Both the position numbers and the translations under genes were made by a program. Below are positions 1-64,000 of a stretch of DNA of 64,000 nt, in pieces. Origin of the DNA: Deltaproteobacteria bacterium. GTDB taxonomy: Bacteria > Myxococcota_A > Polyangia > GCA-2747355 > JADLHG01. The DNA lies in assembly GCA_020848905.1 (NCBI GenBank), contig JADLHG010000020.1, positions 8,230 to 72,229 of the forward strand. Direction: 5' to 3'. Under the pieces are notes generated by a model that searched no databases, was not told the DNA's origin, and worked only from the letters and a program-made list of their open reading frames with translations. Positions within the stretch are counted from its first letter, which is position 1, and the number at the start of each line of letters is the position of its first letter.

Positions 1-92
1 GCGTTCTTCGAGTCCTGGGCGGAGCCTTCAAACGGACGGGGTACCTCTGCCGGGCCGCGGCCTCGGCGGTGCTCCTCGGGATCATCGAGACC

Positions 93-1226
93 ATGAGCAG
101 CCGGCGAGGGCGCATGGTCCTCGGGCTCCTCGCGCTGGTCGGGCTCGGCGTGGCCGTGACCCTGAGCCGGCCGGTGCGCACCATCGAGCCGGGGGAGGTA
201 GGCCTGCGCGTGAACCGCGTGACCGGGGGGGTCTCGCAGCTCCACGAAGGCTGGGCGCTCGTACTCCCCGGCGTGCACCAGCTCCGCCGCTACCCGCTGC
301 GCGACCAGATCTACCAGCCCGCCGGGAGCGCGCGGTCGAAGGGGCGCTCCCCCTTCCAGTCGGTGGAGGGGCTGTCGGTCGGCGTGGAGGTGACCGTGCG
401 CTACGCCCTCGACCCCGAGCGCGTGGAACGGGTCGCGCGCGCCCTCCCCGAGGACGTGAGCACGCAGCTCATCCGGCCGGTGATCGACGGCGTGCTGCAC
501 CGCACCTTCGCGCGTCACACCGTGCGCGAAATCTTCTCCGGCAAGCGGGCCGAGATCGAGCGCCACGTGCGCGGCGAGCTGACGGCGCTGCTCGGCAAGG
601 ACGGCGTGACGGTGAAGGACGTATTCCTCGGCAACGTGGACCTGCCGGCCGAGTACCGTCGCGGGCTCGAGGGGCTCCTCGGCGAGGGGCTGCGCGCCGA
701 GAAGATGCGCTACACGCTCGAGCTGAAGCAGAAGCAGCTCAAGCAGACGGAGATCGAGGCGCTCGGGGAGAAGCTCAAGCGCGAGAAGGCCGCGGAGGCC
801 GCCGGGCAGGAGCAGATCATCGCCGCGCGCGCGCGGGCCGAGGCGATGAAGCACGTGCTGCCGCTCAAGCAGAAGGAGATCGAGCAGCGGCGCCTCGAGG
901 CGGAGGCCTCGAAGGTCACGCGGCTCAAACAGGCCGAAGCGGACGCCGAGGCGCGGCGCATCGAATCGCGGGGCGAGGCCGACTCGCGCCGCCGGCTGGC
1001 CGACGCCGAGGCGTATCGCCTGGACGTGACGGGCAAGGCGCAGTCGGCGCAGCTCGCCCGCGACGGGGTGCTCATCGCCAAGAACCCGCTGCTCATCCAG
1101 AAGACCCTGGCCGACAAGCTGTCGGACAAGATCCAGGTGATCATCGCGCCGCCGAGCAAGGACTTCTTCGGCAACGACCTGCTCGGCCTCCCCTCCACGC
1201 GCACCGCGGCGAGGGGTGACAAATGA
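93..1226 (+). CDS. SPFH/band-7 (prohibitin/HflKC-like) domain protein with a coiled-coil C-terminal region
   Basis: ORF 69..1226. It has an N-terminal hydrophobic segment, then an SPFH-like core (EVGLRVNRVTGGV...VTVRYALDP...EIERHVRGEL...VKDVFLGNVDLPAEY), then a long K/E/A/R-rich coiled-coil tail. Start is ambiguous between M69, M93 and M114. Its stop overlaps the next gene's ATG (ATGA). Confidence 0.7.
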   Translation: MSSRRGRMVLGLLALVGLGVAVTLSRPVRTIEPGEVGLRVNRVTGGVSQLHEGWALVLPGVHQLRRYPLRDQIYQPAGSARSKGRSPFQSVEGLSVGVEVTVRYALDPERVERVARALPEDVSTQLIRPVIDGVLHRTFARHTVREIFSGKRAEIERHVRGELTALLGKDGVTVKDVFLGNVDLPAEYRRGLEGLLGEGLRAEKMRYTLELKQKQLKQTEIEALGEKLKREKAAEAAGQEQIIAARARAEAMKHVLPLKQKEIEQRRLEAEASKVTRLKQAEADAEARRIESRGEADSRRRLADAEAYRLDVTGKAQSAQLARDGVLIAKNPLLIQKTLADKLSDKIQVIIAPPSKDFFGNDLLGLPSTRTAARGDK

Positions 1227-2647
1227 CGTGGCTCGCGGTGCTCACGGTGGCGCTCGTCGCGCAGGATCAGACTCCGCTCCTCGCCGCCGCCGAGGAGCGG
1301 GCCCCGCGCCAGGCGACGCTCTGGCCCGGCGACTGGCTGGAGGTGCGCGGCGCGCGGCGCGACTATTTGCAGGTCTACGACCACCGGCACGAGCGTCCGG
1401 GGTACGTGCACCGCCGCTTGGTCAGGGCCTACGAGGCGACCGAGGCTGCCGCGCCGAGGCTGCGGGCGGTGATCGAGTTCCTCAGGGAGCAAGCGGGGGG
1501 CGAGGCGCTCGGGATCGGCTACGTCGCGCTCTACCTCAAGGTAGCGCCGCGGAGCGCGCTCGACGCGGAGGTCTTCTCGGCGCTCGGCACCTTCGCCCAG
1601 CGGCTCGCGTACCGGGCGTCGGCGGAGCGCACGAAACGCGGGCAGGACTCGCTCGGCGCGCACCTCGACGTGGCGCGGAGCTACGGCGTGCGTCTCGCGA
1701 GCTTCGAGAGCGACGGTCGCACGCGCACCTGCTACGACGGCGAGGCCTTCCGGCGGGTCCTGGCCTTCAAGGCCCCGCCCGAGCTGAAGGCGCGGGCGGC
1801 GCTCGCGGTGACCGACCCCGCGTGCGTGCACCCCGAGCTCGGGCCGCGCGAACGGCGCACGGTCCTCGAATGGTCGGCCGCGCTCCTCGATAAGGTGGAC
1901 CCGCTCGCGCTGCCGGCCTACCTCGGTAACCGGCTGCGATTGCGGAGCGCGCGCGTGGCCGCGGAGCTGGCCTTCGAGCTGGCCCGCGCGGGCGATCGCG
2001 CGGCAGGAGCCAAACGGGCTGAGGCGGCGCTCGCCTCGCTCTTGCGCGTGGATCGCCGCGAGCTCGCCGAGGCGGATCTCTTCGCGTACGAGGAGACCCG
2101 GGTGCAGGTGGGCACGAGCCGCTACCTGCGCGGGGCCAGGGCGTCGCGACCGGGGCGTGGGCTCGCGCTGCGGCTCGAGCCGCGGGGTCCCGGCGAGACC
2201 TGCGTCAGGCTCTACGCGCGCGGTCGGACGAACGCGAAGGCGGCCGCTCCGCTCGTCGAACGCTGCACGCACGGGCTCGTGCACGCGGCCTCGGCGCGGG
2301 TGGCTCCGCGCGGCGAGCGGTTGGTCCTGGCCGTGCAACCGCTCGCCGGCTGGCTCGAGCTCTGGGTCTTTCAGCGGGGCGAGAAGGGCTTCCAGGTGGA
2401 CGTGGTGGTCCCCGCGACGACCGAGCCGCGCCTCGGGTACGTGGAGCTGGCGGGCTTTTCCCCCGACGGTGGGCGGCTCCTCCTGGCGCGCGAGGTGGTG
2501 GCCGGCCGGAGGTGGGAGCGGCGCTTCGAGGTGCTCGAGGTGGCCACGTTGGCGGTCAAGGAGCAGGGGGCGATGCTTCGCCGCGTGCCGACCTTCCGCC
2601 GCTGGTTCAGCCCCGAGTGGCGCGGCCAGACCCTGGCGCTCCGGTGA
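1223..2647 (+). CDS. hypothetical protein, translationally coupled to the SPFH gene
   Basis: 474-aa ORF with normal high-GC codon usage. A 4-bp ATGA overlap with the upstream gene suggests an operon. No recognisable motif. Confidence 0.55.
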   Translation: MTWLAVLTVALVAQDQTPLLAAAEERAPRQATLWPGDWLEVRGARRDYLQVYDHRHERPGYVHRRLVRAYEATEAAAPRLRAVIEFLREQAGGEALGIGYVALYLKVAPRSALDAEVFSALGTFAQRLAYRASAERTKRGQDSLGAHLDVARSYGVRLASFESDGRTRTCYDGEAFRRVLAFKAPPELKARAALAVTDPACVHPELGPRERRTVLEWSAALLDKVDPLALPAYLGNRLRLRSARVAAELAFELARAGDRAAGAKRAEAALASLLRVDRRELAEADLFAYEETRVQVGTSRYLRGARASRPGRGLALRLEPRGPGETCVRLYARGRTNAKAAAPLVERCTHGLVHAASARVAPRGERLVLAVQPLAGWLELWVFQRGEKGFQVDVVVPATTEPRLGYVELAGFSPDGGRLLLAREVVAGRRWERRFEVLEVATLAVKEQGAMLRRVPTFRRWFSPEWRGQTLALR

Positions 2648-2847
2648 GCGGCGGGCAAGCGGGCCTTCAGGGCGATCGCGTTCTCGGAAATGGAAGAGCC
2701 TGGGGAGGGCCTAGGGCGCTCGTGACGCGGGCCCTGGCGGACGCCGCCCCCCTCCATACCCCCATGTCCGAGATCTCGACCGCCCTGAGCGGGCCTTGCG
2801 GCGGACTGTGCAAGCGACGGACCCTGCGTTAACGTAGCGCGCAGCTC

Positions 2848-4968
2848 ATGCACGCTCGCCAGCGCGACGACGATCTCCGGCTCGCACGAGGGCTGTTTGC
2901 GGTGCGAGGCCTCTTTCCGTGGGTTCTCCTTCTTACACTCGGGGGCTGTTCGGCCACGACGAGTCCACCGACGCCGCCGACCCCGGGTCCCGCGCGCGCG
3001 CGGGCGCTGCTCGGGGGGCAGCCCGGGGATAGCCCGTGGCCGTCGGACCTCTTCCTCGTCTCGGGCCGGCTGCGGGTGGAACCGCTGCCCTTCAAGGGGA
3101 GCCCGGCGGCGCTGGAGCGGCTCTCGGCGGCGCTCGGCGAGCTGGACGGCGCGCCGGTCCGCACCTCGATCTTCTTCTCCACCGACGGGGCGGGGACCCT
3201 CGCGTCCGGCCCGCAGTCGGGCGCGGTGCGCCTCTACGACCTGACGAGCGAGGCCCCCGCGAGCCCGCGGGAGCTTCCCCTGCACTATCGGGCGGAGACC
3301 CGGGAGCTCGTGGGCGTGATGCCCGCCGACCTCGTGCTCGAGGAGGGGCACCGCTACGCCGGGGTCGTGGACGAGACCTGGCTCGAACCCTCGTCGGCGA
3401 TGGCGCAGGCGCTCGCGGGTCAGGGCCCCTACGCGGCGGTCTACGCGCCGCTGCGGGCTCGCGCGCAGGCGCTCGGTCTCGACCTGTCGCACGTCGGCGC
3501 CGCGACGGTCTTCACGGTCGGTACGCCGAGCGCGCGCCTCGTCGCCCTGCGCCAGCAGCTCGGCGCGACCCCGCTGCCGAAGGCTCGTGTCACGCGCGTC
3601 ATCAAGGGGGCCGAGCTGGACGACTTCTTCGGCACTCCGAGCACCGCGCGCTCGGGCCTCGGCGACCCGAAGGGCGTCGTGCACGAGGCGATCGCCGCGG
3701 TGGTCCTCGGGACCTTCGAGGCGCCCTGGTACCTCTCGCGCTCCACGACGCAGCTCGGACGCATCGTCTACGACGCGACCGGCGCGGCGAAGCAGAACGG
3801 CACGACGGTGATTCCGTTTCTGCTCACGATTCCGAGGCGCCCCCCCGGTAGCACCGAGAAGGTGCCGCTCCTCATCTACCAGCACGGCCTCAATTCCGGG
3901 CGCGTCCAGGCCGCCGTCGTGGCGAACGACTACGCGCGCGCCGGCTACGCGACGATCGGCGCGGACGCCCTCTGGCATAGCGACCGGGCCTCGGGCGCGA
4001 CGGACCTCCTGCACAACCTGAGCGGTGCGGAGGGGCCCGACGGTCTCGCGGACCTGGACCCGCTCGGCGCGCTGACCGTCTTCTTCACCATCAAGGGGGA
4101 CGAGGCGGCCGGGATCGGCGCCTTCGACGGCCGCTACGTGCAGGACAACTTCCGCCAGGCGGTGGTGGAGCTCGGGCAGCTCGTGCGGCTGGCCAAGCTC
4201 GGGGACCTCTCGGCCGTGGCCGCGGCCGACGCGTCGCTGAAGGGGCTCGAGCTCGACGGGCGCCGCGTGGTCTACACCAGCGAGTCCTTCGGCTCGATCC
4301 TGGGCTCGATGCTCACCGCCGTGGACCCCGACCTCGAGGCCGCCGTCCTCTCCGTCGGTGGGGCGGGCCTCTTCCTCCCCATCTTCAGCAACTCTCCCTT
4401 CTTCTCGTCGCTCCTCGAGCTGCTCCTGCGCGGGACCTTCGATGCCCGGATCGAGCTCGGTCGCCCGGATCTGGTCCCCGCGGCGGCGCAGCGCTCGCTG
4501 AACCTCCTGCAGGCGGCGCTCGAGCCGGGCGATCCGGTGGTGTACGTGCGGCGCATCGCCCGCGCGCCGGTCGGGGCGCCGAAGTCGGTGCTCCTCTTTC
4601 AGGCCTATTCCGACGAGATCCTGCCGAACCAGGCCGGCGAGCTCCTCGCGAGCGCCGTCGGGGCGCCGGTGGTCGAGGTCCTCGGCCGCACCATGCCGCT
4701 ACGCTACGTGACCCTGCCCACCGTGAAGCCCCCCCTCAAGGCCAACCTGAACGGCGCCACGGTGGGGGTGCTGAACGTCGCCCCTGCGACCCACACCATG
4801 TACGTCGGCTTCAAGGGAGAGCACGCCTTCGCCTACGGCTTTCCGCCGATCCGGGCCCTCTCCGCGCCCGTGCCGGTGGATAACCCTACCGAGTGGGTGC
4901 ACGACGTGGCCCTGCGCTTCGCCGACAGCTTCCGCCGAGACGGCCTACCGACGATCTCCATTCCGTGA
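2848..4968 (+). CDS. secreted lipoprotein, alpha/beta-hydrolase (lipase/esterase-like) fold
   Basis: Lipoprotein signal (LLLTLGGC). An internal alpha/beta-hydrolase-like core contains LLIYQHGLNSGR and a nucleophile-elbow-like YTSESFGSILGS. Confidence 0.6.
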   Translation: MHARQRDDDLRLARGLFAVRGLFPWVLLLTLGGCSATTSPPTPPTPGPARARALLGGQPGDSPWPSDLFLVSGRLRVEPLPFKGSPAALERLSAALGELDGAPVRTSIFFSTDGAGTLASGPQSGAVRLYDLTSEAPASPRELPLHYRAETRELVGVMPADLVLEEGHRYAGVVDETWLEPSSAMAQALAGQGPYAAVYAPLRARAQALGLDLSHVGAATVFTVGTPSARLVALRQQLGATPLPKARVTRVIKGAELDDFFGTPSTARSGLGDPKGVVHEAIAAVVLGTFEAPWYLSRSTTQLGRIVYDATGAAKQNGTTVIPFLLTIPRRPPGSTEKVPLLIYQHGLNSGRVQAAVVANDYARAGYATIGADALWHSDRASGATDLLHNLSGAEGPDGLADLDPLGALTVFFTIKGDEAAGIGAFDGRYVQDNFRQAVVELGQLVRLAKLGDLSAVAAADASLKGLELDGRRVVYTSESFGSILGSMLTAVDPDLEAAVLSVGGAGLFLPIFSNSPFFSSLLELLLRGTFDARIELGRPDLVPAAAQRSLNLLQAALEPGDPVVYVRRIARAPVGAPKSVLLFQAYSDEILPNQAGELLASAVGAPVVEVLGRTMPLRYVTLPTVKPPLKANLNGATVGVLNVAPATHTMYVGFKGEHAFAYGFPPIRALSAPVPVDNPTEWVHDVALRFADSFRRDGLPTISIP

Positions 4969-6540
4969 GCCGCGCCGCTTCCCCGCGCCGCGAAGCGCCG
5001 CGCCGAGGAGCAGGGCCAGGAGGGCGGGGACGAGCCGCGCCTCCGGGTAGAGAGGGCCTCCGGGCGTCGTCGCGTCGCACCCGCAGCCTCCACCGGAGGC
5101 AGGGGAGCCAGCCCCCGCCTCGCCCGTCACGTGGTCGCCCCCTCCGCTGCTTGAGCCGCCGTCGGTGGGTCGAGGCGATCCATCGATATAGGCATCTCCG
5201 ACGGGTGCGCTCAGGTCAGCGGTAGGTCCCCCATCGGGAGTCCCCGCGGCGCCCGGCACGGTGATCATCATGATCGCGTTCGCCACCGGCCGCTCCGCGC
5301 CGTCCGACGGCACGTTCTTGACGGTCCCGTTCACCCACAGCGTGCTCGAGCCGCCGCCGTCCTGGTTGATGCCGTCCGTCGCCTGGAGCTCGTCTTTGCA
5401 GAACGCACCGAGCTCGGCCATGTTCATGCCCTTGCTGCGCGCCGAGCGGCCATCCACCACCACGAAGAAGACGTAGTCGGCGTTGTAGGCGATGGCGGTG
5501 CGCGGGTTCACGATCACGGCCCCTTGCTTGGCCGAGAGGTCCTGCACGACGCCGCCCTTGAGAAAGATCCAGTTGCCTCCCAGGCTGGCGTAGGCCTTGC
5601 TCCAGTCGACCCCGCCCGCTTGCTTGCAGCTCGGGTCGAAGGCGCTGACCTCCTGCGAGAGCTGGACCGTCTGTCCGACGGTGGCCTGGGCCAGCAGCGT
5701 GGTGGCGGCGTTGCCCGAGGCGGAGAGGACGACCTCGTTCGGCCCGAGCGGGGTGTTCCCCTGGTTCCGGCGCACCTCGAGCACCTTGCCGCTCACGCCG
5801 TTCGGCGACGGCACGATGAGGGCCGGCCGGTCCAGACGGACGCGCACCTCGGAGCCGGTGGCGGCGGTGCCCGTCGTGGTGGCCCAGTGCCGGGTGTAGA
5901 CCACGAGCTCGTTGTCCTTGCGCGCGCGGTTCAGGCCGGCGAGCGGCTGGGTCGGGCCCGTCGCGCCGTACCGCACGAGCTGCTTGTTCTTGTCGTGCTT
6001 GACGCACTCCCCGAGGAAGACGGTGCGGTCGAGCTTCCAGACGAAGCCCGAGTAGGCGGTGACGTCGTTGAAGCGCTTGGCGTACCAGCCGCCGACGATC
6101 TGGCCGCTCTCCGGCACGCCCGTGGTCAGGTCGAAGAAGTCCCCGTTGATCGCCGCGACCACCGTGTAGGGCTTGGCGTCGGACTCCCCCCAGTACCCGA
6201 CCGTGCCGTTCGTGCGCGCGGCCATGCTGGAGACCGTCTCGCGGCCGCTGGCGAGCGAGTCCTTGGCGATCGCCGTGTCCAGGATGGCGCGCGACTCCTT
6301 GCGGTCGAGGCGCGTGACGAAGGCGTCGTTCTCGCCGTTGACGCGGAAGGCGCGGTACTCGATCCCCACCCCCACCTTGGACCACTGCGCGAAGCTCGGG
6401 AAGGCGACGAGCGACGCGGCGAGAAAGCCCACCACGCGGAGGAAGGCGAGGGCGTTTCGCGGCGCCCGCTCCGCCCGGGCGGTCCCGGCGCGCGCCGCCC
6501 GGTTCGTGCCGCACTGCGGCGCTGGAGGGTCCTGGCTCAT
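4945..6540 (-). CDS. phosphodiester glycosidase family protein with a MYXO-CTERM-like C-terminal sorting tail
   Basis: Signal-like N-terminus (ALAFLRVVGFLAASLVAFPSFAQ). The central region resembles the phosphodiester glycosidase/NAGPA-like family (GATGPTQPLAG..., AIAYNADYVFFVVVDGRSARSKGMNMAELGAFCKDELQATDGINQDGGGSSTLWVNG). The C-terminus reads GGGCGCDATTPGG + hydrophobic helix + RGAGKRRGSR, which matches the MYXO-CTERM pattern. Confidence 0.65.
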   Translation of the reverse strand: MSQDPPAPQCGTNRAARAGTARAERAPRNALAFLRVVGFLAASLVAFPSFAQWSKVGVGIEYRAFRVNGENDAFVTRLDRKESRAILDTAIAKDSLASGRETVSSMAARTNGTVGYWGESDAKPYTVVAAINGDFFDLTTGVPESGQIVGGWYAKRFNDVTAYSGFVWKLDRTVFLGECVKHDKNKQLVRYGATGPTQPLAGLNRARKDNELVVYTRHWATTTGTAATGSEVRVRLDRPALIVPSPNGVSGKVLEVRRNQGNTPLGPNEVVLSASGNAATTLLAQATVGQTVQLSQEVSAFDPSCKQAGGVDWSKAYASLGGNWIFLKGGVVQDLSAKQGAVIVNPRTAIAYNADYVFFVVVDGRSARSKGMNMAELGAFCKDELQATDGINQDGGGSSTLWVNGTVKNVPSDGAERPVANAIMMITVPGAAGTPDGGPTADLSAPVGDAYIDGSPRPTDGGSSSGGGDHVTGEAGAGSPASGGGCGCDATTPGGPLYPEARLVPALLALLLGAALRGAGKRRGSRNGDRR

Positions 6541-6626
6541 CCCGGTTCCTTTCGAGGCGAGAGGCGGGAGTCCTGAGACCGGACCCGCCTCTCGTGCGTT
6601 TCACCTGCCAACGGAGGATACGTCCC

Positions 6627-7271
6627 ATGAAACGCGCCGCGTGTCTCGCTCTTGCCTTCGCCCTGGCTCCGGTTGCGGCGGAGGCCAGTTCCTTCAAGGC
6701 CTTGCCCGCCCTCGAGGGGCAGGCGACCCCGCTCAAGCTGCGCGTGCTGCGCTACAGCGGCGGTACGAACGGGGAGCTCGCCGTCGAGGTGCAGAACCCG
6801 ACCGACCAGTCGCAGACCTTCGTGGCACGCGGCCTCTACTTCGTCCCCGAGGGGGACCCCGACAAGGCGCCGCAGCGACTCGGGGCCGCGGGTCCGTTCG
6901 AGTGGCAGGACGCGCAGCAGAAGGCGCACTCGGGCAGCGAGCTGAAGCTGCGGCCGAAGCAGACCCTGCGGCTCAAGCTGCAGGTCTTCTGCATCGACTC
7001 GCACCGCGCGAGCCCCACCGCCGAGCACAGCTTCCGGCTCGGCAGCGCGCGGCTGCCGCGCGAGCTCGCGCAGGACATCGACCGCAAGGCGAAGGAGGCC
7101 GTGACGCGCAACAGGGGCGACTTCAAGGCCGCGCCGGCCAAGTCCGAGATCCAGCAGGAGGTCTGGAGCACGCGCAACAAGAAGTGGGTGCCGCTAGAGG
7201 GCGAGCGCAAGAACGAGCGCCCCGCGCCGAGCAAGACCCACCCCGTCCGGCATCAGCGCATTACGGAGTAG
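6627..7271 (+). CDS. hypothetical secreted protein
   Basis: A GGAGG motif lies 9 nt upstream of ATG 6627. Classical signal peptide MKRAACLALAFALAPVAAEA. K/R-rich C-terminus. Confidence 0.5.
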   Translation: MKRAACLALAFALAPVAAEASSFKALPALEGQATPLKLRVLRYSGGTNGELAVEVQNPTDQSQTFVARGLYFVPEGDPDKAPQRLGAAGPFEWQDAQQKAHSGSELKLRPKQTLRLKLQVFCIDSHRASPTAEHSFRLGSARLPRELAQDIDRKAKEAVTRNRGDFKAAPAKSEIQQEVWSTRNKKWVPLEGERKNERPAPSKTHPVRHQRITE

Positions 7272-7327
7272 CGCGGGGCTCGCGCGCCGCTACCTCGACG
7301 CGCGCGAGTAGCGCGGGGCTCGCGCGT

Positions 7328-8443
7328 CTACGGCGTCCCGTGCGCTCCCGCCATCGGGCCGCTGGGCTTGGGGGCGTAGAGGTCCGACGGGAAGGTTCCC
7401 TTCGGGTCCACGTGCAGGTTGCCGACGGCCCCCTTCGGCACGCGGAAGAGCGCGTGGTCGACCATGGTGTAGACCCCGGGCACGAGCGCGTCGAACTCGA
7501 AGACCGCGGCCGAGCCGGGCGGGACGAGCACCGTCTCTTCGTTGCGGAGAGGCGTTCCGAAGTGCCCCGTGAAGACCTGGTCGAAGATGGCCCCGATGAC
7601 GTGAAAGCTCGACGGGAGGTTCGGCCCCGCGTTGCCGAAGACGACGCGCACGCGCCCCCCTTGCGGGACGCGCATCCGCTCGCCGAAGAAGGCCGCGTCG
7701 GTGAGCGCGCTCTTGTGCCCGTTCCAGGTGAAGAGGAGCGGGTGCTCCGCGCTCGCCGCGGCCTCGTCGAGGACCAGCACGTCCTTCGGCATCGGAGCGT
7801 GCGCCGAGCTCCCCTCCTCCTCGTGCTCCTCCCCGCCGCCGCGCCCGAGGTACCACTCGCTCTGCACCACGTAGAGCTCGCGGTCCACCGAGGGTAGGCC
7901 CCCCGGCGGCTCGACGAGGATGGCCCCGTACATGCCGTACGCCAGGTGCTCCCAGGGCATCCCCTCGGCCGCGCAGTGATAGATGTAGGCCCCTTGCCGC
8001 GTGGCCTTGAAGCGCAGCTCGGCGGTCTTGCCGGGGGCCACCTCCGTGACCGCGTGCCCGCCGCCGGGGCCCACGACCGCGTGCAGGTCGATGCTGTGCG
8101 GCTCGCGACTGCCGGCCTCGTTCGTGAGGCGGAGGACGACGGTGTCGCCCTCCATCACGCGGATGAGGGGCCCGGGGATCTTGCCGTTGAAGGTCCAGAC
8201 CAGCGTCGGGCGGTCGGCACCCACGTCGGCGATGATCTCCTTGGTCACGAGGTCCACGTTCACCGTCGTGGGCGTCGTGCGCCGGATGACCGGCGGGAGC
8301 TCGAGCGGGTCTCTCATCACGCGCGCGGCCTGGCCGTGGGGCGCGTCGTAGCAGCCGGCGAATCCCGTCGCAACCAGCACGGCGCCCGCCAGCGCGTGAG
8401 CGAGGTGCGTCTTCCGATCGAAGGGGGTGTGACGTGCCGCCAT
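7328..8443 (-). CDS. nirK: copper-containing nitrite reductase (NirK), lipoprotein form
   Basis: Type-1/type-2 copper ligand motifs are conserved: HSIDLHAVVGPGGG (compare HNIDFHAATG) and YIYHCAAEGMPWEHLAYGMYGAILVEP (compare YVYHCAP.GMVPWHVVSGMNGAIMV). The N-terminus carries lipobox LVATGFAGC. Confidence 0.8.
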   Translation of the reverse strand: MAARHTPFDRKTHLAHALAGAVLVATGFAGCYDAPHGQAARVMRDPLELPPVIRRTTPTTVNVDLVTKEIIADVGADRPTLVWTFNGKIPGPLIRVMEGDTVVLRLTNEAGSREPHSIDLHAVVGPGGGHAVTEVAPGKTAELRFKATRQGAYIYHCAAEGMPWEHLAYGMYGAILVEPPGGLPSVDRELYVVQSEWYLGRGGGEEHEEEGSSAHAPMPKDVLVLDEAAASAEHPLLFTWNGHKSALTDAAFFGERMRVPQGGRVRVVFGNAGPNLPSSFHVIGAIFDQVFTGHFGTPLRNEETVLVPPGSAAVFEFDALVPGVYTMVDHALFRVPKGAVGNLHVDPKGTFPSDLYAPKPSGPMAGAHGTP

Positions 8444-8644
8444 GGTCCGTTCTCCTGTTACTGGTTACTGGCGCGAGACGTTTCGTGTCAAGCCAGGCGG
8501 TCTTCGCGCTGCGGCTCGCGGGGCGCTGTTTGTGGGCCGAGAGCCAGGGGAGCCCAGTTTTCTCGGAACCACCTGCCGCACGCCGCGTGTAAGGGTGGCG
8601 GACAAGAACTCGGGCCGAGCTCGGCGCCGCGCGAAGGAGAGACG

Positions 8645-10144
8645 ATGCTGCGAACCCACGACGTCCCGAGGCGATCCCCGGCTGGCCTGGCGCTGCTCGG
8701 GCTGCTCTGTCTGAGCCTCACCCCCGGAACGCTGCGCGCCGCGCCCGAGCTCTCCCTCCGCACGAGCCCGACCCACGGCCTCTTCGTCTTCGTCGAGGCC
8801 CTGAGCGGCGTGCCGAACCACTCGCCGCTCTTCGCCGAGCTCTTCGCCAAGAGCCGCCACGACACGCCCGAGGCGCGCGCCCGCCTGCGCACCTATCGCG
8901 CGCTCCGGGACCGCTTCCTGCGCGGTGGCGGGCGCTACGCCGGCTACCCCGAAGAGCGCCGCGACATGGGGTGGGACGTGGCGCGCCTGGTGAAGCTGCA
9001 GAGTGCGCTGGCGCGGGACCTGCCGGACTTCGGCGGGCGCATCGCCACGCTTCTGCCGGTCGCGGAGCACCGCCAGTACCTGGAGCTCCTCGGCAGCTTC
9101 GAGCCCATCTATCGCGAGCTCGTCTGGAAGCCCAGCGAGCCGCGCCTGGCACGGTACCGGAAGGCGCTCGAGCAGCTCGCGCGGCGCATCCGCTTCCCGG
9201 AGCTCTTCGCGAAGCTCGCGCGCTTCTACGGCGCGGCCTGGCCCGAGGCGCAGCCCGTGGTCGTGGTGCTCCACCCGATCCCCGCGGCGCGAGGACGCAC
9301 GAACGCGACGATCCTCGGACCCGTGGCCAGCGTCGAGGCCTTGGTCGACGAGCGGGACCTGGTGGGCCGCTTCGGGGTGATCGTCCACGAGCTCTGCCAC
9401 GCGCTCTACCAGGCCCAGCCTCCCGAGAGACAGCGCGCGCTGCTCGGCGCCTTCCGTCGGTCGCCCTCGCCGTACGCGCCGCACGCCGCGGGGCTGCTCG
9501 ACGAGGCTCTCGCCACGGCGATCGGCAACGGCTGGGTGGAGCGCACGCTGCGCGGCACCGCGGACGAGAGCTGGTACGCCGACGAGGACATCGACCGCTT
9601 CGCCAAGCTCCTCGTCGGGCGCGTGGAGCGCTATCTGGAGGCGAAGAGGCCGCTCGACGAGGCCTTCGTGCGCGAGGCGATCGGGCGTGTGGCCGAGAAG
9701 ATGCCTGACGTGCGCGTGGCCTATCGGAGCCGCCTGAAGCGGGCCTTTCTCGCCACCGACGGCGAGACCTTCACCACCCAGGAGGGGGTGCGCCAGCTTC
9801 GCCGCGCCTTCACCGCGCAGTCGATCTTCCACAGCAGCCCGCTCGACCACGCGCAGACCGTGCAGGCCTTTCGAGAGGCGGGGCCCGAGGCGGCGGTGGT
9901 GCTCGTCGTGACGCCGCAGCGCCGCGCGCAGCTCCGGGGCCTGGCCGCCGCCGCGCCGCCGCTCGCGCGGTGGCTCAAGCAGCTCGAGGCGCAGCGCGGG
10001 TCCTTCGTCTTCGCCGCGGCCGACGAGAGGCAACGCCCCTGGGTGGTCGTCGTGGCGAGCAAGGTCGAGGAGCTCGAGCGGGCGCTGGCCGAGCTCAAGC
10101 GAGCGGGCAAGCCGGGGGCACGTCCTTGCATCACGGCGCTCTGA
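8645..10144 (+). CDS. secreted protein with an HExxH motif (putative zinc metallopeptidase-like)
   Basis: The in-frame ATG at 8645 follows the antisense overlap with nirK. Signal peptide MLRTHDVPRRSPAGLALLGLLCLSLTPGTLRA. The internal VIVHELCHALYQ plus a downstream LDEALATA gives a gluzincin-like HExxH...E arrangement. The ORF track's 732-aa version extends artefactually into nirK antisense. Confidence 0.5.
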   Translation: MLRTHDVPRRSPAGLALLGLLCLSLTPGTLRAAPELSLRTSPTHGLFVFVEALSGVPNHSPLFAELFAKSRHDTPEARARLRTYRALRDRFLRGGGRYAGYPEERRDMGWDVARLVKLQSALARDLPDFGGRIATLLPVAEHRQYLELLGSFEPIYRELVWKPSEPRLARYRKALEQLARRIRFPELFAKLARFYGAAWPEAQPVVVVLHPIPAARGRTNATILGPVASVEALVDERDLVGRFGVIVHELCHALYQAQPPERQRALLGAFRRSPSPYAPHAAGLLDEALATAIGNGWVERTLRGTADESWYADEDIDRFAKLLVGRVERYLEAKRPLDEAFVREAIGRVAEKMPDVRVAYRSRLKRAFLATDGETFTTQEGVRQLRRAFTAQSIFHSSPLDHAQTVQAFREAGPEAAVVLVVTPQRRAQLRGLAAAAPPLARWLKQLEAQRGSFVFAAADERQRPWVVVVASKVEELERALAELKRAGKPGARPCITAL

Positions 10145-10345
10145 GCGCCGGCCGAGGCCGCCCGCGCGGGGACCCACAGACGCGCCCTCGCCCCTGCGGC
10201 ATCCGTTCCAACAAGTGATGTATCTCCCCGGCTCTCGGCCAGTCTCTGTCCGTAACCTCTTGTAAATACTCCTCTGCGGGCTGGCCCAACGATTGCTGGA
10301 CGGCTCTCGCCGCGCCAGGGCGCGACGCGAGAGGAGGAGGAGAGC

Positions 10346-11677
10346 ATGAGGACCGGTCGATCGAAGGAGCGTGCGCGCTCGAATAGGTGCGGCAGTTCAC
10401 CGTGGGCGAGACGGGCTGCGTGCGTGACGGGGCTCGCGACGATGCTTGGCCTGGGGCTCGGCTGTGGCGGTCCGGACGAGGAGCTCGAGTCCGAGCGCGA
10501 GACCTCGGGGGTCAAGGCCGCGCCGTGCGTTTCAACCGACAGAGTGGTGCGGACCCCGCTCCTTTTGCGCGTGAGCCCGGCCGTCACGGGACGCGTGCTC
10601 GCAACCCTGCCCGCGAGCCAGCGCGGCACCGCGCTCGAGGAGGTCCTCCGCGGGGGAATCCGCTGGACGCACCTGCGCACCCTGGTAGGGGGCAGCGAGA
10701 AGGTCGGCTGGAGTCGCTCGGCCGGGCTTGCGTGCGCGTCGCAGCCGCCCCCGGCCCCCCTGCCGGCAGGCCCGGCCTGCCTGCGCCGTCCGCCGCTCTC
10801 GAAGATCGGCTTTCACGTCGGCCCGAACAACAACGATCAGTTCGACCCGAACGCGCGCTTCGGGCTCGGCGATTGGATGCGCGCCCTCGACGGGGCCTGC
10901 ATTCCGTTCTACCTCAAGTCCGCGGACAGCTACGGGCAGATCAACGACGGCGTGGCGCTCAAGCGCAAGAGCGGCGTCCCGCACGAGCTCGTCTTTCGCT
11001 TCAGCAACCGCGGGGACTACGAGTACGACGTTCCGCTCTACACGCTCCCGCCGCGCGATGCGGCGCGCCTGCACTGGGAGCGCACCAAGGCGATCCTGCC
11101 GCCGGAGTTCGTGGCCGGTGACCACAAGCGGGACGTCTGGCTGGAGGTGATCAACGAGGTCGACAAGAGCCACGCCACGCCCCAGAACGATTGGCTGGCG
11201 GAGTTCGCCGTGCACCTGGCCGAGCAGTCGCTCGCCGAGGGGTACAGGGTCGCCATGTTCGGCTGGTCGAGCGGCGAGCCCGAGCCGTCGAGCTGGACCA
11301 CGCCCTGGATGCGGCGCTTCCTCGCGCTCTGTGCGGCGAACCCCGAGAAGCTCGCCGTGTCGCTCCACGAGTACAGCTACAACAGCGACACGCTCTTCGC
11401 CGACTGGGGGAGCTTGCTCGGGCGCTTCCTCAAGCTCTTCGCCGCCTGCGACGCGATGGGGATCGCGCGGCCGACGGTGCACATCACCGAGTTCGGCTGG
11501 GGAGCGGGAGATTCGCCCGCCGCGACGGTTTCCCTGCCTCAGCTCGTCGAGGCCGCCGGGCGCTATGCCCCGTACCCCCAGCTGCGCGGCGCGGCGCTCT
11601 GGACCCTCGGCTGGGGCGGCTACAAGAACCTGAGCCAGGTCATGAAACCGCTCACCGAGGCGACCCTGGCGCAGTGA
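10346..11677 (+). CDS. lipoprotein with a putative glycoside-hydrolase (clan GH-A-like TIM barrel) domain
   Basis: Strong SD (GGAGGAGGAG) before ATG 10346. Lipobox LGLGLGCGG. Motifs VWLEVINEVD, LHEYSYNSD and HITEFGWGAG resemble the acid/base and nucleophile Glu motifs of clan GH-A hydrolases. Confidence 0.45.
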   Translation: MRTGRSKERARSNRCGSSPWARRAACVTGLATMLGLGLGCGGPDEELESERETSGVKAAPCVSTDRVVRTPLLLRVSPAVTGRVLATLPASQRGTALEEVLRGGIRWTHLRTLVGGSEKVGWSRSAGLACASQPPPAPLPAGPACLRRPPLSKIGFHVGPNNNDQFDPNARFGLGDWMRALDGACIPFYLKSADSYGQINDGVALKRKSGVPHELVFRFSNRGDYEYDVPLYTLPPRDAARLHWERTKAILPPEFVAGDHKRDVWLEVINEVDKSHATPQNDWLAEFAVHLAEQSLAEGYRVAMFGWSSGEPEPSSWTTPWMRRFLALCAANPEKLAVSLHEYSYNSDTLFADWGSLLGRFLKLFAACDAMGIARPTVHITEFGWGAGDSPAATVSLPQLVEAAGRYAPYPQLRGAALWTLGWGGYKNLSQVMKPLTEATLAQ

Positions 11678-11778
11678 GGCGCGGCCGTCCGGCACGTTCC
11701 CGCCTTCCCGCCTTCCCGCCCCGCCCCCGGCTCTGGTCCCCGCCCGTGCTACGCTGCCTGCCTTCTGCGGAGGAGCTG

Positions 11779-13314
11779 ATGCGTCGGACCAACGTTGCTG
11801 AGTGGTCGTTTGCCCTTTTAGGAAGCCTGGTGCTGAGCGTGCTCGCGGGCTGCAAAGCGTCCAAGGCGGGTCCCAGCCTCGGCCAGCTCGGCTCGCTGCA
11901 AGAGCCAGCCATGTACACGCAGCTCGGGCGACTGGCGTTCCCCCACCAGATCCGGCCCGCGGTGCGCGCGGTGGTGCCTGCGCTCGAGGGGCTCGACGAG
12001 TCGACGCTGCTCGCGCCCTTCGAGCTCGAGCCCACCTCCGAGGACGACATGCTGCTCGTCGTCGCCGCGCAGGGGCTCGAGCGGGCCGGCTCGCCGGCCG
12101 CCGTGGCGCGGCTCGAGACCTGGCTCGACGCGCAGCTCCTGGCGCCGACCTGGTGGAGCCAGCACGCCGTGACGCATACGCTCCGCGTGCTGACGGGCAA
12201 GCCCACCAATGCTCGCTACTACACCTACGGCATCGACGAGATGCTGCAGGTGCTGCCGACGCGCACGAGCTCCTCGACGAAGCGCACCGCTGCGCTCGTG
12301 GCCTGCCAGAAGGCCGGGAGCGACACGCTGCGCACGGTCACCTTCAGCGGTACCGATGCGCGCAGCGGCCAGCCAGCCCGGGTGGAGCTGTCGATCCGGC
12401 AGCCGGCCCGCGACTTCGACCTCACGCGCGCCGCCGTGGTGGACGCCGTCGCGCGGTACGAGCGCGGCGACGAGGAGAACTGGGGGGGCCCCGACGGCTA
12501 CGCGCCGATCACGCCGGCGGGTTGGCCCGCGGGCATGTCGCGTTTGAGCAACTGCGCGGGCACGGTGCTGCGCTGGATCTTGATGAAGCATCCGGGGCTG
12601 CCGTCGCACGAATCTCTCGACCCGTTCACCGCCACGGCGAGCGACGTGGACAAGCTCTGCCAGACCTTCAGCGCGGGCTCGGGCACGGCCGCCGAGGCCG
12701 AAGTGGGCACGATCATCATTCATCGCGCGAGCAAGGAGGCCGCCGACCACGTGGAGGTGGTCGTGGAGGTGCGCGCCGCGACGCGCGAGCTCGTCGTGTG
12801 GGGCAAGGACAACTTCGGCAAGCTGCGCGAGCACGTCGTGCGCATGGACGACCCGTATCCGGCGAGCGATCCCGCGAGACGCGTGCACAGCTACGCGCAG
12901 GACTACTGCAAGCTCAAGAACATCACCAAGGTCGAGGACCCCGACGTGTGTCACGCCCCGACGGCGGACGGCGGTGGGGCGGCGCGTGATGGCGGCGTGC
13001 GCGACGCTGCGCCGCCGCGCCGCGACGCGGCCCAGTGCCCGACGTACAAGCCCACCGTCGGAATGTGCGCCGGGCAAGGCGGCTGTCCCGCAGGCGGTGC
13101 GCCGTGTCCGTGCGGGCCGGGCGGGGAATTCTGCTGTGTGGAGGGCTTCTGCTGGGACCGCGGGCCCGTGGCGTGCAAGCAGGCCACCTGCCCGGCGCGC
13201 GCCGGCCGAACGTACACCGGCGATTGCTGCTGCAACTGCTGGGACGACCAGACCTACGTCAACGTCTACGACCCCTGTCGGCCGGGCTATCTGCTCCGCT
13301 GCGATCCTAAGTAG
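11779..13314 (+). CDS. lipoprotein with a C-terminal cysteine-rich domain
   Basis: The in-frame ATG at 11779 follows the previous gene's stop. Lipobox SVLAGC. The C-terminal roughly 100 aa is extremely Cys-rich (CPTYKPTVGMCAGQGGCPAGGAPCPCGPGGEFCCVEGFCWDRGPVACKQATCPA...CCCNCWDD...). The track's 707-aa ORF over-extends upstream. Confidence 0.55.
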   Translation: MRRTNVAEWSFALLGSLVLSVLAGCKASKAGPSLGQLGSLQEPAMYTQLGRLAFPHQIRPAVRAVVPALEGLDESTLLAPFELEPTSEDDMLLVVAAQGLERAGSPAAVARLETWLDAQLLAPTWWSQHAVTHTLRVLTGKPTNARYYTYGIDEMLQVLPTRTSSSTKRTAALVACQKAGSDTLRTVTFSGTDARSGQPARVELSIRQPARDFDLTRAAVVDAVARYERGDEENWGGPDGYAPITPAGWPAGMSRLSNCAGTVLRWILMKHPGLPSHESLDPFTATASDVDKLCQTFSAGSGTAAEAEVGTIIIHRASKEAADHVEVVVEVRAATRELVVWGKDNFGKLREHVVRMDDPYPASDPARRVHSYAQDYCKLKNITKVEDPDVCHAPTADGGGAARDGGVRDAAPPRRDAAQCPTYKPTVGMCAGQGGCPAGGAPCPCGPGGEFCCVEGFCWDRGPVACKQATCPARAGRTYTGDCCCNCWDDQTYVNVYDPCRPGYLLRCDPK

Positions 13315-13322
13315 CGCTCTGA

Positions 13323-14819
13323 CTAGCGCCCCTGCAGGGCCTTCAGCAGCGCCAGCATCGTCAGCGGGTTCTTCTCGAAGGCGGCCTTGAGCGTGGCTTC
13401 GCTCTCGAACACAGCCAGGCCGAGCTTCTCCGGGTTACGCTCGGGGTGGGTCCCCGTGATGTTGGTGGCGTGGCCCAGAACCCATCCGTAGAGGTCGAGC
13501 GCCCGCGCGACGGTCAGATTGGTGCCGACCTGCATCCGGCCGGTGGTCCAGGCCGTGTTCTCGTTGATCCCATAGCCGTAGGCCTCGATCGTCAGCTTGG
13601 GCATCCGGGCCAGAACCTGCGGGTCGATAGTGCGCTCCAGAATCCCCCACGCCGTGTCGAGCGTCTCCTTGAGGCCGGCCAGGCCCTCGCCGCGGGACTT
13701 GACCGTGAGGTACGTCGAAGGACGTGCCCGCGTCGGCTGCTCCGGAGCACGCCGCGCCAGGGTCTGGCGCGCGACGGCCTGCGCTACTTCGGGCCGCCGG
13801 AGCTCCGCCGCGACGTAGCTTCGGAGGACCCGGGCGACGCCCGAGTGATCCGCGACGATCGAGGCCTCGAGGAGCGACGCGGTTCGCATGAGGAAGGCGA
13901 GCTGTCGGGCAGGCGTCGGCTCCTTGGCGGCCTCGCGGAAGATGGGCAGGGCGCGCTGCATGTTCAGCTCGTTCTCCCGGGCGCGCGAGTAGCCGGCGTT
14001 GTTCATGGTGACCAGCAGCCCGAACATGGTGCTGGAGACCTGTCGCTCCTTCGCGACCAGGGATTCGATGATCTTGTCCGACTCCTTGGGACCGGAGAGA
14101 TCGGGGATCACGAGCTGGCTGATCGGGAGCGGGTCGAAGTCCTTCGCGGGGGTCGCGGGCGAACGCAGCAGGGCGCGCGTGGCCTCCAGGGCGTGGCCGA
14201 CCACGTCGTGGGGCTCGACCCCGCCCTTGTACGCCGCGACGAGCTTCTCGAGCAGAGCCTTCCTACGGCTGGCGACCGTCGTCGGGCGGAGGGCCGCGCC
14301 GAGGACTTCCCGCGGGCGGCTGTCCTCGGGGAACACGCGCCGCACGAGCGACAGCAGGGCGTCCACCAGGGAAAAGGACTTCGACGGGGGCTTCAGAGCG
14401 GGAGTGCCGGAAAACGCCGGGTTTCCGGCCCGCGCGTGCTCTTCCGCGCGGGAGAGCCGGACATACGCCCCCTGGCTCGGGGCTGCGGTGTGAGAGGCCT
14501 GCACGTTGTCGAGCAGACGCTGCCCGAGCCGCGTGCGGCCCTTAGCGTCGTAGGGCTCCTCGAGCTCCTTGCGGAAGAGCTCCACTACCTTTGCGTCCGG
14601 TTCCGGCACGTGGACGCCGAGGCGCAGTGCCTGGAGTTGCTGCGCCTGCGCGCGCGTGATGTTGAGCGTGCGCGCGATGGTCACCGACTCGGACTCCGCG
14701 CGCGGTTTCGGCTGGACGCGAATGTGATCGCTGCCGCGGCGCTCGGCCAGGGCGGGAACGCTCGCGAGGCAGGCCGCGGTGACCACCAGGATCGATAGTT
14801 TTCGGGTCGTTCGTCTCAT
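13323..14819 (-). CDS. hypothetical secreted protein
   Basis: Signal peptide MRRTTRKLSILVVTAACLASVPALA at the second in-frame Met. No clear family. Confidence 0.5.
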   Translation of the reverse strand: MRRTTRKLSILVVTAACLASVPALAERRGSDHIRVQPKPRAESESVTIARTLNITRAQAQQLQALRLGVHVPEPDAKVVELFRKELEEPYDAKGRTRLGQRLLDNVQASHTAAPSQGAYVRLSRAEEHARAGNPAFSGTPALKPPSKSFSLVDALLSLVRRVFPEDSRPREVLGAALRPTTVASRRKALLEKLVAAYKGGVEPHDVVGHALEATRALLRSPATPAKDFDPLPISQLVIPDLSGPKESDKIIESLVAKERQVSSTMFGLLVTMNNAGYSRARENELNMQRALPIFREAAKEPTPARQLAFLMRTASLLEASIVADHSGVARVLRSYVAAELRRPEVAQAVARQTLARRAPEQPTRARPSTYLTVKSRGEGLAGLKETLDTAWGILERTIDPQVLARMPKLTIEAYGYGINENTAWTTGRMQVGTNLTVARALDLYGWVLGHATNITGTHPERNPEKLGLAVFESEATLKAAFEKNPLTMLALLKALQGR

Positions 14820-14840
14820 GGCCAACGCCTGATGCAAGCG

Positions 14841-14880
14841 CAAGACCAATAGATATAATAGATATTACAGGATGTTAGGC
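14841..14880. promoter_or_regulatory. AT-rich island (TAGATATAATAGATATTAC) in an otherwise 70% GC intergenic region
   Basis: Marked local GC drop with a TATAAT hexamer at 14854..14859. It lies between the divergent gene starts at 14819 (-) and 15122 (+). Confidence 0.25.
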
Positions 14881-15121
14881 GCGTGAGGGGCTGGCCGCCG
14901 GGCTAGCCGGCCGGGGAAGAAATGGATCGCGCTGATGCCATGCGTCGGCGTGGACTCCAGAGCCCCCACGGTGCGAGCCGGTCGCGCGCCGCGCTCCAAT
15001 ATATGAAGGCTCCGTCGGCGAGGCTCCGGCTCCGAGTCCAACAACCGTTGCAATATCGAAGCTATCTTCTGGATATTCGTTGCTTCGCGCGGGGCACGGA
15101 TCCTGCGTCGCTCAGTCCTCC

Positions 15122-15940
15122 ATGCGTGTGCGTGCCGTCTCCGTCCTGGCCTTCGCAGCCCTGATCCTCCAGTCCGGCGTCGCGCCGGCGAACCCCACCC
15201 TTCAGACCCGCGCGGCCACGCAATTCCTGGCCGGCGCCCCCCGCGAGGTCCGGCGCCTGCTCTGCAGCGACCCGGGGAGCCGTCCCGCCCTCGTCGCGCT
15301 CGGCGAGGTGCTCGAGCGCAACACCGTCTCGCGGCAGCTCCTCTTCGGGGCGGTCTCGAACATCCACAACCTTCCGTTCATCGTGCCGGCGCTCAAGGCC
15401 CTGCCGATCGTCGACCGCATCGAAGGGGTCGGCTTCGTGCTGGAGCGCCTCGCCTCCTCGGGTGGGGCGAGCGCGAGCTCGGGCCCGGCGTTCGAGCTCG
15501 TGGCGGGCGCCGCGCTCTCGCGGTGGGCCACCCGCCCCGAGCAGCGCCTCGTGGGCATCGGTACGACGGTGGGCGGCCACGAGCTGGATGGCCTCCTCAG
15601 CGACGGGACGCGGGTGGAGATGAAGCACGTGACTCCCGGCGCCGACCCTGCCGTGGGCGCCATCCGGCTGCGGCGCACCCTCGAGCGCGCGCAGGTCCAG
15701 CTCCAGCGGCGCTGCGAGCGGGGCCAGCCGGCGATGCTCGTGCTACCCGAGCTGCCCGGCGACGCTACGGGAGCCTTTGCCGCGCTGGCGCACGCGCTGC
15801 GCGGTCCGCTGACGGTCATGGCCGTGGACGTGGAGCGCTGCACGGCGAGGCAGGTCTTTCCCGCCCTGCGCCCGGCGCGGGACGCGGGCGAGCGCGCGCG
15901 GCTTCAGGCCCAGCCGCAGCCCGCCTTCGCCGCGCCGTAG
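15122..15940 (+). CDS. hypothetical secreted protein
   Basis: Signal peptide MRVRAVSVLAFAALILQSGVAPA at ATG 15122. The longer TTG-initiated version in the ORF track is unlikely. Confidence 0.5.
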   Translation: MRVRAVSVLAFAALILQSGVAPANPTLQTRAATQFLAGAPREVRRLLCSDPGSRPALVALGEVLERNTVSRQLLFGAVSNIHNLPFIVPALKALPIVDRIEGVGFVLERLASSGGASASSGPAFELVAGAALSRWATRPEQRLVGIGTTVGGHELDGLLSDGTRVEMKHVTPGADPAVGAIRLRRTLERAQVQLQRRCERGQPAMLVLPELPGDATGAFAALAHALRGPLTVMAVDVERCTARQVFPALRPARDAGERARLQAQPQPAFAAP

Positions 15941-15963
15941 CCGACCTCCCTGAGTGGGCCCGC

Positions 15964-17292
15964 CTACCTGAGCGAGCCGCAGTCCGCGAGGTGGAAGAAC
16001 AGGTATTCGAGGATGCGCTCCTGCGGCACGAAGGGGGCGCTCGGCGACGAGTTGTACGGGACCGTGTGGTACGAGTTGTAGACCACCCGGCCGCACTTCT
16101 TGCCGCCGCCGAGGTCCGCGTCGAAGCTCACCGAGAGCGGCCGCGCGCCCGAGCCGCCCTTGAAGGACACGTTGCCTTCCACCCAGACCTTGGTCCCCGC
16201 GGCGGCGCCGTGCATCACGGCCCAGTTGCTGAGCCACCCGGTGATCGGGATCGTGCCGTCCGGCCGCAGCGTGTTCGGGAACTGACTGAGCCAGCGCTTC
16301 AGGTCGGGGTCGGGGATGTTGGCCGCGAGCGAGGCCGCGTACTCCCCCCGCTCGGCCGCGTTCGCCGGGCCCTGGGGCGTCCCTCCGGTGGCCGCCGCCG
16401 CCCCGGTCTCGAAGTCCACCGCCAGCGGGAAGCTCCACTCCACCACCTCGTAGGCCATGTCATCCACGAAGAGGCGTCCTCCGCTGCGCACGAAGGCCTC
16501 CAGGTTCTTGCCCCAGGTGCCGCTCTGGAGCGAGCCCTCGTAGCCGTTGCGGCAGTTGAAGAGCACGATGTTGTACTCCGCCAGCTTGGCCGGGTCGGAG
16601 AGGATCGCGCTCACCTTGGGCATCGCCGTGCCGCCGCTCGAGCTCCCTTCCTTGCCGTCGAAGAGATCGAACTCCTCGATACCGATCTTGCTCAGCACGT
16701 CCTGCATGCGGTCCACGATCCCCGTCGCCACCGCGATGCGCGGCAGGTCTCCCTCGGCACGCTTGCGCGGTAGCCGCGTGGCCTCGGGGGGCACCACCGT
16801 GTCCTTGCCGCAGCTCGCGGTCACGGTGGCGATGCGCCGGAAGTAGCCGTGCTGCACGACGAGCTTGATCTCACCCACCGGCGTCTGGCGCAGCGTGAAG
16901 CGCCCCTCCGCGTCCGTGCGCGCCACCGCCCACACGCCGGACGACGGCGTCTTGCAGAGCTCGCACTGGTTACCCTTGCCGAGGGCCTGCGGCTCGCCGT
17001 GCGGGACGTACACGAGCGCGCCCGCGACGGGATCCTGGCCGTTGGGGGCGAGCACGCGCCCCGAGAGCGCAGGCAGCGTTTGGTTCGCCGGGCACGGGTT
17101 CGGAATGCCGCTGTCCAGGTGGCCGAGATCCGCAAAGGGACTCGGCCCACCGTCGCTCGCGTTGCCACCGCCACCATCCCCCTGCGCCACGCTCGCGTCG
17201 CTATCGTTCCACTGCGACGGCCCGTTCGAGCAGCTCGCGAGGCTGCCGATTCCGAGGGCGAACGCCAGAGCACGACTGCGTGTCACGTGCAC
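15964..17292 (-). CDS. lipoprotein with a carboxypeptidase-regulatory-like (CarbopepD_reg) beta-sandwich domain
   Basis: A GTG start at 17292 is preceded by AAGGAGG with 6-nt spacing. Lipobox LGIGSLASC. The GRVLAPNGQDPVAGALVYV...TDAEGRFTL pattern is typical of the CarbopepD_reg fold. Confidence 0.5.
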   Translation of the reverse strand: MHVTRSRALAFALGIGSLASCSNGPSQWNDSDASVAQGDGGGGNASDGGPSPFADLGHLDSGIPNPCPANQTLPALSGRVLAPNGQDPVAGALVYVPHGEPQALGKGNQCELCKTPSSGVWAVARTDAEGRFTLRQTPVGEIKLVVQHGYFRRIATVTASCGKDTVVPPEATRLPRKRAEGDLPRIAVATGIVDRMQDVLSKIGIEEFDLFDGKEGSSSGGTAMPKVSAILSDPAKLAEYNIVLFNCRNGYEGSLQSGTWGKNLEAFVRSGGRLFVDDMAYEVVEWSFPLAVDFETGAAAATGGTPQGPANAAERGEYAASLAANIPDPDLKRWLSQFPNTLRPDGTIPITGWLSNWAVMHGAAAGTKVWVEGNVSFKGGSGARPLSVSFDADLGGGKKCGRVVYNSYHTVPYNSSPSAPFVPQERILEYLFFHLADCGSLR

Positions 17293-17503
17293 TACGCACC
17301 TCCTTGCATGTGGGGTTGACAACGAGCGCACTATACGAAACGCGCTTCGAACCTCACAAGACACATTCGCGCGGATGGGGCGTTTGCGTGCGCTTTACGC
17401 GGCGCGATGGGGGTTTTGTCTCCGAGTCGGAGCTCTCGATCGGGGGGTTTACTCCCAGGCTCGTCGGACGCGAGGTGTGCGGTGCGCGAGCGCGCGCCGT
17501 CGG

Positions 17504-18286
17504 TCAGAGGCCGAAGACGGCCCGCAGCGCGGGAGCGATCTCGAGCGTCGCCTTCTCGTTGATCACGGGGAGGGCCATGCCCGTGCGCTCGCCCCGCCCG
17601 TGGTCCTGGTCCTGATCGCCGAGGCCCATGAAGCCGCCGAAGGCCTCGAGCGGGGCCGTCGGTACGGTGGTCAGCGCGCGCGTGGGCTTGACGTACCACT
17701 GCGGCGTGTGCCCGTCGAGCAGCGCCGCGGTGAGCGTCTCGAGGGTCGCGGGGTCGACGATGGTCGAGGTGCCCCGCCGGGTGTTCTTGGACGTGCTGCG
17801 CGTGAATCGGCCCTGGCCCAGGTTCTCGCCCTGCCGCGCGCGGCCGAAGAAGAAGGCCGTCGCGTTCTCGCCGAGGCCGCGCTGCACGCGCATCGCGCCG
17901 TAGCTGTTCTGCCCGTTTCCGCCGGCGCGCTGTGTGCGGTCGAGGATCACCGTGCTGGCCCCCTGCCCCGCGACGAGGCGGAGCTGCGGGCCGGTCAGGT
18001 AGTCCTGGGCCGAGAAGACCCGCAGCCCCTCGACGCCGGCGCGCGCGACCTCCTTGGCCACGGCCAGCGGCACGGTGAGGCTGAGCAGCTGATAGGAGCC
18101 TTCCTTGGCCATGCGCGCCGAGGCCCCGGAGCCGGTGTACACGAGGCCCCCGTAGTAGCCGTCGCGGATCTCGATCTTGACGGCCTTCTTCCCCGCGGGC
18201 GTCATCGTGACCACGGGCGCCGCGAAGGCACCGCTCGAGGCCAGCAGACAGAGCAGCGAAGACCCGAACCCGACACGCAGACGCAT
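17504..18286 (-). CDS. hypothetical secreted protein
   Basis: Signal peptide MRLRVGFGSSLLCLLASSGAFAAP. The 330-aa track ORF includes an N-terminal artefactual extension. Confidence 0.5.
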   Translation of the reverse strand: MRLRVGFGSSLLCLLASSGAFAAPVVTMTPAGKKAVKIEIRDGYYGGLVYTGSGASARMAKEGSYQLLSLTVPLAVAKEVARAGVEGLRVFSAQDYLTGPQLRLVAGQGASTVILDRTQRAGGNGQNSYGAMRVQRGLGENATAFFFGRARQGENLGQGRFTRSTSKNTRRGTSTIVDPATLETLTAALLDGHTPQWYVKPTRALTTVPTAPLEAFGGFMGLGDQDQDHGRGERTGMALPVINEKATLEIAPALRAVFGL

Positions 18287-18447
18287 GGCTTTCGCCTCCA
18301 TCGTGGAATGCAGGCGCGCTGAACTGCAATCGGCGTTCCACGAAGTCTTGTTGCAGTCGCAGGGACTTGGGTGCGTCGGAGGCTGGCGGCAGGCGGAGCC
18401 AGGTGCCGACACGTTCCAGCCGCGTCGGCGGGGAGGCGAGGAGGGCG

Positions 18448-18957
18448 CTACTTCTTCTTGGGGCAGGGGTGGCGACGCGCGGACTCCTGCTCGCACGCGG
18501 CGGACGCGTCGAAATCAGTCCGCACGCCCGTGTCCCAGTCGCAGTCCGACTTCGGGCAGACGAGGTCCGTCGTGACGAGCTCCTCCACGTCGGCGCAGCC
18601 GTTTCGGTTCGTGTCGCGGAAGCTGACCGTGCAGGTGGCAACGTGATTCGTCCAGGGGTGCGGGAAGGTGTCGCTGATCTTCGGCGCCCCGATCCCGAGC
18701 CAGCCAAGCCAGGCGAGGGGGTTGAAGCCCTGCGTGCTGCGCTCGCCGACCACGCCGCCCTTGGCGACGTAGGAGCGGCAGAGGGCGAGGGCCTCTCGAT
18801 TGTCGACGCTCGGGTCCGCGGTGCGAACCTGCGAGGCGCAGCTCTCGATGCTGCCCGGATTCGGGTCGCCTCCCTCGTCACCGCAGGCCGCGAGGGTCGA
18901 CGCCATGCCGGCGAGGAGGCAGACCGCGATGAAAGATACAGATCGGCTGACGCGCAT
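18448..18957 (-). CDS. small Cys-containing lipoprotein, tandem paralog 1
   Basis: Lipobox LAACG. It shares GDPNPGSIESCASQVRTADPSV...LCRSYVAKGGVxGERSxQGFNPxAWLGWLGIG and a C-terminal ...KK with the next gene. A near-identical nucleotide block (gcgcagctctcgatgctgcccggattcgggtc) occurs in both. Confidence 0.6.
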   Translation of the reverse strand: MRVSRSVSFIAVCLLAGMASTLAACGDEGGDPNPGSIESCASQVRTADPSVDNREALALCRSYVAKGGVVGERSTQGFNPLAWLGWLGIGAPKISDTFPHPWTNHVATCTVSFRDTNRNGCADVEELVTTDLVCPKSDCDWDTGVRTDFDASAACEQESARRHPCPKKK

Positions 18958-18983
18958 CGTGGACTCCGTGGGTGCGTGGGGCG

Positions 18984-19502
18984 CTACTTCTTCGCGCAGC
19001 GGTAGAGCTCGGTGAACTTGTCGGTGCAGACCTCGACCGTCTCCGGAACCTTATCCATGTCGGGCTTGCCGTCCTTGAACCAGCTACAGGCCTGCGTGGG
19101 ACAGTCGACGACCGCGGACATGGCCTCCGGCGCGTCGTAGCAACCGTTGTTGTTCTTGTCGCGGAGCGTGACGGTGCAGGTCGCGGCCTCGGTGGTCGTC
19201 GGATACGAAAAGCTCTTCGTCACCTTCGGGGTGCCGATGCCGAGCCAGCCGAGCCAGGCGAACGGGTTGAAGCCCTGCGCGCTGCGCTCGCCGAGGACGC
19301 CGCCCTTCGCGACGTACGAGCGGCAGAGCTGGGCCGCCTCATCCGCTTCGACACTCGGGTCCGCGGTACGAACCTGCGAGGCGCAGCTCTCGATGCTGCC
19401 CGGATTCGGGTCTCCGACCTCGCTCCCGCACGCCGCGAGGGCCGGGAGGAGGCACGCGAACGTCGCGAGACGAACCCAACGCAAGGACGGCTTGGACGAC
19501 AT
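18984..19502 (-). CDS. small Cys-containing lipoprotein, tandem paralog 2
   Basis: Lipobox LAACG. Paralog of 18448..18957 (see that entry). Confidence 0.6.
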   Translation of the reverse strand: MSSKPSLRWVRLATFACLLPALAACGSEVGDPNPGSIESCASQVRTADPSVEADEAAQLCRSYVAKGGVLGERSAQGFNPFAWLGWLGIGTPKVTKSFSYPTTTEAATCTVTLRDKNNNGCYDAPEAMSAVVDCPTQACSWFKDGKPDMDKVPETVEVCTDKFTELYRCAKK

Positions 19503-19674
19503 CTTCGACTCCTGGGGCTCGAGGTCTGTCCGCGGCCTGTGCAGAGCATGTGCCAGGTTGTCGCGGTGATGCGGGCGTGCAACTTCGGCGGGTTGGCGGG
19601 AGCGAGGTCGGCGGTGAGCGGCGGGTGGAGTGACCGGTTAGGGGAAGCGAGGCGCCAGGTCGCGAGGCTCGCGG

Positions 19675-20862
19675 CTAGCCGCGCTTGCGACGCCGGCCGA
19701 AGCCGAAGGCCAGGGCAACGAAGGTGAGCAGGACGAGCGGCAGGCGCGCGTCCGAGCCACCGACGGTGCAGCCGGTGTCCGCCTCCTCGCCCGAGAACTT
19801 CGGTCCCGAGACGCGGGCGTCGCTGCCCGGTGCGGGCGAAGGCCCGGCGTCGGTGCGGCCGGCGTCCTTCTTCACGGGCCCGGCCTCGCCCGACGGACCC
19901 GCGTCGCACTTCACGTAGGTCGTCTCGTAGATCGTCTGGCGGAAGTCGGCCTGCGCGGGGTCCTTCTCGAGGCTGATGTCTCCGGTGAGCGCGCTCCCCC
20001 AGAACTGGAGGTCCAGCTTGGTCAGGCGATCCCCCGCGAGCGCCAGCTTCGCCAGCTCCGGGGTGCCGGCGAGCTGCGCGCTCGAGAGGCTGCCGGAGAA
20101 GCGGAGCTGGCCGGCCACGCCCTTCGTGAGCGTGCGCTGCTGCTCCGCCGCGAGCGTGAAGACGCGCCAGCCGAAGGGTTGGCTCGCCGAGCCGCCGAGC
20201 GCGGCGATGCGCGCCGGGATGACGGCGGTCCGGGTCTCGAAGGCGAGCGTGAGCGGCCCGAGGTCGCCGCAGAGCTGCGAGCCCGGGGGCGGCGCCTTGC
20301 TGTCGGCGGTGATCTTGAAGGCCACGAAGTACCAGCCCTGCGTCACGTAGTGGCCGAAGGTCGCGGCCGAGGCCTTGTCGTAGGGGAACTTGTTCGCGTC
20401 CAGCCAGTCGGTGAAGGCGGCCGCGGTGTCGGCCTTGAGCAGGACCCAGTCGAAGATGCCGACCTGGCCCTTGTTCACGACGGTGACCTGCGAGGCCCCG
20501 GCGTCGGGCCCCTTGCCCCCCCAGCCGCCCGGCTCGGGCACGCCGCGGTCACCGAGGCAGGCGGTGCGCTTCTCGATGCGCGGCGCGGAGAGCGCCTCGA
20601 GCTCGGCGAAGAGCTTCACGTCGGCCAGCGAGGGATTCGCGAGGAGCTTGCCCGGCACGGGGAGCACGAGCCCGAACTCGGCCGCCTGGCCGCAGAAGTG
20701 CGGGTTGAAGACGTAGGTCTCGCTGGTGCCGCGGAAGGCGATCAGGATGCGCTGCGAGGGATCGATGTGCAGGCCGTCGCCGAAGCCGCCGCCGCAGGGG
20801 AGCGCGACGCGCGGCACGAGCACCAGCGTGGAGAGCACGAGAGTCGTCAGGGTGCGCAGCAT
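19675..20862 (-). CDS. secreted protein with a MYXO-CTERM-like tail, co-operonic with the FGE-family gene
   Basis: Signal peptide MLRTLTTLVLSTLVLVPRVALPCGGG. The C-terminus reads GCTVGGSDARLPLVLLTFVALAFGFGRRRKRG. SD GGAGAGG precedes the ATG, 2 bp after the upstream gene's stop. Confidence 0.55.
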   Translation of the reverse strand: MLRTLTTLVLSTLVLVPRVALPCGGGFGDGLHIDPSQRILIAFRGTSETYVFNPHFCGQAAEFGLVLPVPGKLLANPSLADVKLFAELEALSAPRIEKRTACLGDRGVPEPGGWGGKGPDAGASQVTVVNKGQVGIFDWVLLKADTAAAFTDWLDANKFPYDKASAATFGHYVTQGWYFVAFKITADSKAPPPGSQLCGDLGPLTLAFETRTAVIPARIAALGGSASQPFGWRVFTLAAEQQRTLTKGVAGQLRFSGSLSSAQLAGTPELAKLALAGDRLTKLDLQFWGSALTGDISLEKDPAQADFRQTIYETTYVKCDAGPSGEAGPVKKDAGRTDAGPSPAPGSDARVSGPKFSGEEADTGCTVGGSDARLPLVLLTFVALAFGFGRRRKRG

Positions 20863-20864
20863 GG

Positions 20865-21899
20865 CTAGCTCCTCTCCGGGTAGGCGCAACGGAAGCCCAC
20901 GTTGTAGGCCCAGCTCGACGGCAGCTCGGCCTTGCGGCACGAGACGCGCAGCGAGTCGGCACCCGCGGCCCAGCAGCCGCCGCGCATCACCTTCAGGCGG
21001 CCCGAGGCCGGTCCCTGCGGGTCCTTCGTGTCGCTCGTGGCGTAGTAGCCCGCCGCGTACCAGTCCGCGGTCCACTCCCAGACGTTGCCCGCCAGGTCGT
21101 GCGCGCCATAGAGGCTCGCGCCGGCCGGGCGGCGTCCTACGCGGTCCGTATCGCCCACGCACGAACCGGGGCCGCCGTGGTTCGCCTTCAGACAGTCGGG
21201 GGCCGAGTCACCCCAGGGGTAGACGCGCTTCGACGGAGCCGGGCCGCGCGCGGCCTTCTCCCATTCGGCTTCCGTCGGAAGCCTTCCGCCGGCGAAGCGG
21301 CAGAAGGCCTGGGCCTGGTGCCAGTCGACGAAGATCACCGGGTAGTCGGCGAAGCGCGGGTCCCCGTAGTACTCGGCGCGGCGGTGCGAGCCGAGGAGCG
21401 CCGGGCGCGTGCACTGCTTCGCGGCGACGCAGGCCTCGTAGCGGCGGTTCGTGACCTCGTGGCGGTCGAGGCGCAGCCCCGAGACCACCACGCGGTGTTC
21501 CGGGCGCTCGTCGGGGGCGCCCACGCCGGCGGGGCTGCCCATCAGGAAGGCGCCGGCGGGGACGGAGACGGAGCGGCGATCGATCGTGGGCGCAGCGCAG
21601 CTCGCGAGGCCCTCGTCCACCAGCGTGTCGCAGTTGTCGTCGCGCCCGTTGCACTGCTCGGGTCGGCCCGGATGCACGGCCGCATCGCGGTCGTTGCAGT
21701 CGGGGCCCTTGGCGCAGCCGGGACCGTAGCCGTCTCCGTCCTGATCCGAGGCGCAGGAAGCCGCGGCGCCCGGCGCAGCCGAAGCAGCGCGCGCGCGAGC
21801 GGCCCCGGGCTTCTCGCCGGCCCGCGGCGTCGGAGCGAAGGCCCAGAGCGCGCCGACGGCGGCGCATAGGCCCAGGCTAAAGGTAATGGACGTGCGCAT
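20865..21899 (-). CDS. formylglycine-generating enzyme family protein (SUMF1/EgtB/PvdO) with an N-terminal myxobacterial Cys-rich repeat
   Basis: Signal peptide MRTSITFSLGLCAAVGALWAFA. Cys-rich repeat DGDGYGPGC...CNDRDAAVHPG..EQCNGRDDNCD. The FGE-sulfatase core includes HEVTNRRYEAC, LPTEAEWEKAARG, GNVWEWTADWY, RVMRGGCWA and NVGFRCA. Confidence 0.7.
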   Translation of the reverse strand: MRTSITFSLGLCAAVGALWAFAPTPRAGEKPGAARARAASAAPGAAASCASDQDGDGYGPGCAKGPDCNDRDAAVHPGRPEQCNGRDDNCDTLVDEGLASCAAPTIDRRSVSVPAGAFLMGSPAGVGAPDERPEHRVVVSGLRLDRHEVTNRRYEACVAAKQCTRPALLGSHRRAEYYGDPRFADYPVIFVDWHQAQAFCRFAGGRLPTEAEWEKAARGPAPSKRVYPWGDSAPDCLKANHGGPGSCVGDTDRVGRRPAGASLYGAHDLAGNVWEWTADWYAAGYYATSDTKDPQGPASGRLKVMRGGCWAAGADSLRVSCRKAELPSSWAYNVGFRCAYPERS

Positions 21900-22149
21900 G
21901 AGGTCCCTCCTCGTGAGTGTGCCGAGTCGCGCCAGCTTCCTGTGCGGCGCGGATCCCTCGGTTAGCAGGCCGCGTGCCAGACGCCGCACGCCTTCTACCT
22001 ACAATGATCGCAATGGCTTGAATCAGCGTTGGCGCAGCGGGCTGTGCGCCAGCCTGTGCCAAGGTCCCGGGCACAGGGCACGAAATTTCGTGCCGGGCCC
22101 TTCGTGCTGGGCCCTTCGTGCCGCGGGGCCTGGCCGTGCCGCGCCCTGC

Positions 22150-24375
22150 CTACCGGCACTCGTAGCGGTAGTAGGTCTGACCCTCGGGGCTCGTGAGGTC
22201 GATGGGGCAGCAGCGCTGGCTCGGGTCGCAGACGCGGAATTTCATCGAGGGTCCGTAGTAGTGCAGGTCGCAGATGCTCGCCTCGCTCGGGTGGCGGCAG
22301 GCTCCTTCGTAGCAGTACTCGCCGCGGCGGCAGAGTCGGCCGCAGGCCCCGCAGTGGATGGGGCCCTGCGTCGGGCCGCCCGTGCCGACCTTGAGATCCA
22401 CGCAGGCCTTGACGCAGGCGTTCCCGTGCCAGCTCGGGAAGGGGCAGAGCGTCTCGTTCGACTTGCACGGTGTGTACGGCTCGAGGTTCGCCTTGCAGGT
22501 GGCCTCCCGGCCCGGCGCACAGCACGAGCCCCCGATGCAGCTCCAGGTACCCGTGGGCGAGAGCGCCGTGCAGTCCGAGGCGCCCGACGGCGGCGGAATC
22601 CACCAGGCCGGCGGATGCGCTTCCGCCCAGTAGCGCGCGCACGCTTTCGCGTCCGAACAGAAGCTCGCGTCCCCCGTGTAGAACGGCTTGCAGGTGCCGT
22701 CGCTGTCGCAGTACTCGCCGAGCGTGCAGGCGTGGCCGCAGCTCCCGCAGTAGATGGTCTGCGCCTGGTCGTCCGGGTTGGTGTTCGGCTTCTTCGGCTT
22801 CAGCTCGAGGCAGCGCCCAGAGCAGCAGGTGAAGCCCTCCGTGCACGAGGGCGAGCAGGCGACGGTCGGGCACTCCTTCGGTGCGCTGCAGGTGTCGCAG
22901 CGCGCGCTGCAGCTCGCGCCGGCCGCGCAGCCGTTCGGGCTCGCGGTGGGGTCGCAGCGTTCACCGGGGCTCGCCTTGCCATCCCCGCAGCAGACGCACT
23001 CGCCTGGCCGCTGGCTTTGCGTGGGGCGATCCGAGACCCGCCGTCCGAAGGTCAGGTCCGCGGCGGCCGCGCTCGTCCCGTCACGTTCCACGAACGGGCT
23101 TTCCTTCGTGCCGGCCGCCCACGCCGCGGCGAGTGCCGCTCCGAGGTCCGGCTTCGCGCCCGTGACGGAGAAGTTCTTGAGCAGGTAGTGCGTGGCGGGG
23201 CAGGCGGGGAGCGCCAGGCTGGCCTCGCTGGCCTCGTCGCTCGACGCGGAGGTGAAGACGCGCTCCACCCCGGGCACCGCGGCGAGGGCGATCTGAAAGC
23301 CGCCGCTGAAGCAGGCCTCGAGGACGACGGTGATGTGGCAGGCCTTGAGCTGCTTGAGCGCGTCCGCGAGCTCGGCCTCGGAGATGAAGCGCTTGCCGAG
23401 CCGGACGTCCCAGCTCAGCGCTTCGCCCGGTCGCGCTGCGGCGACGAGCTGCCCATTGTCGTAGACCTGACCGTCCTCGCCGTAGAAGAGAAAATCATCG
23501 ACGCCGGCGGCGTTCTTGCGCGTCACCCGTCGCGCGCCGTGGGCGTTCACGAAGACCACCACCTCGTCGCAGCACTCGACCTGCGAGGCGAGGCCCGCGA
23601 GCGCCTGCAGGAAGGTGTCTCCCGCGCCGGGGTCCTTCGCGCCCCAGGCTCCGAGGAGCACGTCGAAGCCGAGCGCGCTCAGGGTGACCCACATCGCGTG
23701 CCCCGTGGCGAGGAGCAGGTCCTCGCCCGTGCCGTTGCCGGTGCCGATCACGCCGTAGCGGCGCGGCGCGCGGCCCGAGGCGCAGGTGACGTGCCGCTGC
23801 GAGGTGCGTAGCAGCACGTCCTTGGGCGGCTCGACGGTCGGCGGCGGGACGACTCGCCCACGGTAGGTGCTGTAGACCGTGAGGGCCTCGCTCGCGAGCT
23901 CGCCGAGGCGGGTCGGAAAGGCCGCGCGCCCGTCGAGGAGCGGCCAGTTCGAGGCGTGCCGGACGCTGACCGCCCCCGAGCTCTCGGAGACCAGCACGTG
24001 CCGCAGCGGGTGCTCGAGCAGCCGATGCGGCGCGTCGTCGATGACGAAGAGAAAGGAGGCCTCGCCGAGCGTCAGGCTATCCCGCCGCCCGTCCACGCCC
24101 AGGCGCGCGCCGGCCGCCGCCACCTGCGGCAGGGCGTAGACGATCACGTCGTGGTCGAGCGTCTTCCAGCCCAGCACCTCGTCGAGCACGCGCCGCTGCA
24201 CGGCGCTGAGCCCGGCCCGCGGTTCGGGCGCGGAACCGGAGGGTGGAGGGCTCTCGCTCGGGCTCTTGCAGGCGCCGCTGACGCCGACGGCCACGGCGCA
24301 GACCAGCAGGCCGAGCCAGGCGGCGGCGCGGCGGCGGGCAGGTTCGAAGCCCTCTTCTCGTTCGCGGCTCGGCAT
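22150..24375 (-). CDS. lipoprotein with a legumain-like (peptidase C13, clan CD) domain and a C-terminal Cys-rich region of about 280 aa
   Basis: Lipobox VGVSGAC. A His-Gly dyad (VVFVNAHGARR) and catalytic Cys motif (HITVVLEACFSGGF) are spaced as in C13 legumain/GPI8 (compare DHG ... EACESG). The C-terminal domain is packed with CxxC/CxC repeats (CGSCGHACTLGEYCDSDGTCKP, CGACGRLCRRGEYCYEGAC). Confidence 0.5.
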   Translation of the reverse strand: MPSREREEGFEPARRRAAAWLGLLVCAVAVGVSGACKSPSESPPPSGSAPEPRAGLSAVQRRVLDEVLGWKTLDHDVIVYALPQVAAAGARLGVDGRRDSLTLGEASFLFVIDDAPHRLLEHPLRHVLVSESSGAVSVRHASNWPLLDGRAAFPTRLGELASEALTVYSTYRGRVVPPPTVEPPKDVLLRTSQRHVTCASGRAPRRYGVIGTGNGTGEDLLLATGHAMWVTLSALGFDVLLGAWGAKDPGAGDTFLQALAGLASQVECCDEVVVFVNAHGARRVTRKNAAGVDDFLFYGEDGQVYDNGQLVAAARPGEALSWDVRLGKRFISEAELADALKQLKACHITVVLEACFSGGFQIALAAVPGVERVFTSASSDEASEASLALPACPATHYLLKNFSVTGAKPDLGAALAAAWAAGTKESPFVERDGTSAAAADLTFGRRVSDRPTQSQRPGECVCCGDGKASPGERCDPTASPNGCAAGASCSARCDTCSAPKECPTVACSPSCTEGFTCCSGRCLELKPKKPNTNPDDQAQTIYCGSCGHACTLGEYCDSDGTCKPFYTGDASFCSDAKACARYWAEAHPPAWWIPPPSGASDCTALSPTGTWSCIGGSCCAPGREATCKANLEPYTPCKSNETLCPFPSWHGNACVKACVDLKVGTGGPTQGPIHCGACGRLCRRGEYCYEGACRHPSEASICDLHYYGPSMKFRVCDPSQRCCPIDLTSPEGQTYYRYECR

Positions 24376-24464
24376 GGCGGCTCTCCCCGTGCACGGGCGA
24401 GTCTACCGAAGGGCGCGGAGGCGCGCGCGGGGTGCGAATCGGCGGTCGGGAGGCGGGCTCGAGG

Positions 24465-24908
24465 TTAACCCTTCATCATCTCCGCCAGGCGGCGGACGAT
24501 CTCCTCGCGCGAGACGAGCTCCACCACGGCGCAGATCGTCCAGCGGTTGCCGCCGCTGTCCTTCACCGTGGCCGAGCGATAGCCCCAGGCCTGATTCTTC
24601 GGCGGCTCCACGGAGGTCGCCCCCGCTTCGAGCGCGCGCCCGTAGGAAGCATCCACGGCCTTGGCGTCCGCCACGTAGTAGGAGAACGCGGCGGGCATCG
24701 CTTCCATCCCCATCATGGGCTCGCCGCACATCACGACGCTGTCGCCGAGGAGGAGCTCGGCGTGCATCAGCGCGCCGTTCGGGCCGTCGTAGCGATCCAC
24801 CACCTTCGCGCCGAAGGCCTGCTCGAGAAAGCGCACCACCTTGCCCGCTCCCTGGACGACGAAGGCCGGCGTGATGGTGTGATGACCGTAGGGACGAAGA
24901 TGGGACAT
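24465..24908 (-). CDS. VOC/glyoxalase-family (PhnB-like) protein
   Basis: 147-aa ORF with a typical small VOC-fold composition ([16 protein letters not shown]..., [13 protein letters not shown]). No signal peptide. Confidence 0.55.
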
Positions 24909-24989
24909 GGGGTCCTCCTCTGGGGTGAAGGGTTTGCCGTGAAAAGCTGTCGGGGCGGGCCGCGGCCCGTGACGGACAGAGTACGCCCG

Positions 24990-26915
24990 CTAGAAGGTAC
25001 CGGTTACCCCCACCATCCCGCCCCCCGGTGCGGGGCCGAAGGCCAGGTTCAGGTTGAGGTCCGGGTCCTCGCGGTAGAGACGCAGCATGCGTTCCATGGG
25101 GGTCTCCATGTAGCGCAGCGAGACGCCGAGGCCGAAGAGGAGCGCGCTCATGGCTCCGCCCATGACGTAGATCGCGGCGGGGAGGTTGGTGCTCGACAAG
25201 CGGGCGTCCACGATGCCGATCGCCACGGTGGCACCGAGGAGCAGGCCCCCCTCGACGAAGGCCAGCGCGGAGACGAGGCGCCGGCGGCGGGCCTCGCGTT
25301 CGGCGAGCTCGAGGAGGTGCGCTTCGGTGCGGGCCACGACGGACTCGAAGCTCGCCCCGGGGCGTCGGAGCTCGTCTTCGAAGGCGGCGTAGGCCTTCTC
25401 CCCCTCCGAGCGCGCGAAGAGCCGCAGGAGGCCGGTGGCCGCGAGGGCGCCGCCCCCGCCGAGGAGCACGATCGCGGAGATCTTGGTCGTCTGGTCGAGC
25501 TCGCCGCTCTTCATGCCGAGGATCACGCCCCCCGAGGCGGCCACGACCAGGCCCCCGAGGGCGCTCGTGCCGGCGAGGGTCAGCCGGTCGGCGCGGTCGG
25601 CGCGGGCGAGCGCCGCCAGGTAGTGCCGCATGCGCACCTCGTCGCGCCAGGAGATGCCGAAGACCTCTTCGGCCGCCGGGTGCCGTCGTTCGCGCGCGTA
25701 GGCTTCGGGGCCGAAGGGCTCGGCGAAGAACTCCTCGTAGAGCGCGTCGTCCCCGCGGGCGAGGAGTGGCGTCGGGCGCGGGGTGAGCATCACCGAGGCG
25801 GTCGAGGTGGGCAGGCGGATCTCGCGCAGCGTGGGGCGCCCCCCTTTGCCGCGGGCCGCGACGAGCTCTTGCACGATGGCGCCCTCGGTCACGGGCATGG
25901 GCAAGACCAGCGTCAGCTCGCGCCCCCGCTCCTTGTGGACGTCGAGGAGGCGCGTCCCCTGGAGGTCCCGCACCCAGACCCGCTGCGCCGGCGGGCCGAG
26001 CACGAGCTTGCGCCCCACCGCGCGGTCCACGGCGAACAGCGAGGCGCCTCCGTTCTGGTAGGGCCCGCGTGCGAAGACCTTGGGGCGGAAGTGCTCGTTC
26101 TTGATGCGGCGATTCGCTATCGCCACGAAGGCCGCGAGCTCGTCGTACGAGACGCGCCCGTCGCCGTTCGCGTCCGCGGCGCCGGAGAGGCCCGAGCGCA
26201 CCTCGTGGCTGAAGATCCCCGACTGCAGCTCCGACCATTCGTAGACCTCGCCGGCCGCGCTCGTGGAGAGGAAGACCCCGACCTGCGGAAAGCGCTCCAC
26301 GAAGCCGAGCTTCAGGTCCTTCGGGGTGGCCCAGCGGCGGCCGCCGGCCTTGCGCGGGCTGATCACGAAGAAGGAGTTGCAGCTGTCGAGGATCAGGTGC
26401 GCGCGGTGGGCGGGGACCTTTCCCAGCACCTCCCGCTCCAGCTCCTCGGGCCCGAGCCGGCCGTCCTCGAGCTCGAGGTAGCCCTTGCCGCGGTCCACTT
26501 GCCCGTGGCCGGCGAAGACGAAGTAGAAGACCGTGTGCAGTCCCTTTGCACGGGCCGCGCGCACCGCGTCGGCGAGCTCGCGCACGGCCTGACGCAGCTC
26601 GGCGCGCCGAGGGGCCCGCGCGGTGGCCCCGAGCCCCGGATAGAGCGCGGCCGTGGGACGATCGAAGCGCGTGAGCAGGCGCAGGTGCCCGGGTTCGGTG
26701 ATGGTGCGGAAGACCTGCACGTAGCGCGCCCCGTCGTCGTCGGCGTACTGCAGGTTCGGTCGGTGCGGCAGGAGGCTCCGGTTGTTCGTCACCACGAGCG
26801 TGAAGCCGACCTCGGAGGCGGCTTCGACGGGCGACACACTGGCGAGGAGCAGGGCGGCCAGACCCGCCAGCACACCGAACGGTCTGGAACCCGTCGCGAG
26901 CCGACGCCTCCTCAT
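24990..26915 (-). CDS. signal-peptide protein with a caspase-like (clan CD, C14-like) domain, an EF-hand-like Ca-binding loop and four C-terminal TM helices
   Basis: The ATG at 26913..26915 overlaps the anti-sigma gene stop (ATGA). Signal peptide MRRRRLATGSRPFGVLAGLAALLLASVSPVEAA. His-Gly dyad FVFAGHGQ and Cys motif HLILDSCNSFFV match the caspase/metacaspase pattern (HG ... D-x-C). DANGDGRVSYDEL is an EF-hand-like loop. Four hydrophobic helices lie in the last roughly 200 aa. The 810-aa track ORF over-extends upstream. Confidence 0.45.
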   Translation of the reverse strand: MRRRRLATGSRPFGVLAGLAALLLASVSPVEAASEVGFTLVVTNNRSLLPHRPNLQYADDDGARYVQVFRTITEPGHLRLLTRFDRPTAALYPGLGATARAPRRAELRQAVRELADAVRAARAKGLHTVFYFVFAGHGQVDRGKGYLELEDGRLGPEELEREVLGKVPAHRAHLILDSCNSFFVISPRKAGGRRWATPKDLKLGFVERFPQVGVFLSTSAAGEVYEWSELQSGIFSHEVRSGLSGAADANGDGRVSYDELAAFVAIANRRIKNEHFRPKVFARGPYQNGGASLFAVDRAVGRKLVLGPPAQRVWVRDLQGTRLLDVHKERGRELTLVLPMPVTEGAIVQELVAARGKGGRPTLREIRLPTSTASVMLTPRPTPLLARGDDALYEEFFAEPFGPEAYARERRHPAAEEVFGISWRDEVRMRHYLAALARADRADRLTLAGTSALGGLVVAASGGVILGMKSGELDQTTKISAIVLLGGGGALAATGLLRLFARSEGEKAYAAFEDELRRPGASFESVVARTEAHLLELAEREARRRRLVSALAFVEGGLLLGATVAIGIVDARLSSTNLPAAIYVMGGAMSALLFGLGVSLRYMETPMERMLRLYREDPDLNLNLAFGPAPGGGMVGVTGTF

Positions 26916-27745
26916 CGCGCACCTCGCAGCGTCAGGGACCACTCCTGCACGTGCGCCTCGGGAAAGAGCCGCGCGAGCGAGGGGGCCTTCCCGGCGTCGC
27001 GCAGGAGCGCCTCCACCTGCTTCACCGAGCGGCGCTGCCGCGAGACGACCGAGACGGCGCGCAGGAGGCCGGGCTTCGCGTCGGGGGCGAAGACCTCGTG
27101 GAGCATCACGCGGCGCCCCCGCGGCAGGTCGAGCGCGAGCGGAGCCTTCGCCGGGTCGTCCCAGCGGGGGGCCGCCCAGTGCACCTCTCCCCCGGCCTCG
27201 ACGACGAAGACCAGCAGATAGAGCGGCGTGGGGGTGAGCCGGCTCACCTCGACCGCGAGACCCTCGTCGGCCGCGAGCAGATCGTGCGCGTTCAGGCGCC
27301 GGGGAGCGCCGTGCCGCTTTGCCGCGTAGAGCTCGACCCCCGTCAGCTCCTTCAGGCTCTCGGCCGTCGGACCGCCGCCGCGGGCCTGAAAGGTCTCCGC
27401 GCGACCGCCGGTGTGGCGCCACAGATAGACGCAGAGCGGAACGGTCACCGCGAGCACCGTGGCCGCGAGCGCGTAGGGGAGCCAGGAGGCGCGCGACGTC
27501 GCGGTGGGCGAGGGGTCGAGCCGGGCCATCGTGCGCGCCACGAAGGCCGCGGTGTCGGGCGAGGCGTCAGACGACACGCCTGGGGCCGGCGAGGCGATGG
27601 CCGCGAGCGTGACCTCGAGCCGAGAGGCGCGCGACCGGCACTCGCCGCATTCACCGAGGTGCGCCTCGAGGGCGCGAGCGCGCGCCACGGCCACCTGCTC
27701 CTCGCGCAGCGCAAGCAACTCGTCGTCGCTGGGGCAGCTCGTCAT
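26912..27745 (-). CDS. anti-sigma factor (zinc-finger HxxxCxxC type) with one TM helix
   Basis: HLGECGECR motif near the N-terminus, a single TM helix (LPYALAATVLAVTVPLCVYLW), then a periplasmic domain. Its start overlaps the sigma gene stop by 4 bp and its stop overlaps the next gene's start by 4 bp. Confidence 0.6.
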   Translation of the reverse strand: MTSCPSDDELLALREEQVAVARARALEAHLGECGECRSRASRLEVTLAAIASPAPGVSSDASPDTAAFVARTMARLDPSPTATSRASWLPYALAATVLAVTVPLCVYLWRHTGGRAETFQARGGGPTAESLKELTGVELYAAKRHGAPRRLNAHDLLAADEGLAVEVSRLTPTPLYLLVFVVEAGGEVHWAAPRWDDPAKAPLALDLPRGRRVMLHEVFAPDAKPGLLRAVSVVSRQRRSVKQVEALLRDAGKAPSLARLFPEAHVQEWSLTLRGAR

Positions 27746-28338
27746 GCGGAAACCTCCAGTCGGGCGCGTAGCGCGCGCAGACCCAAAAAGACGCGGGAGC
27801 GCACGGTGGCCTCGGGCGCGTCGACGATCGCTCCCACCTCGGCGTACGAGAGCCCTTCGCCGAAGCGCAGCAGCACGGCCTCGCGTAGCTTGGGGGAGAG
27901 ACCCCGGAGCTCGCGGTGCACACGTTCCGTGCGTTCGCGCCGGAGGAGCGCGTCGAGCTGCTCGGCGCGGTGCGACGGCTCGTTTGCCGCCGGGGCGTCC
28001 TGGAGCACGCGCTCGCGGCGAAAGAACCCGCGACGCGCGTTGCGGCAGACGTTGCGCACGATGGTGAAGAGGTACACGGCAAACTGCCCGTCCGGCCGAT
28101 AGCGCGCCCGGGCCTGCCAGAGCCGCAGAAACGCCTCCTGGGCCAGGTCCTCGCTGCGCGCGCCGTCCCACTTGGCGCAGAAGCTCCGCACCCGTCGCTC
28201 GTGTCGCGCGACGAGCGCGGCGAAGGCCTCGCGCAACCCGGCCGCCGCGAGCTCCATCAGCTCGTCGTCGGAGCGTGCCGCGAGCCCGCCCGGTTCGGGG
28301 CGCGGAAACGGCAGCACCTTGGGCTCGAAGCCGGGCAT
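27742..28338 (-). CDS. ECF (sigma-70 family, RpoE-like) RNA polymerase sigma factor
   Basis: Region 2 and region 4 motifs (AQEAFLRLWQARARY..., FTIVRNVCRNARR, LSYAEVGAIVDAPEATVRSRVFLGLRALR). About 198 aa, typical of group IV sigma factors. Confidence 0.8.
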   Translation of the reverse strand: MPGFEPKVLPFPRPEPGGLAARSDDELMELAAAGLREAFAALVARHERRVRSFCAKWDGARSEDLAQEAFLRLWQARARYRPDGQFAVYLFTIVRNVCRNARRGFFRRERVLQDAPAANEPSHRAEQLDALLRRERTERVHRELRGLSPKLREAVLLRFGEGLSYAEVGAIVDAPEATVRSRVFLGLRALRARLEVSA

Positions 28339-28611
28339 CTAGGTACCAGAACCCCCCTAGGCCGGTTTCGTTTAGCAGGGGCGGCGTTCTTTTCCTAGGC
28401 AGGCCGCCCCGCCGGGTGTCTCGCCGCCGCCCCGTAGCCCGCACGACCCCCCGGCGCCCCTCGCCCGTCCTGGCCAGCGGCCCAGCCAGCTCCCGCCCTG
28501 CGGGTCCTCCCACGAGCCCCGCGAACTGCCTATCCTTTTCACGCCCGCCGGCCGTCGTCGGTTGGTCCAGATGTTGCTGTCTCTTGTTTGCACAGGACGC
28601 TGGCCCCACCC

Positions 28612-30285
28612 ATGCCCCGACGGTACAGACTGTTCGTACGTCTCTCCGTGGCCCTCGCGCTGCTTCTGGCGGCCGCGGTGGGTCTCGAGCGACCCAGCGC
28701 CGCCGCGGGGCCAGGCGCGCTCGCGCGACGGTTCTTCGCGGGGCTCGCCAAAGGGCGGGTGAAAGGCTCGCGCGAGCCCGGCCTCGTGCTCGCGGCCAGC
28801 CCCAGCCAGCCGGTCGTGACGTCGCTCTTCGCCGTCGCGCGCAAGGTCGCACGTGGCGGGGCGCTCCATCCGGTCGGGATCGAGCCTTTCTCGAACGACG
28901 AGCTCAGCCTGCGCGTCCCGGCCGCTGTCCAGGGACGATCGATCGTGGTGGCGCAGCCCGCGGAGGCGCGCGAGCCCTCGACGGCGCTCTTCCGCACCCT
29001 GCTCGCGGTGGCGGCGAGCCAGAGCAACCTCGCCTCCTCGGTCCACGTGGTCCTCGATCGCGGCCTCGCGAAGCGCTTCGACCCGGCCTTCGTGGCCACG
29101 CTCTTCTCCGCGCTACACGCGGACTCGCTGCGCTACGCCGATGCGCACGGCGGCCCGCTCGAGCGACTTCTGCGCCCGCTCCGCGGTTCCGCCCTGGCCC
29201 AACGCTTGGGCGTCGACGGACCCCTCGTTCCTCGGCCGGTGCACCTGCCCCGCGAGGGACGCCGTTCCAAGCGCTCGGGCAGCGCCGCTCCGCCGCTGCT
29301 CTGGAGCGGTCACGGCTACCCCGAGCTGGCGCGGGGCGTGGGCGAGGCGATGGGGCTCGCGCCGCGCTTTCTGCCGACGGAGAAGGCCTTCCAGGGCCGC
29401 CAGATCCTCCCCGAGGACCCGGCCGGCCGACGCGTCTATCTCCTGCAGACCAAGCGCCTCGGCGATCCCGAGGCCCTGCACCGGGACCTCTTCGAGGTGC
29501 TCTACGCCGCCTGGCAGGCCAAGCAGCGCGGGGCCGCCGAGGTCACTCTCGTCATGCCCTATCTGCCCTACTCGCGCTCCGATCGCATGGATACCGCCGG
29601 CACCACCGTGGGCGCCGCGGTGCTACCGCAGCTCGCGCGCGCCGTCGGCGTGGACCGCGTGGCCTTCTACTCGGTGCATCAACCCCAAGAGGTCGGCTTC
29701 TTCCTCGGGCAGAAGATCCAGGTGCTGCACGCCTCGGGGGAGGCGGTCCTCGCCCCGGCGGTGGCGCGCCATCTGAAGGCCAAGCTCACGCCGAAGGAGC
29801 TCGCCAAGCACGTACGGGTGCTCGCGCCGGATCCGGGGGCACGCAAGCGCGCGCTGGTCTTCGCGCGCCTGCTCGCCGCCGAGCTCGGCCTGCCGGAGGT
29901 CAAGGTCGTCGTGGCCGAGAAGGAGCGGCACGGCCGCGACGTGAAGACCCGCTTCACCGCGAACGTGCGCAAGGCGGTGCTCGTAGCTATCGACGACGAG
30001 ACGGCGAGCGGCAAGACCCTCGCGCAGCTCGTCGAGCCGGCGCTCGCGAAGGGTGCGACCTCGATGCTCGCCGCGGTGAGCCACCTCACGGGGCCGGCCT
30101 ACCGCCTGCTCGACAGCTCGCGGCTCGAGCGGCTCTTCGCCCTCGACACCGTGCCGCAGCCGCGCGAGCACCACGACAACGCCAAGATCGAGATCGTGAG
30201 CGTGGCCCAGGCCGTGGGCCGGCTGCTCACCACCCTGGATGGGAGAGGGGACCTCTCGAAACAGCTCTTCTGGGAGCACGAATAA
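28612..30285 (+). CDS. ribose-phosphate pyrophosphokinase (PRPP synthetase)-like protein with a Sec-type signal peptide and an N-terminal extra domain of about 190 aa
   Basis: Signal-like N-terminus MPRRYRLFVRLSVALALLLAAAVG. The C-terminal roughly 340 aa align with Prs: VYLLQT.., EVTLVMPYLPYSRSDR (compare PYFGYARQDR), AVGVDRVAFYSVHQPQEVGFF (compare VDRVLTVDLHAEQIQGFF), VLAPDPGARKRA (compare VVSPDIGGVVRA), and the PRPP loop VLVAIDDETASGKTL (compare VLVDDMIDTGGTL). Residues about 35-215 have no recognisable family. Confidence 0.7.
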   Translation: MPRRYRLFVRLSVALALLLAAAVGLERPSAAAGPGALARRFFAGLAKGRVKGSREPGLVLAASPSQPVVTSLFAVARKVARGGALHPVGIEPFSNDELSLRVPAAVQGRSIVVAQPAEAREPSTALFRTLLAVAASQSNLASSVHVVLDRGLAKRFDPAFVATLFSALHADSLRYADAHGGPLERLLRPLRGSALAQRLGVDGPLVPRPVHLPREGRRSKRSGSAAPPLLWSGHGYPELARGVGEAMGLAPRFLPTEKAFQGRQILPEDPAGRRVYLLQTKRLGDPEALHRDLFEVLYAAWQAKQRGAAEVTLVMPYLPYSRSDRMDTAGTTVGAAVLPQLARAVGVDRVAFYSVHQPQEVGFFLGQKIQVLHASGEAVLAPAVARHLKAKLTPKELAKHVRVLAPDPGARKRALVFARLLAAELGLPEVKVVVAEKERHGRDVKTRFTANVRKAVLVAIDDETASGKTLAQLVEPALAKGATSMLAAVSHLTGPAYRLLDSSRLERLFALDTVPQPREHHDNAKIEIVSVAQAVGRLLTTLDGRGDLSKQLFWEHE

Positions 30286-30311
30286 GGACGGGATCGAGGG
30301 AAAGGGAAAGG

Positions 30312-31349
30312 ATGAGGGAGATGAGACGCACGCGCTGCACCACTTCGATCGTCGCCGGGTTGCTCGCCGCGACGCTCTTCGCCGCACTGCCCGCCGGCGC
30401 GACCAAGCGCACGGGCAAGCAACCCACCGACCGTATCCTTCTGCCGCGCGTGAGCTCGGAGCGGGCGGTGCGCGAGATCGGCCAGGCGATCGTGCGCAAG
30501 GTCCTCGCCATGGGCAAATCGGGGGTGGTCCTCGGGCTCTCGGGTGGCTCGGACTCCACCGTGGTCGCCGGCATCACCAAGCGCGCCTTCGACGCCTACA
30601 ACCGGCAGAACCCGGACAAGCCGCAGCTCGAGGTGGTGGGGATGATCCTCCCCTCGAAGACCAATACGGCGCAGGACACCGCGGACGGCGTCCTCGTGGC
30701 CAAGACGCTGGGCATCCGCTACGAGGTGGCGAGCATCGAGCCGCTCGTGCGCGCCTTCAAGAAGGTCAACCGCGCGGCCATGAAGAACTCCTTCACCAAG
30801 GGGAACACCATGTCCGAGCTTCGCGCCGTGGTGCTGCACACCAAGGCGGCCTCGGACACCGACGCGCAGGGACGTAACAAGTTCGTGATCGGGACCGGCA
30901 ACCGCGACGAGGACGTGGAGACGGGCTTCTACACCCTCTTCGGGGACGGGGCCGTGCACTTCAGCCCGATCGGCAACCTCTCCAAGCGGCACGTCTTCCA
31001 GCTCGCGCGGTGGTTCGGCTTCATGGACATCGCGCGCAAGGAGCCCTGGGCGGGCCTCGAGGCGGGGCAGACGGCCTTCAAGGCGCTCGGCTATCACTAC
31101 GCCCTCGCCGAGCTCGTGAACCGCGGCGTAGAGCAGGGCTTCACCGCCGAGGTCCTTGCGCGGCAGCCCCAGGTGCTGCGCCGGGCGGGCAAGGACCTGG
31201 GCGACTACCAGAGGCTCTTTGGCGCGCCGAAGTACGCGACGGTTCGCGAGCTCGTGGACGCCATCATCTGGCGCAAGGAGCATATCGCCAAGCCCAAGGG
31301 CGAGCTCGTTCGCCCCGAGGTGGCCGGCGTCACCCTGACCTATAGGTAG
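30312..31349 (+). CDS. nadE: NH3-dependent NAD+ synthetase (NadE) with an N-terminal Sec-type signal peptide
   Basis: PP-loop VLGLSGGSDS. FVIGTGNRDEDVETGFYTLFGDGAVHFSPIGNLSKRHVFQLA aligns with E. coli NadE [40 protein letters not shown]. The N-terminus MREMRRTRCTTSIVAGLLAATLFAALPAGA/TKR is a classical n-h-c signal. The mature core aligns from about residue 30. Confidence 0.8.
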   Translation: MREMRRTRCTTSIVAGLLAATLFAALPAGATKRTGKQPTDRILLPRVSSERAVREIGQAIVRKVLAMGKSGVVLGLSGGSDSTVVAGITKRAFDAYNRQNPDKPQLEVVGMILPSKTNTAQDTADGVLVAKTLGIRYEVASIEPLVRAFKKVNRAAMKNSFTKGNTMSELRAVVLHTKAASDTDAQGRNKFVIGTGNRDEDVETGFYTLFGDGAVHFSPIGNLSKRHVFQLARWFGFMDIARKEPWAGLEAGQTAFKALGYHYALAELVNRGVEQGFTAEVLARQPQVLRRAGKDLGDYQRLFGAPKYATVRELVDAIIWRKEHIAKPKGELVRPEVAGVTLTYR

Positions 31350-31358
31350 GATCGGACC

Positions 31359-32231
31359 GTGCGGCTCAGGCGTCTCACCCTCCTCGTCGCGCTGCTCCTT
31401 TGCAGCGGCTCGCCCGCCTGGGCCAAGCTCCCGGCGGGGGCCGACGCGACGGTGCTCGTCGAGGGGGACCCGCGTACGCGCTTTCGGGTGGCGGGCCTCG
31501 ACCTCGCCTCCGGGCTGAAGCCCGGCACGCGCATCGCCCTGCTCGGGGCCTCCGTAGATCCCATCTCGCTCGCGCATCTGGTCCTCGCCGCGCTGCCGCT
31601 CGTCGATCCGGCGGTGCGCGCCCAGCTCGGCGTGGACCAGGTCTGGATCGTTCCCTCGCCGCCGCGACCGGACAAGGCCCAGCGCGTGCCGAACGGCCGG
31701 CGCTTCGCCTGGACGCGGCTCGCCGCGCGCTACCTGCGCAAGAAAGGCCTTCCGGTCTACGCCACCGACGTGGAGCTGAGGCTCGCGAAAGGCGGCTTTC
31801 GTGGCACCTATCAGCTCCTGAAGGCCCTCGAGCGGCGCTTCCCCGGGGTCGAGCTGAGCGTGATCGTGGGCGAGGACGTCTGGAACGACCTGCCCACGAG
31901 CAAGTGGCGCAACGGCCTCGGTGTGGTGCGCGAGCATTCGCTCTTCGTGGCCCTGCGGGGCGATCACGCGGACCCGAAGAAGGCCAAGGCGCGCGTGGTG
32001 AAGGAGGCGCTCGAGCGGCAGGCCCGGCAGGTGATCCTGCTCCCCGACGCCCAGGAACCGGGTCTGCGCGAGCGACTGACCCGGCTCCTGCCGCGGGGCT
32101 TCGACCTCAAGCTGCTGCCGACCCTCAGCAGCACTGCCCTGCGTGAGGCCTTCGCCCGTGGGGAGCGCTCGCCCGTCGGCGTGCTCCCCGCCGTGGCGAG
32201 AGCCATCCTGCGCGCTGGCTCCTACCGCTAG
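31359..32231 (+). CDS. NadD-like nicotinate-nucleotide adenylyltransferase homolog with a signal peptide and a degenerate HxGH motif
   Basis: Signal peptide MRLRRLTLLVALLLCSGSPAWA/K. NadD family motifs are present: IVPSPPRPDK (compare IIPNNVPPHRP), VIVGEDVWNDLPTSKW (compare IIGQDSLLTFPTW) and LSSTALRE (compare ISATIIRE). The N-terminal nucleotidyltransferase motif is LLGASVDPISLAHL instead of FGGTFDPxHxGHL, so the first His is replaced by Ser and the Gly by Ala. Confidence 0.6.
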   Translation: MRLRRLTLLVALLLCSGSPAWAKLPAGADATVLVEGDPRTRFRVAGLDLASGLKPGTRIALLGASVDPISLAHLVLAALPLVDPAVRAQLGVDQVWIVPSPPRPDKAQRVPNGRRFAWTRLAARYLRKKGLPVYATDVELRLAKGGFRGTYQLLKALERRFPGVELSVIVGEDVWNDLPTSKWRNGLGVVREHSLFVALRGDHADPKKAKARVVKEALERQARQVILLPDAQEPGLRERLTRLLPRGFDLKLLPTLSSTALREAFARGERSPVGVLPAVARAILRAGSYR

Positions 32232-32364
32232 TCTGGCCAGGGCGAGGGCCGCCCGGCACCGGCCCATCTGCTGGAAATCCATGGGCCCGAGGCCGCGCCG
32301 GAGCGGCACGGATCCTGCTGTCTATCGTGGGCAGCATCCGAACCGTGTCCTCGGGAGAAGGCCC

Positions 32365-33225
32365 ATGAAGGCTGCTCTGACCTCTGCATCGCTCTGGCTG
32401 GCCGCGCTCGCCGCGCTGCTGCCGTCGCCCGCCGTCGCGGCGCGCGAGCCGAAGCAGGGCTCGAACCGGGGCAAGCAGAGCTCGGTGGTCTCCATGCTCG
32501 GCGGCCGCTGTCCGACGAAGAACGGCGTCGTCGCGCTGCGCGAGCCGAAGCGCCACGGGAAGCGCGCGCTCCTCATCGTCGATCCCCAGAATGCCTTCAT
32601 GCCCGGGGGCGCCCTCGCCGTGAAGCACGGGGACCGCATCGTCCCGGTGGCGAACCGCCTGATGGGGCTCTTCGACCTGGTGGTGGTCTCGCTCGACTGG
32701 CACCCGGCGAACCACGGCAGCTTCGTCACCCAGCACCCCGGCAAGCAGGTCTTCGACGTGATCGATCTGCACGGCATCCAGCAGGTCCTCTGGCCCAAGC
32801 ACGCCCCGCGCGGTCGCAAAGGGTCGGACATCCACCCCGGGCTCGACCGGAAGCGCATCACGCACCTCGTGCTCAAGGGCAACGACAAGCGCGTGGACAG
32901 CTACAGCGCCTTCTACGACAACGGCCGGCGGAGCTCGACCGGGCTCGCCGCGTACCTGCGCTCGAAGGGGATCGAGGAGCTCTACGTGATGGGGCTCGCC
33001 ACCGACTACTGCGTGAAGTTCACCGTGCTCGACGCGGTGAAGGAAGGGTTCACCACGCACGTGATCAAGGCCGGCTGCCGCGGTGTGAATGCGCGGCGGG
33101 GCGACAGTGGGCGCGCGGTGAAGGCCATGAAGAAGGCCGGCGCGAAGATCCTCGGTGATGCGGCGCTCGAGGCCCTCCTCGGCGGCGCTCCGCAGGCCGC
33201 CCGAGGGAAGCGAGGTCAGCCGTGA
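32365..33225 (+). CDS. pncA: nicotinamidase/pyrazinamidase (PncA, isochorismatase family) with an N-terminal signal peptide
   Basis: RALLIVDPQNAFMPGGALAV matches E. coli PncA RALLLVDLQNDFCAGGALAV. GLATDYCVKFTVLDA provides the catalytic Cys. The N-terminus MKAALTSASLWLAALAALLPSPAVAA is a classical signal, followed by a linker of about 35 aa before the conserved core. Confidence 0.8.
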   Translation: MKAALTSASLWLAALAALLPSPAVAAREPKQGSNRGKQSSVVSMLGGRCPTKNGVVALREPKRHGKRALLIVDPQNAFMPGGALAVKHGDRIVPVANRLMGLFDLVVVSLDWHPANHGSFVTQHPGKQVFDVIDLHGIQQVLWPKHAPRGRKGSDIHPGLDRKRITHLVLKGNDKRVDSYSAFYDNGRRSSTGLAAYLRSKGIEELYVMGLATDYCVKFTVLDAVKEGFTTHVIKAGCRGVNARRGDSGRAVKAMKKAGAKILGDAALEALLGGAPQAARGKRGQP

Positions 33226-34841
33226 AGCGTACCGTTCGAAGCTCCCGCTTCTCCGTGCTCCTGGCCGCGCTCGCGCTCGTGCTCGCGCCCCTCGCTCCGG
33301 CGCAGGCGGCGCCCAAGCCCACGAACCCGACCACCGTGGGCCTCTACAAGAAGGGGGCGCTCGGGCTGCTCACCGACATGTACCAGCTCACCATGGGCTT
33401 CGGCTTCTGGAAGACGGGGCACGCCGACGACGAGGTGGTCTTCAACCTCTATTTCCGCAAGAACCCTTTCAAGGGGGGCTACGCCGTCGCCGCGGGTCTC
33501 GATACGGCGATCGATCTGGTGAAGAACTTCCGCATCACCGACAAGAACGTGGCCTACCTCTCCACGCTCAAGGGGAACGACGGCCGCCCGCTCTTCGACC
33601 GCGGCTACCTCCAGACCCTGCGCACCATGCGCTTCAACTGCGACATCGACGCTGTCCCCGAGGGGACGGTGGTCTTCCCGAACGAGCCGCTCCTGCGCAT
33701 CCGGGGCCCGCTCCTGCAGGTGCAGCTCCTCGAGACCGTGCTGCTCAACATCCTCAACTTCCAGACGCTGATCGCCACCAAGGCCTCGCGCGTCGTGCAG
33801 TCCGCCAAGGGGGACCCGGTCCTCGACTTCGGCCTGCGGCGCGCGCAGGGCTTCGACGGGTCGCTCTCCGCCTCGCGCGCCTGCTACCTCGCGGGCGCGG
33901 CCGGCACCTCGAACGTCGCCGCCGGCGAGCTCTTCGGCATCCCCGTCAAGGGCACGCACGCGCACAGCTGGGTCATGTTCCATCCGACCGAGGTGGAGGC
34001 CTTCGAGAACTACTCCCGCGTGATGCCCAATAACTCGGTCTTCCTGGTCGACACCTACGACACGCTGAACGGGGTGAAGAACGCGATCACCGTGGCCAAG
34101 CGCCTGCGCAAGCGCGGGCACGAGGCCCTCGGCATTCGCCTCGATTCGGGAGACCTCGCGAAGCTGAGCAAGAAGAGCCGCACCATGCTGGACGAGGCGG
34201 GCTTCCCGCAGGCCTTCGTCTCGGCCTCGAACGACCTCGACGAGCATGAGATCGCCGCGCTCAAGAAGCGCGGGGCGAAGGTCAACGTCTGGGGTGTGGG
34301 CACGAAGATGATCACCGCCTTCGACCAGCCCGCGCTCGGCGGCGTCTACAAGCTCGCCGCCGTGCGCCGCCCCGACGGCACCTGGGAGCGCAAGATCAAG
34401 CTCTCCGAGACGCCCGAGAAGACCTCCACCCCCGGCATCCTGCAGGTGCGCCGCTTCATGAAGGACGGCAAGTTCCTCGGCGACATGATCTGGGACCTCC
34501 TGAGCCCGCCCAAGGACCAGGGCCGGATGGTGAGCTACGCCGATGCGAGCCGCGTGACCCGCTTTGCCGGCGCCACGCACCAGGACCTGCTCGTCCCCGT
34601 CTTCCGGCGGGGCAAGAACGCCGCGCGCTTCGTGATGCGGCAGCTCCCGCTCGAGCAGGAGCGCGCCTACTGCCGCACGCAGCTCGAGGCGCTCCGCCCC
34701 GGGGTGAAGCGCCTGACCAAGCCGACCCCGTACAAGGTGGGCATGGAGCTCGGCCTGAATCAGGTGCGGCAGGAGCTCATGGCCAACGCGCGGTCCACGC
34801 AGGGTGCGAGCAGCCCGCGCACGCCGCGTCGCGTGAAGTAG
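33222..34841 (+). CDS. pncB: nicotinate phosphoribosyltransferase (PncB, NAPRTase family) with an N-terminal signal peptide
   Basis: The GTG start overlaps the pncA stop (GTGA). NAPRTase N-terminal motif LLTDMYQLTMGFG. Family-typical ...SRAC..AGAAGTSNV..., FGIPVKGTHAHSWVM and VDTYDT. Signal peptide MKRTVRSSRFSVLLAALALVLAPLAPAQAA. Confidence 0.8.
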   Translation: MKRTVRSSRFSVLLAALALVLAPLAPAQAAPKPTNPTTVGLYKKGALGLLTDMYQLTMGFGFWKTGHADDEVVFNLYFRKNPFKGGYAVAAGLDTAIDLVKNFRITDKNVAYLSTLKGNDGRPLFDRGYLQTLRTMRFNCDIDAVPEGTVVFPNEPLLRIRGPLLQVQLLETVLLNILNFQTLIATKASRVVQSAKGDPVLDFGLRRAQGFDGSLSASRACYLAGAAGTSNVAAGELFGIPVKGTHAHSWVMFHPTEVEAFENYSRVMPNNSVFLVDTYDTLNGVKNAITVAKRLRKRGHEALGIRLDSGDLAKLSKKSRTMLDEAGFPQAFVSASNDLDEHEIAALKKRGAKVNVWGVGTKMITAFDQPALGGVYKLAAVRRPDGTWERKIKLSETPEKTSTPGILQVRRFMKDGKFLGDMIWDLLSPPKDQGRMVSYADASRVTRFAGATHQDLLVPVFRRGKNAARFVMRQLPLEQERAYCRTQLEALRPGVKRLTKPTPYKVGMELGLNQVRQELMANARSTQGASSPRTPRRVK

Positions 34842-34842
34842 T

Positions 34843-37665
34843 CTACGGCCCGCAGGTGAGCAGGAACGGCCTCTGCGCGCCGCCCATCGTTCCCATGCCG
34901 ACGATGTGCCCTTTCTTGTTGATGGCGAGGGCACGGACGAGGGACCAGCCCGCGCCGGCGGGGAGCAGGCCGTTGAGGTCTTCGAGCTTTCCGTCCTTCC
35001 AGCGTACGGCCCGCTTCACCGATTCTCCGACGATCACCCCCGCGTCGTTGACGCCGTGGGCAATGCTGATGTCACCGCCGGGGAGCACCGTCATGCCGCC
35101 GCCCGACCAAGAGGCTGCACGTCCCTCCCCGGAGAAGTTGCTCACGACGCCCACGACGAGCCCTGACGCGTTGATGCCGTTGGCGCTGCTGAGCCTCCAG
35201 TCTCCAGATCCCGCACCCAGATCCTGAACCCCTCCGCCGCTGAAGAGGCACGCGTGCGCGTCGGGGCCGACACCGGGCGCCGCCGGCAGATTGGCCTGTC
35301 CCACCACCTGATCCGCCTCGTTCAGCGCGTGGCCCTGGCTGTTGTCGCTGAGCGTGCCCAGGTCCGTGACGCTGCCGCCGGTCCAGAGAACGGCGTGCGA
35401 GAAGCCCGTGCTCAGCGCGGCCCGGCCGGCTACATGGCCCGCTTGGTTGATGGCGTAGGCCACGGCCACGTTTCCGCCGAGCGTCCCGAGGTCCTGCATC
35501 GCCCCGTTGTGCCATATGAACGCGCGCTGCGTTCCGCTGCTCGACGTCGACGTACCCACCACGTCCTTGGCGTCGTTGATGCCTAGGGCTCGGCTGGTCG
35601 ATCCACCGAGGGTGCCCAGGTCCCGCATCGTGCCGTTGTCCCAGAGGAAGGCGTGCTCGTTACTCCCGCTGCTCGCGTAGCACCAGCCGGCGACCTGTCC
35701 GGTGTTGTTGAGCGCCTGGGCGGTGCAATCCCCGCCGAGCGTGCCCAGGTCCTTGATCACGCACGAGGAGCCCTTGCCGAGCTCGAGCGCCAGGTTGTCG
35801 AAGGGCAGGAGCCGCGTCATGACGAAGGCCGAGAAGTCGCTCGTCTGCCCGACGTCGGTCGCGGTGAACGGGAGGGCGAAGCTCGTCTGCCCCGCCGTGG
35901 CGGTCGCGCGGCCCGCCTCGACGAAGGAGGAGGTGCCGACCTTGCGCACCAGGATGATGTCCTTCACGTTGTAAGGCCCCACCGTGGGCGGAAACGTGAC
36001 CGTCGCGGGGTCGAGCTCGACGGTGAAGGTGACCTTGTCTCCGGCGACGAAGCTGCCCCGATCGGCGGTCAGCGTGCCCTTGGGAGACTCCGCGAGCGGC
36101 CTCGACGACTGGAGCTCGAGGATCGTGATGTCCGTGATGCCGAACTGGCCGAGCATCTTGGGCAGGTCCACGCCCACGCTCCCCTTGCTCACCAGGGACA
36201 GTTTGTAGGACGACGCGTAGGCGGGGTCCGCGAGCTGGTCGCCCCACGGCGCGAAGCTGCCCTCGAGCGTCGGCCCGTAGCGCAGGGAGAACGGGGTAAG
36301 GCGCAGCCGCTTGAAGATCGGGTTGCCGAGGCCGACCTTGGCCAGACCGAACACGGCGAAGCTGGCATCTACCCGCAGGTCGTTGGTCGTGGGTTTCTTC
36401 CAGACCGGCTCGGCGCTGGCGCTCGCCGTCAGGCTGCGTACGAACTCGCAGTTGGTTCCTTTCGGACAGGCGACGCCGAGCTCCGCCTGCGCCTTGGCCT
36501 CCGCCTTGGCGCCCACGACCAGGTTCGTCAGCGCCACCTTGCCGCCGAGCTCGACGCCGACGCTGAGGGGGATCACCACGGACACCACCCAGGAGAGCGC
36601 CCCCGCGATGGGAATGCGGAGCTCGAAGAACTCCCGCGTGCACGACACGGTGCCCTGAAAGCCGAGCGCCACGGTGAGGCTGCCGTCCAAGGTCGCGCCG
36701 AGGTCTCCCTTGGCGACCAGCCGTTCGAGGCCCACGCCGGAGGTGTAGACGAAGTCGAGGCTGAGGTTGCGGTTGATGCTGACCGCGGGGGCCGTGCCGA
36801 GCGTGACCGGCCACTGGCTCACCCCCGTGGCGTCGAGCTCGCACTCGTCGAAGGGCGGCATCTTGAAGGAGAGCTTCGTGGCCTGCCGCTCGCCGGTCGC
36901 CCCGCTCGAGGCGGCGTCCGCCTTGGGCCGAGGCTTGAAGCGGATCGTGGACCCCTCGCGCGTGATCTCGTAGGCGTCCTTGAGGTCCGAGGCGATCTCG
37001 GGCTCGACGGTCGAGAGGTCGAAGACCTCCTTGATGCTCAGGTGAGGCAGGAGCTCCTTGACGGGCACGACCGCGAGCGTGACTCGCACCTGGTCGCCGT
37101 CCCGCTGCGCGGAGACGACCTTGCCGCCGACGGGCTTGGCCTCGAGACCGATCACCAGAGTGCCCGGCGGCGGCGCGTCCACGCCGGCGAGTACGACCTC
37201 GTAGGTGGCGCCGGTCACGGGTGCGGCGCTGGGGTCGATCGCCCTCGGGTCCCCGACGAGCTGGGCGTCCGTCACCGCGAGCGCGCCCGGGGGCAACGCC
37301 GTGACGGCCACCAGGAGCGGCGGGGAGGTCACGCCCTGGGCCTCGGCGACGAGCTGACTCGCGCCGTTCTGCACCTGGGCCGTGATCATTCCCTGCCCGT
37401 CGACGGCGATGCTGGCCGGTGTGGTCGAGCGCCACGAGATGGGCGGCGCGGCCACAACGCGACCTTCGGCGTCGTACGCGTTCACCGCGAGCTGTCGCTT
37501 CGCCCCCGCGGCCGTGAGGAGCAGCCCCTTAGGGACGATCTCGAGGCGCGCGACCGGACCCGCGGGTCCCGTCGAAGCGTCCTTGCAGCCGACGAGCCCG
37601 GCGACAAGCCCGAGCGAAGACAGGTTGACTACGACCCACCACTGCCACGTCCCCCGGATGCGCAT
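34843..37665 (-). CDS. large surface lipoprotein with a Big_2-like Ig domain and C-terminal HAF repeats
   Basis: Lipobox LVAGLVGC. The N-terminal region resembles a bacterial Ig-like domain. The C-terminal third contains at least 7 repeats of DLGTLGG..S.A.GIN..G.VVG (the HAF-type extracellular repeat). It converges on the pncB stop with only 1 bp between the stop codons. Confidence 0.65.
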   Translation of the reverse strand: MRIRGTWQWWVVVNLSSLGLVAGLVGCKDASTGPAGPVARLEIVPKGLLLTAAGAKRQLAVNAYDAEGRVVAAPPISWRSTTPASIAVDGQGMITAQVQNGASQLVAEAQGVTSPPLLVAVTALPPGALAVTDAQLVGDPRAIDPSAAPVTGATYEVVLAGVDAPPPGTLVIGLEAKPVGGKVVSAQRDGDQVRVTLAVVPVKELLPHLSIKEVFDLSTVEPEIASDLKDAYEITREGSTIRFKPRPKADAASSGATGERQATKLSFKMPPFDECELDATGVSQWPVTLGTAPAVSINRNLSLDFVYTSGVGLERLVAKGDLGATLDGSLTVALGFQGTVSCTREFFELRIPIAGALSWVVSVVIPLSVGVELGGKVALTNLVVGAKAEAKAQAELGVACPKGTNCEFVRSLTASASAEPVWKKPTTNDLRVDASFAVFGLAKVGLGNPIFKRLRLTPFSLRYGPTLEGSFAPWGDQLADPAYASSYKLSLVSKGSVGVDLPKMLGQFGITDITILELQSSRPLAESPKGTLTADRGSFVAGDKVTFTVELDPATVTFPPTVGPYNVKDIILVRKVGTSSFVEAGRATATAGQTSFALPFTATDVGQTSDFSAFVMTRLLPFDNLALELGKGSSCVIKDLGTLGGDCTAQALNNTGQVAGWCYASSGSNEHAFLWDNGTMRDLGTLGGSTSRALGINDAKDVVGTSTSSSGTQRAFIWHNGAMQDLGTLGGNVAVAYAINQAGHVAGRAALSTGFSHAVLWTGGSVTDLGTLSDNSQGHALNEADQVVGQANLPAAPGVGPDAHACLFSGGGVQDLGAGSGDWRLSSANGINASGLVVGVVSNFSGEGRAASWSGGGMTVLPGGDISIAHGVNDAGVIVGESVKRAVRWKDGKLEDLNGLLPAGAGWSLVRALAINKKGHIVGMGTMGGAQRPFLLTCGP

Positions 37666-37696
37666 CCGGCAAAGGTCGTATACCGTGCGGGACGGG

Positions 37697-38038
37697 TCAA
37701 GGGGCGATGAAGGCGTCCTGACCCGGGGACGACACCCCTCCGTCGCCCGGCTTCCCCTTGGGCTTCGACCCCGGCGGCACGTGCGGGTCCTTCTGGCTCC
37801 CCGGATTCACGCGGGAGTCCGGGGCCGGCGGCGGCGGGCTCGACGGGATCGTCCCCGGGGAGGACGGGTCGGTGGCCGGGTCGGTCGCTACGCCTGCCTC
37901 GCACGGGGCTTCCGGCGTGCATTCCACGACGCGGGTGCGGCTCCCGCGCGGCGCCGGGTCGGGCAGGTCCCCGGCGCACCCACCCGTCGAGACTCCCAAA
38001 GCGAGCGCGGCAATACGGAACCAGGAGGAAAAGACCAT
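37697..38038 (-). CDS. possible small Pro-rich lipoprotein
   Basis: Internal Met gives MVFSSWFRIAALALGVSTGGCAGD (lipobox) followed by a P/S/G-rich tail. The composition is partly like the surrounding artefact ORFs, so confidence is low. Confidence 0.3.
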   Translation of the reverse strand: MVFSSWFRIAALALGVSTGGCAGDLPDPAPRGSRTRVVECTPEAPCEAGVATDPATDPSSPGTIPSSPPPPAPDSRVNPGSQKDPHVPPGSKPKGKPGDGGVSSPGQDAFIAP

Positions 38039-38184
38039 GCGGCGCCATGGAGGTGCAAACCATGTGCCCCCGGCCCTCGGCAGCTCGGAGCTCGCGATCC
38101 CGATAGGTTGGCGTTCACCTTCCCGTCGACCGGCACCCCCGCGTCGCGCCACGGGCGGCGCCTGCGCGCCGGATCTGGCGTGAC

Positions 38185-38220
38185 GGGGGCTGGCGGGGGC
38201 TGGCGGGGGCTGGCGGGGGC
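38185..38220. repeat. 10-bp tandem repeat (GGGGGCTGGC) x 3.6
   Basis: Direct reading of gacgggggctggcgggggctggcgggggctggcgggggcttcg. Intergenic, about 90 bp upstream of the OmpA-family gene. Confidence 0.6.
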
Positions 38221-38310
38221 TTCGCAGAGCCGCTGGGCGGCGCGACACGCACTACCCCGACGCGCGCGCTCGGCGTATGCTCCGCGCGCCTTAGCCAAAG
38301 GAGCCCTAGC

Positions 38311-39102
38311 ATGTCCCGTCGCACATCTATCTCGTTTCTTCCCGTGCTCGCTGCAGCGCTCGCCGTGGGCTGCGGCATCCCCGAGGAGGAGCACAACAAG
38401 ACGCTCGATCAGCTCAAGAACCTGCGAGCCAACCTGGCCGCCGAGCAGAAGTCCTGCGCCGAGGCCAAGAGCGAGCTCGAGACGAAGCACAAGAAGCTGG
38501 ACGAGCAGGCGCGGAAGATGCGCGCCAAGCTCATCTCGCTCGGGCAGGACCTCACGGCCAGCGGGGTGGCGATCACGCAGAAGGAGCAGCAGATCGCCGA
38601 GCTCCTCAAGGCGCAGGAGCAGGCCAAGCAGCGCGCTGCCTTCTACGCCGGCCTCGTGGCCAAGTTCAAGCAGATGATCGACTCGGGCAAGCTCAAGGTG
38701 GAGGTGCGCTCGGGCAAGATGATCGTGAAGATGAGCGACCAGATCCTCTTCGACCCGGGCAAGGCCAAGCTGAAGAAGGAGGGCTCCGTCGCGCTGCTCG
38801 AGGTCGCGCGCATCCTGGGCACGATCCCCGATCGCGCGTTCCAGGTGGCCGGCCACACCGACAACGTGCCGATCAAGACGGCGCAGTTCGCCTCGAACTG
38901 GGAGCTCTCCACCGCGCGCGCCGCGAACGTGGTCAAGTTCATGTCCGACAACGGGCTCGACCCGAAGCGCCTCTCCGCGGCGGGCTACGCCGAGCACGAC
39001 CCGGTGGCGGGCAACGACACGCCGGCGGGGCGGCAGCTCAATCGCCGCATCGAGATCACGCTCATGCCGAACCTGGACGAGCTGCCCAAGATCGGGGAGT
39101 AG
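38311..39102 (+). CDS. OmpA/MotB-family lipoprotein with an N-terminal coiled coil
   Basis: Lipobox LAVGCG. A coiled-coil segment, then an OmpA C-terminal-like domain: AGHTDNVPI...FASNWELSTARAANVVKFM...GYAEHDPVAGNDTPAGRQLNRRIEI. Confidence 0.75.
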   Translation: MSRRTSISFLPVLAAALAVGCGIPEEEHNKTLDQLKNLRANLAAEQKSCAEAKSELETKHKKLDEQARKMRAKLISLGQDLTASGVAITQKEQQIAELLKAQEQAKQRAAFYAGLVAKFKQMIDSGKLKVEVRSGKMIVKMSDQILFDPGKAKLKKEGSVALLEVARILGTIPDRAFQVAGHTDNVPIKTAQFASNWELSTARAANVVKFMSDNGLDPKRLSAAGYAEHDPVAGNDTPAGRQLNRRIEITLMPNLDELPKIGE

Positions 39103-39147
39103 CTCGGTGCGCGCCGCTCGGTCGTCGGTGGTGCCACGACACCGGAG

Positions 39148-39561
39148 CTAGAACCGAGAATGGGGGCGGCTGGCGACGATCCAGCCGATGCGGGCGGCGG
39201 CGATAGATGCCATGAGGAACGTGATGCCTCCGAAGAGGTACAGCTCGCCGGTAGTGCTAGCCTCGTAGGCGTGCTTCGTCGCGCTGGCGAACAACCACCC
39301 GTACGCTCCCACTCCGATCGTCTTCAGCCACCACGGCGTCTGCGCCGTCGTGCCGAGCCGAGCCGGCCGGCTCTCGGCGCGGCCGAGGGCGCCCGTCGCG
39401 AGACGTCCCACGAACTGCTGACCGCGCTGCACGAGGCCCGACACGATCGGCGTCGGCCCGCCCCGCTGTTGCCCCTTGATCGCGTACGCGGGCGGCGCGA
39501 GAAACCCACCGATGAGCAGCGCGCAAACGGCCGCGGAACCGACGGACGCCGAACGAGTCAT
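39148..39561 (-). CDS. small secreted protein, copy A1 of a duplicated module
   Basis: Signal peptide MTRSASVGSAAVCALLIGGFLAPPAYA. Paralog of 41008..41388. Both share an identical 5' region (gtcatgaccaacctccagggtctgacgggtg) that includes a GGAGG SD. Confidence 0.5.
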   Translation of the reverse strand: MTRSASVGSAAVCALLIGGFLAPPAYAIKGQQRGGPTPIVSGLVQRGQQFVGRLATGALGRAESRPARLGTTAQTPWWLKTIGVGAYGWLFASATKHAYEASTTGELYLFGGITFLMASIAAARIGWIVASRPHSRF

Positions 39562-39898
39562 GACCAACCTCCAGGGTCTGACGGGTGAGCTGCAAACCGG
39601 GTAACCACTGTCCCTGATGCAACGGGCGATCCAGAGCCACGAGGGGCTCGGGAGCCCGCGCTTGCGCGGTGTTGGCCCTGGTGGTGCGCCTCGAGGTGGC
39701 GGGCCGCCCCGCCGGCTGCTGGCTACCCGTCTCGTCGATCGGTCGTGCTCGCGCGCTCGAGAGCGCGGGCGGCTTCCGGCGGCCATCCAGGCCACGGCCA
39801 ACATCTGATGGCATTCATGCGTTCTCACGGCCTTGCGCGGGCCGGAGGCTGGCCCCGGGCTTGCTATAGGTCCTCCGTACAGACCTCGGAGAACGATC

Positions 39899-40450
39899 AT
39901 GGTACGGACGCTCGTCCTCGGCGCCGCGTGTGCGCTCTTCATCAGCTCGTCGGCGCTCGCGGCCGAGACGAGCTCCTCGCCGCGGCGTTACACCGTGTTT
40001 TCCGTGCTGCGCGGCTTCACGCGCCTGCCGCGCCATCTCCCCGGGCCGGTGAAGGTGGCCGCGCGCTGGGGGACGGGTCTGCTGGCCTATAGCTATCTCA
40101 CCGCGCAGGGCGTCCATCCCGCCGTGGCAGGAGGCGGCTCGTATCTCGCGGGCGAGGTGGTCCATCAGCTGACGAAGAAGGCCCCGCGCTCTTCCACGGC
40201 GCATGCTGGGCACGAGCTCGCCGCGGTGGGGATCGCGACCCTCTTCACGGGGGCGCTCTCCGGCCTCATCGATGCAGTGGGGAGCCTCGGCTCGGGAGGC
40301 GATCCGATGGTCATGCTGCAGTCCAGCACGGCCTTCGTCTCCGGCCTCGTCTCGAAGTTCATCGCCAAGGCGTATATCGACTACCACCTCGGTCCGAAGG
40401 GGGCGGAGCGTCGGGCCGAGAGAGCGCGGAAGCGCCGCTTCGGCATCTGA
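39899..40450 (+). CDS. hypothetical Gly/Ala-rich secreted or membrane protein (B1), divergent from A1
   Basis: Signal-like MVRTLVLGAACALFISSSALAA. Hydrophobic Gly/Ala-rich body with a K/R-rich C-terminus. Confidence 0.4.
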   Translation: MVRTLVLGAACALFISSSALAAETSSSPRRYTVFSVLRGFTRLPRHLPGPVKVAARWGTGLLAYSYLTAQGVHPAVAGGGSYLAGEVVHQLTKKAPRSSTAHAGHELAAVGIATLFTGALSGLIDAVGSLGSGGDPMVMLQSSTAFVSGLVSKFIAKAYIDYHLGPKGAERRAERARKRRFGI

Positions 40451-40466
40451 CGGTCAGGAGGGGGCG

Positions 40467-40829
40467 CTACCGACGGCCCCCGGTCCAGAAGCTGCTCCAG
40501 GCCTGCATCGCCGCGATGGACCACTGCACGTTGGCCACGTACATGGCGGCGTAGCTCTGCGCCAGATCCCCGAGCCCGCCGAAGTGCACCGTGTTCTCGT
40601 TCACGTTCACGTTGCTCCCCACGATGACCGCACCTCGCAGGGTGCTCGGTGCGCCGAGCCGCCGGTTCTGCGGCCGCTGCCCGAAGGTGACGTGGTTGCG
40701 GTTCACGTTGAGATTCGCGCCCACGACGGTGATCCCGAGCTGGGCCTTCTTGCCTTCGTTGGCGTGCGCCACCGCCGGTCCGACGGTGAACCCAAGACCA
40801 ACGAGCAGAACGAGAAAGTGTCTTCGCAT
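40467..40829 (-). CDS. small secreted protein with internal N/V-rich repeats
   Basis: Signal peptide MRRHFLVLLVGLGFTVGPAVAHA. Repeated VxGxNxNVNxNxVxFG units (ITVVGANLNVNRNHVTFG / AVIVGSNVNVNENTVHFGG). Confidence 0.45.
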   Translation of the reverse strand: MRRHFLVLLVGLGFTVGPAVAHANEGKKAQLGITVVGANLNVNRNHVTFGQRPQNRRLGAPSTLRGAVIVGSNVNVNENTVHFGGLGDLAQSYAAMYVANVQWSIAAMQAWSSFWTGGRR

Positions 40830-41007
40830 GACAGAGCGTGCCTCCCGGAGGTTCCTGGCCCCCGGAGGGGCAAGGCCCGCGCCAGTACCGCGTTGCGTAA
40901 TTTCGACGACTTAGGGAGGGACGGGTCTCCGAAGGTCTACGCCTTCGACCCGTGATGCGCGCGATCTCGGACCGCGATCTCGGACGGACCGCGATCTCGG
41001 ACCGCGC

Positions 41008-41388
41008 CTAATGCCGGAGCTTCGAGGCGAGGTAGGCGAAGAGGACGCCCGACCCGAAGAGACCGGAGAAGATCATCCCGCCGTCATGGAGCACGAGCCC
41101 GTTCTTCAGGGTGCTCCCCGCGAGCCAAGCCCAAAGACCCATCCCGGCGATCTTGAGGAGCGGGTGCACCTGCGCCGTCGTGCCGAGGCGGGCCGACCTG
41201 CTCTCGGCCCCCGCGAGGGACCGCATCGCGAGGCGGTCGACCGCCTGGCGCCCGCGCTGCGCGAGGCTCCCGACCATCTGGGTGATGCCCCCCTTCGTCC
41301 CGCCCAGCGCGTAGGCGGGGGGTGCGAGGAAGCAGCCGATGAGCAGGGCGCACACGGCCACGGAACCGAGAGACGACGGACGAGTCAT
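41008..41388 (-). CDS. small secreted protein, copy A2 of a duplicated module
   Basis: Signal peptide MTRPSSLGSVAVCALLIGCFLAPPAYA with a shared RLGTTAQ motif. The 5'UTR/SD block matches the A1 copy. Confidence 0.5.
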   Translation of the reverse strand: MTRPSSLGSVAVCALLIGCFLAPPAYALGGTKGGITQMVGSLAQRGRQAVDRLAMRSLAGAESRSARLGTTAQVHPLLKIAGMGLWAWLAGSTLKNGLVLHDGGMIFSGLFGSGVLFAYLASKLRH

Positions 41389-41729
41389 GACCAACCTCCA
41401 GGGTCTGACGGGTGGAACACAAGGTCGTTAGCGACCGCCTCCTGTGCAACTGGCATTCCAGAGACACGAGGGTCGCGGGATCTCGCGCTGGCGCGGAGTT
41501 GGCTGTTGCGGCGCGCCTCGAGGTGGCCGCCAGCCATGCTGGCAGCTGGCTACCGGCGTCGGGGATCGACCGCCGTCGGACGACGGCCGGGCCGGATCTC
41601 TTGCGATACGCTTCTCGTAGCGGCTACCCGAGCCACCCTGCCCGATCCCCCTCGCGTGCTGCATCAAAGGCTTGGGCCTGGCGTGAGGGTTGCACCCGGC
41701 CCGCGCGAACCTCAGAAAGGACGTGAGCG

Positions 41730-42221
41730 ATGCGACGACCGTTGTCGGCGTTGGTGCTGGGCTTGAGCTTGTTCTCCGTGGCGACCGCTTACGCGAAGAC
41801 CCCCGCGCAGCAGGCGCCAGGAGGCCGGGGGGCGTGGCTCGTCCGGCCCGTCACCGCCGTGAAGCGCTTCGTCTCCAACCACGAGAGGCCGTTGCGCCGC
41901 ACGGTCGCCCTCGGTGGATTGGTGCTCACGGCGCTCGGGATCGGCGCCGCGGCGCACGAGCTGAACCCGCTCATCAGCGCGCCGATGGCCGTAGGGGGCG
42001 CTAACCTCGCCCTTCTCGCTACGAACAGCGACCTCGGGACCAAGGCGGGACGCACGGCCATCGGGCTCGGTGTGGCCTCCACGCTGCTCGCGACGGCCAC
42101 GGCGGGCCTCGTTCAGCTCCACCAGTGGTATACCGACGGTCTTGCTCTTCTCACGGGCATCTTCTCCTTCGGCACCTTCATGGGTAACTTCCACGCTCCC
42201 GGCACGATGATGCGGCTCTAG
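41730..42221 (+). CDS. hypothetical Gly/Ala-rich secreted or membrane protein (B2), divergent from A2
   Basis: Signal-like MRRPLSALVLGLSLFSVATAYA. Gly/Ala-rich hydrophobic body, weakly similar to B1 (shared AHEL, Gly-rich helices). Confidence 0.4.
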   Translation: MRRPLSALVLGLSLFSVATAYAKTPAQQAPGGRGAWLVRPVTAVKRFVSNHERPLRRTVALGGLVLTALGIGAAAHELNPLISAPMAVGGANLALLATNSDLGTKAGRTAIGLGVASTLLATATAGLVQLHQWYTDGLALLTGIFSFGTFMGNFHAPGTMMRL

Positions 42222-42278
42222 AGCGCCGGCCCGCTCCTACCTCTTGTGAGCGTCGCTCGCTCGGGCGAGACTGCCGGC

Positions 42279-42584
42279 ATGCGGACGCTCCTCCTGGTGC
42301 TTGCTCTCTGCGGCACGCTTGCGGCGTGCGGTAGCTCGAACCCGACCGATGGGGGCAGTACGAGCGGGGATGGGCACGCGCAGCGCGACGGCCTCCTCGT
42401 GCCCGATGGGACCGGTGGCGCCGACACCGGCGGCTCGGGCTCGTGCGGTCCGGGGTCCTGCGCCGGCTGCTGTCAGGACGGGATCTGTGTCGACGGCACC
42501 CGCCTCTCGTCCTGCGGGAGCGGCGGCGTGAAGTGCTCGCTCTGCGCGCCGCCGAAGAAGTGCGGCACCGGCACCTGCCGCTAA
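42279..42584 (+). CDS. small Cys/Gly-rich lipoprotein
   Basis: Lipobox LAACGSS, followed by a G/S/D/C-rich 80 aa (GSCGPGSCAGCCQDGICVDG...KCGTGTC). Confidence 0.45.
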   Translation: MRTLLLVLALCGTLAACGSSNPTDGGSTSGDGHAQRDGLLVPDGTGGADTGGSGSCGPGSCAGCCQDGICVDGTRLSSCGSGGVKCSLCAPPKKCGTGTCR

Positions 42585-43996
42585 GCGTCGTCACCTCGGC
42601 TGCGATGCAGCTCGTCCGAAGGGATCGCCCGTGCGCGTCGCTGCCCCGAGCGGCGCATCGCGGCGATGAGCAGAGCTCCCCAGAGGAGCAGGAGGGCCTG
42701 CGAGGTCGGCGGCGCTGACGGGGTCACCGCGCAGCCGCCCACCTCTTCCTCTGGGTCCCCGCCCACTACGCGCAGGGTGAAGGACACCTCGCGTGCCCGG
42801 CCGAGGTCGTCCGCTGCGCGGATCTTCAGGGTGTGCGGCCCAGGGGTGAGGTTCCACAGCTCGACCCCCCAGGCGCCGGGAAGCTCCTCGGGCCCCGTCT
42901 GCCAGACGAGCCGCCCGTCGCGGAGCACCTGCAGGCTGCGGAGGTGGGCGCTGCCGCGAATGCGGAACCGCACCGTGTACGCGGGGTCGAGCGAGAGGTC
43001 GGTCGAGGTGACGGAGATCTCCGGTCCCTCCGAGGCCGCGGCGCCGGGCTGGCCCTGCGGTGGCGCCGGTGTCGTGGGCGGCTCGGGTGCGACGGGAGGG
43101 ACCCGCGTCAGCTGGTCGCCGATCCAGCCCCGGGCCACGTCGATTCGCGCGTCGAAGCCGGTGCTGAGGTCCGTCTGCCCGAGAGGCAGAATCCAGAGCT
43201 TCTTCTCCTGCAGCAGGGTGCAGGTGCCAAGGGAGTGCACCCCCACCAGGCGGTCCTTCCCGTCCACGGTGGAGAGCGTCGGTCCCCCCGAGTCGCCGTC
43301 GCAGGTCGTGCCGTCCTTCTGCGTCGCCCCGACGAAGTGGAAGGTGTTCGTCCCCACGCCCTCGATCGTGTTCCGAGCCGCGCGCAGCGTGTCGCCGTCG
43401 CGGCGCTCCTTCTCCGTCACCCCCGTGCCGTAGATCGTCACCGGCTGGCCGGCCAGCGGCGCGACGGGCGAGAGAGGGACGGGCTCGGCACCGCCCTCCT
43501 CGGCCCGCGCCAGATGCGCCACCGCGAGGTCGAAGGCGCTCACGCGAAAGGGAAACGTCTGGCCGTCGATGGTCACGTTCTCGAGGAGCGCACCGGCTTC
43601 GTCCCGAGCGCGGAACTGCGGGTGCACCGCCATCGCCACCACGGGGTTCAGCTCCGCCGGCGAGCCGGCCACGCCGTCGCGGTTCCAGAAGAAGGCCTGC
43701 ACCCCGTCGAGGGGGTCCTTGCTGCTCCGCGCCAGGCAGTGCGCGGCGGTCAGGAGCGTGCGGGGACCGAGCAGGCTCGCCGTGCAAGTGGTGACGACGC
43801 CCAGCCGCTTCACCACGAGAGTCCCGACGGCGGGGTGCTGGACGGCGCTGCCTCCGGTGATGGCCTGCTCCGCCGAGCCGAGGCCGTCGGAGGCGGTGCA
43901 ACCTCCCGTTCCCACCGTTGCGACCGCCAGTCCGAGCAGGACCAGACGCCGCGGCCTCTGCCGCCCTGCCGTGGTCGTCGAGGAATCGTTCCGCAT
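42581..43996 (-). CDS. secreted trypsin-like (S1 family) serine protease with a MYXO-CTERM-like C-terminal anchor
   Basis: Signal/lipobox MRNDSSTTTAGRQRPRRLVLLGLAVATVGTGGC. Catalytic His motif LTAAHC and Ser motif CDGDSGGP. C-terminal GGCAVTPSAPP + LLLLWGALLIAAMRRSGQRR. The 537-aa track ORF over-extends upstream of ATG 43996. Confidence 0.75.
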   Translation of the reverse strand: MRNDSSTTTAGRQRPRRLVLLGLAVATVGTGGCTASDGLGSAEQAITGGSAVQHPAVGTLVVKRLGVVTTCTASLLGPRTLLTAAHCLARSSKDPLDGVQAFFWNRDGVAGSPAELNPVVAMAVHPQFRARDEAGALLENVTIDGQTFPFRVSAFDLAVAHLARAEEGGAEPVPLSPVAPLAGQPVTIYGTGVTEKERRDGDTLRAARNTIEGVGTNTFHFVGATQKDGTTCDGDSGGPTLSTVDGKDRLVGVHSLGTCTLLQEKKLWILPLGQTDLSTGFDARIDVARGWIGDQLTRVPPVAPEPPTTPAPPQGQPGAAASEGPEISVTSTDLSLDPAYTVRFRIRGSAHLRSLQVLRDGRLVWQTGPEELPGAWGVELWNLTPGPHTLKIRAADDLGRAREVSFTLRVVGGDPEEEVGGCAVTPSAPPTSQALLLLWGALLIAAMRRSGQRRARAIPSDELHRSRGDDA

Positions 43997-44211
43997 TCCG
44001 GGCCCTCCGCTGCGAGCTGCGACCTGGCGCGGGCACGGCCCAGGTCTCGCCGCGAGACGCAGTGCAAGGGGCGCACCCTCCCTCGGCCCCGCTTCCACGA
44101 TTGGCGTTGCTGCGCCGCGCCGGCGATGGCAGATTCGGCGCCGGCTCCGCGCCCGCAGGCCATGGTTCGCGGCGCATAGCCGGCACGCATCCAACCTCCG
44201 GAGAGGCGCTC

Positions 44212-45102
44212 ATGGGCTTTGATTCCCTCGTGCTCGTCAAGCAGGTGCCGGACACGGCCGAGATCACCGGGCAGGTGATGCGCGCCGACGGCACGGTGAA
44301 CCGCGCCAAGCTCCCGGCGATCTTCAATCCGGAGGACCGCGTGGCGCTCGAGCTGGCGCTACGGGTGCGCGACCAGCACGGCGGGAAGGTCACGGCCCTG
44401 ACCATGGGCCCGAGCAAGGCCTCGGACCTGCTGCGCGAGTGCCTCTTCATGGGGGCCGACGAGGTGTTTCTGGTGACGGACCGCAAGTTCGCGGGCGCCG
44501 ACACCCTCGCCACCTCGTACGTGCTCTCGAAGGCGGTGGAGAAGCTCGGGGCCTTCGACCTGATCTTCGCCGGCCGCCAGGCCATCGACGGGGACACGGC
44601 GCAGGTCGGCCCCCAGACGGCGGAGAAGCTCGGACTGCCCCAGATCACCTGCGTCGAGGAGCTCCTGGCCCTGCCGCCGGGCGAGGTGATCGCGAAGCGG
44701 CGCATCGACGGCGGACACGAGGTCCTGCGGGCGCGCCTCCCCGTGCTGCTCACGGTGATCAAGGAGGCCGCCGTGCCGCGCCCCTTCAAGGCCACGCGCG
44801 TGATGGCCTACAAGAACGCACGTTCGCTTTCGGAGCTGGAGAAGCTGGCGGAGGCCAACCCGCTGCTCTACGTGGACGCGCTGACCCAGGAGTATATGGA
44901 ACGAAAGCTCTATATCCCCACGCTGAGCGCCGATGACCTGGGGGTGGAGCTCGACCGCTGCGGCCTGATGGGCTCGCCCACCAAGGTCAAGAGCGTGGAC
45001 TCGGTAGTCCTGACCGGGGGCGAGCACGAACACTTTCCGCCGACGAAGGATGGTCTGGGTCGGCTGATCGACCGCTTGATGCACGACCACCTCTTCGGGT
45101 AG
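44212..45102 (+). CDS. etfB: electron transfer flavoprotein beta subunit
   Basis: The N-terminal MGFDSLVLVKQVPDT...PAIFNPEDRVALELAL and the rest follow EtfB family conservation. SD GGAGAGG upstream. Confidence 0.85.
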   Translation: MGFDSLVLVKQVPDTAEITGQVMRADGTVNRAKLPAIFNPEDRVALELALRVRDQHGGKVTALTMGPSKASDLLRECLFMGADEVFLVTDRKFAGADTLATSYVLSKAVEKLGAFDLIFAGRQAIDGDTAQVGPQTAEKLGLPQITCVEELLALPPGEVIAKRRIDGGHEVLRARLPVLLTVIKEAAVPRPFKATRVMAYKNARSLSELEKLAEANPLLYVDALTQEYMERKLYIPTLSADDLGVELDRCGLMGSPTKVKSVDSVVLTGGEHEHFPPTKDGLGRLIDRLMHDHLFG

Positions 45103-45108
45103 GGGCCT

Positions 45109-46131
45109 GTGATGGACGCGCCAGCCAACGACGTTTGGGTCTTTGTCGAGCAACGGGGCGGTAGGCCCCACGCCGTGAGCTTCGAGCTCCTCTCCAAGGG
45201 GCGCAAGCTCGCCGAGCAGCTCGGGGGCACGCTCAAGGCCGTGCTCCTCGGACACGGGGTGCGCGAGGCCGCGCGCGAGCTCTTTCGCTTTGGCGCGCGC
45301 GAGGTGCTGCTGGTGGATCACGCGGCCCTCGCGGACTACCGCACGATGCCCTACGCGCGCATCGTGGGGGAGCTGGTCGGCGCTCGTCAGCCGCGGATTG
45401 TGCTCTTCGGCGCGACGGTGGTGGGTCGGGACCTGGCGCCGCGGGTGGCTTCGCAGACCCGCAGCGGGCTCACGGCGGACTGCACGGACCTGCAGATCGG
45501 CGACGTGAGCTATCTGCGCAAGGAGTACAAGAACCTGCTCCTGCAGATCCGGCCGGCCCTCGGCGGGAACATCATCGCCACGATCATCACGCCTGACGTG
45601 CCGGTGCAGATGGCCACCGTGCGCGAGGGGGTGATGGAGGCCTCGGCGGCCGAGGGCGCGGTCGAGGGGCGCGTGGTGGAGCTCCCCTACGTGGCCGCTC
45701 CCGCCGACGAGCTGGTGCAGGTCGTGGAGCGGCACCAGGAGGAGAGCCCGTCGAACCTGAAGCACGCGCCGATCGTGGTGGCCGGCGGCTACGGCATGGG
45801 CACGCGCGAGAACTTCGGCCTGCTGCACAAGCTGGCCGAGCTCCTCGGCGGGGACGTGGCCGCCACGCGCGCGGCGGTGGACGCGGGGTTCGCCACCTCG
45901 GACCGTCAGGTGGGGCAGACGGGGCTGACCGTGCGGCCGAAGCTCTACATCGCGTGCGGCATCTCGGGGGCGATCCAGCACCGAGCCGGGATGGAGAAGT
46001 CGGGGCGCATCGTGGCCATCAACACCGACCCTGCGGCGCCGATCTTCGACATCTGCCACCACGCCATCGTGGGCGACGTGGCGACGGTCATCCACACCTT
46101 CATCGAGGCCTATCGCGAGCGCCTCCGCTAG
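45109..46131 (+). CDS. etfA: electron transfer flavoprotein alpha subunit
   Basis: EtfA family pattern including the C-terminal FAD-binding region ([37 protein letters not shown]). 7 bp after etfB. Confidence 0.85.
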
Positions 46132-46139
46132 GAAGACCC

Positions 46140-47861
46140 ATGTCGAACTTCTTCACCGACAACAGCGACCTGCAGTTCCAGTTCAACCAGCTCGGTCTCG
46201 AGGACGTGATCGCGATCCGCGAGGAGGAGTACCGCGAGGCGGCCCGCTATCCGTGGGCTCCGACGGACTACGCCGACGCGCTCGACAACTACCGGCGCGT
46301 GCTGGAGATCGTGGGCGACCTGACGGCGAACTTCGTTGCGCCGCGCGCGGCCGAGGTGGACGTGGAGGGCAATACCCTCGAGGACGGCAAGGTACGCTAC
46401 GCGAGGGGGACCCGCGAGGCGCTCGACCGGCTGGCCCAGGCGGAGCTGATGGGGGTCACGCTGCCGCGGCAGTACGGCGGCCTGAACTTTCCCATCACCG
46501 TCTACATCATGGCCATCGAGATGATCTCGCGGGGGGACGCCTCGCTGATGAACATCTACGGGCTGCAGGACGTGGCCGAGACGATCCACCGCTTCGGCGA
46601 CGAGGCCCAGCGGGAGGAGTTCCTGCCCCGCTTTGCGAACGGCGACGTCACCGGCGCGATGGTGCTCACCGAGCCCGACGCCGGCTCGGACCTGCAAGCG
46701 GTCAAGCTCCAGGCCTACCAGGACGCAGAGGGGCGCTGGCGCCTGCGAGGGGTGAAGCGCTTCATCACCAACGGCTGCGGCGAGGTCCTGCTCGTCCTCG
46801 CCCGCTCGGAGCCGGGGACCAAGGACGGCCGCGGACTCTCGCTCTTCGTCTGCTACGGCGACGAGACGGTGAAGGTGCGACGCATCGAGCACAAGCTCGG
46901 CATCCACGGCTCGCCCACCTGCGAGCTCCAGTTCAACGACACGCCGGCGCAGCTGGTGGGCAAGCGAAAGCTCGGGCTCATCCGCTACGTGATGGACCTG
47001 ATGAACGCCGCGCGGCTCGGCGTCTCGGCGCAGGCTCTCGGCATCGCGCAGGCGGCCTACGAGGAGGCGCTCTCCTACGCGCGAGCCCGGCAGCAGTTCG
47101 GTCAGGCGATCGTGCACCTGCCGCCGGTCACGAACATGCTCATCGACATGCGCGTCGCGCTCGAGGCCAACCGCTCGCTCCTCTACGCCACGGCCAAATG
47201 GGTCGACCGGCGCGAGGCCCTGACCACGCGGGCCGAGGCGCTGAAGGCGCGCGGCGAGTCCTCCGGCGAGGCGGGTGAGAAGTCGAAGGAGGCGAGCCAG
47301 ATCTCGGGCCTGCTCACGCCGCTGACCAAATACGTCCTCTCCGAGTCGGCCAACCAGATCGCCTACGACGCGCTGCAGATCCACGGCGGCGCGGGCTACA
47401 TGAAGGAATTTCCGGTCGAGCGGCTGGCGCGGGACGCGCGCATCACCAACATCTACGAGGGGACCTCGCAGATGCAGGTGGTCGCGGCCAGCGGCGGCGT
47501 GATGAAGGACCTCCTCGGGGCGCACTTCGCGGCCGAAGAGGAGCGCCCGCGCAAGGGGACGCTCGTCCGGCTCTGCGACGCGCTGAAGGAGATGCGGCGC
47601 CTCTTCCTCGAAGGCCTGAAGACCGTCACCGAGCGAGGCGACAAGGCCTTCGCCGACGTGGCGGCCAAGGAACTGGTGGACATCTACGGGCACCTTTACG
47701 TGGGCTACCTCTTGCTCGACGAGGCCGAGCGCGACGAGCACAAGGTCTTCATCGCGCAGCGCTACATCGTGAGCGCGCTCTCCAAGTGCCGCCGCGCCGC
47801 CGGCTCGATCCTGCACGAGCAGTTCGCCGACCTCATCCACGTGGACAAGATCCTGGTCTGA
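46140..47861 (+). CDS. acyl-CoA dehydrogenase (long form with C-terminal extension)
   Basis: ACAD motifs (GAMVLTEPDAGSDL, GVKRFITNG, QIHGGAGYMKEFPVERLARDARITNIYEGTSQMQ). 573 aa. Immediately downstream of etfBA. Confidence 0.85.
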   Translation: MSNFFTDNSDLQFQFNQLGLEDVIAIREEEYREAARYPWAPTDYADALDNYRRVLEIVGDLTANFVAPRAAEVDVEGNTLEDGKVRYARGTREALDRLAQAELMGVTLPRQYGGLNFPITVYIMAIEMISRGDASLMNIYGLQDVAETIHRFGDEAQREEFLPRFANGDVTGAMVLTEPDAGSDLQAVKLQAYQDAEGRWRLRGVKRFITNGCGEVLLVLARSEPGTKDGRGLSLFVCYGDETVKVRRIEHKLGIHGSPTCELQFNDTPAQLVGKRKLGLIRYVMDLMNAARLGVSAQALGIAQAAYEEALSYARARQQFGQAIVHLPPVTNMLIDMRVALEANRSLLYATAKWVDRREALTTRAEALKARGESSGEAGEKSKEASQISGLLTPLTKYVLSESANQIAYDALQIHGGAGYMKEFPVERLARDARITNIYEGTSQMQVVAASGGVMKDLLGAHFAAEEERPRKGTLVRLCDALKEMRRLFLEGLKTVTERGDKAFADVAAKELVDIYGHLYVGYLLLDEAERDEHKVFIAQRYIVSALSKCRRAAGSILHEQFADLIHVDKILV

Positions 47862-47875
47862 GGGCTCGGTGCGGA

Positions 47876-48688
47876 ATGACCCCCGTCCAGCAGACGGTCG
47901 TACTCGGAACGAAGCTCCGCCTCTCGTACGTCGACCTCGGAGACTCGCGGTCGAAGGAGGTCCTCGTTCTCCTCCCCGGCCTGTCGGATTCGTGGCGGAG
48001 CTGGGAGCTGGTGCTCCGCCATCTCCCCACGTCGCTTCGCGTGATCGCTGTCTCGCAGCGCGGTCACGGTGAGTCGGACAAGCCCGACGCGGGATATTCG
48101 GTACGTGACTACGCGCGAGACCTCGAGGCATTGCTCGAGGCGCTCGGTCTCGCGAGAGTCGTGGTCGCGGGTCACTCCTCGGCGTCCCTCGTGGCACGGC
48201 GCTTCGCGATGGAGCATCGCGAGCGCGTCGCCGGCGTCGTCCTCGAGGGCTCGTTCGTCCGGCTGGCGGGTCCAGCGGTAGAGGCTGCAGGACGACGTAT
48301 CAGGGACCTCACCGACCCCATCGATCCTGCCTTCGTGCGAGACTTCGCCGCGGGGACGTTCGCGCGCCCCGTCGACCAGACGTTCGTGGAGGCGATGATT
48401 GCCGAGAGCCTGAAGGTCCCGGCGCGCGTCTGGAGCCAGACCTTCAGGTCGCTCCTCGACGACGATGATTTGGCCGAGCTCGCAACCCTCGAAGCCCCGA
48501 CACTGATCGTCTGGGGCGACCAGGATGCGATCGTCGACCGGGCGGCGACCGATGCCCTGGTGCGCGCGGTGCGCTCGTCGAGGCTGGTTCAGTACCACGG
48601 CGTTGGGCATACCGCGCACTGGGAGGTGCCGGAGCAGTTTGCGCGCGACGTGGCCGCGTTCGTCGTGGAGTGCGGGCGACCCCGCTGA
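47876..48688 (+). CDS. alpha/beta-fold hydrolase
   Basis: Nucleophile elbow VVAGHSSASL. HGESD and a C-terminal His (GVGHTAHWE) are typical of this fold. Confidence 0.7.
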   Translation: MTPVQQTVVLGTKLRLSYVDLGDSRSKEVLVLLPGLSDSWRSWELVLRHLPTSLRVIAVSQRGHGESDKPDAGYSVRDYARDLEALLEALGLARVVVAGHSSASLVARRFAMEHRERVAGVVLEGSFVRLAGPAVEAAGRRIRDLTDPIDPAFVRDFAAGTFARPVDQTFVEAMIAESLKVPARVWSQTFRSLLDDDDLAELATLEAPTLIVWGDQDAIVDRAATDALVRAVRSSRLVQYHGVGHTAHWEVPEQFARDVAAFVVECGRPR

Positions 48689-48874
48689 GCGTCGTCGCGC
48701 TCGCCAGCAGGCGAAGGAGACGACCGGATCTCGTCGCCGGCCTCGTCGCTACGGCGTGCCGCCGGTGGAAACGCGAACCGATCTCAGTTGCAACAGCCGT
48801 CGAGGAGCATCTGGGCGCGCCGTGAGGCGAGGTGCCGTCAAATGCGACACGTCCGTCGGTGAGCGCGCTTCGGC

Positions 48875-49357
48875 TCAGCGGCTCCAGCCGTGGCGCTCAG
48901 CGAGCTGTTCGATGACCTCGGCCTGGTGACGCGCCTCGGGGTGCTCGTTGTGCATCATCGGGTCGGCGCGGCGGCCGAGAAACTGCATGATCAGGCCCGC
49001 GGCCCAGCGGCCGATCCCCGGCGCGTGGTCTCGACGCCCGTACCCCTCGACGAGCAGCCCTTCCTCGTCTTGCGAGACCTGCACCTCCTCGTTGCCGCGC
49101 CGCCAGCGCACGTTGAAGCCGCTGGTGGAGAGGGTCGCCATCACGAGGGCGGCCCCAGTCAGGGTCAGGATGCGCGGGGCCCACCGCCTGAAGGCGCCCG
49201 AGCTCTCGCCACCTGGGGCGCGTCGGGTGGTCGTGTCGCGACCCGGCCAGCCGCCGGAGCGCGCGTGCGCTGAGCTCGCCAGCGCGAGCCCGAGCAGGAG
49301 GGCGAGGGCCGCGTGGCGTGGACGAGCGAACGAGAGAGCGCGACGGCGATGGGACAT
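48875..49357 (-). CDS. hypothetical secreted or membrane-anchored small protein
   Basis: SD GGGAGGAA precedes ATG 49357. Signal-like MSHRRRALSFARPRHAALALLLGLALASSAHA, then a second hydrophobic segment. Confidence 0.4.
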   Translation of the reverse strand: MSHRRRALSFARPRHAALALLLGLALASSAHARSGGWPGRDTTTRRAPGGESSGAFRRWAPRILTLTGAALVMATLSTSGFNVRWRRGNEEVQVSQDEEGLLVEGYGRRDHAPGIGRWAAGLIMQFLGRRADPMMHNEHPEARHQAEVIEQLAERHGWSR

Positions 49358-49651
49358 CCATTCCTCCCTGGGTGACTCCAGGCAGGAACTACGCAAGGTC
49401 CGCGCCACGCACCGATTGCGGCCGGTCGTGGGCAGGTCGGAGTCCTCGGAGGACGAACGGCGTGGTGGCCGCGGGAGGTCGAGCGGCACGAGCGCGGCTA
49501 GTTGCGTGAAAGGCTTCGACCGGTGGTGCAGCGGTGGGCGTGCTTCGTCGGGGACGGCGGCTCGGCCGCGTGCCCCTGCGGCAGCGGCGGTTTCAGCCAG
49601 GCTAGGAGGGGAGAAGAAGGGGCCGGGTCGCCTGTCGGGTGGAGCCCCGGG

Positions 49652-50710
49652 CTACTCGCCCGCCATGAGCAGGTCCCAGAACTTCTCCACCGAGCGGAAG
49701 ATCTTGCCGTGGACCGCGACGCGCGCGGGGAGGGCGTGCCGGACCGGCGTCTCGGGGACGATCACGCTGCGCGCGGCGGGCTTGGGCACGACCTTGCCGT
49801 CCAGCACCACGCGGTCCCGGGCCGCCAGGTCCTCGAGCGACCGGTCGCCGAGGTTGGAGACGACGCCGTTCACGATCGTCTCGCCGAAGCGCGTCTTGCC
49901 GCTGCGCTGCGAGGGGAAGCCGGCCCGGCCGAGGATCTTGCGCAGCGCCTGGGCCACGGGGTCCTTGGCGCCCGTCGCGGTCTGCGAGTAGACGTACGAG
50001 TAGGTCCCCTTGTTGCGTTCGTCCTCGTGGGAGTCGAGCCAAAGCACCGGCTGGTACGCCGTGGACATCTTCGCGATCCAGGTGGTCACGTCGCGCGAGA
50101 GCGGGCTGATGGCCTTCGCGCGGATGGTCTTCGTCGGGTCCTGTCCCGCCTCCGCCAGGCCGAGGACCAGGTGGTCCACGTCCGAGACGCTCTTGCCCTT
50201 GCGCCAGTTGCGCCGGATGTTCTGGTAGCGCCAGTTCTTGCGGTAGCCGGCGGGGTTCAGAAGAGGCATGACCACCATCGGGATGCCGCGCTCCTTGGCG
50301 ATCTTCGCCAGCCGGTCCACGTTCTTCTTCTGCGCCAGCGCGTTCGGCCCGGCGGGCTCCTCGCCGTGGACGCCGGACACGATCCAGATCGCCTTGCCCT
50401 GCTGGGGCGTGCGGTAGGCCACCACGGGCAGGCGCACGCGCTTGCCGTCGACGGTGGTACGCGCCACGTAGACCACCTCACGAATCCAGCCGTGCTCCTG
50501 GGCCAGGCGATCGTAGGCGGCGTAGAGGTCGTTGAGCGAGGCGCGGCCGTCGCGCGAGTAGGTCTTCACCGGCGTGCGGGGGCCGATCTTGCCGACCGCG
50601 CGCGACCCCTCGAGGGCCGAAGCCGAGGAGGCGCCGCAGAGCACGCACGTGGCGACGAGAGCGGCGAGGGCCTGGAGACGTCCCGTGGCGTGGGTCGTCG
50701 AGGAGTTCAT
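49652..50710 (-). CDS. secreted zinc-carboxypeptidase-like protein (M14 / AstE-AspA superfamily), tandem paralog 1
   Basis: Signal peptide MNSSTTHATGRLQALAALVATCVLCGASSASA. A metal-binding-type motif SGVHGEEPAGPNAL (GxHGxE) with a downstream LDSHED-like His. Very similar to the next gene across most of its length. Confidence 0.5.
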   Translation of the reverse strand: MNSSTTHATGRLQALAALVATCVLCGASSASALEGSRAVGKIGPRTPVKTYSRDGRASLNDLYAAYDRLAQEHGWIREVVYVARTTVDGKRVRLPVVAYRTPQQGKAIWIVSGVHGEEPAGPNALAQKKNVDRLAKIAKERGIPMVVMPLLNPAGYRKNWRYQNIRRNWRKGKSVSDVDHLVLGLAEAGQDPTKTIRAKAISPLSRDVTTWIAKMSTAYQPVLWLDSHEDERNKGTYSYVYSQTATGAKDPVAQALRKILGRAGFPSQRSGKTRFGETIVNGVVSNLGDRSLEDLAARDRVVLDGKVVPKPAARSVIVPETPVRHALPARVAVHGKIFRSVEKFWDLLMAGE

Positions 50711-51858
50711 GAGGTCTTCCCCTTGCGCGCCGGCTTGCGTGGCGCGGGTCGGTTCAGGAGGTCCCAGATCTTCTCCACCGAGAAGAGGATGCGCGTGTGG
50801 GTCTCGATCGGATTCTTGCCACCCGGGCGCCCCTGCAGCGCGAGATCGGGGATGACCACGCTCTTGGCGCCGCGCTTTCGCACCACCTTGCCGTCGAGGA
50901 TGACCCGCGTGGCGGCCATCAGATCGTTGATCGACCCGTCGTTGACGGTGGGCACGATGCCCCGGACGATCTTCTCGCCGAAGCGCGTGACGCCGGTGAC
51001 GGTGGGGAGGCCGTTCGCGGCGAGCGCGGGGACGTTGCGTCCGTCCACCGTGGGGAAGCCGCTCTGGCGCACCAGGGTGCGGAGCATCTTGGCCACGGGG
51101 TCGTTGGCCCCGGCCTTGGTCTGCGAGTAGAGGTACGAGGTGCCCGGGGCGAGCAGGTCGTCCTGATGGAGATCGAGATGGTCGAAGGTCGGGTACCGGG
51201 CCGACATGCGGGCGATCCAGGTGGTGATCGCGTGTGCGCCGGCGCTGCTCGGCTTGGCCGCCCGCGGCCGCATGGGGTCCTGACCCTCCTTCGGCAGGCC
51301 GGCCAGCACGCCCCACGCATCGGAGACGCTCTGGCTCTTGTCCTCGTTGCGCGGCGTGTTCGGGTGCCGCCAGTTCTTGCGGTAGCCGGCGGGGTTGATG
51401 AGCGGCATGAGAACCATCGGGATGTGGCGGTCCTTCGCGACCTGCGCCAGCTTCTCCAGCGTCGTAGCCTGGGCCAGCGCGTTCGGCCCCGAGGGCTCTT
51501 CGCCGTGGATGCCCGCGGTGATCCACATGGCCTTGCCGGTCCACGGGGTACGGTAGGTCACGACGGGGAGGCGATAGCGCTTGCCGTCGACGGTGACGCC
51601 CTGCCGGTAGATCACCTCGCGGATCCAGCCGTGGTCCCGGGCCATCTTGTCGTAGGCGGCGTAGAGGTCGTTCAGAGGGGCGCGTCCATCCGCGGAGTAG
51701 GTCGGCACGGGACTGCGCGGGCCGATGCTGCGGACGCGCTGCGGGCTCACGAGCTGACGGGGCGAGCCCTTCGTCGCCTGCGCGGGGCCGGCACAGAGCA
51801 GAATGGACGCGACCAGCAGGCCGGCTACGGCCTGGGGGGACTGCCTGCAGGCTTTCAT
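50707..51858 (-). CDS. secreted zinc-carboxypeptidase-like protein (M14 / AstE-AspA superfamily), tandem paralog 2
   Basis: Signal peptide MKACRQSPQAVAGLLVASILLCAGPAQA. Motif AGIHGEEPSGPNAL. Its stop overlaps the start of paralog 1. Confidence 0.5.
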   Translation of the reverse strand: MKACRQSPQAVAGLLVASILLCAGPAQATKGSPRQLVSPQRVRSIGPRSPVPTYSADGRAPLNDLYAAYDKMARDHGWIREVIYRQGVTVDGKRYRLPVVTYRTPWTGKAMWITAGIHGEEPSGPNALAQATTLEKLAQVAKDRHIPMVLMPLINPAGYRKNWRHPNTPRNEDKSQSVSDAWGVLAGLPKEGQDPMRPRAAKPSSAGAHAITTWIARMSARYPTFDHLDLHQDDLLAPGTSYLYSQTKAGANDPVAKMLRTLVRQSGFPTVDGRNVPALAANGLPTVTGVTRFGEKIVRGIVPTVNDGSINDLMAATRVILDGKVVRKRGAKSVVIPDLALQGRPGGKNPIETHTRILFSVEKIWDLLNRPAPRKPARKGKTS

Positions 51859-52000
51859 GCCCACGGGCGTTTGCACGGCACATGCCAGCCGGGTGCGTGG
51901 AATCGGCGTGGAATTGGCGTGGAATTACAGCGGGGAGCGCCAGCGGGGGGTGACAGTTGGCACCACCTGCCGGCCACTCGGCGGTCCAGGCCTCGCGCCC

Positions 52001-53008
52001 TTACGGAAAGGCGAAGCGCACGCCGCCGCCGAGGGTGGCCTCTTCGGTGAAGACCGCCAGGCCCTTGCGGTGCCCCACGGTCCCGTCCGCGAACAGGTAG
52101 ATGTCCCCGACCCGGGAGGGGACGGCCACGCCGAGCAGGCTCCGCACGAGATACGCGTCGGGAAAGCCGCGCGTGCCGTACTGCGTCCGGCGGTCTGCGG
52201 GGACGGTGCGCACGCCGACCAGGTACTCGGCGAAGAACGAGACGAAGGGGTGCAGGTAGCGGAAGCGACGCCAGCGCGCGATGAGCTCCACCCCCGGGCC
52301 GTGGCTGTAGCTGCTGCGACCGGGGAGGAAGAACTTGTGGCGCAGAGAGGCCGTGAACTCGAAGCGGCCGAGCGGATAGCGGGCCGCCGCGTCCAGCATG
52401 ATGCAGTCGCCCACCTGGGAGGAGGTGAGGTACTCGGTCGTCCCCTCGCCCGAGGAGTTCGAGGCGGTCAGGTGATCGCTCTCGTGCCGAAACGAGACGG
52501 AGGCCTCGAGCGCGCACCCGCGATCGCACCACCTTCGCGCCAGGCGGTCGAACGCGATGGCCACCGAGTAGCCGAAGAGGCCGCGCCAGAAGCGCACGTC
52601 GCCGTTGAACCAGGGGAAGCCGACGGTGGTGGAGTTGTTGCCGTCCAGCTCGACCATGCCGTAGATGCCGAGCCGGGAGGTGAGGCCCGCCGCGCGCAGC
52701 GTGAAGACGCTGAACTGGCCTCCGGCGCTGAGCACGGTGCGGGGGAGGAAGACCACTCCCACGGCGGGGGTGTCCCGCGAGGCGGAGGCATTGAGCGAGA
52801 TCGAGCGGAAGGGGGCGAGAAACTCGAAGCGCGGCTCGGTCGCGCCCGAGCTCCGGGGCGGCGCGGCCTCGGCGGCGCGGGGCGTGCCGTTCGCCAGCGT
52901 GGGCGCGACGGTGGCGGTCACGCTCGCGCACAGCAGTGCGACGAGGGTCCGCGAGGCGAGGCGAGTGGGGCGCGGGCGGCTCGCGTACGTCCCGGACGAA
53001 GCGCTCAT
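52001..53008 (-). CDS. putative outer-membrane beta-barrel protein (possibly lipid-modifying, PagL-like)
   Basis: Signal peptide MSASSGTYASRPRPTRLASRTLVALLCASVTATVAPTLA. Alternating hydrophobic beta-strand pattern. A RHESDHL segment resembles HxS-type lipid A deacylase sites. Terminal ...GVRFAFP. Last gene of the cgs operon. The 648-aa track ORF over-extends upstream. Confidence 0.35.
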   Translation of the reverse strand: MSASSGTYASRPRPTRLASRTLVALLCASVTATVAPTLANGTPRAAEAAPPRSSGATEPRFEFLAPFRSISLNASASRDTPAVGVVFLPRTVLSAGGQFSVFTLRAAGLTSRLGIYGMVELDGNNSTTVGFPWFNGDVRFWRGLFGYSVAIAFDRLARRWCDRGCALEASVSFRHESDHLTASNSSGEGTTEYLTSSQVGDCIMLDAAARYPLGRFEFTASLRHKFFLPGRSSYSHGPGVELIARWRRFRYLHPFVSFFAEYLVGVRTVPADRRTQYGTRGFPDAYLVRSLLGVAVPSRVGDIYLFADGTVGHRKGLAVFTEEATLGGGVRFAFP

Positions 53009-54147
53009 CGCCGGTAGTCCTCGTCGAAGCGGAAGGACACGAGGTGCAGCCCCGTGGCCGCCCCTGCGTTGCCCACGTGGTAGCTCACCGCGACGGTGCG
53101 TCCGTCCTCGCGTCGCAGGGCGGCGTGCTCGCGTCCTCCCTGCACGAACCACTCGGTAGGCTTCACCGCGTCGAAGAGGCGCAGCGGGTCGGAAAACGCG
53201 CTTTCGGGCCGGTCGCTCACCCGAACCTCGACGCGCTCGCCCAGATACGCGAGACCCACCATCGTGTACCGTCGGAGAAAGGCGTTGTAGCCGGCCGTCA
53301 CGAGCGGCGGCCCCGAGGCCAGAAGGCCCGCGCCCGTTGCGCTCTCCTTCCAGCTCGCGCCGAGGCCGTCGTAGTAGCGGTACGCGGCGGGGTTTGCGGC
53401 CTCCTCGGGTTTCACGCGCGCCACGCTGCAGCGGTGGTCGAACGCTCCCACCTGCTGGCAGCCGTGCAGATACGCGAAGCCGTCGCGATCCACGAAGGCG
53501 CTCGCCCCAAAGCTCGGTCCGGGGCGCAGCCAGAGCAGAAACGGTTCGTGCCGGGCCCGCGCCGGGCGGACCCGTTCGCACGGGCGATCGGGCGCCGCTT
53601 GCGTGCAGAGCCCCGTGCCCAGCACCTCCGCGTCGAAGACGCCGGGGCCGAGGAGGAGCTTGTCGTAGTAGATCGTGGCTTGCCCGCCGTGCACGAAGCC
53701 CCCGACGGCGCGCAGCGCGACGCGCTTCCCGTCGGTGCGTGCGGCGTTTTCCGCGAGCTCTTCGGGGTCGAGGGCGAGGAGCGAGAGGAGCTGACCGCCA
53801 GGTCCGCGCAGCAGGCTCACGCCCTGGGAGCACGCGAGGCCTGCGTCGCCGACCATAGCGGCAGCCGCCGGTACGCGCCGTTCGGGCTCGGTGGGCGTGG
53901 CCTTCAGCGTCAGCTCTTCCCACAGCCAGAGCGACCGTCCGGGCCACTCCACCGAGACAGGAGCGCCGAGGCCCGTCACGTTCGGGGGCACGGGCACGAG
54001 GCAGTCGCGCTCCACCTGCCCGACCCCGATGGCCAGGCTCTCGTCACCGAGGTGCTTGATGCACGACGCGAGGGGCAGCAGGCAGGCGAGGAGCCAGGGG
54101 GCCTGCCGGAGGCGCGTCGTGCCTCTCGAGCGCGTCTCGCGGCCCAC
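53005..54147 (-). CDS. hypothetical lipoprotein
   Basis: Lipobox LLPLASC. Its stop overlaps the start of the next gene downstream. Confidence 0.5.
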   Translation of the reverse strand: MGRETRSRGTTRLRQAPWLLACLLPLASCIKHLGDESLAIGVGQVERDCLVPVPPNVTGLGAPVSVEWPGRSLWLWEELTLKATPTEPERRVPAAAAMVGDAGLACSQGVSLLRGPGGQLLSLLALDPEELAENAARTDGKRVALRAVGGFVHGGQATIYYDKLLLGPGVFDAEVLGTGLCTQAAPDRPCERVRPARARHEPFLLWLRPGPSFGASAFVDRDGFAYLHGCQQVGAFDHRCSVARVKPEEAANPAAYRYYDGLGASWKESATGAGLLASGPPLVTAGYNAFLRRYTMVGLAYLGERVEVRVSDRPESAFSDPLRLFDAVKPTEWFVQGGREHAALRREDGRTVAVSYHVGNAGAATGLHLVSFRFDEDYRR

Positions 54148-54150
54148 GAC

Positions 54151-55269
54151 CTACATCCCGCGCCGGAGCGTGCCGAGCGCGAGGTCCGTGGCGCTGCGCG
54201 CGATCCGTGCCGCCAGCCGGATGCCCGGGACCACGTCGACCGTCGAGCTCATGGCCAGCTCGATCGCGGGCCCGAGCTCGACGGAGATCGGCTCACCGTC
54301 GCTCTCCAGCACCTCGCCGTCCAACGTGAAGATCCTCTCGGGGCTGTCGAGCTCGAGGTGCGAGGCGGGCCGGTTCACGTAGCGCGGGTCGGTCGGGAAC
54401 TGCCCCCGCCCGAAGAAGGAGAGCGCGGCCTGGGTCCAGGCGGAGACCGGCGAGCGCAGCGCGTGCGGATCGATGGGCAAGAGCCCCCGCGCGAGCAGCG
54501 GCATCATCAACGAGAACTCGCGCGGCGTGATGGCGTACGCGGCGACGTGGAAGGTGTCGCGGGTCCGCGGCTCGACGAAGGGGTCGGTCCCCACGAAGAG
54601 CCGGCCGGTGGTGTTGCAGAAGACCAGCGTGAAGCGGTCGGCCGGAAGCGTCTCCCCGTCGATCTGCACCCGGGCCTGCATCGGCTCGACGAGGGCCGCG
54701 TAATCGGCCGGGCGCTTGCTCCAGACGGCGGAGAGCGAGCGGACCGCGGTGTTCGCCACCTGCACCAGGCTCTTACTGCTCTTCTCGAACTGCGAGAGCA
54801 GGCGGACCAGCGGGCCGCTGCCGAAGGTGAAGCCGTGGTGGAGCTCGGCGCCGTGGCGGACGGCGAGGAGCGGCACCGACTTGAAGAGGAGCTGTCCCGC
54901 GCGGTGCGCCCGCACCACGCTGCGGAAATTCTGCGCCGGGGTGTCGCTCAGCCCGCACCAGCGCGCCACGACGTTCATCGTGCCGCCCCCGATGAAGGCG
55001 AAGCGCGGCCGGCGGGCGCGGGCCTGGCGGCAAACGCGGTCGAGCACGCGCTGGATCGTGCCGTCTCCGCCGTAGATGCAGACCAGCTCGGTGCGCTTGC
55101 CGAGCTCCTCGAGCGCGGGGCCCAGATCGTCGATCGAGTCGGTGACGATGCGCCGCGCGTGCTGCGCCTCCTCGGAGTCGAGGATCTCCGCCAGGGCCTT
55201 CCAGTGGCCGCCGGCCTGCGGGTTGCACAGCAAGACGATGTCTCGCGAGGAGCTACTCATCGGCGTCAC
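54151..55269 (-). CDS. diacylglycerol-kinase catalytic-domain (DAGK_cat / YegS-like) lipid kinase
   Basis: VLLCNPQAGG and the signature CIYGGDGTI (GGDGT). About 370 aa, typical of the family. 34 bp downstream of the glucan synthase stop. Confidence 0.65.
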   Translation of the reverse strand: MTPMSSSSRDIVLLCNPQAGGHWKALAEILDSEEAQHARRIVTDSIDDLGPALEELGKRTELVCIYGGDGTIQRVLDRVCRQARARRPRFAFIGGGTMNVVARWCGLSDTPAQNFRSVVRAHRAGQLLFKSVPLLAVRHGAELHHGFTFGSGPLVRLLSQFEKSSKSLVQVANTAVRSLSAVWSKRPADYAALVEPMQARVQIDGETLPADRFTLVFCNTTGRLFVGTDPFVEPRTRDTFHVAAYAITPREFSLMMPLLARGLLPIDPHALRSPVSAWTQAALSFFGRGQFPTDPRYVNRPASHLELDSPERIFTLDGEVLESDGEPISVELGPAIELAMSSTVDVVPGIRLAARIARSATDLALGTLRRGM

Positions 55270-55302
55270 CCTCCGCGTTCGAGACGAAGCCCGGTCACGC
55301 GC

Positions 55303-58300
55303 TCAACTGGCGCGTACCGTAGCAGGGGGGCCCTCGGCGGCGGAAGGGCCGAAGCGCACCTCGACGGTGTGGTCCCGGCGGTCGTCGGCGAGCGGGAGCA
55401 CGTTCCCCGCGAGCGTCGCGCCGTCGAGCGTCAGGGTCGGCGGACCGGCGTGCAGCGGGTCCTGCGTGAAGAGCAGGTGGTAGAAGGTCGCGTAGTAGCG
55501 GTAGTGCACCTTGAAGCTCGTCCACGCCGCCGGGACCCGCGGCTGGACGTGCAGCCGGTCGACCCGCCGCTCGAGGCCCAGGATGACCTCATGGAGCAGG
55601 CGATAGAACCAGGCGGCCGAGCCGGTGTACCAGGTCCAGCCGCCGCGACCGGCCCACGCCGGATGGCTGTAGACGTCAGCGGCGAGCACGTAGGGCTCGA
55701 CCTTGTAGCGGTCGACTCCCGCGGGGTCGAGCGCGTGGTTGATCGGGTTCAGGAGCGAGACGAGAGCCGCGGCTTGCTCGCTCCGTCCGGCGAGCGCGAA
55801 GGCGAGAGCGGCCCACACGGCCCCGTGCGTGTACTGCCCGCCGTTCTCGCGCACGCCCGCCGGATAGCCCTTGATGTAGCCCGGCTCCTGGGCGGAGCGT
55901 TCGAAGGGGGGCGCGAAGAGCTTCACGAGCGGCGGCTCCTGGCACACGAGCTCGGACCAGACCGCGTCGAGGGCCAGCCGGCGGCGCCCGGGCGCGCCCA
56001 CCTCCGCGATGGTGGCCCAGGCCTGCGGCAGCGCGTCGATGCGGCACTCCGCGCTCCCCGCCGAGCCGAGAGGTTCCCCATCGTCGAAGTAGGCCCGCCG
56101 GTACCACTCCCCATCCCAGGCGTGCGTCTCGAGCGCGGCCTCGAGCGCGCCGGCCGCTTCCCCGCAGCGCCGCGCGAAGGGCTCGTCCCCCCGCGCTGCC
56201 GCTAGCGTCGCGAACTGCGAGAGCACGTGGTGCAGGAAGAAGCCGAGCCAGACGCTCTCCCCCTTGCCCCGGTGGCCCACCCGGTTCATGCCGTCGTTCC
56301 AGTCGCCGCTCCCCATCAGGGGCAGGCCGTGCGCCCCCACGCGCAGGCCGTTGAGGAGCGCTCGCGCGCAATGCTCGTAGAGCGTCCCGCTCTGATCGGA
56401 GCGGCTCGGCAGATCGTAGTAGCTCTCCTCCCCGTCGGTGAGCTGTCGGCCCGCGAGGAAGGGCACCTGCTCGTCGAGCACCCCCGTGTCGCCGGTGAAG
56501 GCCACGTAGCGGCAGACGGCGTAGGGGAGCCACAGGTAGTCGTCCGAACAGCTCGTGCGGACGCCGCGCCCCTTCGGTGGGTGCCACCAGTGGTGCACGT
56601 CTCCCTCGACGAACTGCCGGGCCGCCGAACGCAAAAGGTGTTCCCGCGAGAGCTCGGGCGTCTGATGGAGCAGGGCCACGCAGTCCTGGAGCTGGTCGCG
56701 AAAGCCGTAGGCCCCGCCGGACTGATAGAAGCCGCTCCGGCCCCACATGCGGCAGGAGAGCACCTGGTAGGGGAGCCACCCGTTCAAGAGCACGTTGACC
56801 GCGGCGTCGGGGGTCTCAGCGTGCAGCACGCCGAGCTTGTCGTTCCAGTAGCGCCAGACCTCCTCGAGCGCCACGCGCGCGACGCGCCTGCCGCGGTGGC
56901 GCTGGACCAGCGCGACGGCCTCGGCGGCGCTCGGCGCGGCGCCCAGGATGAAGACGACCTCGCGCTCGGCCCCCTCGGGGAGCTCGAGCCGCGTCTGCAT
57001 CGCGGCGCACGGGTCGAGCCCCGGGCCGAGTCGCCCGCTCAGCCGCCGCAGCCGCAGCGCGGCCGGGCTCGACGGATCGCCGTTGCGTCCCAAGAACTCG
57101 GCGCGGTCGCCGCTCACGCTGCGGACCGTCTCGCTGCAGTCGAAGAAGGCGACGGTCTCGGGGAAGTCGCTGCTGTAGCTGTTGCGCGCCAGGATGGCGC
57201 CCGTGAGCGGATCGAGCTCGGTGATGACGTGCATGGCCTGCCGCGAACGCAGGTCCCCGAGGACGAGGTCCACCGCGGCGAAGACGCTGACGCTCCGGCT
57301 GCGGCCGCTCAGGTTCCGGATCTTGAGCGCCCAGAACTTCACCGGCGCCTCGATGGCCACGTAGGTCGTCAGCTCGGTCTGCAGCCCGTCGTGCTGGTGC
57401 TCGAAGACGCTGTAGCCGAAGCCGTGACGGCAGGCGTACGGGCCCTCGCCGGGCCTTGGTCCGGGCGTGGGACTGAAGGTCTGCCCCCCCTCGTCGTCGC
57501 GGAGGTAGATCGCCTCGCCGCTCGGGTCGCTGACCGCGTCGTTGCTCCAGGGGGTGAGGCGGTAGAGCTGCGAGTTGCCGTACCAGGTGTAGGCGCTGCC
57601 GCTCTCGCTGACCACCGTGCCGAGCTGCGCATTGGCGATGACGTTGACCCAGGGGGCGGGGGTCTGCCGGCCGGGCGGGAGGTCCACGATGTACTCGCGC
57701 CCGTCCTGCGTGAAGCCGCCCGTGCCGTTCGAGAAGATCAGGTCCCGCCGCACGGACCCCGAGGGCTCGGCCGGCGGAGGCGACGGGGCGGGGCGCGCGA
57801 GGGCCAGCATCGGGGGGCGCGACGTGAGAGACGCCTCCCTCCAGCGCTCGAGCTGCTGTTCGAGCGGTCCTTCGCCGTCGCGAATCACGATGCGGGCCAC
57901 GGCCTGCAGAAGCACGCGGTCCTCCTCGGGGAAGGTGTCGAGGTGCCGGACGAAGACGCCGCCCGGGCGGTCCACGAGCTGGGCCTCGGTCCCCGAGGCG
58001 ATGAGTCCCATGATCTGATCGTTCAGCACCCGCCGGTAGCCGGAGGCGTCCTCGTTCCAGATCACGAGGTCGGTGAGCAGGCCGCGCGTGCGCCAGTAGG
58101 CGTGCGCCCCGAGGAGCGTGCGCACGAGGTGGAGGTTCTCCGCGTCGCTCACGCGGAGCAGCACGATCGGGAGGTCGCCGGAGATCGTGTGGCCCCAGAG
58201 CCCCGATTGGCCCTTCCTGTTGCGCAGGAGAATGCTGCCGGGGGCCCGGTAGGCGCCCACCGGGAAGATCACGGCCGAGGCGAGCTGGGCGTACTGCAGA

Positions 58301-61300
58301 GCCTCACGTTCGCTGGCTCCGAGGTGCCCGAGCGCGGCGCGGCTGTGCGTTCCCGCGGCTTCGAAGACCCGGTCCGCCATGCGGTGGTCCTGGTACTTCA
58401 GGACGAGCGCCAGGGCCGCCTCGCGCGTCGCGGCCGCGCCGATCACCAGGTCGAGCTGGACCTTGCCGTCCACCGCGAGCTCCACGGCGCGACGGGCGGC
58501 GACGCACGGGTCGAGCAGCGCCCCGGCTTGTCCGGAGAGCGGGCCGAAGTCGTCGAGAAAGGCGGGTCGACGAAGGCTCCGGCCACGACCGATGGCGCGC
58601 ACGCGTTCCAGCTCGTAGCTGCACGGGCCCGCGTCGGCGGAGCGCGCCTGGAGCATGCAGAACATCCAGGGCGGGCGCTCCTCGGCGGAGCGCGGGCGCC
58701 GCGTCATCAGGAGGGCGCCGTGCTCGGGGACGAGCTCCGCGTGCACGAACAGGTTGCTGAAGGCGCGGTGAAGCTCGTCGGCCACGCCCGGAGCGAGCAC
58801 GACCTCCGCGTAGGCGGTGACCTGGAGCGCGCGCGGGGACGCCGAGCGGTTGGTCAGACGGAGGCGGCGGATTTCGAGGTCGTCCTCGGCGGAGACCGCG
58901 ATCTCGGTGTGCGTCTCGATCTGATCGTCCTGGCGGCGGAACTCGGCCCGCCCCGGCGTGAAGATCGCCTCGTAGTGTCGGCCGGCGTGGAGCAGCGGCT
59001 GATAGGCGCTGGACCAGCTCCGGTGCGTCGCCCGGTCGCCGACGAAGCAGAAGACGCCGAAGGTCTCCGAGGTGGGGTCCTCGCGCCAGCGCGTCACGGC
59101 CAGGTCGTTCCAGCGGCTGTAGCCGGCGCCGGCGGCCGAGACCATCACGTGGTAGCGACCGTTCGAGAGGAGCTGCACCTCGGGGATGGGGGTGTTCGGG
59201 TTTGTGAGCACGCGGTTCACCGTCTCCGGGCCTCTGCGGACCACGCGCCGCGACACCTGCGCCTCGCGGGCGTGCGGGTGGATCAGCGCGTGGACCTTGG
59301 GGATGCGCTCCTGCAGGAGGAGCGTAGCCGCCCGCAGCTCCGGGTTGCTCAGGAAGCGACGCTGCATCTCGGGGCCCAGCACCGCCTGGCCGAGCGCGAG
59401 CAAGCTCATGCCGTGGTGGTGGACCATGTAGGAGCGGACGAGCGTGCTCCTTTGCCCCTCGGGCACGCGCGTGGGCGTGAAGTCTACCGCCTCGTAGAAG
59501 CCGTACGCTCCCACGCACGCCTCGTCCGACAAGCGGCGCAGGTTGGCGCAGGCCCGCTCGGGGTCCACGAGGAGCGCCAGGGTCGAGGCGTACGGCGAGA
59601 TGACGAGGTCGTCGCCGAGCCCGCGCTGCAGGCCGAGGCCGGGGACGCCAAAGGCGCGGTACTGGTAGGTCCCCTCGACGTCGGTCAGGCCGAAGCAGGA
59701 CTCGGAGACGCCCCAGGGCACGCCGCGCTGGCGGCCGTAGGCGATCTGGTGGGCCACCGCCGCGGCGCAGGTCTCGTGCAGGAGCGTCCCCTCGTAGGCG
59801 GGCATCACGAGGAGCGGCATCAGGTACTCGAACATCGAGCCGCTCCAGCTCAGCAGCGCCTGCTTCCCGCGCGCGGTGGTCAGGCGGCGGCCTAGGGCGA
59901 ACCAGTGTTCGAAGGGGAGCTCGCCCGAGGCGATGGCCAGGTAGCTCGCGAGGCGGGCCTCCGACGCCAAGAGATCGTAGAAGCTCTTGTCCAGCCGGCG
60001 CTCGGTGACCCAGTAGCCGATGGCCAAGAGCTTGCGCTGCCGATCGAAGAGGAACGAGAACTCCGCGTCGGCCAGGCCCAGGCAGCGTTGCCCGAGCGTC
60101 TCGAGTTGCTGCAGGCGCGCGAAGACAGCCTCGGCGCCGAGGCGCAGGGCCTCGAGCAGCGCGGCACGTGGATTCTCGGGACGGACGGACCCCAGCGCGC
60201 CATCAGCCCCCAGCGTTTCGGCCGCCTGTTGCGCGAGGCGGCCGAGCGCTTCGAGGGTGGCGGCGCCGTCGAGCTCCGCGAGACACCGCGCCGTATCCGC
60301 GTCGCGCGGGTCGGGGGGGAGCGCGAGCCAGGGGGCCAGCTCGGTCAGGTCGGCCAGAAAGGCCCGCGCGTGCCGATCGAAGGCGCTGGCCCACCAGGAG
60401 GCCTCGGGGTGGCGCTGCCGATCGCACGACTCGGCGAGGCGCGCGGAGGCCGCGCTCAGCACTTCCAGCCAGCTCCGCGTGGCGGAGAGTCCGTGCGCGC
60501 GCGTCTCGAGGAGCCGCGAGCAGGTCGCGAACGCCTCGGGGTCGCAGCGCGCTTGCGGCTCGTCGCGCCCGCCGAGCTGCGCGGTCAGGACCCCGAACGT
60601 GTCGCGCAGGCCGTCGAGCGCCCTTGCGGGCAACGCCGGGGCCGTCGCGAGCTCGAGGAGCCCGCTGCGCAGCACGCGCACGTGCCCCACGAGGTTGCCG
60701 CTGTCGACGGAGGAGACGTAGAGCGGGGCGAGGGGCTTGCGCGTCTCCGTCTCGTACCAGTTGAAGAAGTGCCCCCGGTGACGCTCGAGCGTCTCCATCG
60801 ATTCGATGGAGCGGGCGGTGCGGTCGAGGAGCTGCCCGCCGCTCAGGTACCCGAGGTCGTGCGCCGCCAGGTTGGAGAGCAGCGAGAGGCCCAGGTCGGT
60901 GGGGCTGGTGCGATGCGCCACGCGCAGCCCGGGGAGCTCCTGGACGTTGTCCGGGGGGAGCCAGTTGTCGCGAGGGCCGACGAAGACCTCGAAGTAGCGC
61001 CAGGTGAGTCGGGCCACCTGCCGCAGAAAGCCCACCTCCTCGGCGGCGAGCCGGCTCGAGGGGGGTCGCACCGGCCGGCTGACCCACCATGCGATGAGGG
61101 GGGAGAGGAGCCAGAGCACGAGGACCAGACTCGCGGAGACGCCCGCTTTCGCAGGGGCCCTCGTGGCCAGGAAGGCCGCGGTGGCGATTGCCACGGCCGG
61201 TGCGACCCACATCCGCTGCAGCACCGGGCCGAAGCGCGACGCCGCTCCGCTCTCGGCGGCGGCGGCGGTCTGCCACTCGAGCAGGCGTTTGTGGCTGAAG

Positions 61301-64000
61301 AACATGCGCCAGAGCGAGCGCAGCGCCGCGTCCAGGGCGACCACGGCCTCGAAGGGGAGAAAGGCCACCCAGAGCGTCATCTTGCTCAGGCGGCGCGCGG
61401 TGGAGCGGGCCACGGTCGCGAGGTGCAAGCGCCAGGGGAGCTTCGCCGGGCGCTGGGTCAGCTCGGCCAGCCCCGGAAGGAGCTCGGGGCCGAGGAGCAG
61501 GGCCAGGACCCCGAGCGTCCAGGAGACGGGCGCGGGGAGCACGAGCCAGCCGAGCAGGAACAAGAGCACGTAGGCCGGCGCGAGAAAGGCGCGACGCAGG
61601 TTGTCGAAGATCTTCCACCAGCCGAGCGCCGCGAGCCACGGCCTCAGGCGCTGTCCCGCGGCGTCGCTGGTGCGGGTGCCCAGCCAGGGGGCGATCTGCC
61701 AGTCGCCGCGCATCCAGCGGTGGCGACGGCTCACGTCCGTCAGGTAGCGCGAGGGAGAGTCTTCGAGCAGCTCCACGTCGCTGCACTGCCCGGTTCGGGC
61801 ATAGCAGGACTCGAGCAGGTCGTGGCTCAGCACCGTGTTGTCGGGGAAGCGCCCGTCGAGCAGCCGGCGAAAGGCCCCCACGTCGTAGATCCCCTTGCCG
61901 ATGAAGGAGGCCTCCCCGAAGAGGTCCTGGTAGAGGTCGGAGACCACGCGCGTGTAGGGGTCGAGGCCCACCTCGCCGGCGAGGAGCCGCGCGTAGTGGC
62001 TCTGCTGGGAGCTTTGCAGCGAGCTGGCCACGCGGGGCTGAAGGATGGCGTAGCCGCGGAGGAGGCGTCGCTTCGCGAGGTCGAGCCGCGGGCGATGCAG
62101 AGGATGCGCGGCGGCGCCCACGAGGCGCCACCCGGCCCCCCACGGCAGGTTCGTATCGGTGTCGAGCGTGATGACGTAGCGGACGGAGTCGAGCTCCGAG
62201 GCGTCCCCCACGATGCGACTGAAGCACTGCCGGTCCTCCCCACAGAGGAGGGCGTTCAGGTCCTCGAGCTTGCCCCGCTTCCGCTCCCGGCCCATCCAGC
62301 ACCCTTCTTGCTGGTTGAAGAGGCGGGGGCGGTGAAAGAGGAAGAAGCGTCCCGGTGCGGCGCCGCCGTAGCGGTCGTTCAGCCCGCGGATGTCGCCCGA
62401 GGCGCGCTCGAGCAGCTCCTCGTCGCCCGGGAGGTGCTCGGTCTTGGCGTCGCCGAAGTCGGTGAGGAGGCCGAACCAGAGGTTCGGGTCGCGGTTGGCG
62501 AGGTACCGCAGCTCGAGTCCTTCGATGAGCTCGGCGATGCGCTCCGGCCGGGTCAACAGCGTGGGGACGATCACCAGCGTGCGGCACGCGTCGGGGATGC
62601 CGTGTTCGAAGTCCAGGCGGGGCAGACCGCGAGGCCGCCAGGTGACCGAGGCCACCCAGTTCACGAGAGCGATTGCGCACTGCGAGGCGGCCACCGCGGC
62701 GGCGAGCGCCAGAGCCACTCTCGCGGACAGCGCGGCGGTCGCGGAGCGGTGCACGACCCACGCGAAAGCCGCGGCGGTGAAAAGCGCGACGGGGCCGAGG
62801 TAGGCCAGGAGCTTCAGGTTGCGCACCAGCCGCGGTCGTAGGAGGCGCGGGCGCACCTCGTCGCGGAGAGCCCGTTCGAGCTGCGGCCTCCCCTCGTCCA
62901 CGAGGAGATACCCCACGTGCGCCCCGACGCCGTCGCTGTCCCGGGCGTGCGCCTCGGCGGCCAGCGCCACCGCGGTGCGGGCCACCTCCTCCTCGTCGAT
63001 GCGGCGCCGCCGTGCGAGGGCCTCGACGACGTGCCGGTAGCTGTCGCGGGTCGCGAAGTCCATCGCGCCGTACACCCCGGATGGCTCGCCCCGCAGGATC
63101 TGCTCGGTCGCGCTCTGCGCTTCGACGAAGGTGTGCCACTCGGTGGCGTTCACGAAGCGCAGGCTAGCAATACTGTTCGCCATCGACGCCTGGTCCGCGG
63201 CCTGACTGCGGCTCTCGCAGCGCACGACCTCCTCGATGGTCTGGCCCCGCTCGGCCAGGCGGTGCTCGAGCCAGGCCGTGACGAAGCCGGTGGGTGCCCC
63301 GCCGCCGCCCTGCAGCGCCTGCGTGAACTGCGCGACGAAGGCCGTCGAGAAGGGAGGGTCCTCGCGCACCATGTCCGCCAGCACGAGCAGGGCGCTCTCG
63401 TGCCCCTCGCCCGGTGAGTTGATCCGCTGGGCCCACGCCAGCGCGCTATCGCGGTGCGCGCGCTGCCAGCTCACGCTCTGCGCGACGCGTCGCAGGTTCT
63501 CGACCAGCGCCAGGCGCAGCATGATCGGCACCGACCAGAGCTCGCCCAGCGTCAGGTGCGTCACCGACTGGTATGCTGCTAAATAGCGAGATAGTGCGTC
63601 GTCGTCAACGCGACCGTCGACGTGGGAGATGAGCTCCTGGATCAGGTCGTAGACGCGGGGCAACCCGGGCGACTCGCCCCCCGCCAGGCGCGGGAGCTGG
63701 CGGCTGTAGCCCGGGGGGCAGTGCTTGCGCGCCAGGTGGATCTGCTCCTCGATCAGATAGTGGTTGTCGAGCAGCCATTCGGCGGCCGGCGTCAGGCGGC
63801 GCCCCCCCGCGTGGGCCTCCGACATGAGCGCGTGACACTGGAGGATCACCTGCTCCGAGTCGGTGAGCCGCTTCAGGAGGCGCCCGCTGCCTCGGCGAGG
63901 CGCCACGCGGTGGGTGGCGGCCAGCGTCCTGGCGTGCAGCTCGAGCTGCTCGATGGTGAGGATCGCCCCGCGCAAGGGAGGCTCGGAGGCGCTGGCGCTG
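55303..64000 (-). CDS. ndvB: cyclic beta-1,2-glucan synthase (NdvB/ChvB/Cgs-like; GT84 + GH94 architecture), 5' end beyond the window
   Basis: More than 2,890 aa. Multiple TM helices in the N-terminal third. The C-terminal GH94 (cellobiose-phosphorylase-like) region includes WYGNSQLYRLTPWSNDAVSDPSGEAIYLRDDEGGQTFSP, the catalytic GSGDWNDGMN motif, and VWLGFFLHHVL. The reading frame stays open upstream of the reported TTG to the window edge, so the true start lies past 64000. Confidence 0.75.
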   Translation of the reverse strand, partial: SASASEPPLRGAILTIEQLELHARTLAATHRVAPRRGSGRLLKRLTDSEQVILQCHALMSEAHAGGRRLTPAAEWLLDNHYLIEEQIHLARKHCPPGYSRQLPRLAGGESPGLPRVYDLIQELISHVDGRVDDDALSRYLAAYQSVTHLTLGELWSVPIMLRLALVENLRRVAQSVSWQRAHRDSALAWAQRINSPGEGHESALLVLADMVREDPPFSTAFVAQFTQALQGGGGAPTGFVTAWLEHRLAERGQTIEEVVRCESRSQAADQASMANSIASLRFVNATEWHTFVEAQSATEQILRGEPSGVYGAMDFATRDSYRHVVEALARRRRIDEEEVARTAVALAAEAHARDSDGVGAHVGYLLVDEGRPQLERALRDEVRPRLLRPRLVRNLKLLAYLGPVALFTAAAFAWVVHRSATAALSARVALALAAAVAASQCAIALVNWVASVTWRPRGLPRLDFEHGIPDACRTLVIVPTLLTRPERIAELIEGLELRYLANRDPNLWFGLLTDFGDAKTEHLPGDEELLERASGDIRGLNDRYGGAAPGRFFLFHRPRLFNQQEGCWMGRERKRGKLEDLNALLCGEDRQCFSRIVGDASELDSVRYVITLDTDTNLPWGAGWRLVGAAAHPLHRPRLDLAKRRLLRGYAILQPRVASSLQSSQQSHYARLLAGEVGLDPYTRVVSDLYQDLFGEASFIGKGIYDVGAFRRLLDGRFPDNTVLSHDLLESCYARTGQCSDVELLEDSPSRYLTDVSRRHRWMRGDWQIAPWLGTRTSDAAGQRLRPWLAALGWWKIFDNLRRAFLAPAYVLLFLLGWLVLPAPVSWTLGVLALLLGPELLPGLAELTQRPAKLPWRLHLATVARSTARRLSKMTLWVAFLPFEAVVALDAALRSLWRMFFSHKRLLEWQTAAAAESGAASRFGPVLQRMWVAPAVAIATAAFLATRAPAKAGVSASLVLVLWLLSPLIAWWVSRPVRPPSSRLAAEEVGFLRQVARLTWRYFEVFVGPRDNWLPPDNVQELPGLRVAHRTSPTDLGLSLLSNLAAHDLGYLSGGQLLDRTARSIESMETLERHRGHFFNWYETETRKPLAPLYVSSVDSGNLVGHVRVLRSGLLELATAPALPARALDGLRDTFGVLTAQLGGRDEPQARCDPEAFATCSRLLETRAHGLSATRSWLEVLSAASARLAESCDRQRHPEASWWASAFDRHARAFLADLTELAPWLALPPDPRDADTARCLAELDGAATLEALGRLAQQAAETLGADGALGSVRPENPRAALLEALRLGAEAVFARLQQLETLGQRCLGLADAEFSFLFDRQRKLLAIGYWVTERRLDKSFYDLLASEARLASYLAIASGELPFEHWFALGRRLTTARGKQALLSWSGSMFEYLMPLLVMPAYEGTLLHETCAAAVAHQIAYGRQRGVPWGVSESCFGLTDVEGTYQYRAFGVPGLGLQRGLGDDLVISPYASTLALLVDPERACANLRRLSDEACVGAYGFYEAVDFTPTRVPEGQRSTLVRSYMVHHHGMSLLALGQAVLGPEMQRRFLSNPELRAATLLLQERIPKVHALIHPHAREAQVSRRVVRRGPETVNRVLTNPNTPIPEVQLLSNGRYHVMVSAAGAGYSRWNDLAVTRWREDPTSETFGVFCFVGDRATHRSWSSAYQPLLHAGRHYEAIFTPGRAEFRRQDDQIETHTEIAVSAEDDLEIRRLRLTNRSASPRALQVTAYAEVVLAPGVADELHRAFSNLFVHAELVPEHGALLMTRRPRSAEERPPWMFCMLQARSADAGPCSYELERVRAIGRGRSLRRPAFLDDFGPLSGQAGALLDPCVAARRAVELAVDGKVQLDLVIGAAATREAALALVLKYQDHRMADRVFEAAGTHSRAALGHLGASEREALQYAQLASAVIFPVGAYRAPGSILLRNRKGQSGLWGHTISGDLPIVLLRVSDAENLHLVRTLLGAHAYWRTRGLLTDLVIWNEDASGYRRVLNDQIMGLIASGTEAQLVDRPGGVFVRHLDTFPEEDRVLLQAVARIVIRDGEGPLEQQLERWREASLTSRPPMLALARPAPSPPPAEPSGSVRRDLIFSNGTGGFTQDGREYIVDLPPGRQTPAPWVNVIANAQLGTVVSESGSAYTWYGNSQLYRLTPWSNDAVSDPSGEAIYLRDDEGGQTFSPTPGPRPGEGPYACRHGFGYSVFEHQHDGLQTELTTYVAIEAPVKFWALKIRNLSGRSRSVSVFAAVDLVLGDLRSRQAMHVITELDPLTGAILARNSYSSDFPETVAFFDCSETVRSVSGDRAEFLGRNGDPSSPAALRLRRLSGRLGPGLDPCAAMQTRLELPEGAEREVVFILGAAPSAAEAVALVQRHRGRRVARVALEEVWRYWNDKLGVLHAETPDAAVNVLLNGWLPYQVLSCRMWGRSGFYQSGGAYGFRDQLQDCVALLHQTPELSREHLLRSAARQFVEGDVHHWWHPPKGRGVRTSCSDDYLWLPYAVCRYVAFTGDTGVLDEQVPFLAGRQLTDGEESYYDLPSRSDQSGTLYEHCARALLNGLRVGAHGLPLMGSGDWNDGMNRVGHRGKGESVWLGFFLHHVLSQFATLAAARGDEPFARRCGEAAGALEAALETHAWDGEWYRRAYFDDGEPLGSAGSAECRIDALPQAWATIAEVGAPGRRRLALDAVWSELVCQEPPLVKLFAPPFERSAQEPGYIKGYPAGVRENGGQYTHGAVWAALAFALAGRSEQAAALVSLLNPINHALDPAGVDRYKVEPYVLAADVYSHPAWAGRGGWTWYTGSAAWFYRLLHEVILGLERRVDRLHVQPRVPAAWTSFKVHYRYYATFYHLLFTQDPLHAGPPTLTLDGATLAGNVLPLADDRRDHTVEVRFGPSAAEGPPATVRAS

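Follow-up and report, generated by a model that had tools for sequence, protein, structure and literature searches.

What does a caspase-like protease do in an operon with an ECF sigma factor and its anti-sigma factor? A preliminary description of this locus had placed three minus-strand genes here, each overlapping the next by 4 bp, and had suggested an envelope switch in which the protease might cleave the anti-sigma factor. The gene layout holds. In the window (the whole 64-kb stretch of DNA that was analyzed), the genes for the sigma factor, the anti-sigma factor, and a 641-aa protease are three minus-strand ORFs (Table 1), and both junctions, at 27742-27745 and 26912-26915, read ATGA, with the stop codon of one gene lying on the start codon of the next.

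Table 1. Features of the sigma/anti-sigma/protease operon, in window coordinates; residue numbers refer to the protein named.
Feature	Position	Strand	Basis
ECF-type promoter motif CTAAACGAAACCGGCCTAGGGGGGTTCT	28348..28375	-	Conserved motif upstream of sigma gene
-35-like TAAAC	28370..28374	-	Part of conserved promoter motif
-10-like GGGGTTCT	28348..28355	-	Part of conserved promoter motif
ECF sigma factor, 198 aa	27742..28338	-	Sigma70_r2, Sigma70_r4_2, TIGR02937
ZAS anti-sigma factor, single-pass, predicted zinc-binding, 277 aa	26912..27745	-	ATGA overlap with sigma stop
Anti-sigma C4, candidate fourth zinc ligand	27734..27736	-	Invariant column in alignment
Anti-sigma zinc-finger motif H29-x3-C33-x2-C36	27638..27661	-	Invariant columns in alignment
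Anti-sigma TM helix (the only one), residues 89-112	27410..27481	-	AF2 secondary structure and hydrophobicity maximum
Anti-sigma juxtamembrane F119-Q-A-R122-G123, candidate site-1 cleavage site (A-R/G)	27377..27391	-	Invariant R122, G123
Anti-sigma periplasmic beta-sandwich domain, possibly DUF4384-like, residues 135-273	26927..27343	-	
Metacaspase-like protease, predicted exported, membrane-anchored, 641 aa	24990..26915	-	ATGA overlap with anti-sigma stop
Protease signal peptide, residues 1-32	26820..26915	-	Sequence reading; hydrophobic segment 12-34; AF2 helix 13-25
Protease caspase-hemoglobinase catalytic domain (clan CD, C14-like), residues 35-285	26061..26813	-	
Protease catalytic H137	26505..26507	-	FAGH137G motif
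Protease catalytic C179	26379..26381	-	LD177-S-C179NSF motif
Protease EF-hand loop D248-A-N-G-D-G-R-V-S-Y-D-E259	26139..26174	-	EF-hand_5, family profile, conservation
Protease beta-sandwich, about residues 290-372	25800..26048	-	AF2 strands 292-368, pLDDT about 90
Second A386-R387-G388 motif, between protease beta-sandwich and membrane module	25752..25760	-	Conservation
Protease membrane module, two helical hairpins, residues about 445-604	25104..25583	-	Kyte-Doolittle, AF2
Protease C-terminal beta-hairpin ending G-x-F-COOH	24993..25055	-	AF2 strands 621-629 and 632-640

The first two genes are what they had been taken for. The sigma factor, of the stress type, matched Pfam Sigma70_r2 (E = 9e-15) and Sigma70_r4_2 (E = 2e-12) as well as NCBIfam TIGR02937 (sigma70-ECF; 91.7 bits, cutoff 42.9), and its 198 residues, with regions 2 and 4 only, agree with the size of about 200 aa that defines ECF (group 4) sigma-70 factors. 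Its neighbor is a single-pass anti-sigma factor with the H29/C33/C36 zinc-finger motif and one TM helix (89-112); the zf-HC2 match is weak in the window protein (E = 0.016), yet present in 38 of 41 family members. With this motif in an N-terminal helical domain and a gene adjoining that of the sigma factor, it belongs to the class I ZAS proteins, for which binding of zinc and of the sigma factor is predicted. Its ectodomain resembles DUF4384 (PF14326) only weakly (best E = 0.013).

The 641-aa protein has the caspase-hemoglobinase alpha/beta fold of clan CD (C14), and its signal peptide, HG and DxC motifs, EF-hand loop, and four C-terminal hydrophobic segments are all present, as first described. 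Signal peptidase likely cuts at VEA32/A33. H137-G138 and C179 are kept in 62/62 orthologs. Profile searches gave a divided result: the window protease had no match to Pfam PF00656 (C14) at E <= 0.1, whereas 14 of 30 full-length homologs did, the best at E = 3.4e-7. NCBIfam NF047832, a conflict-system-associated caspase type, matched at E = 2e-4, scoring 20.9 bits where the cutoff is 140. Clustering at 50% identity divides the protease family into more than 1,000 groups, none of which has a name.

The label "caspase-like" is apt for the fold and the His-Cys dyad but not in the sense of Asp specificity, as the pocket points to Arg/Lys. In meta- and paracaspases, an acidic S1 pocket is formed by an Asp six residues after a Leu, which replaces caspase Arg179, and by the Asp two residues ahead of the catalytic Cys, in D-x-C where other members have Q-A-C (PMC2064784). 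Mapping motifs onto that description, we found both the D-x-C and the Leu/Asp pair in the window protease; D177-S-C179 and L55...D61 are each kept in 62/62 sequences, and the S1-pocket candidates are D61, D177, and E226. Basic residues also precede orthocaspase cut sites (PMC6426788). We predict from these motifs that the enzyme is metacaspase/orthocaspase-like, with Arg/Lys specificity.

The protease probably binds calcium. EF-hand_5 matched its loop at E = 2.4e-5, with 24.0 bits falling slightly short of the gathering cutoff of 25.9, and matched 21 of 30 family members. A profile of the family searched against PDB sequences returned EF-hand proteins only, with EhCaBP at E = 2e-4, and loop positions 1, 3, 5, 6, 8, and 12 are kept in 59-62 of 62 sequences. 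The loop (248-259) lies between AF2 helices 229-246 and 257-267, the arrangement of an EF-hand, here single and unpaired. The window protease would bind calcium via an inserted EF-hand loop, whereas characterized eukaryotic metacaspases are known to do so through a cluster of Asp residues.

C-terminal to the catalytic domain lies a beta-sandwich, for which profile comparison found no kinship with that of the anti-sigma factor, and then the membrane module. Kyte-Doolittle windows place hydrophobic segments at 447-468, 479-501, 546-571, and 578-600, and AF2 places long helices at 423-467, 475-500, 523-572, and 581-602. The signal peptide and the membrane hairpins, we infer, would put the protease in the same compartment as the anti-sigma linker. 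The positive-inside rule does not clearly favor this topology: the inter-hairpin loop, which is charged, helical, and about 45 residues long, is rich in Arg and Lys (mean 8.6 K+R) and would sit in the periplasm. The terminal residue of the protein is Phe in 55/62 sequences and W or Y in four. Most of the shorter, one-hairpin protease variants that were examined likewise end in Phe.

Such a module could itself be the business end of the protein, if the metacaspase cut at R387 and freed the two hairpins to permeabilize the inner membrane in a SLATT-type or holin-type manner, with the sigma/anti-sigma pair controlling expression only. The hairpins are Gly-rich and hydrophobic, R387-G388 is conserved just before them, residues 454-547 match NCBIfam SLATT_1 weakly (E = 0.051), and some MAGs carry several copies of the protease gene per genome, all of which, together with the NF047832 match, would suit an effector of cell death or defense. 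We nonetheless consider this very improbable. The SLATT_1 and NF047832 scores are far under their cutoffs, and a fold search with the membrane module returned generic helical matches plus a non-significant one to ExbB. PADLOC-DB 2.0 returned nothing at E <= 1 for any of the three operon proteins, for the C-terminal module of the protease, or for the 741-aa protein encoded downstream, and the adjoining genes are not defense genes. The VOC protein proposed downstream is indeed one (Glyoxalase, E = 2.4e-9). The 741-aa neighbor (22150..24375) had been called a legumain-like C13 protease, an identity that now looks weak: PF01650 matched below its cutoff (E = 0.022, 14.7 bits against 22.8), VNAHG and LEACFSG motifs could be picked out by eye, and a search of PDB sequences gave no match. 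Across 62 loci, neither gene is conserved with the three-gene unit, and neither is a part of it.

Is there, then, a site at which an Arg-specific protease could act on the anti-sigma factor? The motif [F/W]-x-[A/P]-R-G occurs in 68/68 anti-sigma homologs, at a median of about 12 residues past the TM helix. Only eight columns of the alignment are invariant, and R122, G123, and three zinc ligands are among them. The linker that holds the motif (113-126) is predicted to be disordered, with AF2 pLDDT below 50. The motif fits site-1 cleavage by an Arg-specific protease, and the invariant Arg-Gly could alternatively serve another use, such as docking. The cleavage put forward in the preliminary description thus gains an invariant Arg-Gly in a disordered linker and an acidic S1 pocket to receive it; the switch itself we infer.

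A similar tripeptide lies in the protease, where R387 is found in 60/60 non-gap sequences and G388 in 55/60 (otherwise S, A, or T), making A386-R387-G388 a candidate auto-processing or pseudosubstrate site. Conservation of A-R-G in the two proteins would fit their competing for a single active site, and the tight translational coupling of the genes suggests a complex of fixed proportions. Both features are in line with a protease that works alongside the anti-sigma factor as co-sensor or partner and does not cut it, as RseB does with RseA and CnrX with CnrY, binding its beta-sandwich or linker and shielding it from, or exposing it to, another protease. The anti-sigma A-R-G would then be a docked, uncut pseudosubstrate, and the protease would process a ligand protein that comes in, or itself at A-R387-G; the CHAT domain of DdvA is in a resting state and has been proposed as a sensor (PMC11506125). 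We think this improbable, as the dyad and S1 pocket, intact in 62/62 sequences, argue for real catalysis, and a disordered linker with the preferred P1 residue would be hard to keep uncut near an active protease.

The preliminary description proposed looking for the same arrangement in relatives. Among 74 Myxococcota loci with enough upstream DNA, 62 have sigma, anti-sigma, and protease genes in this order on one strand; six further loci found by eye and two with divergent arrangements bring the total to 70/74. The three-gene unit is common to myxobacteria, and the persistence of arrangement and motifs across 62 to 68 independent loci is more than chance. The finding withstood both refuting tests that the preliminary description had set, one on the caspase fold and one on linkage in relatives. 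In the 62 loci, sigma homologs lie directly upstream, at 35-51% identity. Sigma and anti-sigma genes overlap by 4 bp in 54/62 loci; anti-sigma and protease genes do so in 27/62 and elsewhere are separated by a short gap or share a short overlap. The matrices of pairwise identity for the three proteins are correlated (Spearman 0.64-0.68, Mantel p = 0.002), which indicates that the unit has been inherited together. No fourth gene recurs among the 62 loci beyond three closely related ones.

Ahead of the sigma gene, a motif of the form T(C/A/G)AAC(G/A)-N13-cGGTGTTCT stands in a fixed 20-nt register in 31/61 loci, and at +-1 nt from it in some others. In the window, 9 nt separate the end of the motif from the sigma start codon, and the transcript is therefore probably nearly leaderless. 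A PWM for the motif scored 27.1 at this site and 12.0 at the next best on either strand, leaving no second copy in the 64 kb. Because the only strong copy in the 64 kb drives the three-gene operon, all products seen under this promoter are regulators except the protease. It may therefore be the output of the pair instead of its trigger, with the envelope signal sensed through some other site-1 protease or through zinc or redox chemistry of the ZAS domain. The sigma factor would then target mainly its own operon, yielding more of a periplasmic, Ca2+-dependent metacaspase that processes further proteins, either secreted or of the envelope, for instance in development, predation, or envelope repair. 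Many ECF operons have an effector gene downstream. In addition, three loci (L001, L076, and L077) have the protease gene with no detectable sigma/anti-sigma pair upstream, suggesting that the protease may have a role independent of the anti-sigma factor. We rate this alternative as rather unlikely. It leaves unexplained why the Arg-Gly of the anti-sigma linker is conserved in 68/68 homologs at the level of the zinc ligands and why anti-sigma and protease identities co-vary, and it gives no reason for tethering the protease in the membrane beside the anti-sigma factor.

Taking the evidence jointly, we tentatively favor, with confidence slightly short of even, a self-contained envelope unit in which the protease cuts the anti-sigma factor and the freed sigma factor regulates its own genes. 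At rest, the sigma factor would be held at the inner membrane by the cytoplasmic zinc-binding domain of the anti-sigma factor, whose periplasmic beta-sandwich would be tethered to the membrane through the disordered linker. The exported protease would be anchored in the same membrane by its two helical hairpins, its catalytic domain facing the periplasm. A periplasmic signal, most plausibly Ca2+ at the EF-hand and perhaps also the freeing of A-R387-G in the protease itself, would lead to a cut after anti-sigma Arg122 (A-R/G). The resulting stub, with about 10-14 residues outside the membrane, would be taken off by an RseP-type intramembrane protease, as in canonical regulated intramembrane proteolysis, and the freed sigma factor would transcribe its own operon from the conserved promoter. 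Topology, Ca2+ control, anti-sigma cleavage, the S2P step, and autoregulation are all proposals of this scheme. A point against it is that presumed substrate and protease share a promoter, which can equally be read as sigma output.

The scheme has partial counterparts. Canonical regulated intramembrane proteolysis (DegS/RseP on RseA, PrsW on RsiW, signal peptidase on RsiP; PMC8844934) likewise involves a single-pass anti-sigma factor and an extracytoplasmic juxtamembrane site-1 cut, and the window unit would share with it the passing of a short stub to a site-2 metalloprotease and operon autoregulation. However, these known site-1 enzymes are serine proteases or metalloproteases, several encoded outside the sigma/anti-sigma operon, whereas here the candidate is a cysteine protease of clan CD whose gene lies in that operon and is translationally coupled to it. 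Metacaspases and orthocaspases (MEROPS C14B; for example, AtMC4 6w8r, Yca1 4f6p, C. glabrata Ca-bound 7qp1, GSU0716 3bij) share the His-Cys dyad, the D-x-C, the acidic S1 pocket, and, as predicted here, a link to calcium; orthocaspases of bacteria and archaea with EF-hand or FGE-sulfatase additions are on record (PMC6426788). The window protease differs in its marginal sequence similarity (it lacks the Pfam C14 match that 14/30 relatives have) and in being, by prediction, exported, membrane-anchored, and the fixed partner of a sigma/anti-sigma pair.

Two systems related in concept join a caspase-family protease to an ECF sigma factor. The M. xanthus anti-sigma factor DdvA carries a CHAT domain, fused to it on the periplasmic side, by which it has been proposed to make its own site-1 cut before RseP acts (PMC11506125). 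DdvS/DdvA (PMC11506125; PDB 8rot) is found in Myxococcota, as is the window unit, and like the latter in the proposed scheme it holds an ECF sigma factor by a single-pass Cys/His zinc-binding anti-sigma factor and has a periplasmic caspase-fold domain with a His-Cys dyad, for which a juxtamembrane site-1 cut followed by RseP is proposed. The DdvA zinc domain is of the CHCC type, and the predicted ligands of the window anti-sigma factor are C4, H29, C33, and C36. In DdvA, however, the protease domain is fused to the anti-sigma factor within a TPR-CHAT ectodomain of about 900 residues, whereas the window anti-sigma ectodomain is a small beta-sandwich and its protease is encoded as a polypeptide of its own, predicted to be anchored in the membrane by two TM hairpins, C14/metacaspase-like and without TPR, and bearing both an EF-hand loop and a beta-sandwich; nor do CBASS or CRISPR genes lie near the window unit. 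In the craspase (type III-E Cas7-11/Csx29 TPR-CHAT), Csx29 cleaves Csx30, which binds the ECF sigma factor RpoE, and DUF4384 is the C-terminal domain of some Csx30 proteins (bioRxiv 10.1101/2022.08.17.504292). There, as would be the case here, a caspase-family protease acting on a sigma-binding protein alters ECF-sigma transcription, and the DUF4384 of some Csx30 recalls the weak matches on the window anti-sigma ectodomain. The craspase is cytoplasmic, RNA-guided, and CHAT-type, and cuts after Met or Leu, whereas the window unit would be periplasmic, membrane-bound, free of any CRISPR component, and Arg-specific. If its protease does cut the anti-sigma factor, the unit would represent an undescribed variant of protease-gated ECF signaling, akin in concept to DdvA and the craspase.

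The preliminary description of a minus-strand operon encoding an ECF sigma factor, an anti-sigma factor and a caspase-like protein proved accurate in its coordinates, ORFs, ATGA junctions, and domain and motif matches. At both junctions, the start codon of the 3' gene shares 4 bp with the preceding stop. Domain searches identify the 198-aa product as an ECF sigma factor (Sigma70_r2, 9e-15, and Sigma70_r4_2, 2e-12, in Pfam; TIGR02937, 91.7 bits where the cutoff is 42.9). G+C content is ~72% across the whole window, and no further copy of the unit was found anywhere in it. Genes divergent from the operon are apparently unrelated to it.

Features of the operon and its neighbours
Feature	Coordinates	Strand	Evidence or remark
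ECF sigma factor gene, 198 aa	27742..28338	-	ORF
Anti-sigma factor gene, 277 aa	26912..27745	-	ORF
Protease gene, 641 aa	24990..26915	-	ORF
Protease A386-R387-G388	25752..25760	-	R in 60/60, G in 55/60
Protease C-terminal beta-hairpin	24993..25055	-	G-x-F-COOH end
Promoter motif	28375..28348	-	ends 9 nt ahead of sigma start codon (gap 28339..28347)
741-aa Cys-rich putative lipoprotein	22150..24375	-	His/Cys motifs in N-terminal half
FGE-sulfatase domain protein	20865..21989	-	E 2e-53
DUF2330 protein	19675..20859	-	E 4e-28
565-aa protein, ribose-phosphate pyrophosphokinase N-terminal domain	within 28588..32231	+	E 5e-17
NAD synthase	within 28588..32231	+	E 3e-42
290-aa ORF	within 28588..32231	+	without Pfam match

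Scanning a single genome from each species for relatives of the protease, we recovered 80 loci and counted gene linkage in the 74 with at least 1.8 kb of upstream DNA. Linkage in relatives, which the preliminary description had named as a check on its proposal, is kept: by tblastn, sigma, anti-sigma and protease genes follow one another on a single strand in 62 of these 74 Myxococcota loci. At six others (L014, L019, L022, L075, L080, L082) the ZAS anti-sigma gene was detected only by ORF inspection, at two (L062, L064) the sigma/anti-sigma pair is divergently transcribed, at one (L081) tblastn gave a partial anti-sigma match only, and at three (L001, L076, L077) no pair was found. The named loci are all from Myxococcota (Polyangia, Myxococcaceae, Archangiaceae, Kofleriaceae, Anaeromyxobacteraceae and Minicystis), with a few MAGs only broadly labelled. 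In several MAGs the unit occurs two or three times, as in JBKPRZ01 (L005, L062, L081), and cultured carriers include Minicystis rosea DSM 24000, Cystobacter fuscus, Corallococcus exercitus, Pyxidicoccus fallax and Myxococcus llanfairpwll... AM401. With start codons assigned by rule, so that counts are approximate, the 4-bp overlap occurs at the sigma/anti-sigma junction in 54 of the 62 loci and at the anti-sigma/protease junction in 27, the remainder of the latter having short gaps or overlaps. When matrices of pairwise identity are compared between the three proteins, they are correlated (Spearman 0.64-0.68, Mantel p = 0.002).

The conserved unit comprises exactly three genes, because no fourth gene recurs (when downstream ORFs were clustered, no group exceeded three closely related loci) and the VOC, 741-aa and FGE-sulfatase genes of the window are unlinked in relatives by tblastn, save for an FGE-sulfatase homologue in L001. 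Two FGE-sulfatase genes lie near the unlinked protease copy in that locus, possibly by coincidence; FGE-sulfatase domains are reported to be often fused to caspase homologues in prokaryotes (PMC6426788). The window's own FGE-sulfatase protein has an N-terminal MopE-like metal-binding motif, and downstream of its gene lies that of an exported or membrane-anchored DUF2330 protein. The VOC assignment of the first downstream gene holds (Glyoxalase, E 2.4e-9). The 741-aa protein, earlier called a legumain-like C13 lipoprotein, does carry VNAHG and LEACFSG motifs and is a putative lipoprotein, but its Pfam C13 match falls under the cutoff (E 0.022); its C-terminal half matches the MXAN_6577-like cysteine-rich family (NF041328, E 8e-6), and we found neither a match to PDB sequences nor similarity to the 641-aa protein. 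The earlier pairing of the VOC and 741-aa genes with the unit does not extend to relatives, where neither travels with it; a functional link to the unit, if there is one, would be confined to this genome. A scan found no intrinsic terminator 3' of the protease gene, and transcription may therefore read through into the VOC gene here.

Upstream of the sigma genes we found a bipartite motif, T(C/A/G)AAC(G/A)-N13-cGGTGTTCT (also written TCAAC-N15-GGTGTTCT), in a fixed 20-nt register at 31 of 61 loci and 1 nt off it at others. Its first element contains AAC and keeps a constant distance to the second, in line with what we take to be the general ECF promoter pattern. The -10-like element lies ~7-15 nt from the sigma start codon in most loci, which suggests that the sigma mRNAs of this family are leaderless or nearly so; in the window, the 9-nt gap likewise suggests a nearly leaderless transcript. 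A weight matrix scored the operon site at 27.1, and the runner-up reached 12.0 when both strands of the 64-kb window were scanned; since the matrix was built from pattern-chosen sites, the operon score is partly circular, whereas the lack of a second site is not.

The 641-aa protein combines a signal peptide, the motifs FAGH137G and LD177SC179NSF, an EF-hand-like loop (residues 248-259) and four hydrophobic helices. It belongs to a large family, with at least 751 full-length homologues at 90% clustering and 1,049 clusters at E <= 1e-30 when 1.84 billion representatives were searched exhaustively with a profile; the matches named in their source are all labelled "hypothetical protein". The protein's own sequence falls short of a Pfam Peptidase_C14 match, and among 30 aligned family members 14 match Peptidase_C14 (best E 3.4e-7) and 21 match EF-hand_5. 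Comparison of the protease with known proteins gave the highest scores for Arabidopsis metacaspase-4 (19.0) and metacaspase-9 (18.5), followed by legumain (18.0), yeast Yca1 (17.4), GPI transamidase (17.0), bacterial GSU0716 (16.1), animal caspases (about 14) and the DdvA CHAT domain (10.4). In an independent Foldseek search the top rank also went to a metacaspase, the Ca-bound enzyme of Candida glabrata (E 4.5e-6, probability 1.0). We conclude that the 641-aa chain is that of a metacaspase-like protease. The dyad is intact, with H137, C179, D177 and D59-D61 kept in 62/62 genome-derived orthologues.

The S1 pocket of caspases is formed by Arg179, Gln283 and Arg341, whereas meta- and paracaspases have Leu at the first S1 position, a conserved Asp six residues on, and Asp in place of Gln283 (PMC2064784). 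By motif mapping, L55 to D61 and D177-S-C179 of the 641-aa protease fit the latter pattern exactly, and we accordingly predict that it cleaves after Arg or Lys, a specificity reported for orthocaspases (PMC6426788). The mapping rests on motifs because the family profile, searched against PDB sequences, found only EF-hand proteins and gave no residue-level alignment to a metacaspase. Its sole matching region was the EF-hand itself, which found Entamoeba calcium-binding proteins (E 2e-4). This loop, D248-x-N/D-x-D/N-G-x-V/I-x-x-x-E259, is canonical, has a helix on each side, and is kept in 59-62 of 62 sequences.

A candidate substrate-like site for such a protease lies in the anti-sigma factor, which has C4 and H29-x3-C33-x2-C36, one transmembrane helix and a ~150-residue periplasmic domain. 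Its zf-HC2 match is weak (E 0.016), and 38 of 41 homologues match that domain. Mean column identity over the 41 aligned homologues is 35%, with no more than eight invariant columns: the predicted zinc ligands H29, C33 and C36, together with R122, G123, W190, P193 and G226. R122-G123 sits within [F/W]-x-[A/P]-R-G, a motif present in all 68 homologues examined at a median of ~12 residues past the predicted end of the transmembrane helix. Searches of a word-indexed database returned few homologues (3, then 25), so that the AlphaFold model derives from a shallow alignment (overall pLDDT 69); in it, the Arg-Gly motif falls in a disordered linker (residues 113-126, pLDDT <50) between the transmembrane helix (89-112) and a beta-sandwich (135-273, pLDDT ~80). 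The invariant Arg-Gly is left unexplained by the main rival reading, that the protease is simply the sigma factor's output. Consistent with that reading, the protease gene is under the same promoter as the sigma and anti-sigma genes and occurs at three loci where no such pair was found; overall, we consider it unlikely.

The protease carries the tripeptide of the anti-sigma linker itself: A-R387-G follows its own beta-sandwich (about residues 290-372) and a short low-confidence stretch, and precedes the membrane module. We rejected the two beta-sandwiches as homologous, possibly pairing domains (hhalign probability 0.4%). The second A-R-G may serve for auto-processing or as a pseudosubstrate; a non-cleaving partner or pseudosubstrate model, in which the protease does not cut the anti-sigma factor, seems to us distinctly improbable. 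The membrane module consists of two long helical hairpins (four hydrophobic segments) separated by a charged ~45-residue loop, and searches with it gave no informative match (NCBIfam SLATT_1, E 0.051; Foldseek ExbB, probability <=0.54). At the C-terminus, the terminal Phe is kept in 55/62 orthologues and in most of the one-hairpin short variants that we examined, and resembles the aromatic C-terminal signals that PDZ domains or BAM read. These shorter paralogues (L075, L077, L080 and L082, around coordinate 6001 of their loci, or 2714 in L080) are ~510-550 aa long, with D-A-C for D-S-C and one transmembrane hairpin; those of L075 and L082 end in RF, and most copies have an upstream ZAS anti-sigma gene with the A-R-G motif.

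We hypothesize that the protease cuts the anti-sigma linker and thereby releases the sigma factor to transcribe the operon, a tentative model to which we give slightly less than an even chance. The two proteins would share one membrane and expose their functional parts to the periplasm. Once switched on by a signal, the protease would cleave after R122 and leave a short anti-sigma stub as substrate for an RseP-type site-2 protease, setting the sigma factor free. Given the EF-hand, Ca2+ is the obvious candidate signal or cofactor. One feature speaks against this topology: it would put the Arg/Lys-rich inter-hairpin loop in the periplasm. The fuller proposal, a Ca2+-gated, operon-encoded periplasmic metacaspase acting as site-1 protease of a ZAS anti-sigma factor, cutting after the Arg of the invariant, membrane-adjacent A-R-G and restrained by its own A-R-G pseudosubstrate or auto-processing segment, is possible, though taken as a whole we hold it somewhat less likely than not. 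That the unit is a cell-death effector is very unlikely: its support is sub-threshold, and PADLOC defence-system models gave no matches.

In canonical regulated intramembrane proteolysis, the enzymes known to cut site 1 are serine proteases, metalloproteases or signal peptidase. The known system closest to the unit is DdvS/DdvA of M. xanthus, whose anti-sigma factor bears a TPR-CHAT domain in its own chain; this periplasmic domain is proposed to cleave the linker of that chain before RseP acts (PMC11506125). A cytoplasmic analogue is craspase, whose CHAT protease Csx29 cuts Csx30, a partner of an ECF sigma factor (bioRxiv 10.1101/2022.08.17.504292). The unit is distinguished by four features of its protease, which is a separate membrane-anchored polypeptide, is C14/metacaspase-like, bears an EF-hand, and is encoded by a gene translationally coupled to the sigma/anti-sigma pair; no protease/anti-sigma fusions occur among the top 150 family representatives. 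Our search of the literature linking caspases, metacaspases or orthocaspases to ECF or anti-sigma factors found only DdvA and craspase and no description of the unit, and caspases are absent from the main text of the ECF re-classification paper.

To our knowledge, bacterial caspase homologues are numerous, with a substrate or physiological role known for very few. The unit offers a large family of them with a specific, testable candidate substrate encoded in an overlapping gene, a predicted scissile bond between R122 and G123, and Ca2+ as a likely cofactor. Its occurrence in cultured strains makes genetics feasible, and the conserved promoter motif gives a direct route to mapping the regulon. 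If the model is correct, an operon-encoded caspase-clan cysteine protease would join the short list of site-1 proteases in ECF signalling; with DdvA and craspase, the unit would suggest that caspase-family proteins control sigma factors more widely. Under the fuller proposal, clan CD proteases would, with DdvA and craspase, be a general class of sigma-factor activators, and myxobacteria would link envelope to transcription by a caspase-family proteolytic cascade encoded in a self-standing set of three genes, represented by more than 1,000 sequence clusters.

Follow-up and report, generated by a model that had tools for sequence, protein, structure and literature searches.

The canonical Preiss-Handler pathway to NAD+ is cytoplasmic and employs PncA, PncB, NadD and NadE, with pncB and pncA commonly found as a pair. 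ATP is needed by NadD and NadE, as it is by Prs, and is facultative for PncB. The ATP-using enzymes that make NAD normally occur only inside the cell, and nadD and nadE are essential genes.

Exported enzymes with pyridine nucleotides as substrates are known from Haemophilus influenzae. Periplasmic NAD processing in this species proceeds by NadN and e(P4), ATP-independent hydrolases that convert NAD+ to nicotinamide riboside for import, and then by PnuC and NadR. Zymomonas exports an NADP-bound glucose-fructose oxidoreductase by the Tat route, and the ER lumen holds a signal-bearing hexose-6-phosphate dehydrogenase and secretory kinases. The intermembrane compartment of Ignicoccus has its own ATP or NAD(P) chemistry outside the main cytoplasm (PMC5468417, PMC4243693). 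The last three are conceptual precedents for nucleotide-dependent enzymes beyond the cytoplasmic membrane, by analogy only and with no argument of homology.

Self-contained accessory sets that rebuild NAD+ have been described in phages as NARP1 (Adps and Namat), NARP2 (Nampt and Nmnat) and NARP3 (PnuC-like and NadR-like). These pathways operate independently of the host housekeeping route, and NARP1 pairs a PRPS-like enzyme with a type II phosphoribosyltransferase-family enzyme (10.1101/2024.02.11.579819, PMC12774641, PMC13586617, PMC13464706).

Here we describe a cluster of five co-directional genes (plus strand, 28612-34841) in a window of 64,000 nucleotides, the whole stretch of DNA that was analysed. 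The best explanation, which we hold with moderate confidence, is that the cluster is an accessory Preiss-Handler NAD+ salvage module in one operon whose predicted exported products would work outside the cytoplasm. All of the evidence is in silico and comes from a single lineage (two assemblies) of uncultured, Polyangia-like Myxococcota. The sequence-only reading that preceded this analysis did not recognise exported NAD+ synthesis as a described system, and no description of a bacterial exported route was found in the literature searched.

The locus shares with the canonical pathway the same four families and the same catalytic motifs. It differs in that every protein carries a signal peptide and a linker, the pI is near 10 rather than 5-6, cysteines are few or lacking, and a single operon encodes every step together with a Prs homolog. 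The NARPs are likewise accessory, but they are phage-encoded, cytoplasmic, leaderless and composed of two genes, whereas this set is chromosomal, has five genes, runs via nicotinate and bears export signals. The phosphoribosyltransferase is a bona fide NAPRTase, unlike that of NARP1, and the Prs-like core scores higher against cellular Prs (130.7 bits) than against the phage Prs-like family phrog_619 (69 bits). The H. influenzae enzymes are similar in acting on pyridine nucleotides outside the cytoplasm, but run in the opposite direction, being degradative and ATP-independent where the set described here is biosynthetic and ATP-dependent.

The five-gene operon and its surroundings

The features discussed below are as follows.

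26912-27745, minus strand: putative zinc-binding anti-sigma factor, one TM segment, no Pfam match
27742-28338, minus strand: ECF sigma factor (Sigma70_r2/r4)
28339-28611, no strand: divergent intergenic region separating the ECF sigma and Prs-like genes, 273 bp, presumed promoter(s)
28612-30285, plus strand: Prs-like ribose-phosphate diphosphokinase homolog, 557 aa, ATG start
30321-31349, plus strand: NH3-dependent NAD+ synthetase NadE, 342 aa, single domain without glutaminase (alternative ATG possible at 30312)
31359-32231, plus strand: NadD/NMNAT-like nicotinate(nicotinamide)-mononucleotide adenylyltransferase, 290 aa, GTG start
32365-33225, plus strand: nicotinamidase PncA, 286 aa
33222-34841, plus strand: nicotinate phosphoribosyltransferase PncB, 539 aa, GTG start

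The five genes lie where the sequence-only reading had placed them. The two junctions that it singled out, the GTGA in which the pncB start overlaps the pncA stop and the 9-nt gap between nadE and nadD, match the sequence, and the N-terminal peptides that it quoted do so exactly. A second, independent assembly (98.7% identical) carries the same cluster. No synteny across Myxococcota was found, the cluster being limited to this lineage, and the closest genomic relatives of this pncA/pncB are ordinary pncB-pncA pairs with no adjoining nadE, nadD or prs.

The claim of a complete nicotinamide to NAD+ set was borne out, with the full Preiss-Handler route and a PRPP-synthetase homolog encoded. Four of the proteins exceed the cut-offs of their families: Prs-like (TIGR01251, 130.7 bits, cut-off 113), NadE (TIGR00552, 131.9 bits, cut-off 63.65), PncA (NF008623, 249.4 bits, cut-off 174) and PncB (NF006695, 563.7 bits, cut-off 469). 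The NadD-like protein falls under every NCBIfam cut-off (50 vs 112); it has 610 phmmer matches of NadD/NMNAT type, and its AF2 model (pLDDT 86.5) finds NaMN/NMN adenylyltransferases as the sole kind among the top 50 PDB matches. The best PDB matches of NadE, PncA and PncB are P. horikoshii NadE (2e18), A. baumannii nicotinamidase (2wt9) and E. faecalis NAPRTase (2f7f).

Catalytic motifs are intact in all five proteins. The Prs-like protein has PYLPYSRSDR (316-325, with SRSDR in place of ARQDR/K), HQPQEVGFF (356-364), KER (437-439) and DDETASGKT (461-469), and NadE has the P-loop SGGSDS (74-79). The NadD-like protein carries GASVDPISLAH (63-73), an S-x-x-H variant of (H/T)xxH, together with PSPPRPDK (99-106) and SSTALR (257-262). 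Catalytic and metal-binding motifs of PncA are D73 (LIVDPQN), DWHPANH (111-117), K171 and C216 (ATDYCV), and PncB has GTHAHS (244-249).

The ECF sigma and putative anti-sigma genes are transcribed divergently from the operon. No recognisable sigma-70 promoter, riboswitch or operator was found in the intergenic region. For the co-regulation by the ECF sigma factor that had been suggested as plausible, the search gave neither a shared promoter motif nor a riboswitch or terminator. A neighbour previously called caspase-like has no Pfam C14 match and only an EF-hand. The proposed roles at a prey interface or in supplying an ADP-ribosyltransferase find no support in the window, where no exported NAD+-consuming enzyme stands among the neighbours and no nucleotide exporter was seen.

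Leaders, composition and relatives

A Sec-type signal had been claimed on every enzyme, and all five are positive, with alanine at -3 and -1, by a home-made heuristic that is not SignalP. The leaders look like typical Sec/signal-peptidase-I signals, in which a basic n-region is followed by a hydrophobic core of 9 residues and, at residue 22-32, by an A-x-A site, and their hydrophobic stretches comprise 15-24 uncharged residues (best 9-mer KD 2.3-3.2). The predicted signal peptides (cleavage marked by a slash) span residues 1-27 in NadE (ALPAGA/TKRTG), 1-22 in the NadD-like protein (GSPAWA/KLP), 1-25 in PncA (PSPAVA/AREPK, followed by a basic linker that extends to residue ~65) and 1-29 in PncB (LAPAQA/APKPT). 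The Prs-like signal has a helix at 2-22 and A-x-A at about residue 32; a disordered basic linker (24-53), an extra folded domain (58-180), a disordered stretch (184-222) and the Prs core (227-545) complete the layout. The extra N-terminus of 25-60 aa described for each protein is thus right as to the signal but not as to the length in the Prs-like protein, where signal, linker and folded domain make up about 228 aa. The leaders sit on otherwise full-length cores of cytoplasmic type, as had been stated. The core of NadE can be aligned, from residue ~40 on, with leaderless homologs (~300 aa) that begin at the core, and the PncB core starts at residue ~45.

The argument that five signals in five proteins is not chance is weaker than it was made to appear, given that about 19 of 45 rough gene calls in the window (~40%) have signal-like N-termini by the heuristic. 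The count is significant because these enzyme families are otherwise leaderless. None of 119 NadE homologs and two of 149 NadD-like homologs scored as signal-positive, and leaders are missing from the closest relatives of NadE, PncA and PncB (50-58% identity). In the PncB/PncA pairs of 18 genomes (PncB identity 50-58%) the proteins begin at most a few residues ahead of the core.

The mature proteins are strongly basic, with a pI of 9.9-11.0 (Prs-like 10.3, NadE 10.0, NadD-like 11.0, PncA 10.3, PncB 9.9), as against homolog medians of 4.6 for PncA (maximum 5.5), 5.6 for PncB (maximum 6.0), 5.9 for NadE (maximum 9.6, n=119) and 6.7 for NadD-like proteins. The mature Prs-like, NadE and NadD-like proteins have no cysteine in 1108 residues, and Cys-free sequences make up only about 10% of the NadE or NadD-like homologs. 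In NadE, NadD and PncA, positions +1 to +3 after the predicted cleavage site carry basic residues. Such residues impede Sec export in E. coli; the ordinary secreted neighbours W33 and W41 have them early in the mature protein as well.

The Prs-like family has only about 10 members, all in MAGs of Polyangia/Myxococcales. A signal-like leader is present in all seven relatives with an intact N-terminus (median pI 9.8), and nine of nine relatives have no Cys after residue 35. The family elsewhere is found without NAD genes, next to SLOG/LDcluster4, kinase-like and phosphatase genes, which suggests that its conserved role is not NAD-specific. Most genes of one such island (L003, 3378-17954) encode signal-bearing, basic proteins, including Pkinase, Trehalose_PPase, DSP-PTPase, Ppx/GppA and G6PD, and most related island proteins have a basic linker after the hydrophobic segment.

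Alternative explanations

It is extremely improbable that the leaders are an annotation artefact, with true starts at internal codons and GC-rich non-coding sequence read in frame. The DNA has 71% GC, and in-frame upstream sequence rich in Ala, Leu and Arg codons can mimic signals; the Prs-like start in addition lacks an SD motif, and GC3 among the five genes is lowest there (0.77). However, GC3 over the first 30 codons is at coding level (0.77-0.93, vs 0.50-0.70 in the non-coding upstream), and SD motifs lie 3-7 nt upstream of the signal-including starts of nadE, nadD, pncA and pncB and before none of the internal candidates. An independent gene caller chose the same starts in the second assembly (557/342/290/286/538 aa), where the differences in the pncA signal are all synonymous and those in the PncB signal (R9L, A18V, V20A) keep its hydrophobicity. 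The GTGA overlap and 9-nt spacing make sense only with these starts, and the Prs-like relatives carry equivalent leaders in other genomes. The N-termini could instead be uncleaved membrane tethers, or mark one of two isoforms, with catalysis on the cytoplasmic side in a membrane-associated salvage metabolon using normal ATP and PRPP. This would solve the ATP problem without new biology, and the basic linkers of the island proteins agree with it. The net positive charge behind the hydrophobic segment is as high as that ahead of it in NadE (+3/+3) and higher in PncA (+1/+3, with a single basic residue before), so N-out/C-in is allowed by the positive-inside rule, and the PncA sequence leaves room for an inverted topology. 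Nevertheless we consider tethering unlikely. Short cores with top-scoring A-x-A sites behind them typify cleaved signals rather than ~20-residue anchors. In Prs, NadD and PncB, 3-4 basic residues precede the core and a smaller number follow it, so that C-out is predicted. Isoforms would start at candidates with no SD motif, and loss of Cys and the shift in pI are unexpected for proteins kept in a reducing cytoplasm.

Two further explanations accept export. Type II secretion or outer-membrane vesicles may carry the proteins out of the cell, to work in a foreign cytoplasm or lysate (prey that is lysed or permeabilised, a host cell, or siblings taking up vesicle cargo) instead of the periplasm of the producing cell. 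ATP, ribose-5-phosphate and nicotinamide would be available there, so that the difficulty over ATP and PRPP would fall away. A strongly basic surface would help binding to anionic envelopes or DNA, and secreted hydrolase-like proteins (trypsin-like, M14-like, NAGPA) abound in the window. The eukaryote-like kinases (Pkinase; PI3_PI4_kinase-like in island L001) and DSP phosphatases of the Prs-like islands resemble effector repertoires, and Myxococcota have very large predicted secretomes tied to predation (PMC11495043). Yet the operon shows no linkage to secretion-system genes, vesicle markers or delivery domains, and the basic, Cys-free composition fits the periplasm-type OmpA-family neighbour W29 and not the acidic, Cys-rich secreted W14, W15 and W18. 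Nor would NAD+ made in prey or lysate bring an obvious benefit, and most bacteria cannot import it. Release is somewhat unlikely overall. A quite improbable alternative is that the set does not build NAD+, and works on other substrates or in other directions to yield a non-canonical nucleotide. Examples are NAD+/NaAD pyrophosphorolysis by the adenylyltransferase, deamidation and scavenging of lysate pyridines, and pyrophosphorylation by the Prs-like protein of another ribosyl acceptor such as ADP-ribose, as in phage Adps. In its favour are the lack of NAD genes near the Prs-like family elsewhere, the extra domain and motif variants of the Prs-like protein, the divergence of the NadD-like protein, and the precedent of PRPS-like folds adapted for ADPR (PMC13586617). 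Against this, PncA and PncB are far over equivalog cut-offs, the Prs-like core is nearer to cellular than to phage Prs, and NadE has no plausible reverse role. The operon-like cluster holds exactly the five nicotinamide to NAD+ activities with no extras, and the canonical pathway is the simplest reading.

The proposed exported pathway

In the exported salvage module that we favour, the five proteins would cross the inner membrane by Sec, lose the leader and fold beyond the cytoplasm. Their basic, Cys-free composition, shared with periplasm-type neighbours such as the OmpA-family protein, makes the periplasm or periplasm-derived vesicles the most probable location. PncA would convert nicotinamide to nicotinate and NH3, and PncB would form NaMN from nicotinate and PRPP supplied by the Prs-like enzyme. 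The NadD-like enzyme would produce NaAD from NaMN and ATP, and NadE would combine NaAD, ATP and NH3 into NAD+, possibly reusing the NH3 from PncA.

The weakest step is the supply of ATP and ribose-5-phosphate outside the cytoplasm. We know of no ATP, PRPP or ribose-5-phosphate pool in the Gram-negative periplasm, nor, in myxobacteria, of a compartment, ATP supply or cofactor pool like those of the precedents above. Export signals on ATP-using NAD+ enzymes are puzzling, the normal site of their work being inside the cell. The signal-bearing G6PD, kinases and phosphatases that adjoin the Prs-like relatives do resemble the enzyme set of the ER lumen. In other Polyangia these relatives have signal-bearing kinases, phosphatases, Ppx/GppA and G6PD as neighbours, and the NAD+ produced would be used by further exported enzymes that depend on nucleotides or NAD(P).

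The NAD operon and its enzymes

The five-gene feature on the plus strand of the window is real and surprising. The gene calls are as follows.

28612-30285, plus strand, Prs-like protein
30321-31349, plus strand, NadE (an ATG at 30312 is also possible)
31359-32231, plus strand, NadD-like protein (GTG start; NCBI locus tag IT371_09635)
32365-33225, plus strand, PncA
33222-34841, plus strand, PncB (GTG start)

The gene spacing is operon-like, with intervals of 26-35 nt, 9 nt and 133 nt followed by a 4-nt GTGA overlap, and the GC content is ~71% throughout the window. The next gene downstream is convergent on the minus strand. Upstream and divergently oriented are the genes for an ECF sigma factor (with Pfam Sigma70_r2/r4 domains) and for a putative anti-sigma factor. 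The neighbour at 24990-26921 (minus strand) was earlier described as caspase-like; the protein gave no Pfam peptidase C14 match and only a weak EF-hand, although it carries GHG and DSC motifs. It also has a signal-like leader and hydrophobic segments at the C-terminal end. No sigma-70-like promoter was found for the operon, and an ECF-like promoter pair (GAAC...CGTC) was rejected because of its spacing. The upstream region holds only two weak 12-nt palindromes, the single terminator-like site lies inside nadE on the wrong strand, and no Rfam family reached its gathering score in the entire window.

Elsewhere in the window, a tandem paralog pair with signal-type leaders encodes M14 carboxypeptidase-like proteins (352 and 383 aa). 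A second tandem pair with such leaders encodes two small, Cys-rich proteins of 169 and 172 aa that are lipoprotein-like and almost identical at the start of their mature sequences; 49652-51858 and 18448-19502 (both minus strand) cover the two pairs. One ORF of 2890 aa at 55303-63975 (minus strand) has a strong coding signal and is without a signal peptide.

The sequence-only reading proposed that these genes encode a nicotinamide to NAD+ set plus a PRPP supplier, and profiles, fold and motifs bear this out. Four of the five proteins pass curated cut-offs, the NadD-like protein being the exception, and alignment to enzymes of solved structure finds the catalytic motifs in PncA, PncB, NadE and the Prs-like protein. 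PncA matches the isochorismatase-like hydrolases (NCBIfam NF008623, 249.4 bits, cut-off 174; Pfam Isochorismatase, 79.1 bits). Alignment with the A. baumannii nicotinamidase (2wt9) locates the Asp-Lys-Cys triad at D73 (LIVDPQN), K171 (VLKG) and C216 (ATDYCV), and the D-x-H...H metal site at 111-117 (DWHPANH). PncB is an equivalog-level match (NF006695 / TIGR01513; 563.7 bits to NF006695, cut-off 469) with all three of the domains NAPRTase_N, NAPRTase and NAPRTase_C. Its residues 42-511 align with the E. faecalis NAPRTase 2f7f at 373 bits. The conserved GTxAHS segment of the NAPRTase family holds the phospho-histidine; PncB has GTHAHS at 244-249, the same as in 2f7f. NadE (342 aa; TIGR00552, 131.9 bits, cut-off 63.65) has the SGGxDS ATP-pyrophosphatase loop (SGGSDS, 74-79) and aligns with P. 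horikoshii NadE (2e18). It consists of the NAD_synthase domain with no glutaminase, which is the NH3-dependent type.

The NadD-like protein falls below all NCBIfam cut-offs (best 52 bits against a cut-off of 240; TIGR00482, 50 bits against 112) and has no Pfam CTP_transf_like match. Searched exhaustively with phmmer, 1.8 billion representatives gave 610 NadD/NMNAT-like matches, aligned from residue ~57. The top 50 PDB matches of its AF2 model (pLDDT 86.5) are all NadD/NMNAT, with target-normalised TM of 0.69-0.82. In GASVDPISLAH, Ser replaces the His (bacterial NadD) or Thr (eukaryotic NMNAT) of (H/T)xxH, and the invariant second His is kept (S-L-A-H). All 18 invariant columns of an 18-sequence subfamily alignment are retained, including SSTALR of the SxTxxR motif. 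Thr occupies the first (H/T)xxH position in the homologue P0026 and in the long duplicated P0016, P0017 and P0019, which resemble eukaryotic NMNATs. Search matches, alignment and model together place it in the NadD/NMNAT family despite the sub-cut-off scores.

The Prs-like protein exceeds a subfamily cut-off (TIGR01251, 130.7 bits, cut-off 113), and its residues 227-536 align with residues 2-291 of T. thermophilus Prs (7pn0). It is far below every equivalog-level cut-off and is therefore a divergent subfamily. The motifs PYxxYSRSDR, HQxQExGFF, KxR and DDETASGxT are present, the first reading SRSDR rather than ARQDR/K. Its predicted role is the supply of PRPP from ribose-5-phosphate. Given the family matches and conserved catalytic motifs, the set therefore covers nicotinamide to nicotinate, NaMN, NaAD and NAD+, plus a PRPP supplier. 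A NARP1-like reading (Adps and a Namat-like enzyme acting on ADPR) was dropped as the primary one because PncB is an equivalog-level NAPRTase; the presence of NadD and a Prs core nearer to cellular Prs also count against it.

N-terminal leaders

The claim that every operon enzyme has a Sec/signal peptidase I layout survives, as a prediction, in all five proteins. The layout sought was a basic n-region, a hydrophobic h-region some 7-15 residues long, and small residues at -3 and -1. The heuristic scores n-region charge, the best 9-residue hydrophobic core, the length of the uncharged stretch and the -3/-1 site, and is not a trained predictor. All five operon proteins pass it. Ahead of the core the leaders carry 1-4 K/R and lack D/E; the KD of the best 9-mer is 2.3-3.2, and an A-x-A site lies at residues 22-32. 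Translocation and cleavage of the five proteins are predicted. The heuristic is positive for none of the 119 closest NadE homologues and for 2 of 149 NadD-like matches, one of which is the closest relative, P0013. In the full-length Prs-like family, including the window protein, it is positive for 6 of 8, and the remaining two are signal-like by eye. Signal-like N-termini occur in about 19 of the window's 45 rough gene calls, and each Myxococcota MAG encodes some 1,200 signal-bearing proteins whose location is unknown (PMC11495043). Because such N-termini are common, the significance rests on the enzyme families and not on the count alone.

Tat export and lipoprotein sorting were rejected, by the criteria of an S/T-R-R-x-F-L-K motif with a weakly hydrophobic h-region and of a [LVI][ASTVI][GAS]C lipobox. 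PncA and PncB lack RR, and where RR does occur, in Prs (RRYRLF), NadE (RRTRCT) and NadD (RRLTLL), the rest of the consensus is missing after it. By sequence inspection the h-regions are strongly hydrophobic, unlike the weakly hydrophobic h-region of Tat substrates. A leader Cys occurs only in the NadD-like protein (LLLC|SG), where Leu is at -1 and a better A-W-A site follows. The neighbouring 940-aa protein does carry a lipobox (LVGC).

Past the predicted cleavage sites come low-complexity linkers rich in Lys and Arg (28684-28770, 30402-30440 and 32440-32560), as they do in proteins of the L003 island, from another contig. Examples are TKRTGKQ and REPKQGSNRGKQ, and AKKQAVAKKKVAPKR in L003. These basic linkers could act as tags for retention at, or binding to, an anionic surface or polymer.

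It is very unlikely that an annotation artefact lies behind the leaders. GC3 is 0.77-0.93 over the first 30 codons of the five genes and 0.86-0.93 over the entire extensions, compared with 0.90-0.96 in the cores and 0.50-0.70 in upstream non-coding sequence. GAGG/AGGA/GGAG motifs lie 3-7 nt 5' of the signal-including starts of nadE, nadD, pncA and pncB. None of the internal in-frame starts of the operon genes has a Shine-Dalgarno-type motif, and internal starts or dual isoforms were rejected on this ground. A second independent assembly (ENA ERZ27258500, 7.47 kb, 98.7% identical) contains all five genes with the gene caller's starts unchanged. The strain differences are mainly third-position. 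Both changes in the pncA leader are synonymous, and those in the PncB leader (R9L, A18V, V20A) keep its hydrophobicity.

Against the second-assembly locus (L025), differences are few across the operon but cluster at 34808-35179. This local hypervariable patch takes in the C-terminal end of PncB and the 3' part of the converging gene for the 940-aa lipoprotein, and includes a 3-nt deletion and an 18-nt insertion.

Relatives, composition and islands of signal-bearing enzymes

The five-gene cluster has no counterpart in databases beyond the second assembly, and the protein databases, JGI included, showed no relatives closer than 48-55%. Among 185,579 species-representative genomes, the nearest PncB relatives (50-58% identity; Nannocystaceae, Pirellulaceae and Bryobacterales) are encoded in ordinary pncB-pncA pairs, are leaderless and start a few residues from the conserved core. 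No nadE, nadD or prs lies near these pairs. This genome-contig scan with PncB gave leaderless pncB-pncA pairs only, the source genome not being among the matches. The proteins nearest to NadE (~300 aa, 50-55% identity) also begin at the core. As the nearest PncB, PncA-pair and NadE relatives are leaderless, at least three unrelated genes of this lineage must each have gained a leader on their own. The closest NadE relatives share the C-terminal extension of the window protein, and several are named from Nanoarchaeota/Woesearchaeota (DPANN) MAGs, which suggests that nadE was acquired horizontally before it gained a leader.

A word-based search with the NadD-like protein returned only its own entry, and in the exhaustive phmmer search no relative exceeded 38% identity. 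The closest, P0013 (L006:790-1713), at 38%, comes from a 2.4-kb contig of a low-GC organism. It has a signal-like leader, a ~55-aa extension and two small signal-bearing ORFs on its flanks, and is acidic (pI 4.9), in contrast to the basic window protein.

Basic charge and low cysteine are two independent signatures of relocation. The five mature proteins have a pI of 9.9-11.0 (cores alone 9.6-11.1) and a net charge of +2.4 to +8.4 per 100 residues. Median pI is 4.6 for PncA homologues (maximum 5.5, n=12), 5.6 for PncB (maximum 6.0, n=13), 5.9 for NadE (maximum 9.6, n=119) and 6.7 for NadD-like homologues. The mature Prs-like, NadE and NadD-like proteins contain no Cys in 1108 residues, a state found in only about 10% of NadE or NadD-like homologues. 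PncA keeps its catalytic Cys and two more, and there are three in PncB. By contrast, Cys is present in the clearly cytoplasmic neighbours, whose charge ranges from acidic to near-neutral; they comprise a glyoxalase-family protein and, at 44-48 kb, likely ETF subunits and an acyl-CoA dehydrogenase, the last two identified by N-terminal sequence alone.

The signal-bearing proteins of the window include a basic, Cys-free class (the NAD operon, the OmpA-family protein W29, and gene calls W30-W33 and W40/W41) and an acidic, Cys-rich class (W14/W15, ~6% Cys; W18, 7% Cys). The two composition classes may mark different destinations.

Only about 10 relatives of the Prs-like protein are known, all from Polyangia or Myxococcales MAGs or metagenomes. 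A signal-like leader is present in each of the seven whose N-terminus is intact (median pI 9.8). None of nine has a Cys after residue 35, compared with 9 in the 340 aa of an ordinary leaderless Prs match. The Prs motifs do not vary within the family. In the AF2 model of the window protein (pLDDT 78), the leader forms a helix and is joined by a disordered basic linker to an extra folded domain (58-180), from which another disordered linker leads to the Prs core.

Elsewhere, on other Polyangia/Myxococcales contigs, the family does not adjoin NAD genes and lies within runs of signal-bearing, basic, Cys-free proteins. At L003:3378-17954, 13 consecutive genes are signal-bearing by eye and 11 pass the heuristic. 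All the products are basic except one lipoprotein, and 11 genes are without Cys beyond residue 35. The families include a Ser/Thr kinase, trehalose-phosphate phosphatase, Metallophos lipoprotein, DSP-type phosphatase, Ppx/GppA and glucose-6-phosphate dehydrogenase. Several of the Pfam domains follow the leader immediately, Pkinase from residue 31 and G6PD_N from 38. Islands at L001 (5190-15130) and L002 (2084-11542) add SLOG/LDcluster4 and a PI3_PI4-kinase-like family. Across the three islands most genes have a signal-like leader, a pI of ~10 and zero Cys beyond residue 35, and normally cytoplasmic families include DSP-PTPase/PTP-NADK. Because the Prs-like relatives lie in such islands, the NAD operon seems to exemplify a broader tendency of the clade to export enzymes using ATP, sugar phosphates or NAD(P).

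Interpretation and meaning

Several independent computational lines, in a single lineage, support what would be a known salvage route in a new form, and the best-supported reading is a putative accessory exported Preiss-Handler module. The evidence on its site of action is weak and tips towards the periplasm or vesicle lumen, because the composition resembles that of the OmpA-family protein (38365-39102), unlike the acidic Cys-rich secreted class. A rival is that the proteins are secreted and then act in prey, host or lysate. The chief obstacle to the exported module is energetic. Prs, NadD and NadE have an obligate need for ATP and PncB a facultative one, and we know of no ATP, PRPP or ribose-5-phosphate pool outside the bacterial cytoplasm. 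Nor is an exporter encoded nearby, as Pfam scans of 30 neighbouring proteins found no NAD+-consuming or nucleotide-exporting partner.

Two further rivals depart from the exported route itself. Uncleaved leaders could tether the proteins to the membrane with the catalytic domain in the cytoplasm, which the charge balance permits for PncA and NadE. A non-NAD product, or reverse reactions, would accord with the Prs-like relatives elsewhere being unlinked to NAD genes, and with the SRSDR variant and extra N-terminal domain of the Prs-like protein. Within the exported-module reading, a broader proposal, which we regard as rather improbable, is that a Polyangia-type clade runs ATP- and NAD(P)-dependent biochemistry beyond the cytoplasmic membrane. 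The site would be an energised compartment, either the periplasm or the lumen of vesicles, with some resemblance to the inside of the ER. A dedicated signal-bearing, basic, cysteine-free set (kinases, phosphatases, Ppx/GppA, G6PD and Prs-like proteins) would operate there, with the NAD operon as the compartment's NAD+ supply line.

The enzyme families are the known salvage ones; however, the arrangement differs from every NAD system that we found described, and literature searches gave no report of exported bacterial NAD+ synthesis. Phage NARP1-3 are the nearest concept of an accessory NAD+ module but are cytoplasmic. Periplasmic NAD processing in Haemophilus is degradative. Ignicoccus and the ER lumen, as energised outer compartments, might be likened to this case by analogy only.

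Textbook bacterial cell biology has a periplasm without ATP or pyridine-nucleotide metabolism. A complete NAD+ route with intact catalytic motifs, made up of five basic, cysteine-poor enzymes (three cysteine-free) with export signals, argues that some myxobacteria use these cofactors beyond the cytoplasmic membrane. Alternatively, cofactor-making enzymes would be delivered to other cells. Either outcome would raise new questions, namely the source of ATP and the purpose of the NAD+, and would account for the exported kinases, phosphatases and G6PD linked to the relatives. The five leaders (by reporter fusion) and the five enzymes (by assay) offer a simple testable handle, and the signature of a signal, a pI of ~10 and no Cys can be used to mine genomes for relocated 'cytoplasmic' enzymes.

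What the first reader, a model, noticed from the sequence alone, without database searches (positions are those of the whole stretch)
31359..32231. NadD-like adenylyltransferase with the catalytic HxGH motif replaced by S-L-A-H
The protein retains three NadD family blocks: IVPSPPRPDK, VIVGEDVWNDLPTSKW and LSSTALRE. The N-terminal (H/T)xGH nucleotidyltransferase signature reads GASVDPISLAHL instead of GGTFDPxHxGHL. Both the first His and the Gly of HxGH are changed. This motif grips the ATP phosphates in all class I nucleotidyltransferases. The protein is therefore either an inactive scaffold, uses a different nucleotide or acceptor, or has a compensating residue elsewhere. Combined with its signal peptide, this argues that the exported pathway is not a simple copy of the cytoplasmic one.
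Basis: seen in the sequence. Interest (0 to 1): 0.62.

Follow-up and report, generated by a model that had tools for sequence, protein, structure and literature searches.

The report
Exported, divergent NadD-like adenylyltransferase (SLAH motif)
This gene encodes a very divergent relative of the NAD-making enzyme NadD. Its odd "SLAH" motif is a mild variant of a normal family motif and gives no sign of inactivity; the strange part is that it and four partner NAD-salvage enzymes all carry export signals.

Summary
The ORF at 31359-32231 (+) is real and reads as described. G63-A-S-V-D-P-I-S70-L-A72-H73 aligns column for column with GGxFDPxHxGH of solved NadD structures, and no other HxGH exists (the protein has only three His). 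The inference of lost function is not supported. Among 160 aligned stretches from the 150 nearest relatives, position 1 is H 95, T 61, S 2, Q 2. Position 3 is G 91, A 44, S 8, D 8. Only the last His is invariant, and it is kept. The best PDB match, E. faecium NadD, itself reads HLAH. TxAH is the second commonest form, so SLAH is TxAH with Ser for Thr. The query keeps 24 of 26 conserved family columns, including LSSTALR. An AlphaFold model (pLDDT 88) matches only NadD/NMNAT structures. The more unusual residue is V66, which is Phe in 154 of 160. The unusual features are the context and rarity. prs-like, nadE, this gene, pncA and pncB form one operon, and each has a textbook Sec-type signal peptide lying in sequence with coding periodicity. 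The protein is close to an orphan: its nearest relative (38% identity) also has a signal peptide. I read it as a probably active, exported NaMN adenylyltransferase. Where it would get ATP is unexplained.

The parts
31359..32231 (+). NadD/NMNAT-family adenylyltransferase-like ORF, 290 aa, GTG start. NCBI accession MCC6747907.1, named 'hypothetical protein'.
   Evidence: ORF list. NCBIfam NadD models give E 5e-14 to 3e-13 but score below their cut-offs. AF2 model has pLDDT 88 and pTM 0.84. All top 50 Foldseek PDB hits are NadD/NMNAT, with TM (target-normalised) 0.63-0.82. The protein is identical in a second assembly, with 2 synonymous differences.
31359..31424 (+). Predicted Sec-type signal peptide, aa 1-22: MRLRRLTLLVALLLCSGSPAWA, with cleavage expected before K23.
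   Evidence: The n-region carries +3 charge, the h-region is 10 uncharged hydrophobic residues, and an AxA site follows. In-frame GC3 is 0.91, against 0.64-0.70 in the intergenic spacers. pLDDT is below 50 and the segment is not packed in the model. SignalP was not available.
31425..31526 (+). 34-aa linker between the signal peptide and the Rossmann core (KLPAGADATVLVEGDPRTRFRVAGLDLASGLKPG). It contains an in-frame GTG at codon 32 that could be an alternative start.
   Evidence: Translation. Two short strands are predicted at low to medium confidence. The nearest relative, P0002, has a comparable linker.
31545..31577 (+). ATP-binding block G63-A-S-V-D-P-I-S70-L-A72-H73, the equivalent of GxFxPx(H/T)xxH. 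S70 is at 31566-31568 and H73 at 31575-31577.
   Evidence: Alignments. Residue tallies among relatives: position 70 is H 95 / T 61 / S 2 / Q 2; position 72 is G 91 / A 44; position 73 is H 159 of 160; position 66 is F 154 with V only in the query.
31647..31676 (+). IVPSPPRPDK block, the equivalent of the NadD 'P-x-x-x-PP-H/R-K' loop. P99, R103, D105 and K106 are conserved.
   Evidence: The E. coli NadD flexible loop His-45/Arg-46 was assigned to the active site in PMC1249556.
31860..31907 (+). VIVGEDVWNDLPTSKW block. G171 and D173 correspond to E. coli D109. W183 is the conserved Trp of the pyridine-nucleotide pocket.
   Evidence: G171 and W183 are invariant and D173 is 95% conserved in 55 homologues. 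The role of D109 is from PMC1249556. The role of the Trp rests on my own knowledge of NadD structures.
32124..32147 (+). LSSTALRE, the C-terminal ISSTxxR ATP-binding motif (S257, S258, T259, R262).
   Evidence: S257 is 91%, S258 is 96% and R262 is 100% conserved. The motif definition is from PMC5889475.
28612..30285 (+). First gene of the operon: a ribose-phosphate diphosphokinase (Prs)-like protein of 557 aa. It has a signal peptide (aa 1-31) and an extra N-terminal region of about 200 aa.
   Evidence: TIGR01251 scores 130.6 bits against a cut-off of 113. Signal-peptide heuristic. NCBI calls the same 557-aa form. The N-terminal region gives a weak Pribosyltran_N hit, E 3e-4.
30312..31349 (+). 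NH3-type NAD+ synthetase (NadE) with a signal peptide. It is 345 aa, or 342 aa from the second ATG.
   Evidence: TIGR00552 scores 131.9 bits against a cut-off of 63.65. PF02540 gives E 3e-42. Signal peptide. NCBI calls the 342-aa form, which keeps the signal peptide.
32365..33225 (+). Nicotinamidase (PncA), 286 aa, with a signal peptide (aa 1-25).
   Evidence: NF008623 scores 249 bits against a cut-off of 174. There is a purine-rich Shine-Dalgarno (SD)-like ribosome-binding sequence before the ATG. Both strain differences inside the signal-peptide codons are third-position changes.
33222..34841 (+). Nicotinate phosphoribosyltransferase (PncB), 539 aa, with a signal peptide (aa 1-29). Its start overlaps the pncA stop (GTGA).
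   Evidence: NF006695 scores 564 bits against a cut-off of 469. GC3 is 0.92 in codons 1-52. The signal-peptide changes between strains are R9L, A18V and V20A, which keep it hydrophobic. NCBI called a 487-aa form without the signal peptide.

Best explanation
The ORF encodes a highly divergent but probably catalytically competent member of the NadD/NMNAT adenylyltransferase family, made as a precursor with a cleavable Sec-type signal peptide.

S70-L-A-H73 is the family's (H/T)xxH ATP-binding motif in its 'T-type' form, with Ser in place of Thr. Ala at the third position is found in about a quarter of the relatives.

Inferred mechanism, by analogy with solved NadD/NMNAT enzymes:
- The loop G63-H73 and the C-terminal S257-S258-T259...R262 hold the ATP phosphates.
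- H73 stabilises the transition state.
- D173, R103/K106, T150 and W183 form the mononucleotide pocket.
- The 5'-phosphate of nicotinate mononucleotide attacks the alpha-phosphate of ATP, giving NaAD and PPi.

The operon context (prs-like, nadE, this gene, pncA, pncB) makes NaMN the expected substrate. It places the enzyme as step 3 of a self-contained Preiss-Handler route: nicotinamide to nicotinate to NaMN to NaAD to NAD+. All five proteins of that route carry signal peptides, so the route appears to be targeted outside the cytoplasm.

Shown here: homology, fold, retention of conserved residues, natural variability of the two 'changed' positions, coding status of the signal-peptide segment, and operon structure.

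Inferred: catalytic activity, NaMN preference, actual export, and where the ATP comes from.
For: Motif register and variability:
- The alignment to solved NadD chains is in register, and the best hit, 8aih, reads GGTFNPVHLAHL.
- Tallies over 160 stretches: HxGH 70, TxAH 28, TxGH 20, HxAH 14, SxAH 2. The last His is present in 159 of 160.
- A second, independent SxAH protein exists: P0090, GGTFDPISNAHL.

Literature:
- The motif is T/HXGH, and E. coli H19A (the second His) keeps 0.62% activity. [quoted passage not shown] Conservation and fold:
- 24 of 26 columns conserved at 75% or more in 55 homologues are retained, including D67, H73, K106, R115, T150, G171, D173, W183, R200, S257, S258 and R262.
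- The AF2 model has pLDDT 88.2 and pTM 0.84. All 50 best PDB matches are NadD/NMNAT.
- The nearest relative, P0002 (38% identity, E 8.5e-28), also has a signal peptide and a canonical HLGH. Both proteins keep the family-conserved positions (invariant columns), so this small signal-peptide-bearing pair looks enzymatic.
- The second strain (98.7% DNA identity) has an identical protein with two synonymous changes.

Operon partners:
- PncA, PncB, NadE and Prs score above curated NCBIfam cut-offs.

Signal peptides:
- 5 of 5 operon genes pass the heuristic, against 16 of 69 coding-like ORFs and 1 of 102 non-coding-frame ORFs in the window.
- GC3 is 0.87-0.94 in four of the five signal-peptide segments (0.78 for the prs-like gene), against 0.64-0.70 in the spacers.
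- Purine-rich Shine-Dalgarno (SD)-like ribosome-binding sequences lie upstream of the nadE, pncA and pncB starts, with a weaker one before nadD. pncA and pncB overlap by GTGA.
- NCBI keeps the signal peptide on Prs, NadE and this protein.
Against: - No activity data exist.
- The block deviates from the literal published motif at three positions at once: G to A64, F to V66 (unique among 160) and H/T to S70. No relative combines all three.
- The protein scores far below all curated NadD cut-offs (52 bits against 112-240). Pfam PF01467 does not report it at E below 0.1.
- Three steps of the pathway, plus Prs, need ATP, and I know of no established ATP pool in the bacterial periplasm. An exported, working pathway therefore lacks an obvious energy source.
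- Signal peptides were judged with a home-made heuristic, not SignalP.
- An in-frame GTG at codon 32 could give a cytoplasmic isoform.
- The cluster is seen in only two near-identical assemblies, so comparative support is thin.
Confidence: 0.6

Rival explanations
1. Active enzyme with altered chemistry. The combined A64/V66/S70 changes retune the nucleotide pocket. The protein would then prefer another substrate pair (NMN instead of NaMN, or another NTP). Alternatively, it would run mainly in reverse outside the cell: pyrophosphorolysis of NAD/NaAD to mononucleotide plus ATP, or scavenging of dinucleotides released by prey.
For: - V66 is unique among 160 relatives, and three deviations cluster in the ATP-binding loop.
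- The protein is an orphan with long branches to all relatives.
- An extracytoplasmic location, implied by the signal peptide, makes the ATP-consuming forward direction hard to sustain.
- The NMNAT reaction is reversible (established enzymology, from my own knowledge).
Against: - All substitutions are conservative (G to A, F to V, T/H to S).
- The mononucleotide-pocket residues conserved in relatives (T150, D173, W183) are unchanged.
- The operon supplies exactly the forward Preiss-Handler partners, all scoring as bona fide family members. A Prs and a NadE make little sense for a degradative route.
Confidence: 0.2
2. Pseudoenzyme or scaffold. Loss of the first His and the Gly would abolish ATP binding, and the protein would serve only as a structural partner for the other exported enzymes.
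For: - The literal HxGH is absent. The block also has V for the near-invariant Phe.
- The protein scores below curated family thresholds and is not recognised by Pfam PF01467.
Against: - The mutationally critical second His is retained, as are D67, K106, R115, D173, W183 and SSTxxR: 24 of 26 conserved columns in all. Pseudoenzymes typically lose such residues.
- T/S-type and Ala-containing motifs occur in 61 and 44 of 160 relatives. Literature motif definitions that include characterised NMNATs allow them.
- The solved E. faecium NadD has HLAH.
- Between strains the protein has zero non-synonymous and two synonymous changes.
Confidence: 0.1
3. Ordinary cytoplasmic NadD paralogue. The 'signal peptide' would be an artefact of choosing the most upstream start in a GC-rich ORF. 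Alternatively, both a long and a short isoform are made, and the working enzyme starts at the GTG of codon 32.
For: - An in-frame GTG at codon 32 is preceded by a G-rich stretch.
- NCBI itself chose a downstream start for the neighbouring PncB (487 aa, no signal peptide). PncA also has an internal Met44.
- All characterised NadD enzymes are cytoplasmic (my own knowledge).
Against: - Codons 1-31 show strong in-frame coding periodicity (GC by codon position 0.74/0.61/0.94). The flanking spacers show none.
- No other gene overlaps that stretch.
- The single strain difference there is a third-position change.
- The same n-h-c architecture with an AxA site occurs in all five consecutive genes, against 1 of 102 in non-coding-frame ORFs.
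- The only close relative, from a 42% GC organism, also starts with a signal peptide.
- Both NCBI and the ENA gene caller chose the long form for this gene.
Confidence: 0.1

Closest known systems
Bacterial NadD (nicotinate-mononucleotide adenylyltransferase, EC 2.7.7.18), e.g. Enterococcus faecium NadD (PDB 8AIH), Bacillus subtilis NadD (1KAM), B. anthracis NadD (3HFJ), E. coli NadD
   Same: - Same fold: Foldseek target-normalised TM 0.72-0.82.
- Same order of motifs: GxFxPx(H/T)xxH, P-x-x-P-P-R/H-x-x-K loop, GxD...W block, SSTxxR.
- The E. faecium enzyme also has Ala at the third motif position (HLAH).
- It sits in an operon with nadE, pncA and pncB, as expected for the Preiss-Handler step.
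   Different: - 17-22% identity to the solved structures.
- Scores 52 bits against curated cut-offs of 112-240.
- Has Ser instead of His/Thr at motif position 1, Val instead of the near-invariant Phe, and Ala for the second Gly.
- Has about 55 extra N-terminal residues, including a signal peptide, and is about 60 residues longer in the mature part.
- No characterised NadD that I know of is exported.
Eukaryotic-type NMNATs (human NMNAT1/3, PDB 1KKU, 1NUP; Plasmodium NaMNAT 5LLT) and other 'T-type' relatives
   Same: - They use Thr, a hydroxyl residue like Ser, at the first motif position, with a variable third position. The motif is written GxFxPx[H/T]xxH (PMC5889475).
- TxAH and TxGH make up 48 of the 160 nearest stretches.
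- Structural matches have query-normalised TM 0.58-0.60, the highest in the list.
   Different: - Those enzymes accept NMN and NaMN and are nuclear, cytosolic or mitochondrial.
- They lack the bacterial operon context.
- The query's PSPPRPDK block resembles a bacterial 'PSPxRWDK' subgroup (P0003, P0004, P0013) rather than eukaryotic NMNATs.
Uncurated bacterial 'PSPxRWDK' NadD-like subgroup (P0003, P0004, P0007, P0013 and others) and the singleton P0002
   Same: - These are the best sequence relatives, at 33-38% identity.
- They share VW-x-PSPPR-x-DK, RGTY, GED..W and SST..R.
- They also fall below NCBIfam NadD cut-offs.
- P0002 also has a signal peptide.
   Different: - Apart from P0002 they have no signal peptide and sit in unrelated, housekeeping-like neighbourhoods.
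- They carry HxGH, HxAH or TxAH and the canonical Phe.
[quoted passage not shown]
   Same: It is a precedent for a nucleotidyl-transferring, ATP-dependent enzyme that carries a signal peptide and is targeted to the periplasm (bioRxiv 10.64898/2026.03.22.713542; PMC10799422).
   Different: - Unrelated fold and reaction.
- It is a single enzyme that could be adenylated once before or during export. It is not a five-enzyme pathway needing a continuous ATP supply.

Membership tests
NadD/NMNAT adenylyltransferase family (homology level) | Rossmann-like nucleotidyltransferase fold superposable on solved NadD/NMNAT structures | tested here: met
   AF2 model has pLDDT 88.2 and pTM 0.84. The top 50 Foldseek PDB hits are all NadD/NMNAT, with E 3e-10 to 2e-7 and target-normalised TM 0.63-0.82.
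NadD/NMNAT adenylyltransferase family (homology level) | N-terminal ATP motif GxFxPx(H/T)xxH (T/HxGH) | tested here: inconclusive
   The register is certain, and P68, D67 and the critical last His (H73) are present. The literal pattern fails at three positions: A64 for G (Ala in 9 of 160 relatives), V66 for F (unique), and S70 for H/T (2 of 160). All three changes are conservative.
NadD/NMNAT adenylyltransferase family (homology level) | C-terminal ISSTxxR motif | tested here: met
   L256-S-S-T-A-L-R262. S257, S258 and R262 are conserved in 91-100% of 55 homologues.
NadD/NMNAT adenylyltransferase family (homology level) | Active-site residues defined by E. coli NadD mutagenesis (T11, D13, H19, R46, D109) | tested here: met
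   The aligned residues are S65, D67, H73, R103 (loop) and D173. T to S at position 65 is the majority state among relatives (S 90 of 160). The R46-R103 correspondence is by block alignment only.
NadD equivalog as curated (NCBIfam TIGR00482, NF000843 and others; Pfam PF01467) | Score at or above the curated cut-off | tested here: not met
   Best scores are 52.2 bits against a cut-off of 240 (NF000843) and 50.0 against 112.45 (TIGR00482). PF01467 is not reported at E of 0.1 or less. NCBI names it 'hypothetical protein'.
NadD (functional) | Catalyses NaMN + ATP to NaAD + PPi, with a preference for NaMN over NMN | not testable with these tools
   Only context is available: the gene is co-oriented and tightly spaced with nadE, pncA, pncB and prs, all of which score above curated cut-offs.
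Sec (type I) signal peptide | Positively charged n-region, uncharged hydrophobic h-region of 7-15 residues, c-region with small residues at -3/-1, and translation of that segment | tested here: met
   MRLRR (+3), LTLLVALLLC, then SGSPAWA|K. In-frame GC3 is 0.91-0.94. The -1 residue before Cys15 is Leu, so it is not a lipobox. The heuristic passes 1 of 102 control ORFs.
Sec (type I) signal peptide | Actual export and cleavage | not testable with these tools
   This needs SignalP/DeepTMHMM scoring, reporter fusions or proteomics.
Pseudoenzyme (catalytically dead homologue) | Loss of residues essential for catalysis or substrate binding | tested here: not met
   H73, D67, D173, K106, R115, W183 and S257-S258-T259-R262 are retained. 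24 of 26 conserved columns are kept.
Preiss-Handler NAD+ salvage operon | Presence of nicotinamidase, NaPRTase, NaMN adenylyltransferase and NAD synthetase genes in one transcription unit | tested here: met
   The genes are same-strand, with gaps of 26, 9 and 133 nt and a 4-nt overlap. The family scores of the four partners are above cut-off. No terminator-like site lies on the + strand within 27600-35200. The same order is found in an independent assembly.

The most novel reading that the evidence does not exclude
This protein would be one component of a complete, ATP-dependent NAD+ salvage pathway (Prs-like, PncA, PncB, NadD-like, NadE). The pathway would be exported by Sec and operate outside the cytoplasm: in the periplasm, in outer-membrane vesicles, or in or on lysed prey of a myxobacterium-like predator. 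That would be extracytoplasmic NAD+ synthesis in a bacterium, which I found described nowhere in the searchable literature. The unusual A64/V66/S70 ATP loop might then be an adaptation to that environment.
Probability: 0.3. Interest if true: 0.85.

Novelty: new variant of a known kind. Interest (0 to 1): 0.5.

Why it matters
On its own, the SLAH motif is a small lesson. (H/T)xGH is really (H/T)xxH in this family, and Ser can stand in for Thr, so motif-based calls of 'dead enzyme' are unsafe here.

The context matters more. NAD+ synthesis is regarded as strictly cytoplasmic in bacteria, and periplasmic NAD enzymes known so far degrade NAD rather than make it. Five consecutive salvage enzymes with export signals, one of them a near-orphan NadD-like protein, would be a new compartment for cofactor synthesis if they are truly exported and active. 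That would raise a concrete, testable question about where extracytoplasmic ATP and PRPP come from in a predatory or vesicle-producing bacterium.

The case also shows that annotation pipelines missed or altered it. This protein is named 'hypothetical', and the PncB start was trimmed to remove the signal peptide.

Tried and rejected
- **Second HxGH elsewhere in the protein.** None exists. The protein has only three His.
- **Close homologues, to see whether SLAH is conserved.** The word-index search returned only the protein itself. The exhaustive search found one relative below 1e-21, P0002, which is itself a singleton. A scan of GTDB species genomes found nothing. The conservation of Ser70 across orthologues therefore could not be assessed.
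- **Genomic context of relatives.** P0002 lies on a 2.4-kb, 42% GC contig between two small secreted proteins, with no NAD genes. P0003 and P0004 are in unrelated neighbourhoods. No second exported NAD cluster was found.
- **PncB homologues with signal peptides.** None of the 119 best hits other than the protein's own NCBI form (about 55-61% identity) has one as annotated.
- **Paralogues of the five genes elsewhere in the window.** None.
- **An NAD-consuming exported enzyme next door that would give exported NAD a purpose.** The neighbours are an ECF sigma factor, an unknown 810-aa protein (weak EF-hand and caspase-like hits), an HAF-repeat lipoprotein, an OmpA-like protein and an MXAN_6577-like Cys-rich protein. 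Nothing is NAD-related.
- **Sigma-70 promoter and terminator scan of the operon.** Uninformative. A by-eye look for an ECF-type GAAC...CGTC promoter upstream of prs found only a badly spaced match.
- **Literature on exported or periplasmic bacterial NAD synthesis.** Nothing relevant.
- **Lipoprotein reading of LLLC15.** Rejected, because Leu at -1 does not fit a lipobox.
- **Tat reading of 'RR'.** The motif fit is poor, and this was left open.
Full report
**What is there.** The window is 71% G+C. The ORF at 31359-32231 (+) encodes 290 aa starting at GTG. NCBI holds the identical protein as MCC6747907.1, 'MAG: hypothetical protein IT371_09635 [Deltaproteobacteria bacterium]'. An independent ENA metagenome contig (L001) is 98.7% identical over 7.4 kb. 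It carries the same five genes in the same order and an identical copy of this protein, so the locus is not an assembly artefact.

**Family assignment.** NCBIfam NadD models match at E 5e-14 to 3e-13 over nearly the full profile (residues 61-284 on positions 1-189 of 194 of TIGR00482). The scores (50-52 bits) are far below the curated cut-offs (112-240), and Pfam PF01467 does not report the protein at all. phmmer against PDB sequences finds only NadD chains. An AlphaFold2 model built on 56 sequences is confident (pLDDT 88.2, pTM 0.84). Only residues 1-24 fall below 50. Its 50 best Foldseek matches in the PDB are all bacterial NadD, Plasmodium NaMNAT or human, mouse or fungal NMNAT, with target-normalised TM 0.63-0.82. 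It is therefore a true but very divergent NadD/NMNAT homologue.

**The motif.** Three independent alignments put G63-A-S-V-D-P-I-S70-L-A72-H73 on GGxFDPxHxGH. They are phmmer against PDB, phmmer against the 150 best representatives and MAFFT. The protein has only three histidines (73, 193, 203), so there is no alternative HxGH. The two 'changed' positions, however, are the variable ones.
- In 160 aligned stretches, position 1 is H 95, T 61, S 2, Q 2.
- Position 3 is G 91, A 44, S 8, D 8 and others.
- Position 4 is H in 159 of 160.
- By type: HxGH 70, TxAH 28, TxGH 20, HxAH 14.

The best PDB hit, E. faecium NadD (8AIH), reads HLAH. The literature writes the motif as T/HXGH, or for NMNATs GxFxPx[H/T]xxH with a second motif ISSTxxR (PMC1249556; PMC5889475). 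In E. coli NadD the second His was assigned to the active site: H19A keeps 0.62% activity. That paper also states that the roles of the two His vary between enzymes. SLAH is therefore TxAH with Ser for Thr. A second protein with SxAH exists, apparently independently: P0090, an EF-hand fusion with SNAH.

V66 replaces a Phe found in 154 of 160 relatives, and the query is the only one with Val. A64 replaces the second Gly, where Ala occurs in 9 of 160. The ATP loop thus carries three conservative deviations together, which no relative does.

**Signs of an intact enzyme.** Of 26 columns conserved at 75% or more among 55 homologues, the query keeps 24. These are G63, D67, P68, H73, D93, W96, P99, R103, D105, K106, R115, E139, T150, L157, P162, G171, D173, W183, R200, S257, S258, R262 and Y289, plus the initiator Met (M1). 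It differs only at F66V and F166L. The residues aligned with the E. coli active-site residues are present:
- T11 aligns with S65.
- D13 aligns with D67.
- H19 aligns with H73.
- The loop Arg aligns with R103.
- D109 aligns with D173.

Between the two strains the gene has two synonymous and no non-synonymous differences. This is too few for a test, but it is consistent with constraint. The nearest relative, P0002 (38% identity, E 8.5e-28), comes from a 42% G+C contig. It keeps all these residues with a canonical HLGH. These data argue against a dead scaffold.

**Rarity.** The word-indexed search of 5.8 billion clusters returned only the protein itself. The exhaustive HMMER search of 1.84 billion representatives gave 610 hits at E of 1e-3 or less. 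Only one was below 1e-21, namely P0002, and P0002 is itself a singleton. Nothing was found in 185,579 species genomes. The next relatives are a bacterial subgroup with PSPxRWDK (P0003, P0004, P0007, P0013 and others), interleaved with long T-type proteins; I take these to be eukaryote-like NMNATs, from their motifs only. All fall below the NCBIfam NadD cut-offs. The two contexts examined are unrelated and housekeeping-like.

**Operon and signal peptides.** Five same-strand genes run from 28612 to 34841.
- Prs-like, 557 aa: TIGR01251 scores 131 bits against a cut-off of 113.
- NadE: TIGR00552 scores 132 against 64.
- The NadD-like gene.
- PncA: NF008623 scores 249 against 174.
- PncB: NF006695 scores 564 against 469.

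The gaps are 26, 9 and 133 nt, and pncA and pncB overlap by GTGA. Every one begins with a basic n-region, an uncharged hydrophobic stretch of 10-16 residues, a Pro/Gly-containing c-region and an AxA-type site:
- Prs: MPRRYRLFVRLSVALALLLAAAVGLERPSAA|A
- NadE: MREMRRTRCTTSIVAGLLAATLFAALPAGA|T
- NadD-like: MRLRRLTLLVALLLCSGSPAWA|K
- PncA: MKAALTSASLWLAALAALLPSPAVA|A
- PncB: MKRTVRSSRFSVLLAALALVLAPLAPAQA|A

The same heuristic passes 16 of 69 coding-like ORFs and 1 of 102 ORFs in non-coding frames of this window. GC-rich composition alone therefore does not produce such N-termini.

The signal-peptide segments have the coding signature of this genome. GC3 is 0.87-0.94 (0.78 for prs), and GC2 is about 0.55-0.62. 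The two intergenic spacers show no periodicity, with third-position GC of 0.64-0.70. Purine-rich Shine-Dalgarno (SD)-like ribosome-binding sequences lie upstream of the nadE, pncA and pncB starts, with a weaker one before nadD.

Strain differences inside these segments are third-position changes (nadD codon 24; pncA codons 3 and 7). In PncB they are R9L, A18V and V20A, which preserve a signal peptide. NCBI's own calls keep the signal peptide on Prs, NadE and this protein but trim PncB to 487 aa. None of the 119 best PncB homologues other than the protein's own NCBI form has such an extension.

I conclude that the five precursors really carry Sec-type signal peptides. Formal SignalP scoring and experimental export remain to be done.

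**How it most likely works.** After cleavage at A22|K23, a mature protein of about 268 aa with the NadD fold binds ATP. The binding elements are the G63-H73 loop (S65, S70 hydroxyls and backbone amides, H73) and the S257-S258-T259...R262 motif. It binds nicotinate mononucleotide with T150, D173, W183 and the R103/K106 loop, and forms NaAD + PPi. NadE, next door, amidates NaAD to NAD+. PncA and PncB supply NaMN from nicotinamide, and the Prs-like enzyme supplies PRPP. The steps after 'binds' are inferred from the family, not shown here.

**The unexplained part: energy.** Prs, NadD and NadE (and optionally PncB) consume ATP, and I know of no established ATP pool in the periplasm. One precedent for a periplasm-targeted ATP-dependent enzyme exists, Lig E, but that is a single enzyme. 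The neighbourhood looks myxobacterial and rich in envelope proteins:
- an ECF sigma factor, divergently transcribed;
- an HAF-repeat lipoprotein;
- an OmpA-like protein;
- an MXAN_6577-like Cys-rich protein;
- an FGE-sulfatase/MopE protein;
- a trypsin-like protease.

Action in vesicles or on lysed prey is therefore conceivable, but it is pure inference. I found no paper describing exported bacterial NAD synthesis.

**Rivals.**
- *Altered substrate or direction (0.2).* Favoured by the unique V66 with A64 and S70, and by the location. Disfavoured by the unchanged mononucleotide pocket and the forward-pathway partners.
- *Pseudoenzyme (0.1).* Disfavoured by the retained catalytic residues.
- *Cytoplasmic enzyme with a mis-assigned start, or dual isoforms from the GTG at codon 32 (0.1).* Disfavoured by the coding periodicity of codons 1-31 and by the five-fold recurrence of signal peptides.

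**Verdict.** The inference of lost or radically changed function from SLAH is not supported. The protein is a new, near-orphan variant of the NadD/NMNAT family, and its real oddity is its export signal within an apparently exported five-enzyme NAD+ salvage operon. Interest is 0.5 overall: low for the motif itself and high for the context. If extracytoplasmic NAD+ synthesis were demonstrated, it would deserve about 0.85.

Noticed in passing
window 28612-34841 (+): All five genes of the prs-like / nadE / nadD-like / pncA / pncB operon begin with textbook Sec-type signal peptides in sequence that shows coding periodicity. An entire ATP-dependent NAD+ salvage route therefore appears to be targeted outside the cytoplasm.
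   Followed up: partly
window 28702-29292 (+), Prs-like residues ~31-227: The Prs-like protein has about 200 extra residues between its signal peptide and the Prs core. They give only a weak, sub-threshold hit to Pribosyltran_N (E 3e-4), so this may be a degenerate duplicated N-domain.
   Followed up: partly
window 33222-33377 (+): NCBI annotates PncB as 487 aa starting at Met53, which removes the signal peptide. The upstream GTG overlaps the pncA stop (GTGA), has an SD-like sequence, and codons 1-52 have GC3 of 0.92. The long form called in the ENA assembly is more likely correct.
   Followed up: yes
window 34843-35180 (-), C-terminal end of the 940-aa HAF-repeat lipoprotein: Between the window and the second strain (L001), the operon differs at about 0.5% of sites. 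The last ~330 nt compared, which encode the C-terminus of the HAF-repeat lipoprotein, carry about 55 differences including indels. This is a local hypervariable region.
   Followed up: no
window 27742-28338 (-) and 24990-27422 (-): An ECF-type sigma factor is transcribed divergently from the NAD operon. It is followed by an 810-aa protein with only weak EF-hand and caspase-like hits, possibly a regulatory pair for the operon. No convincing ECF promoter was seen upstream of prs.
   Followed up: partly
L002 1-2405 (Logan ERR4592243), gene at 790-1713: P0002 is the only near relative of the target (38% identity, canonical HLGH). It also has a signal peptide and lies between two small proteins that also have signal peptides, on a 42% GC contig. 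It is itself a singleton in the protein collection.
   Followed up: partly
protein P0090 (345 aa, from the representative search): P0090 is an NMNAT-like protein fused to an N-terminal EF-hand-like segment. It carries GGTFDPISNAHL, which looks like an independent occurrence of Ser at the first motif position.
   Followed up: no
window 55303-63975 (-): A 2890-aa ORF has GH94 supersandwich and catalytic domains plus a glucoamylase-like domain. It resembles a cyclic beta-1,2-glucan synthase (an identification made from memory). The ORF ends close to the window edge.
   Followed up: no
window 18448-19637 (-), 38311-42584 (both strands): There are many small ORFs with lipoprotein-type or Sec-type N-termini and no family hits. 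The region around the operon is enriched in envelope and secreted proteins (16 of 69 coding-like ORFs pass the signal-peptide heuristic).
   Followed up: no
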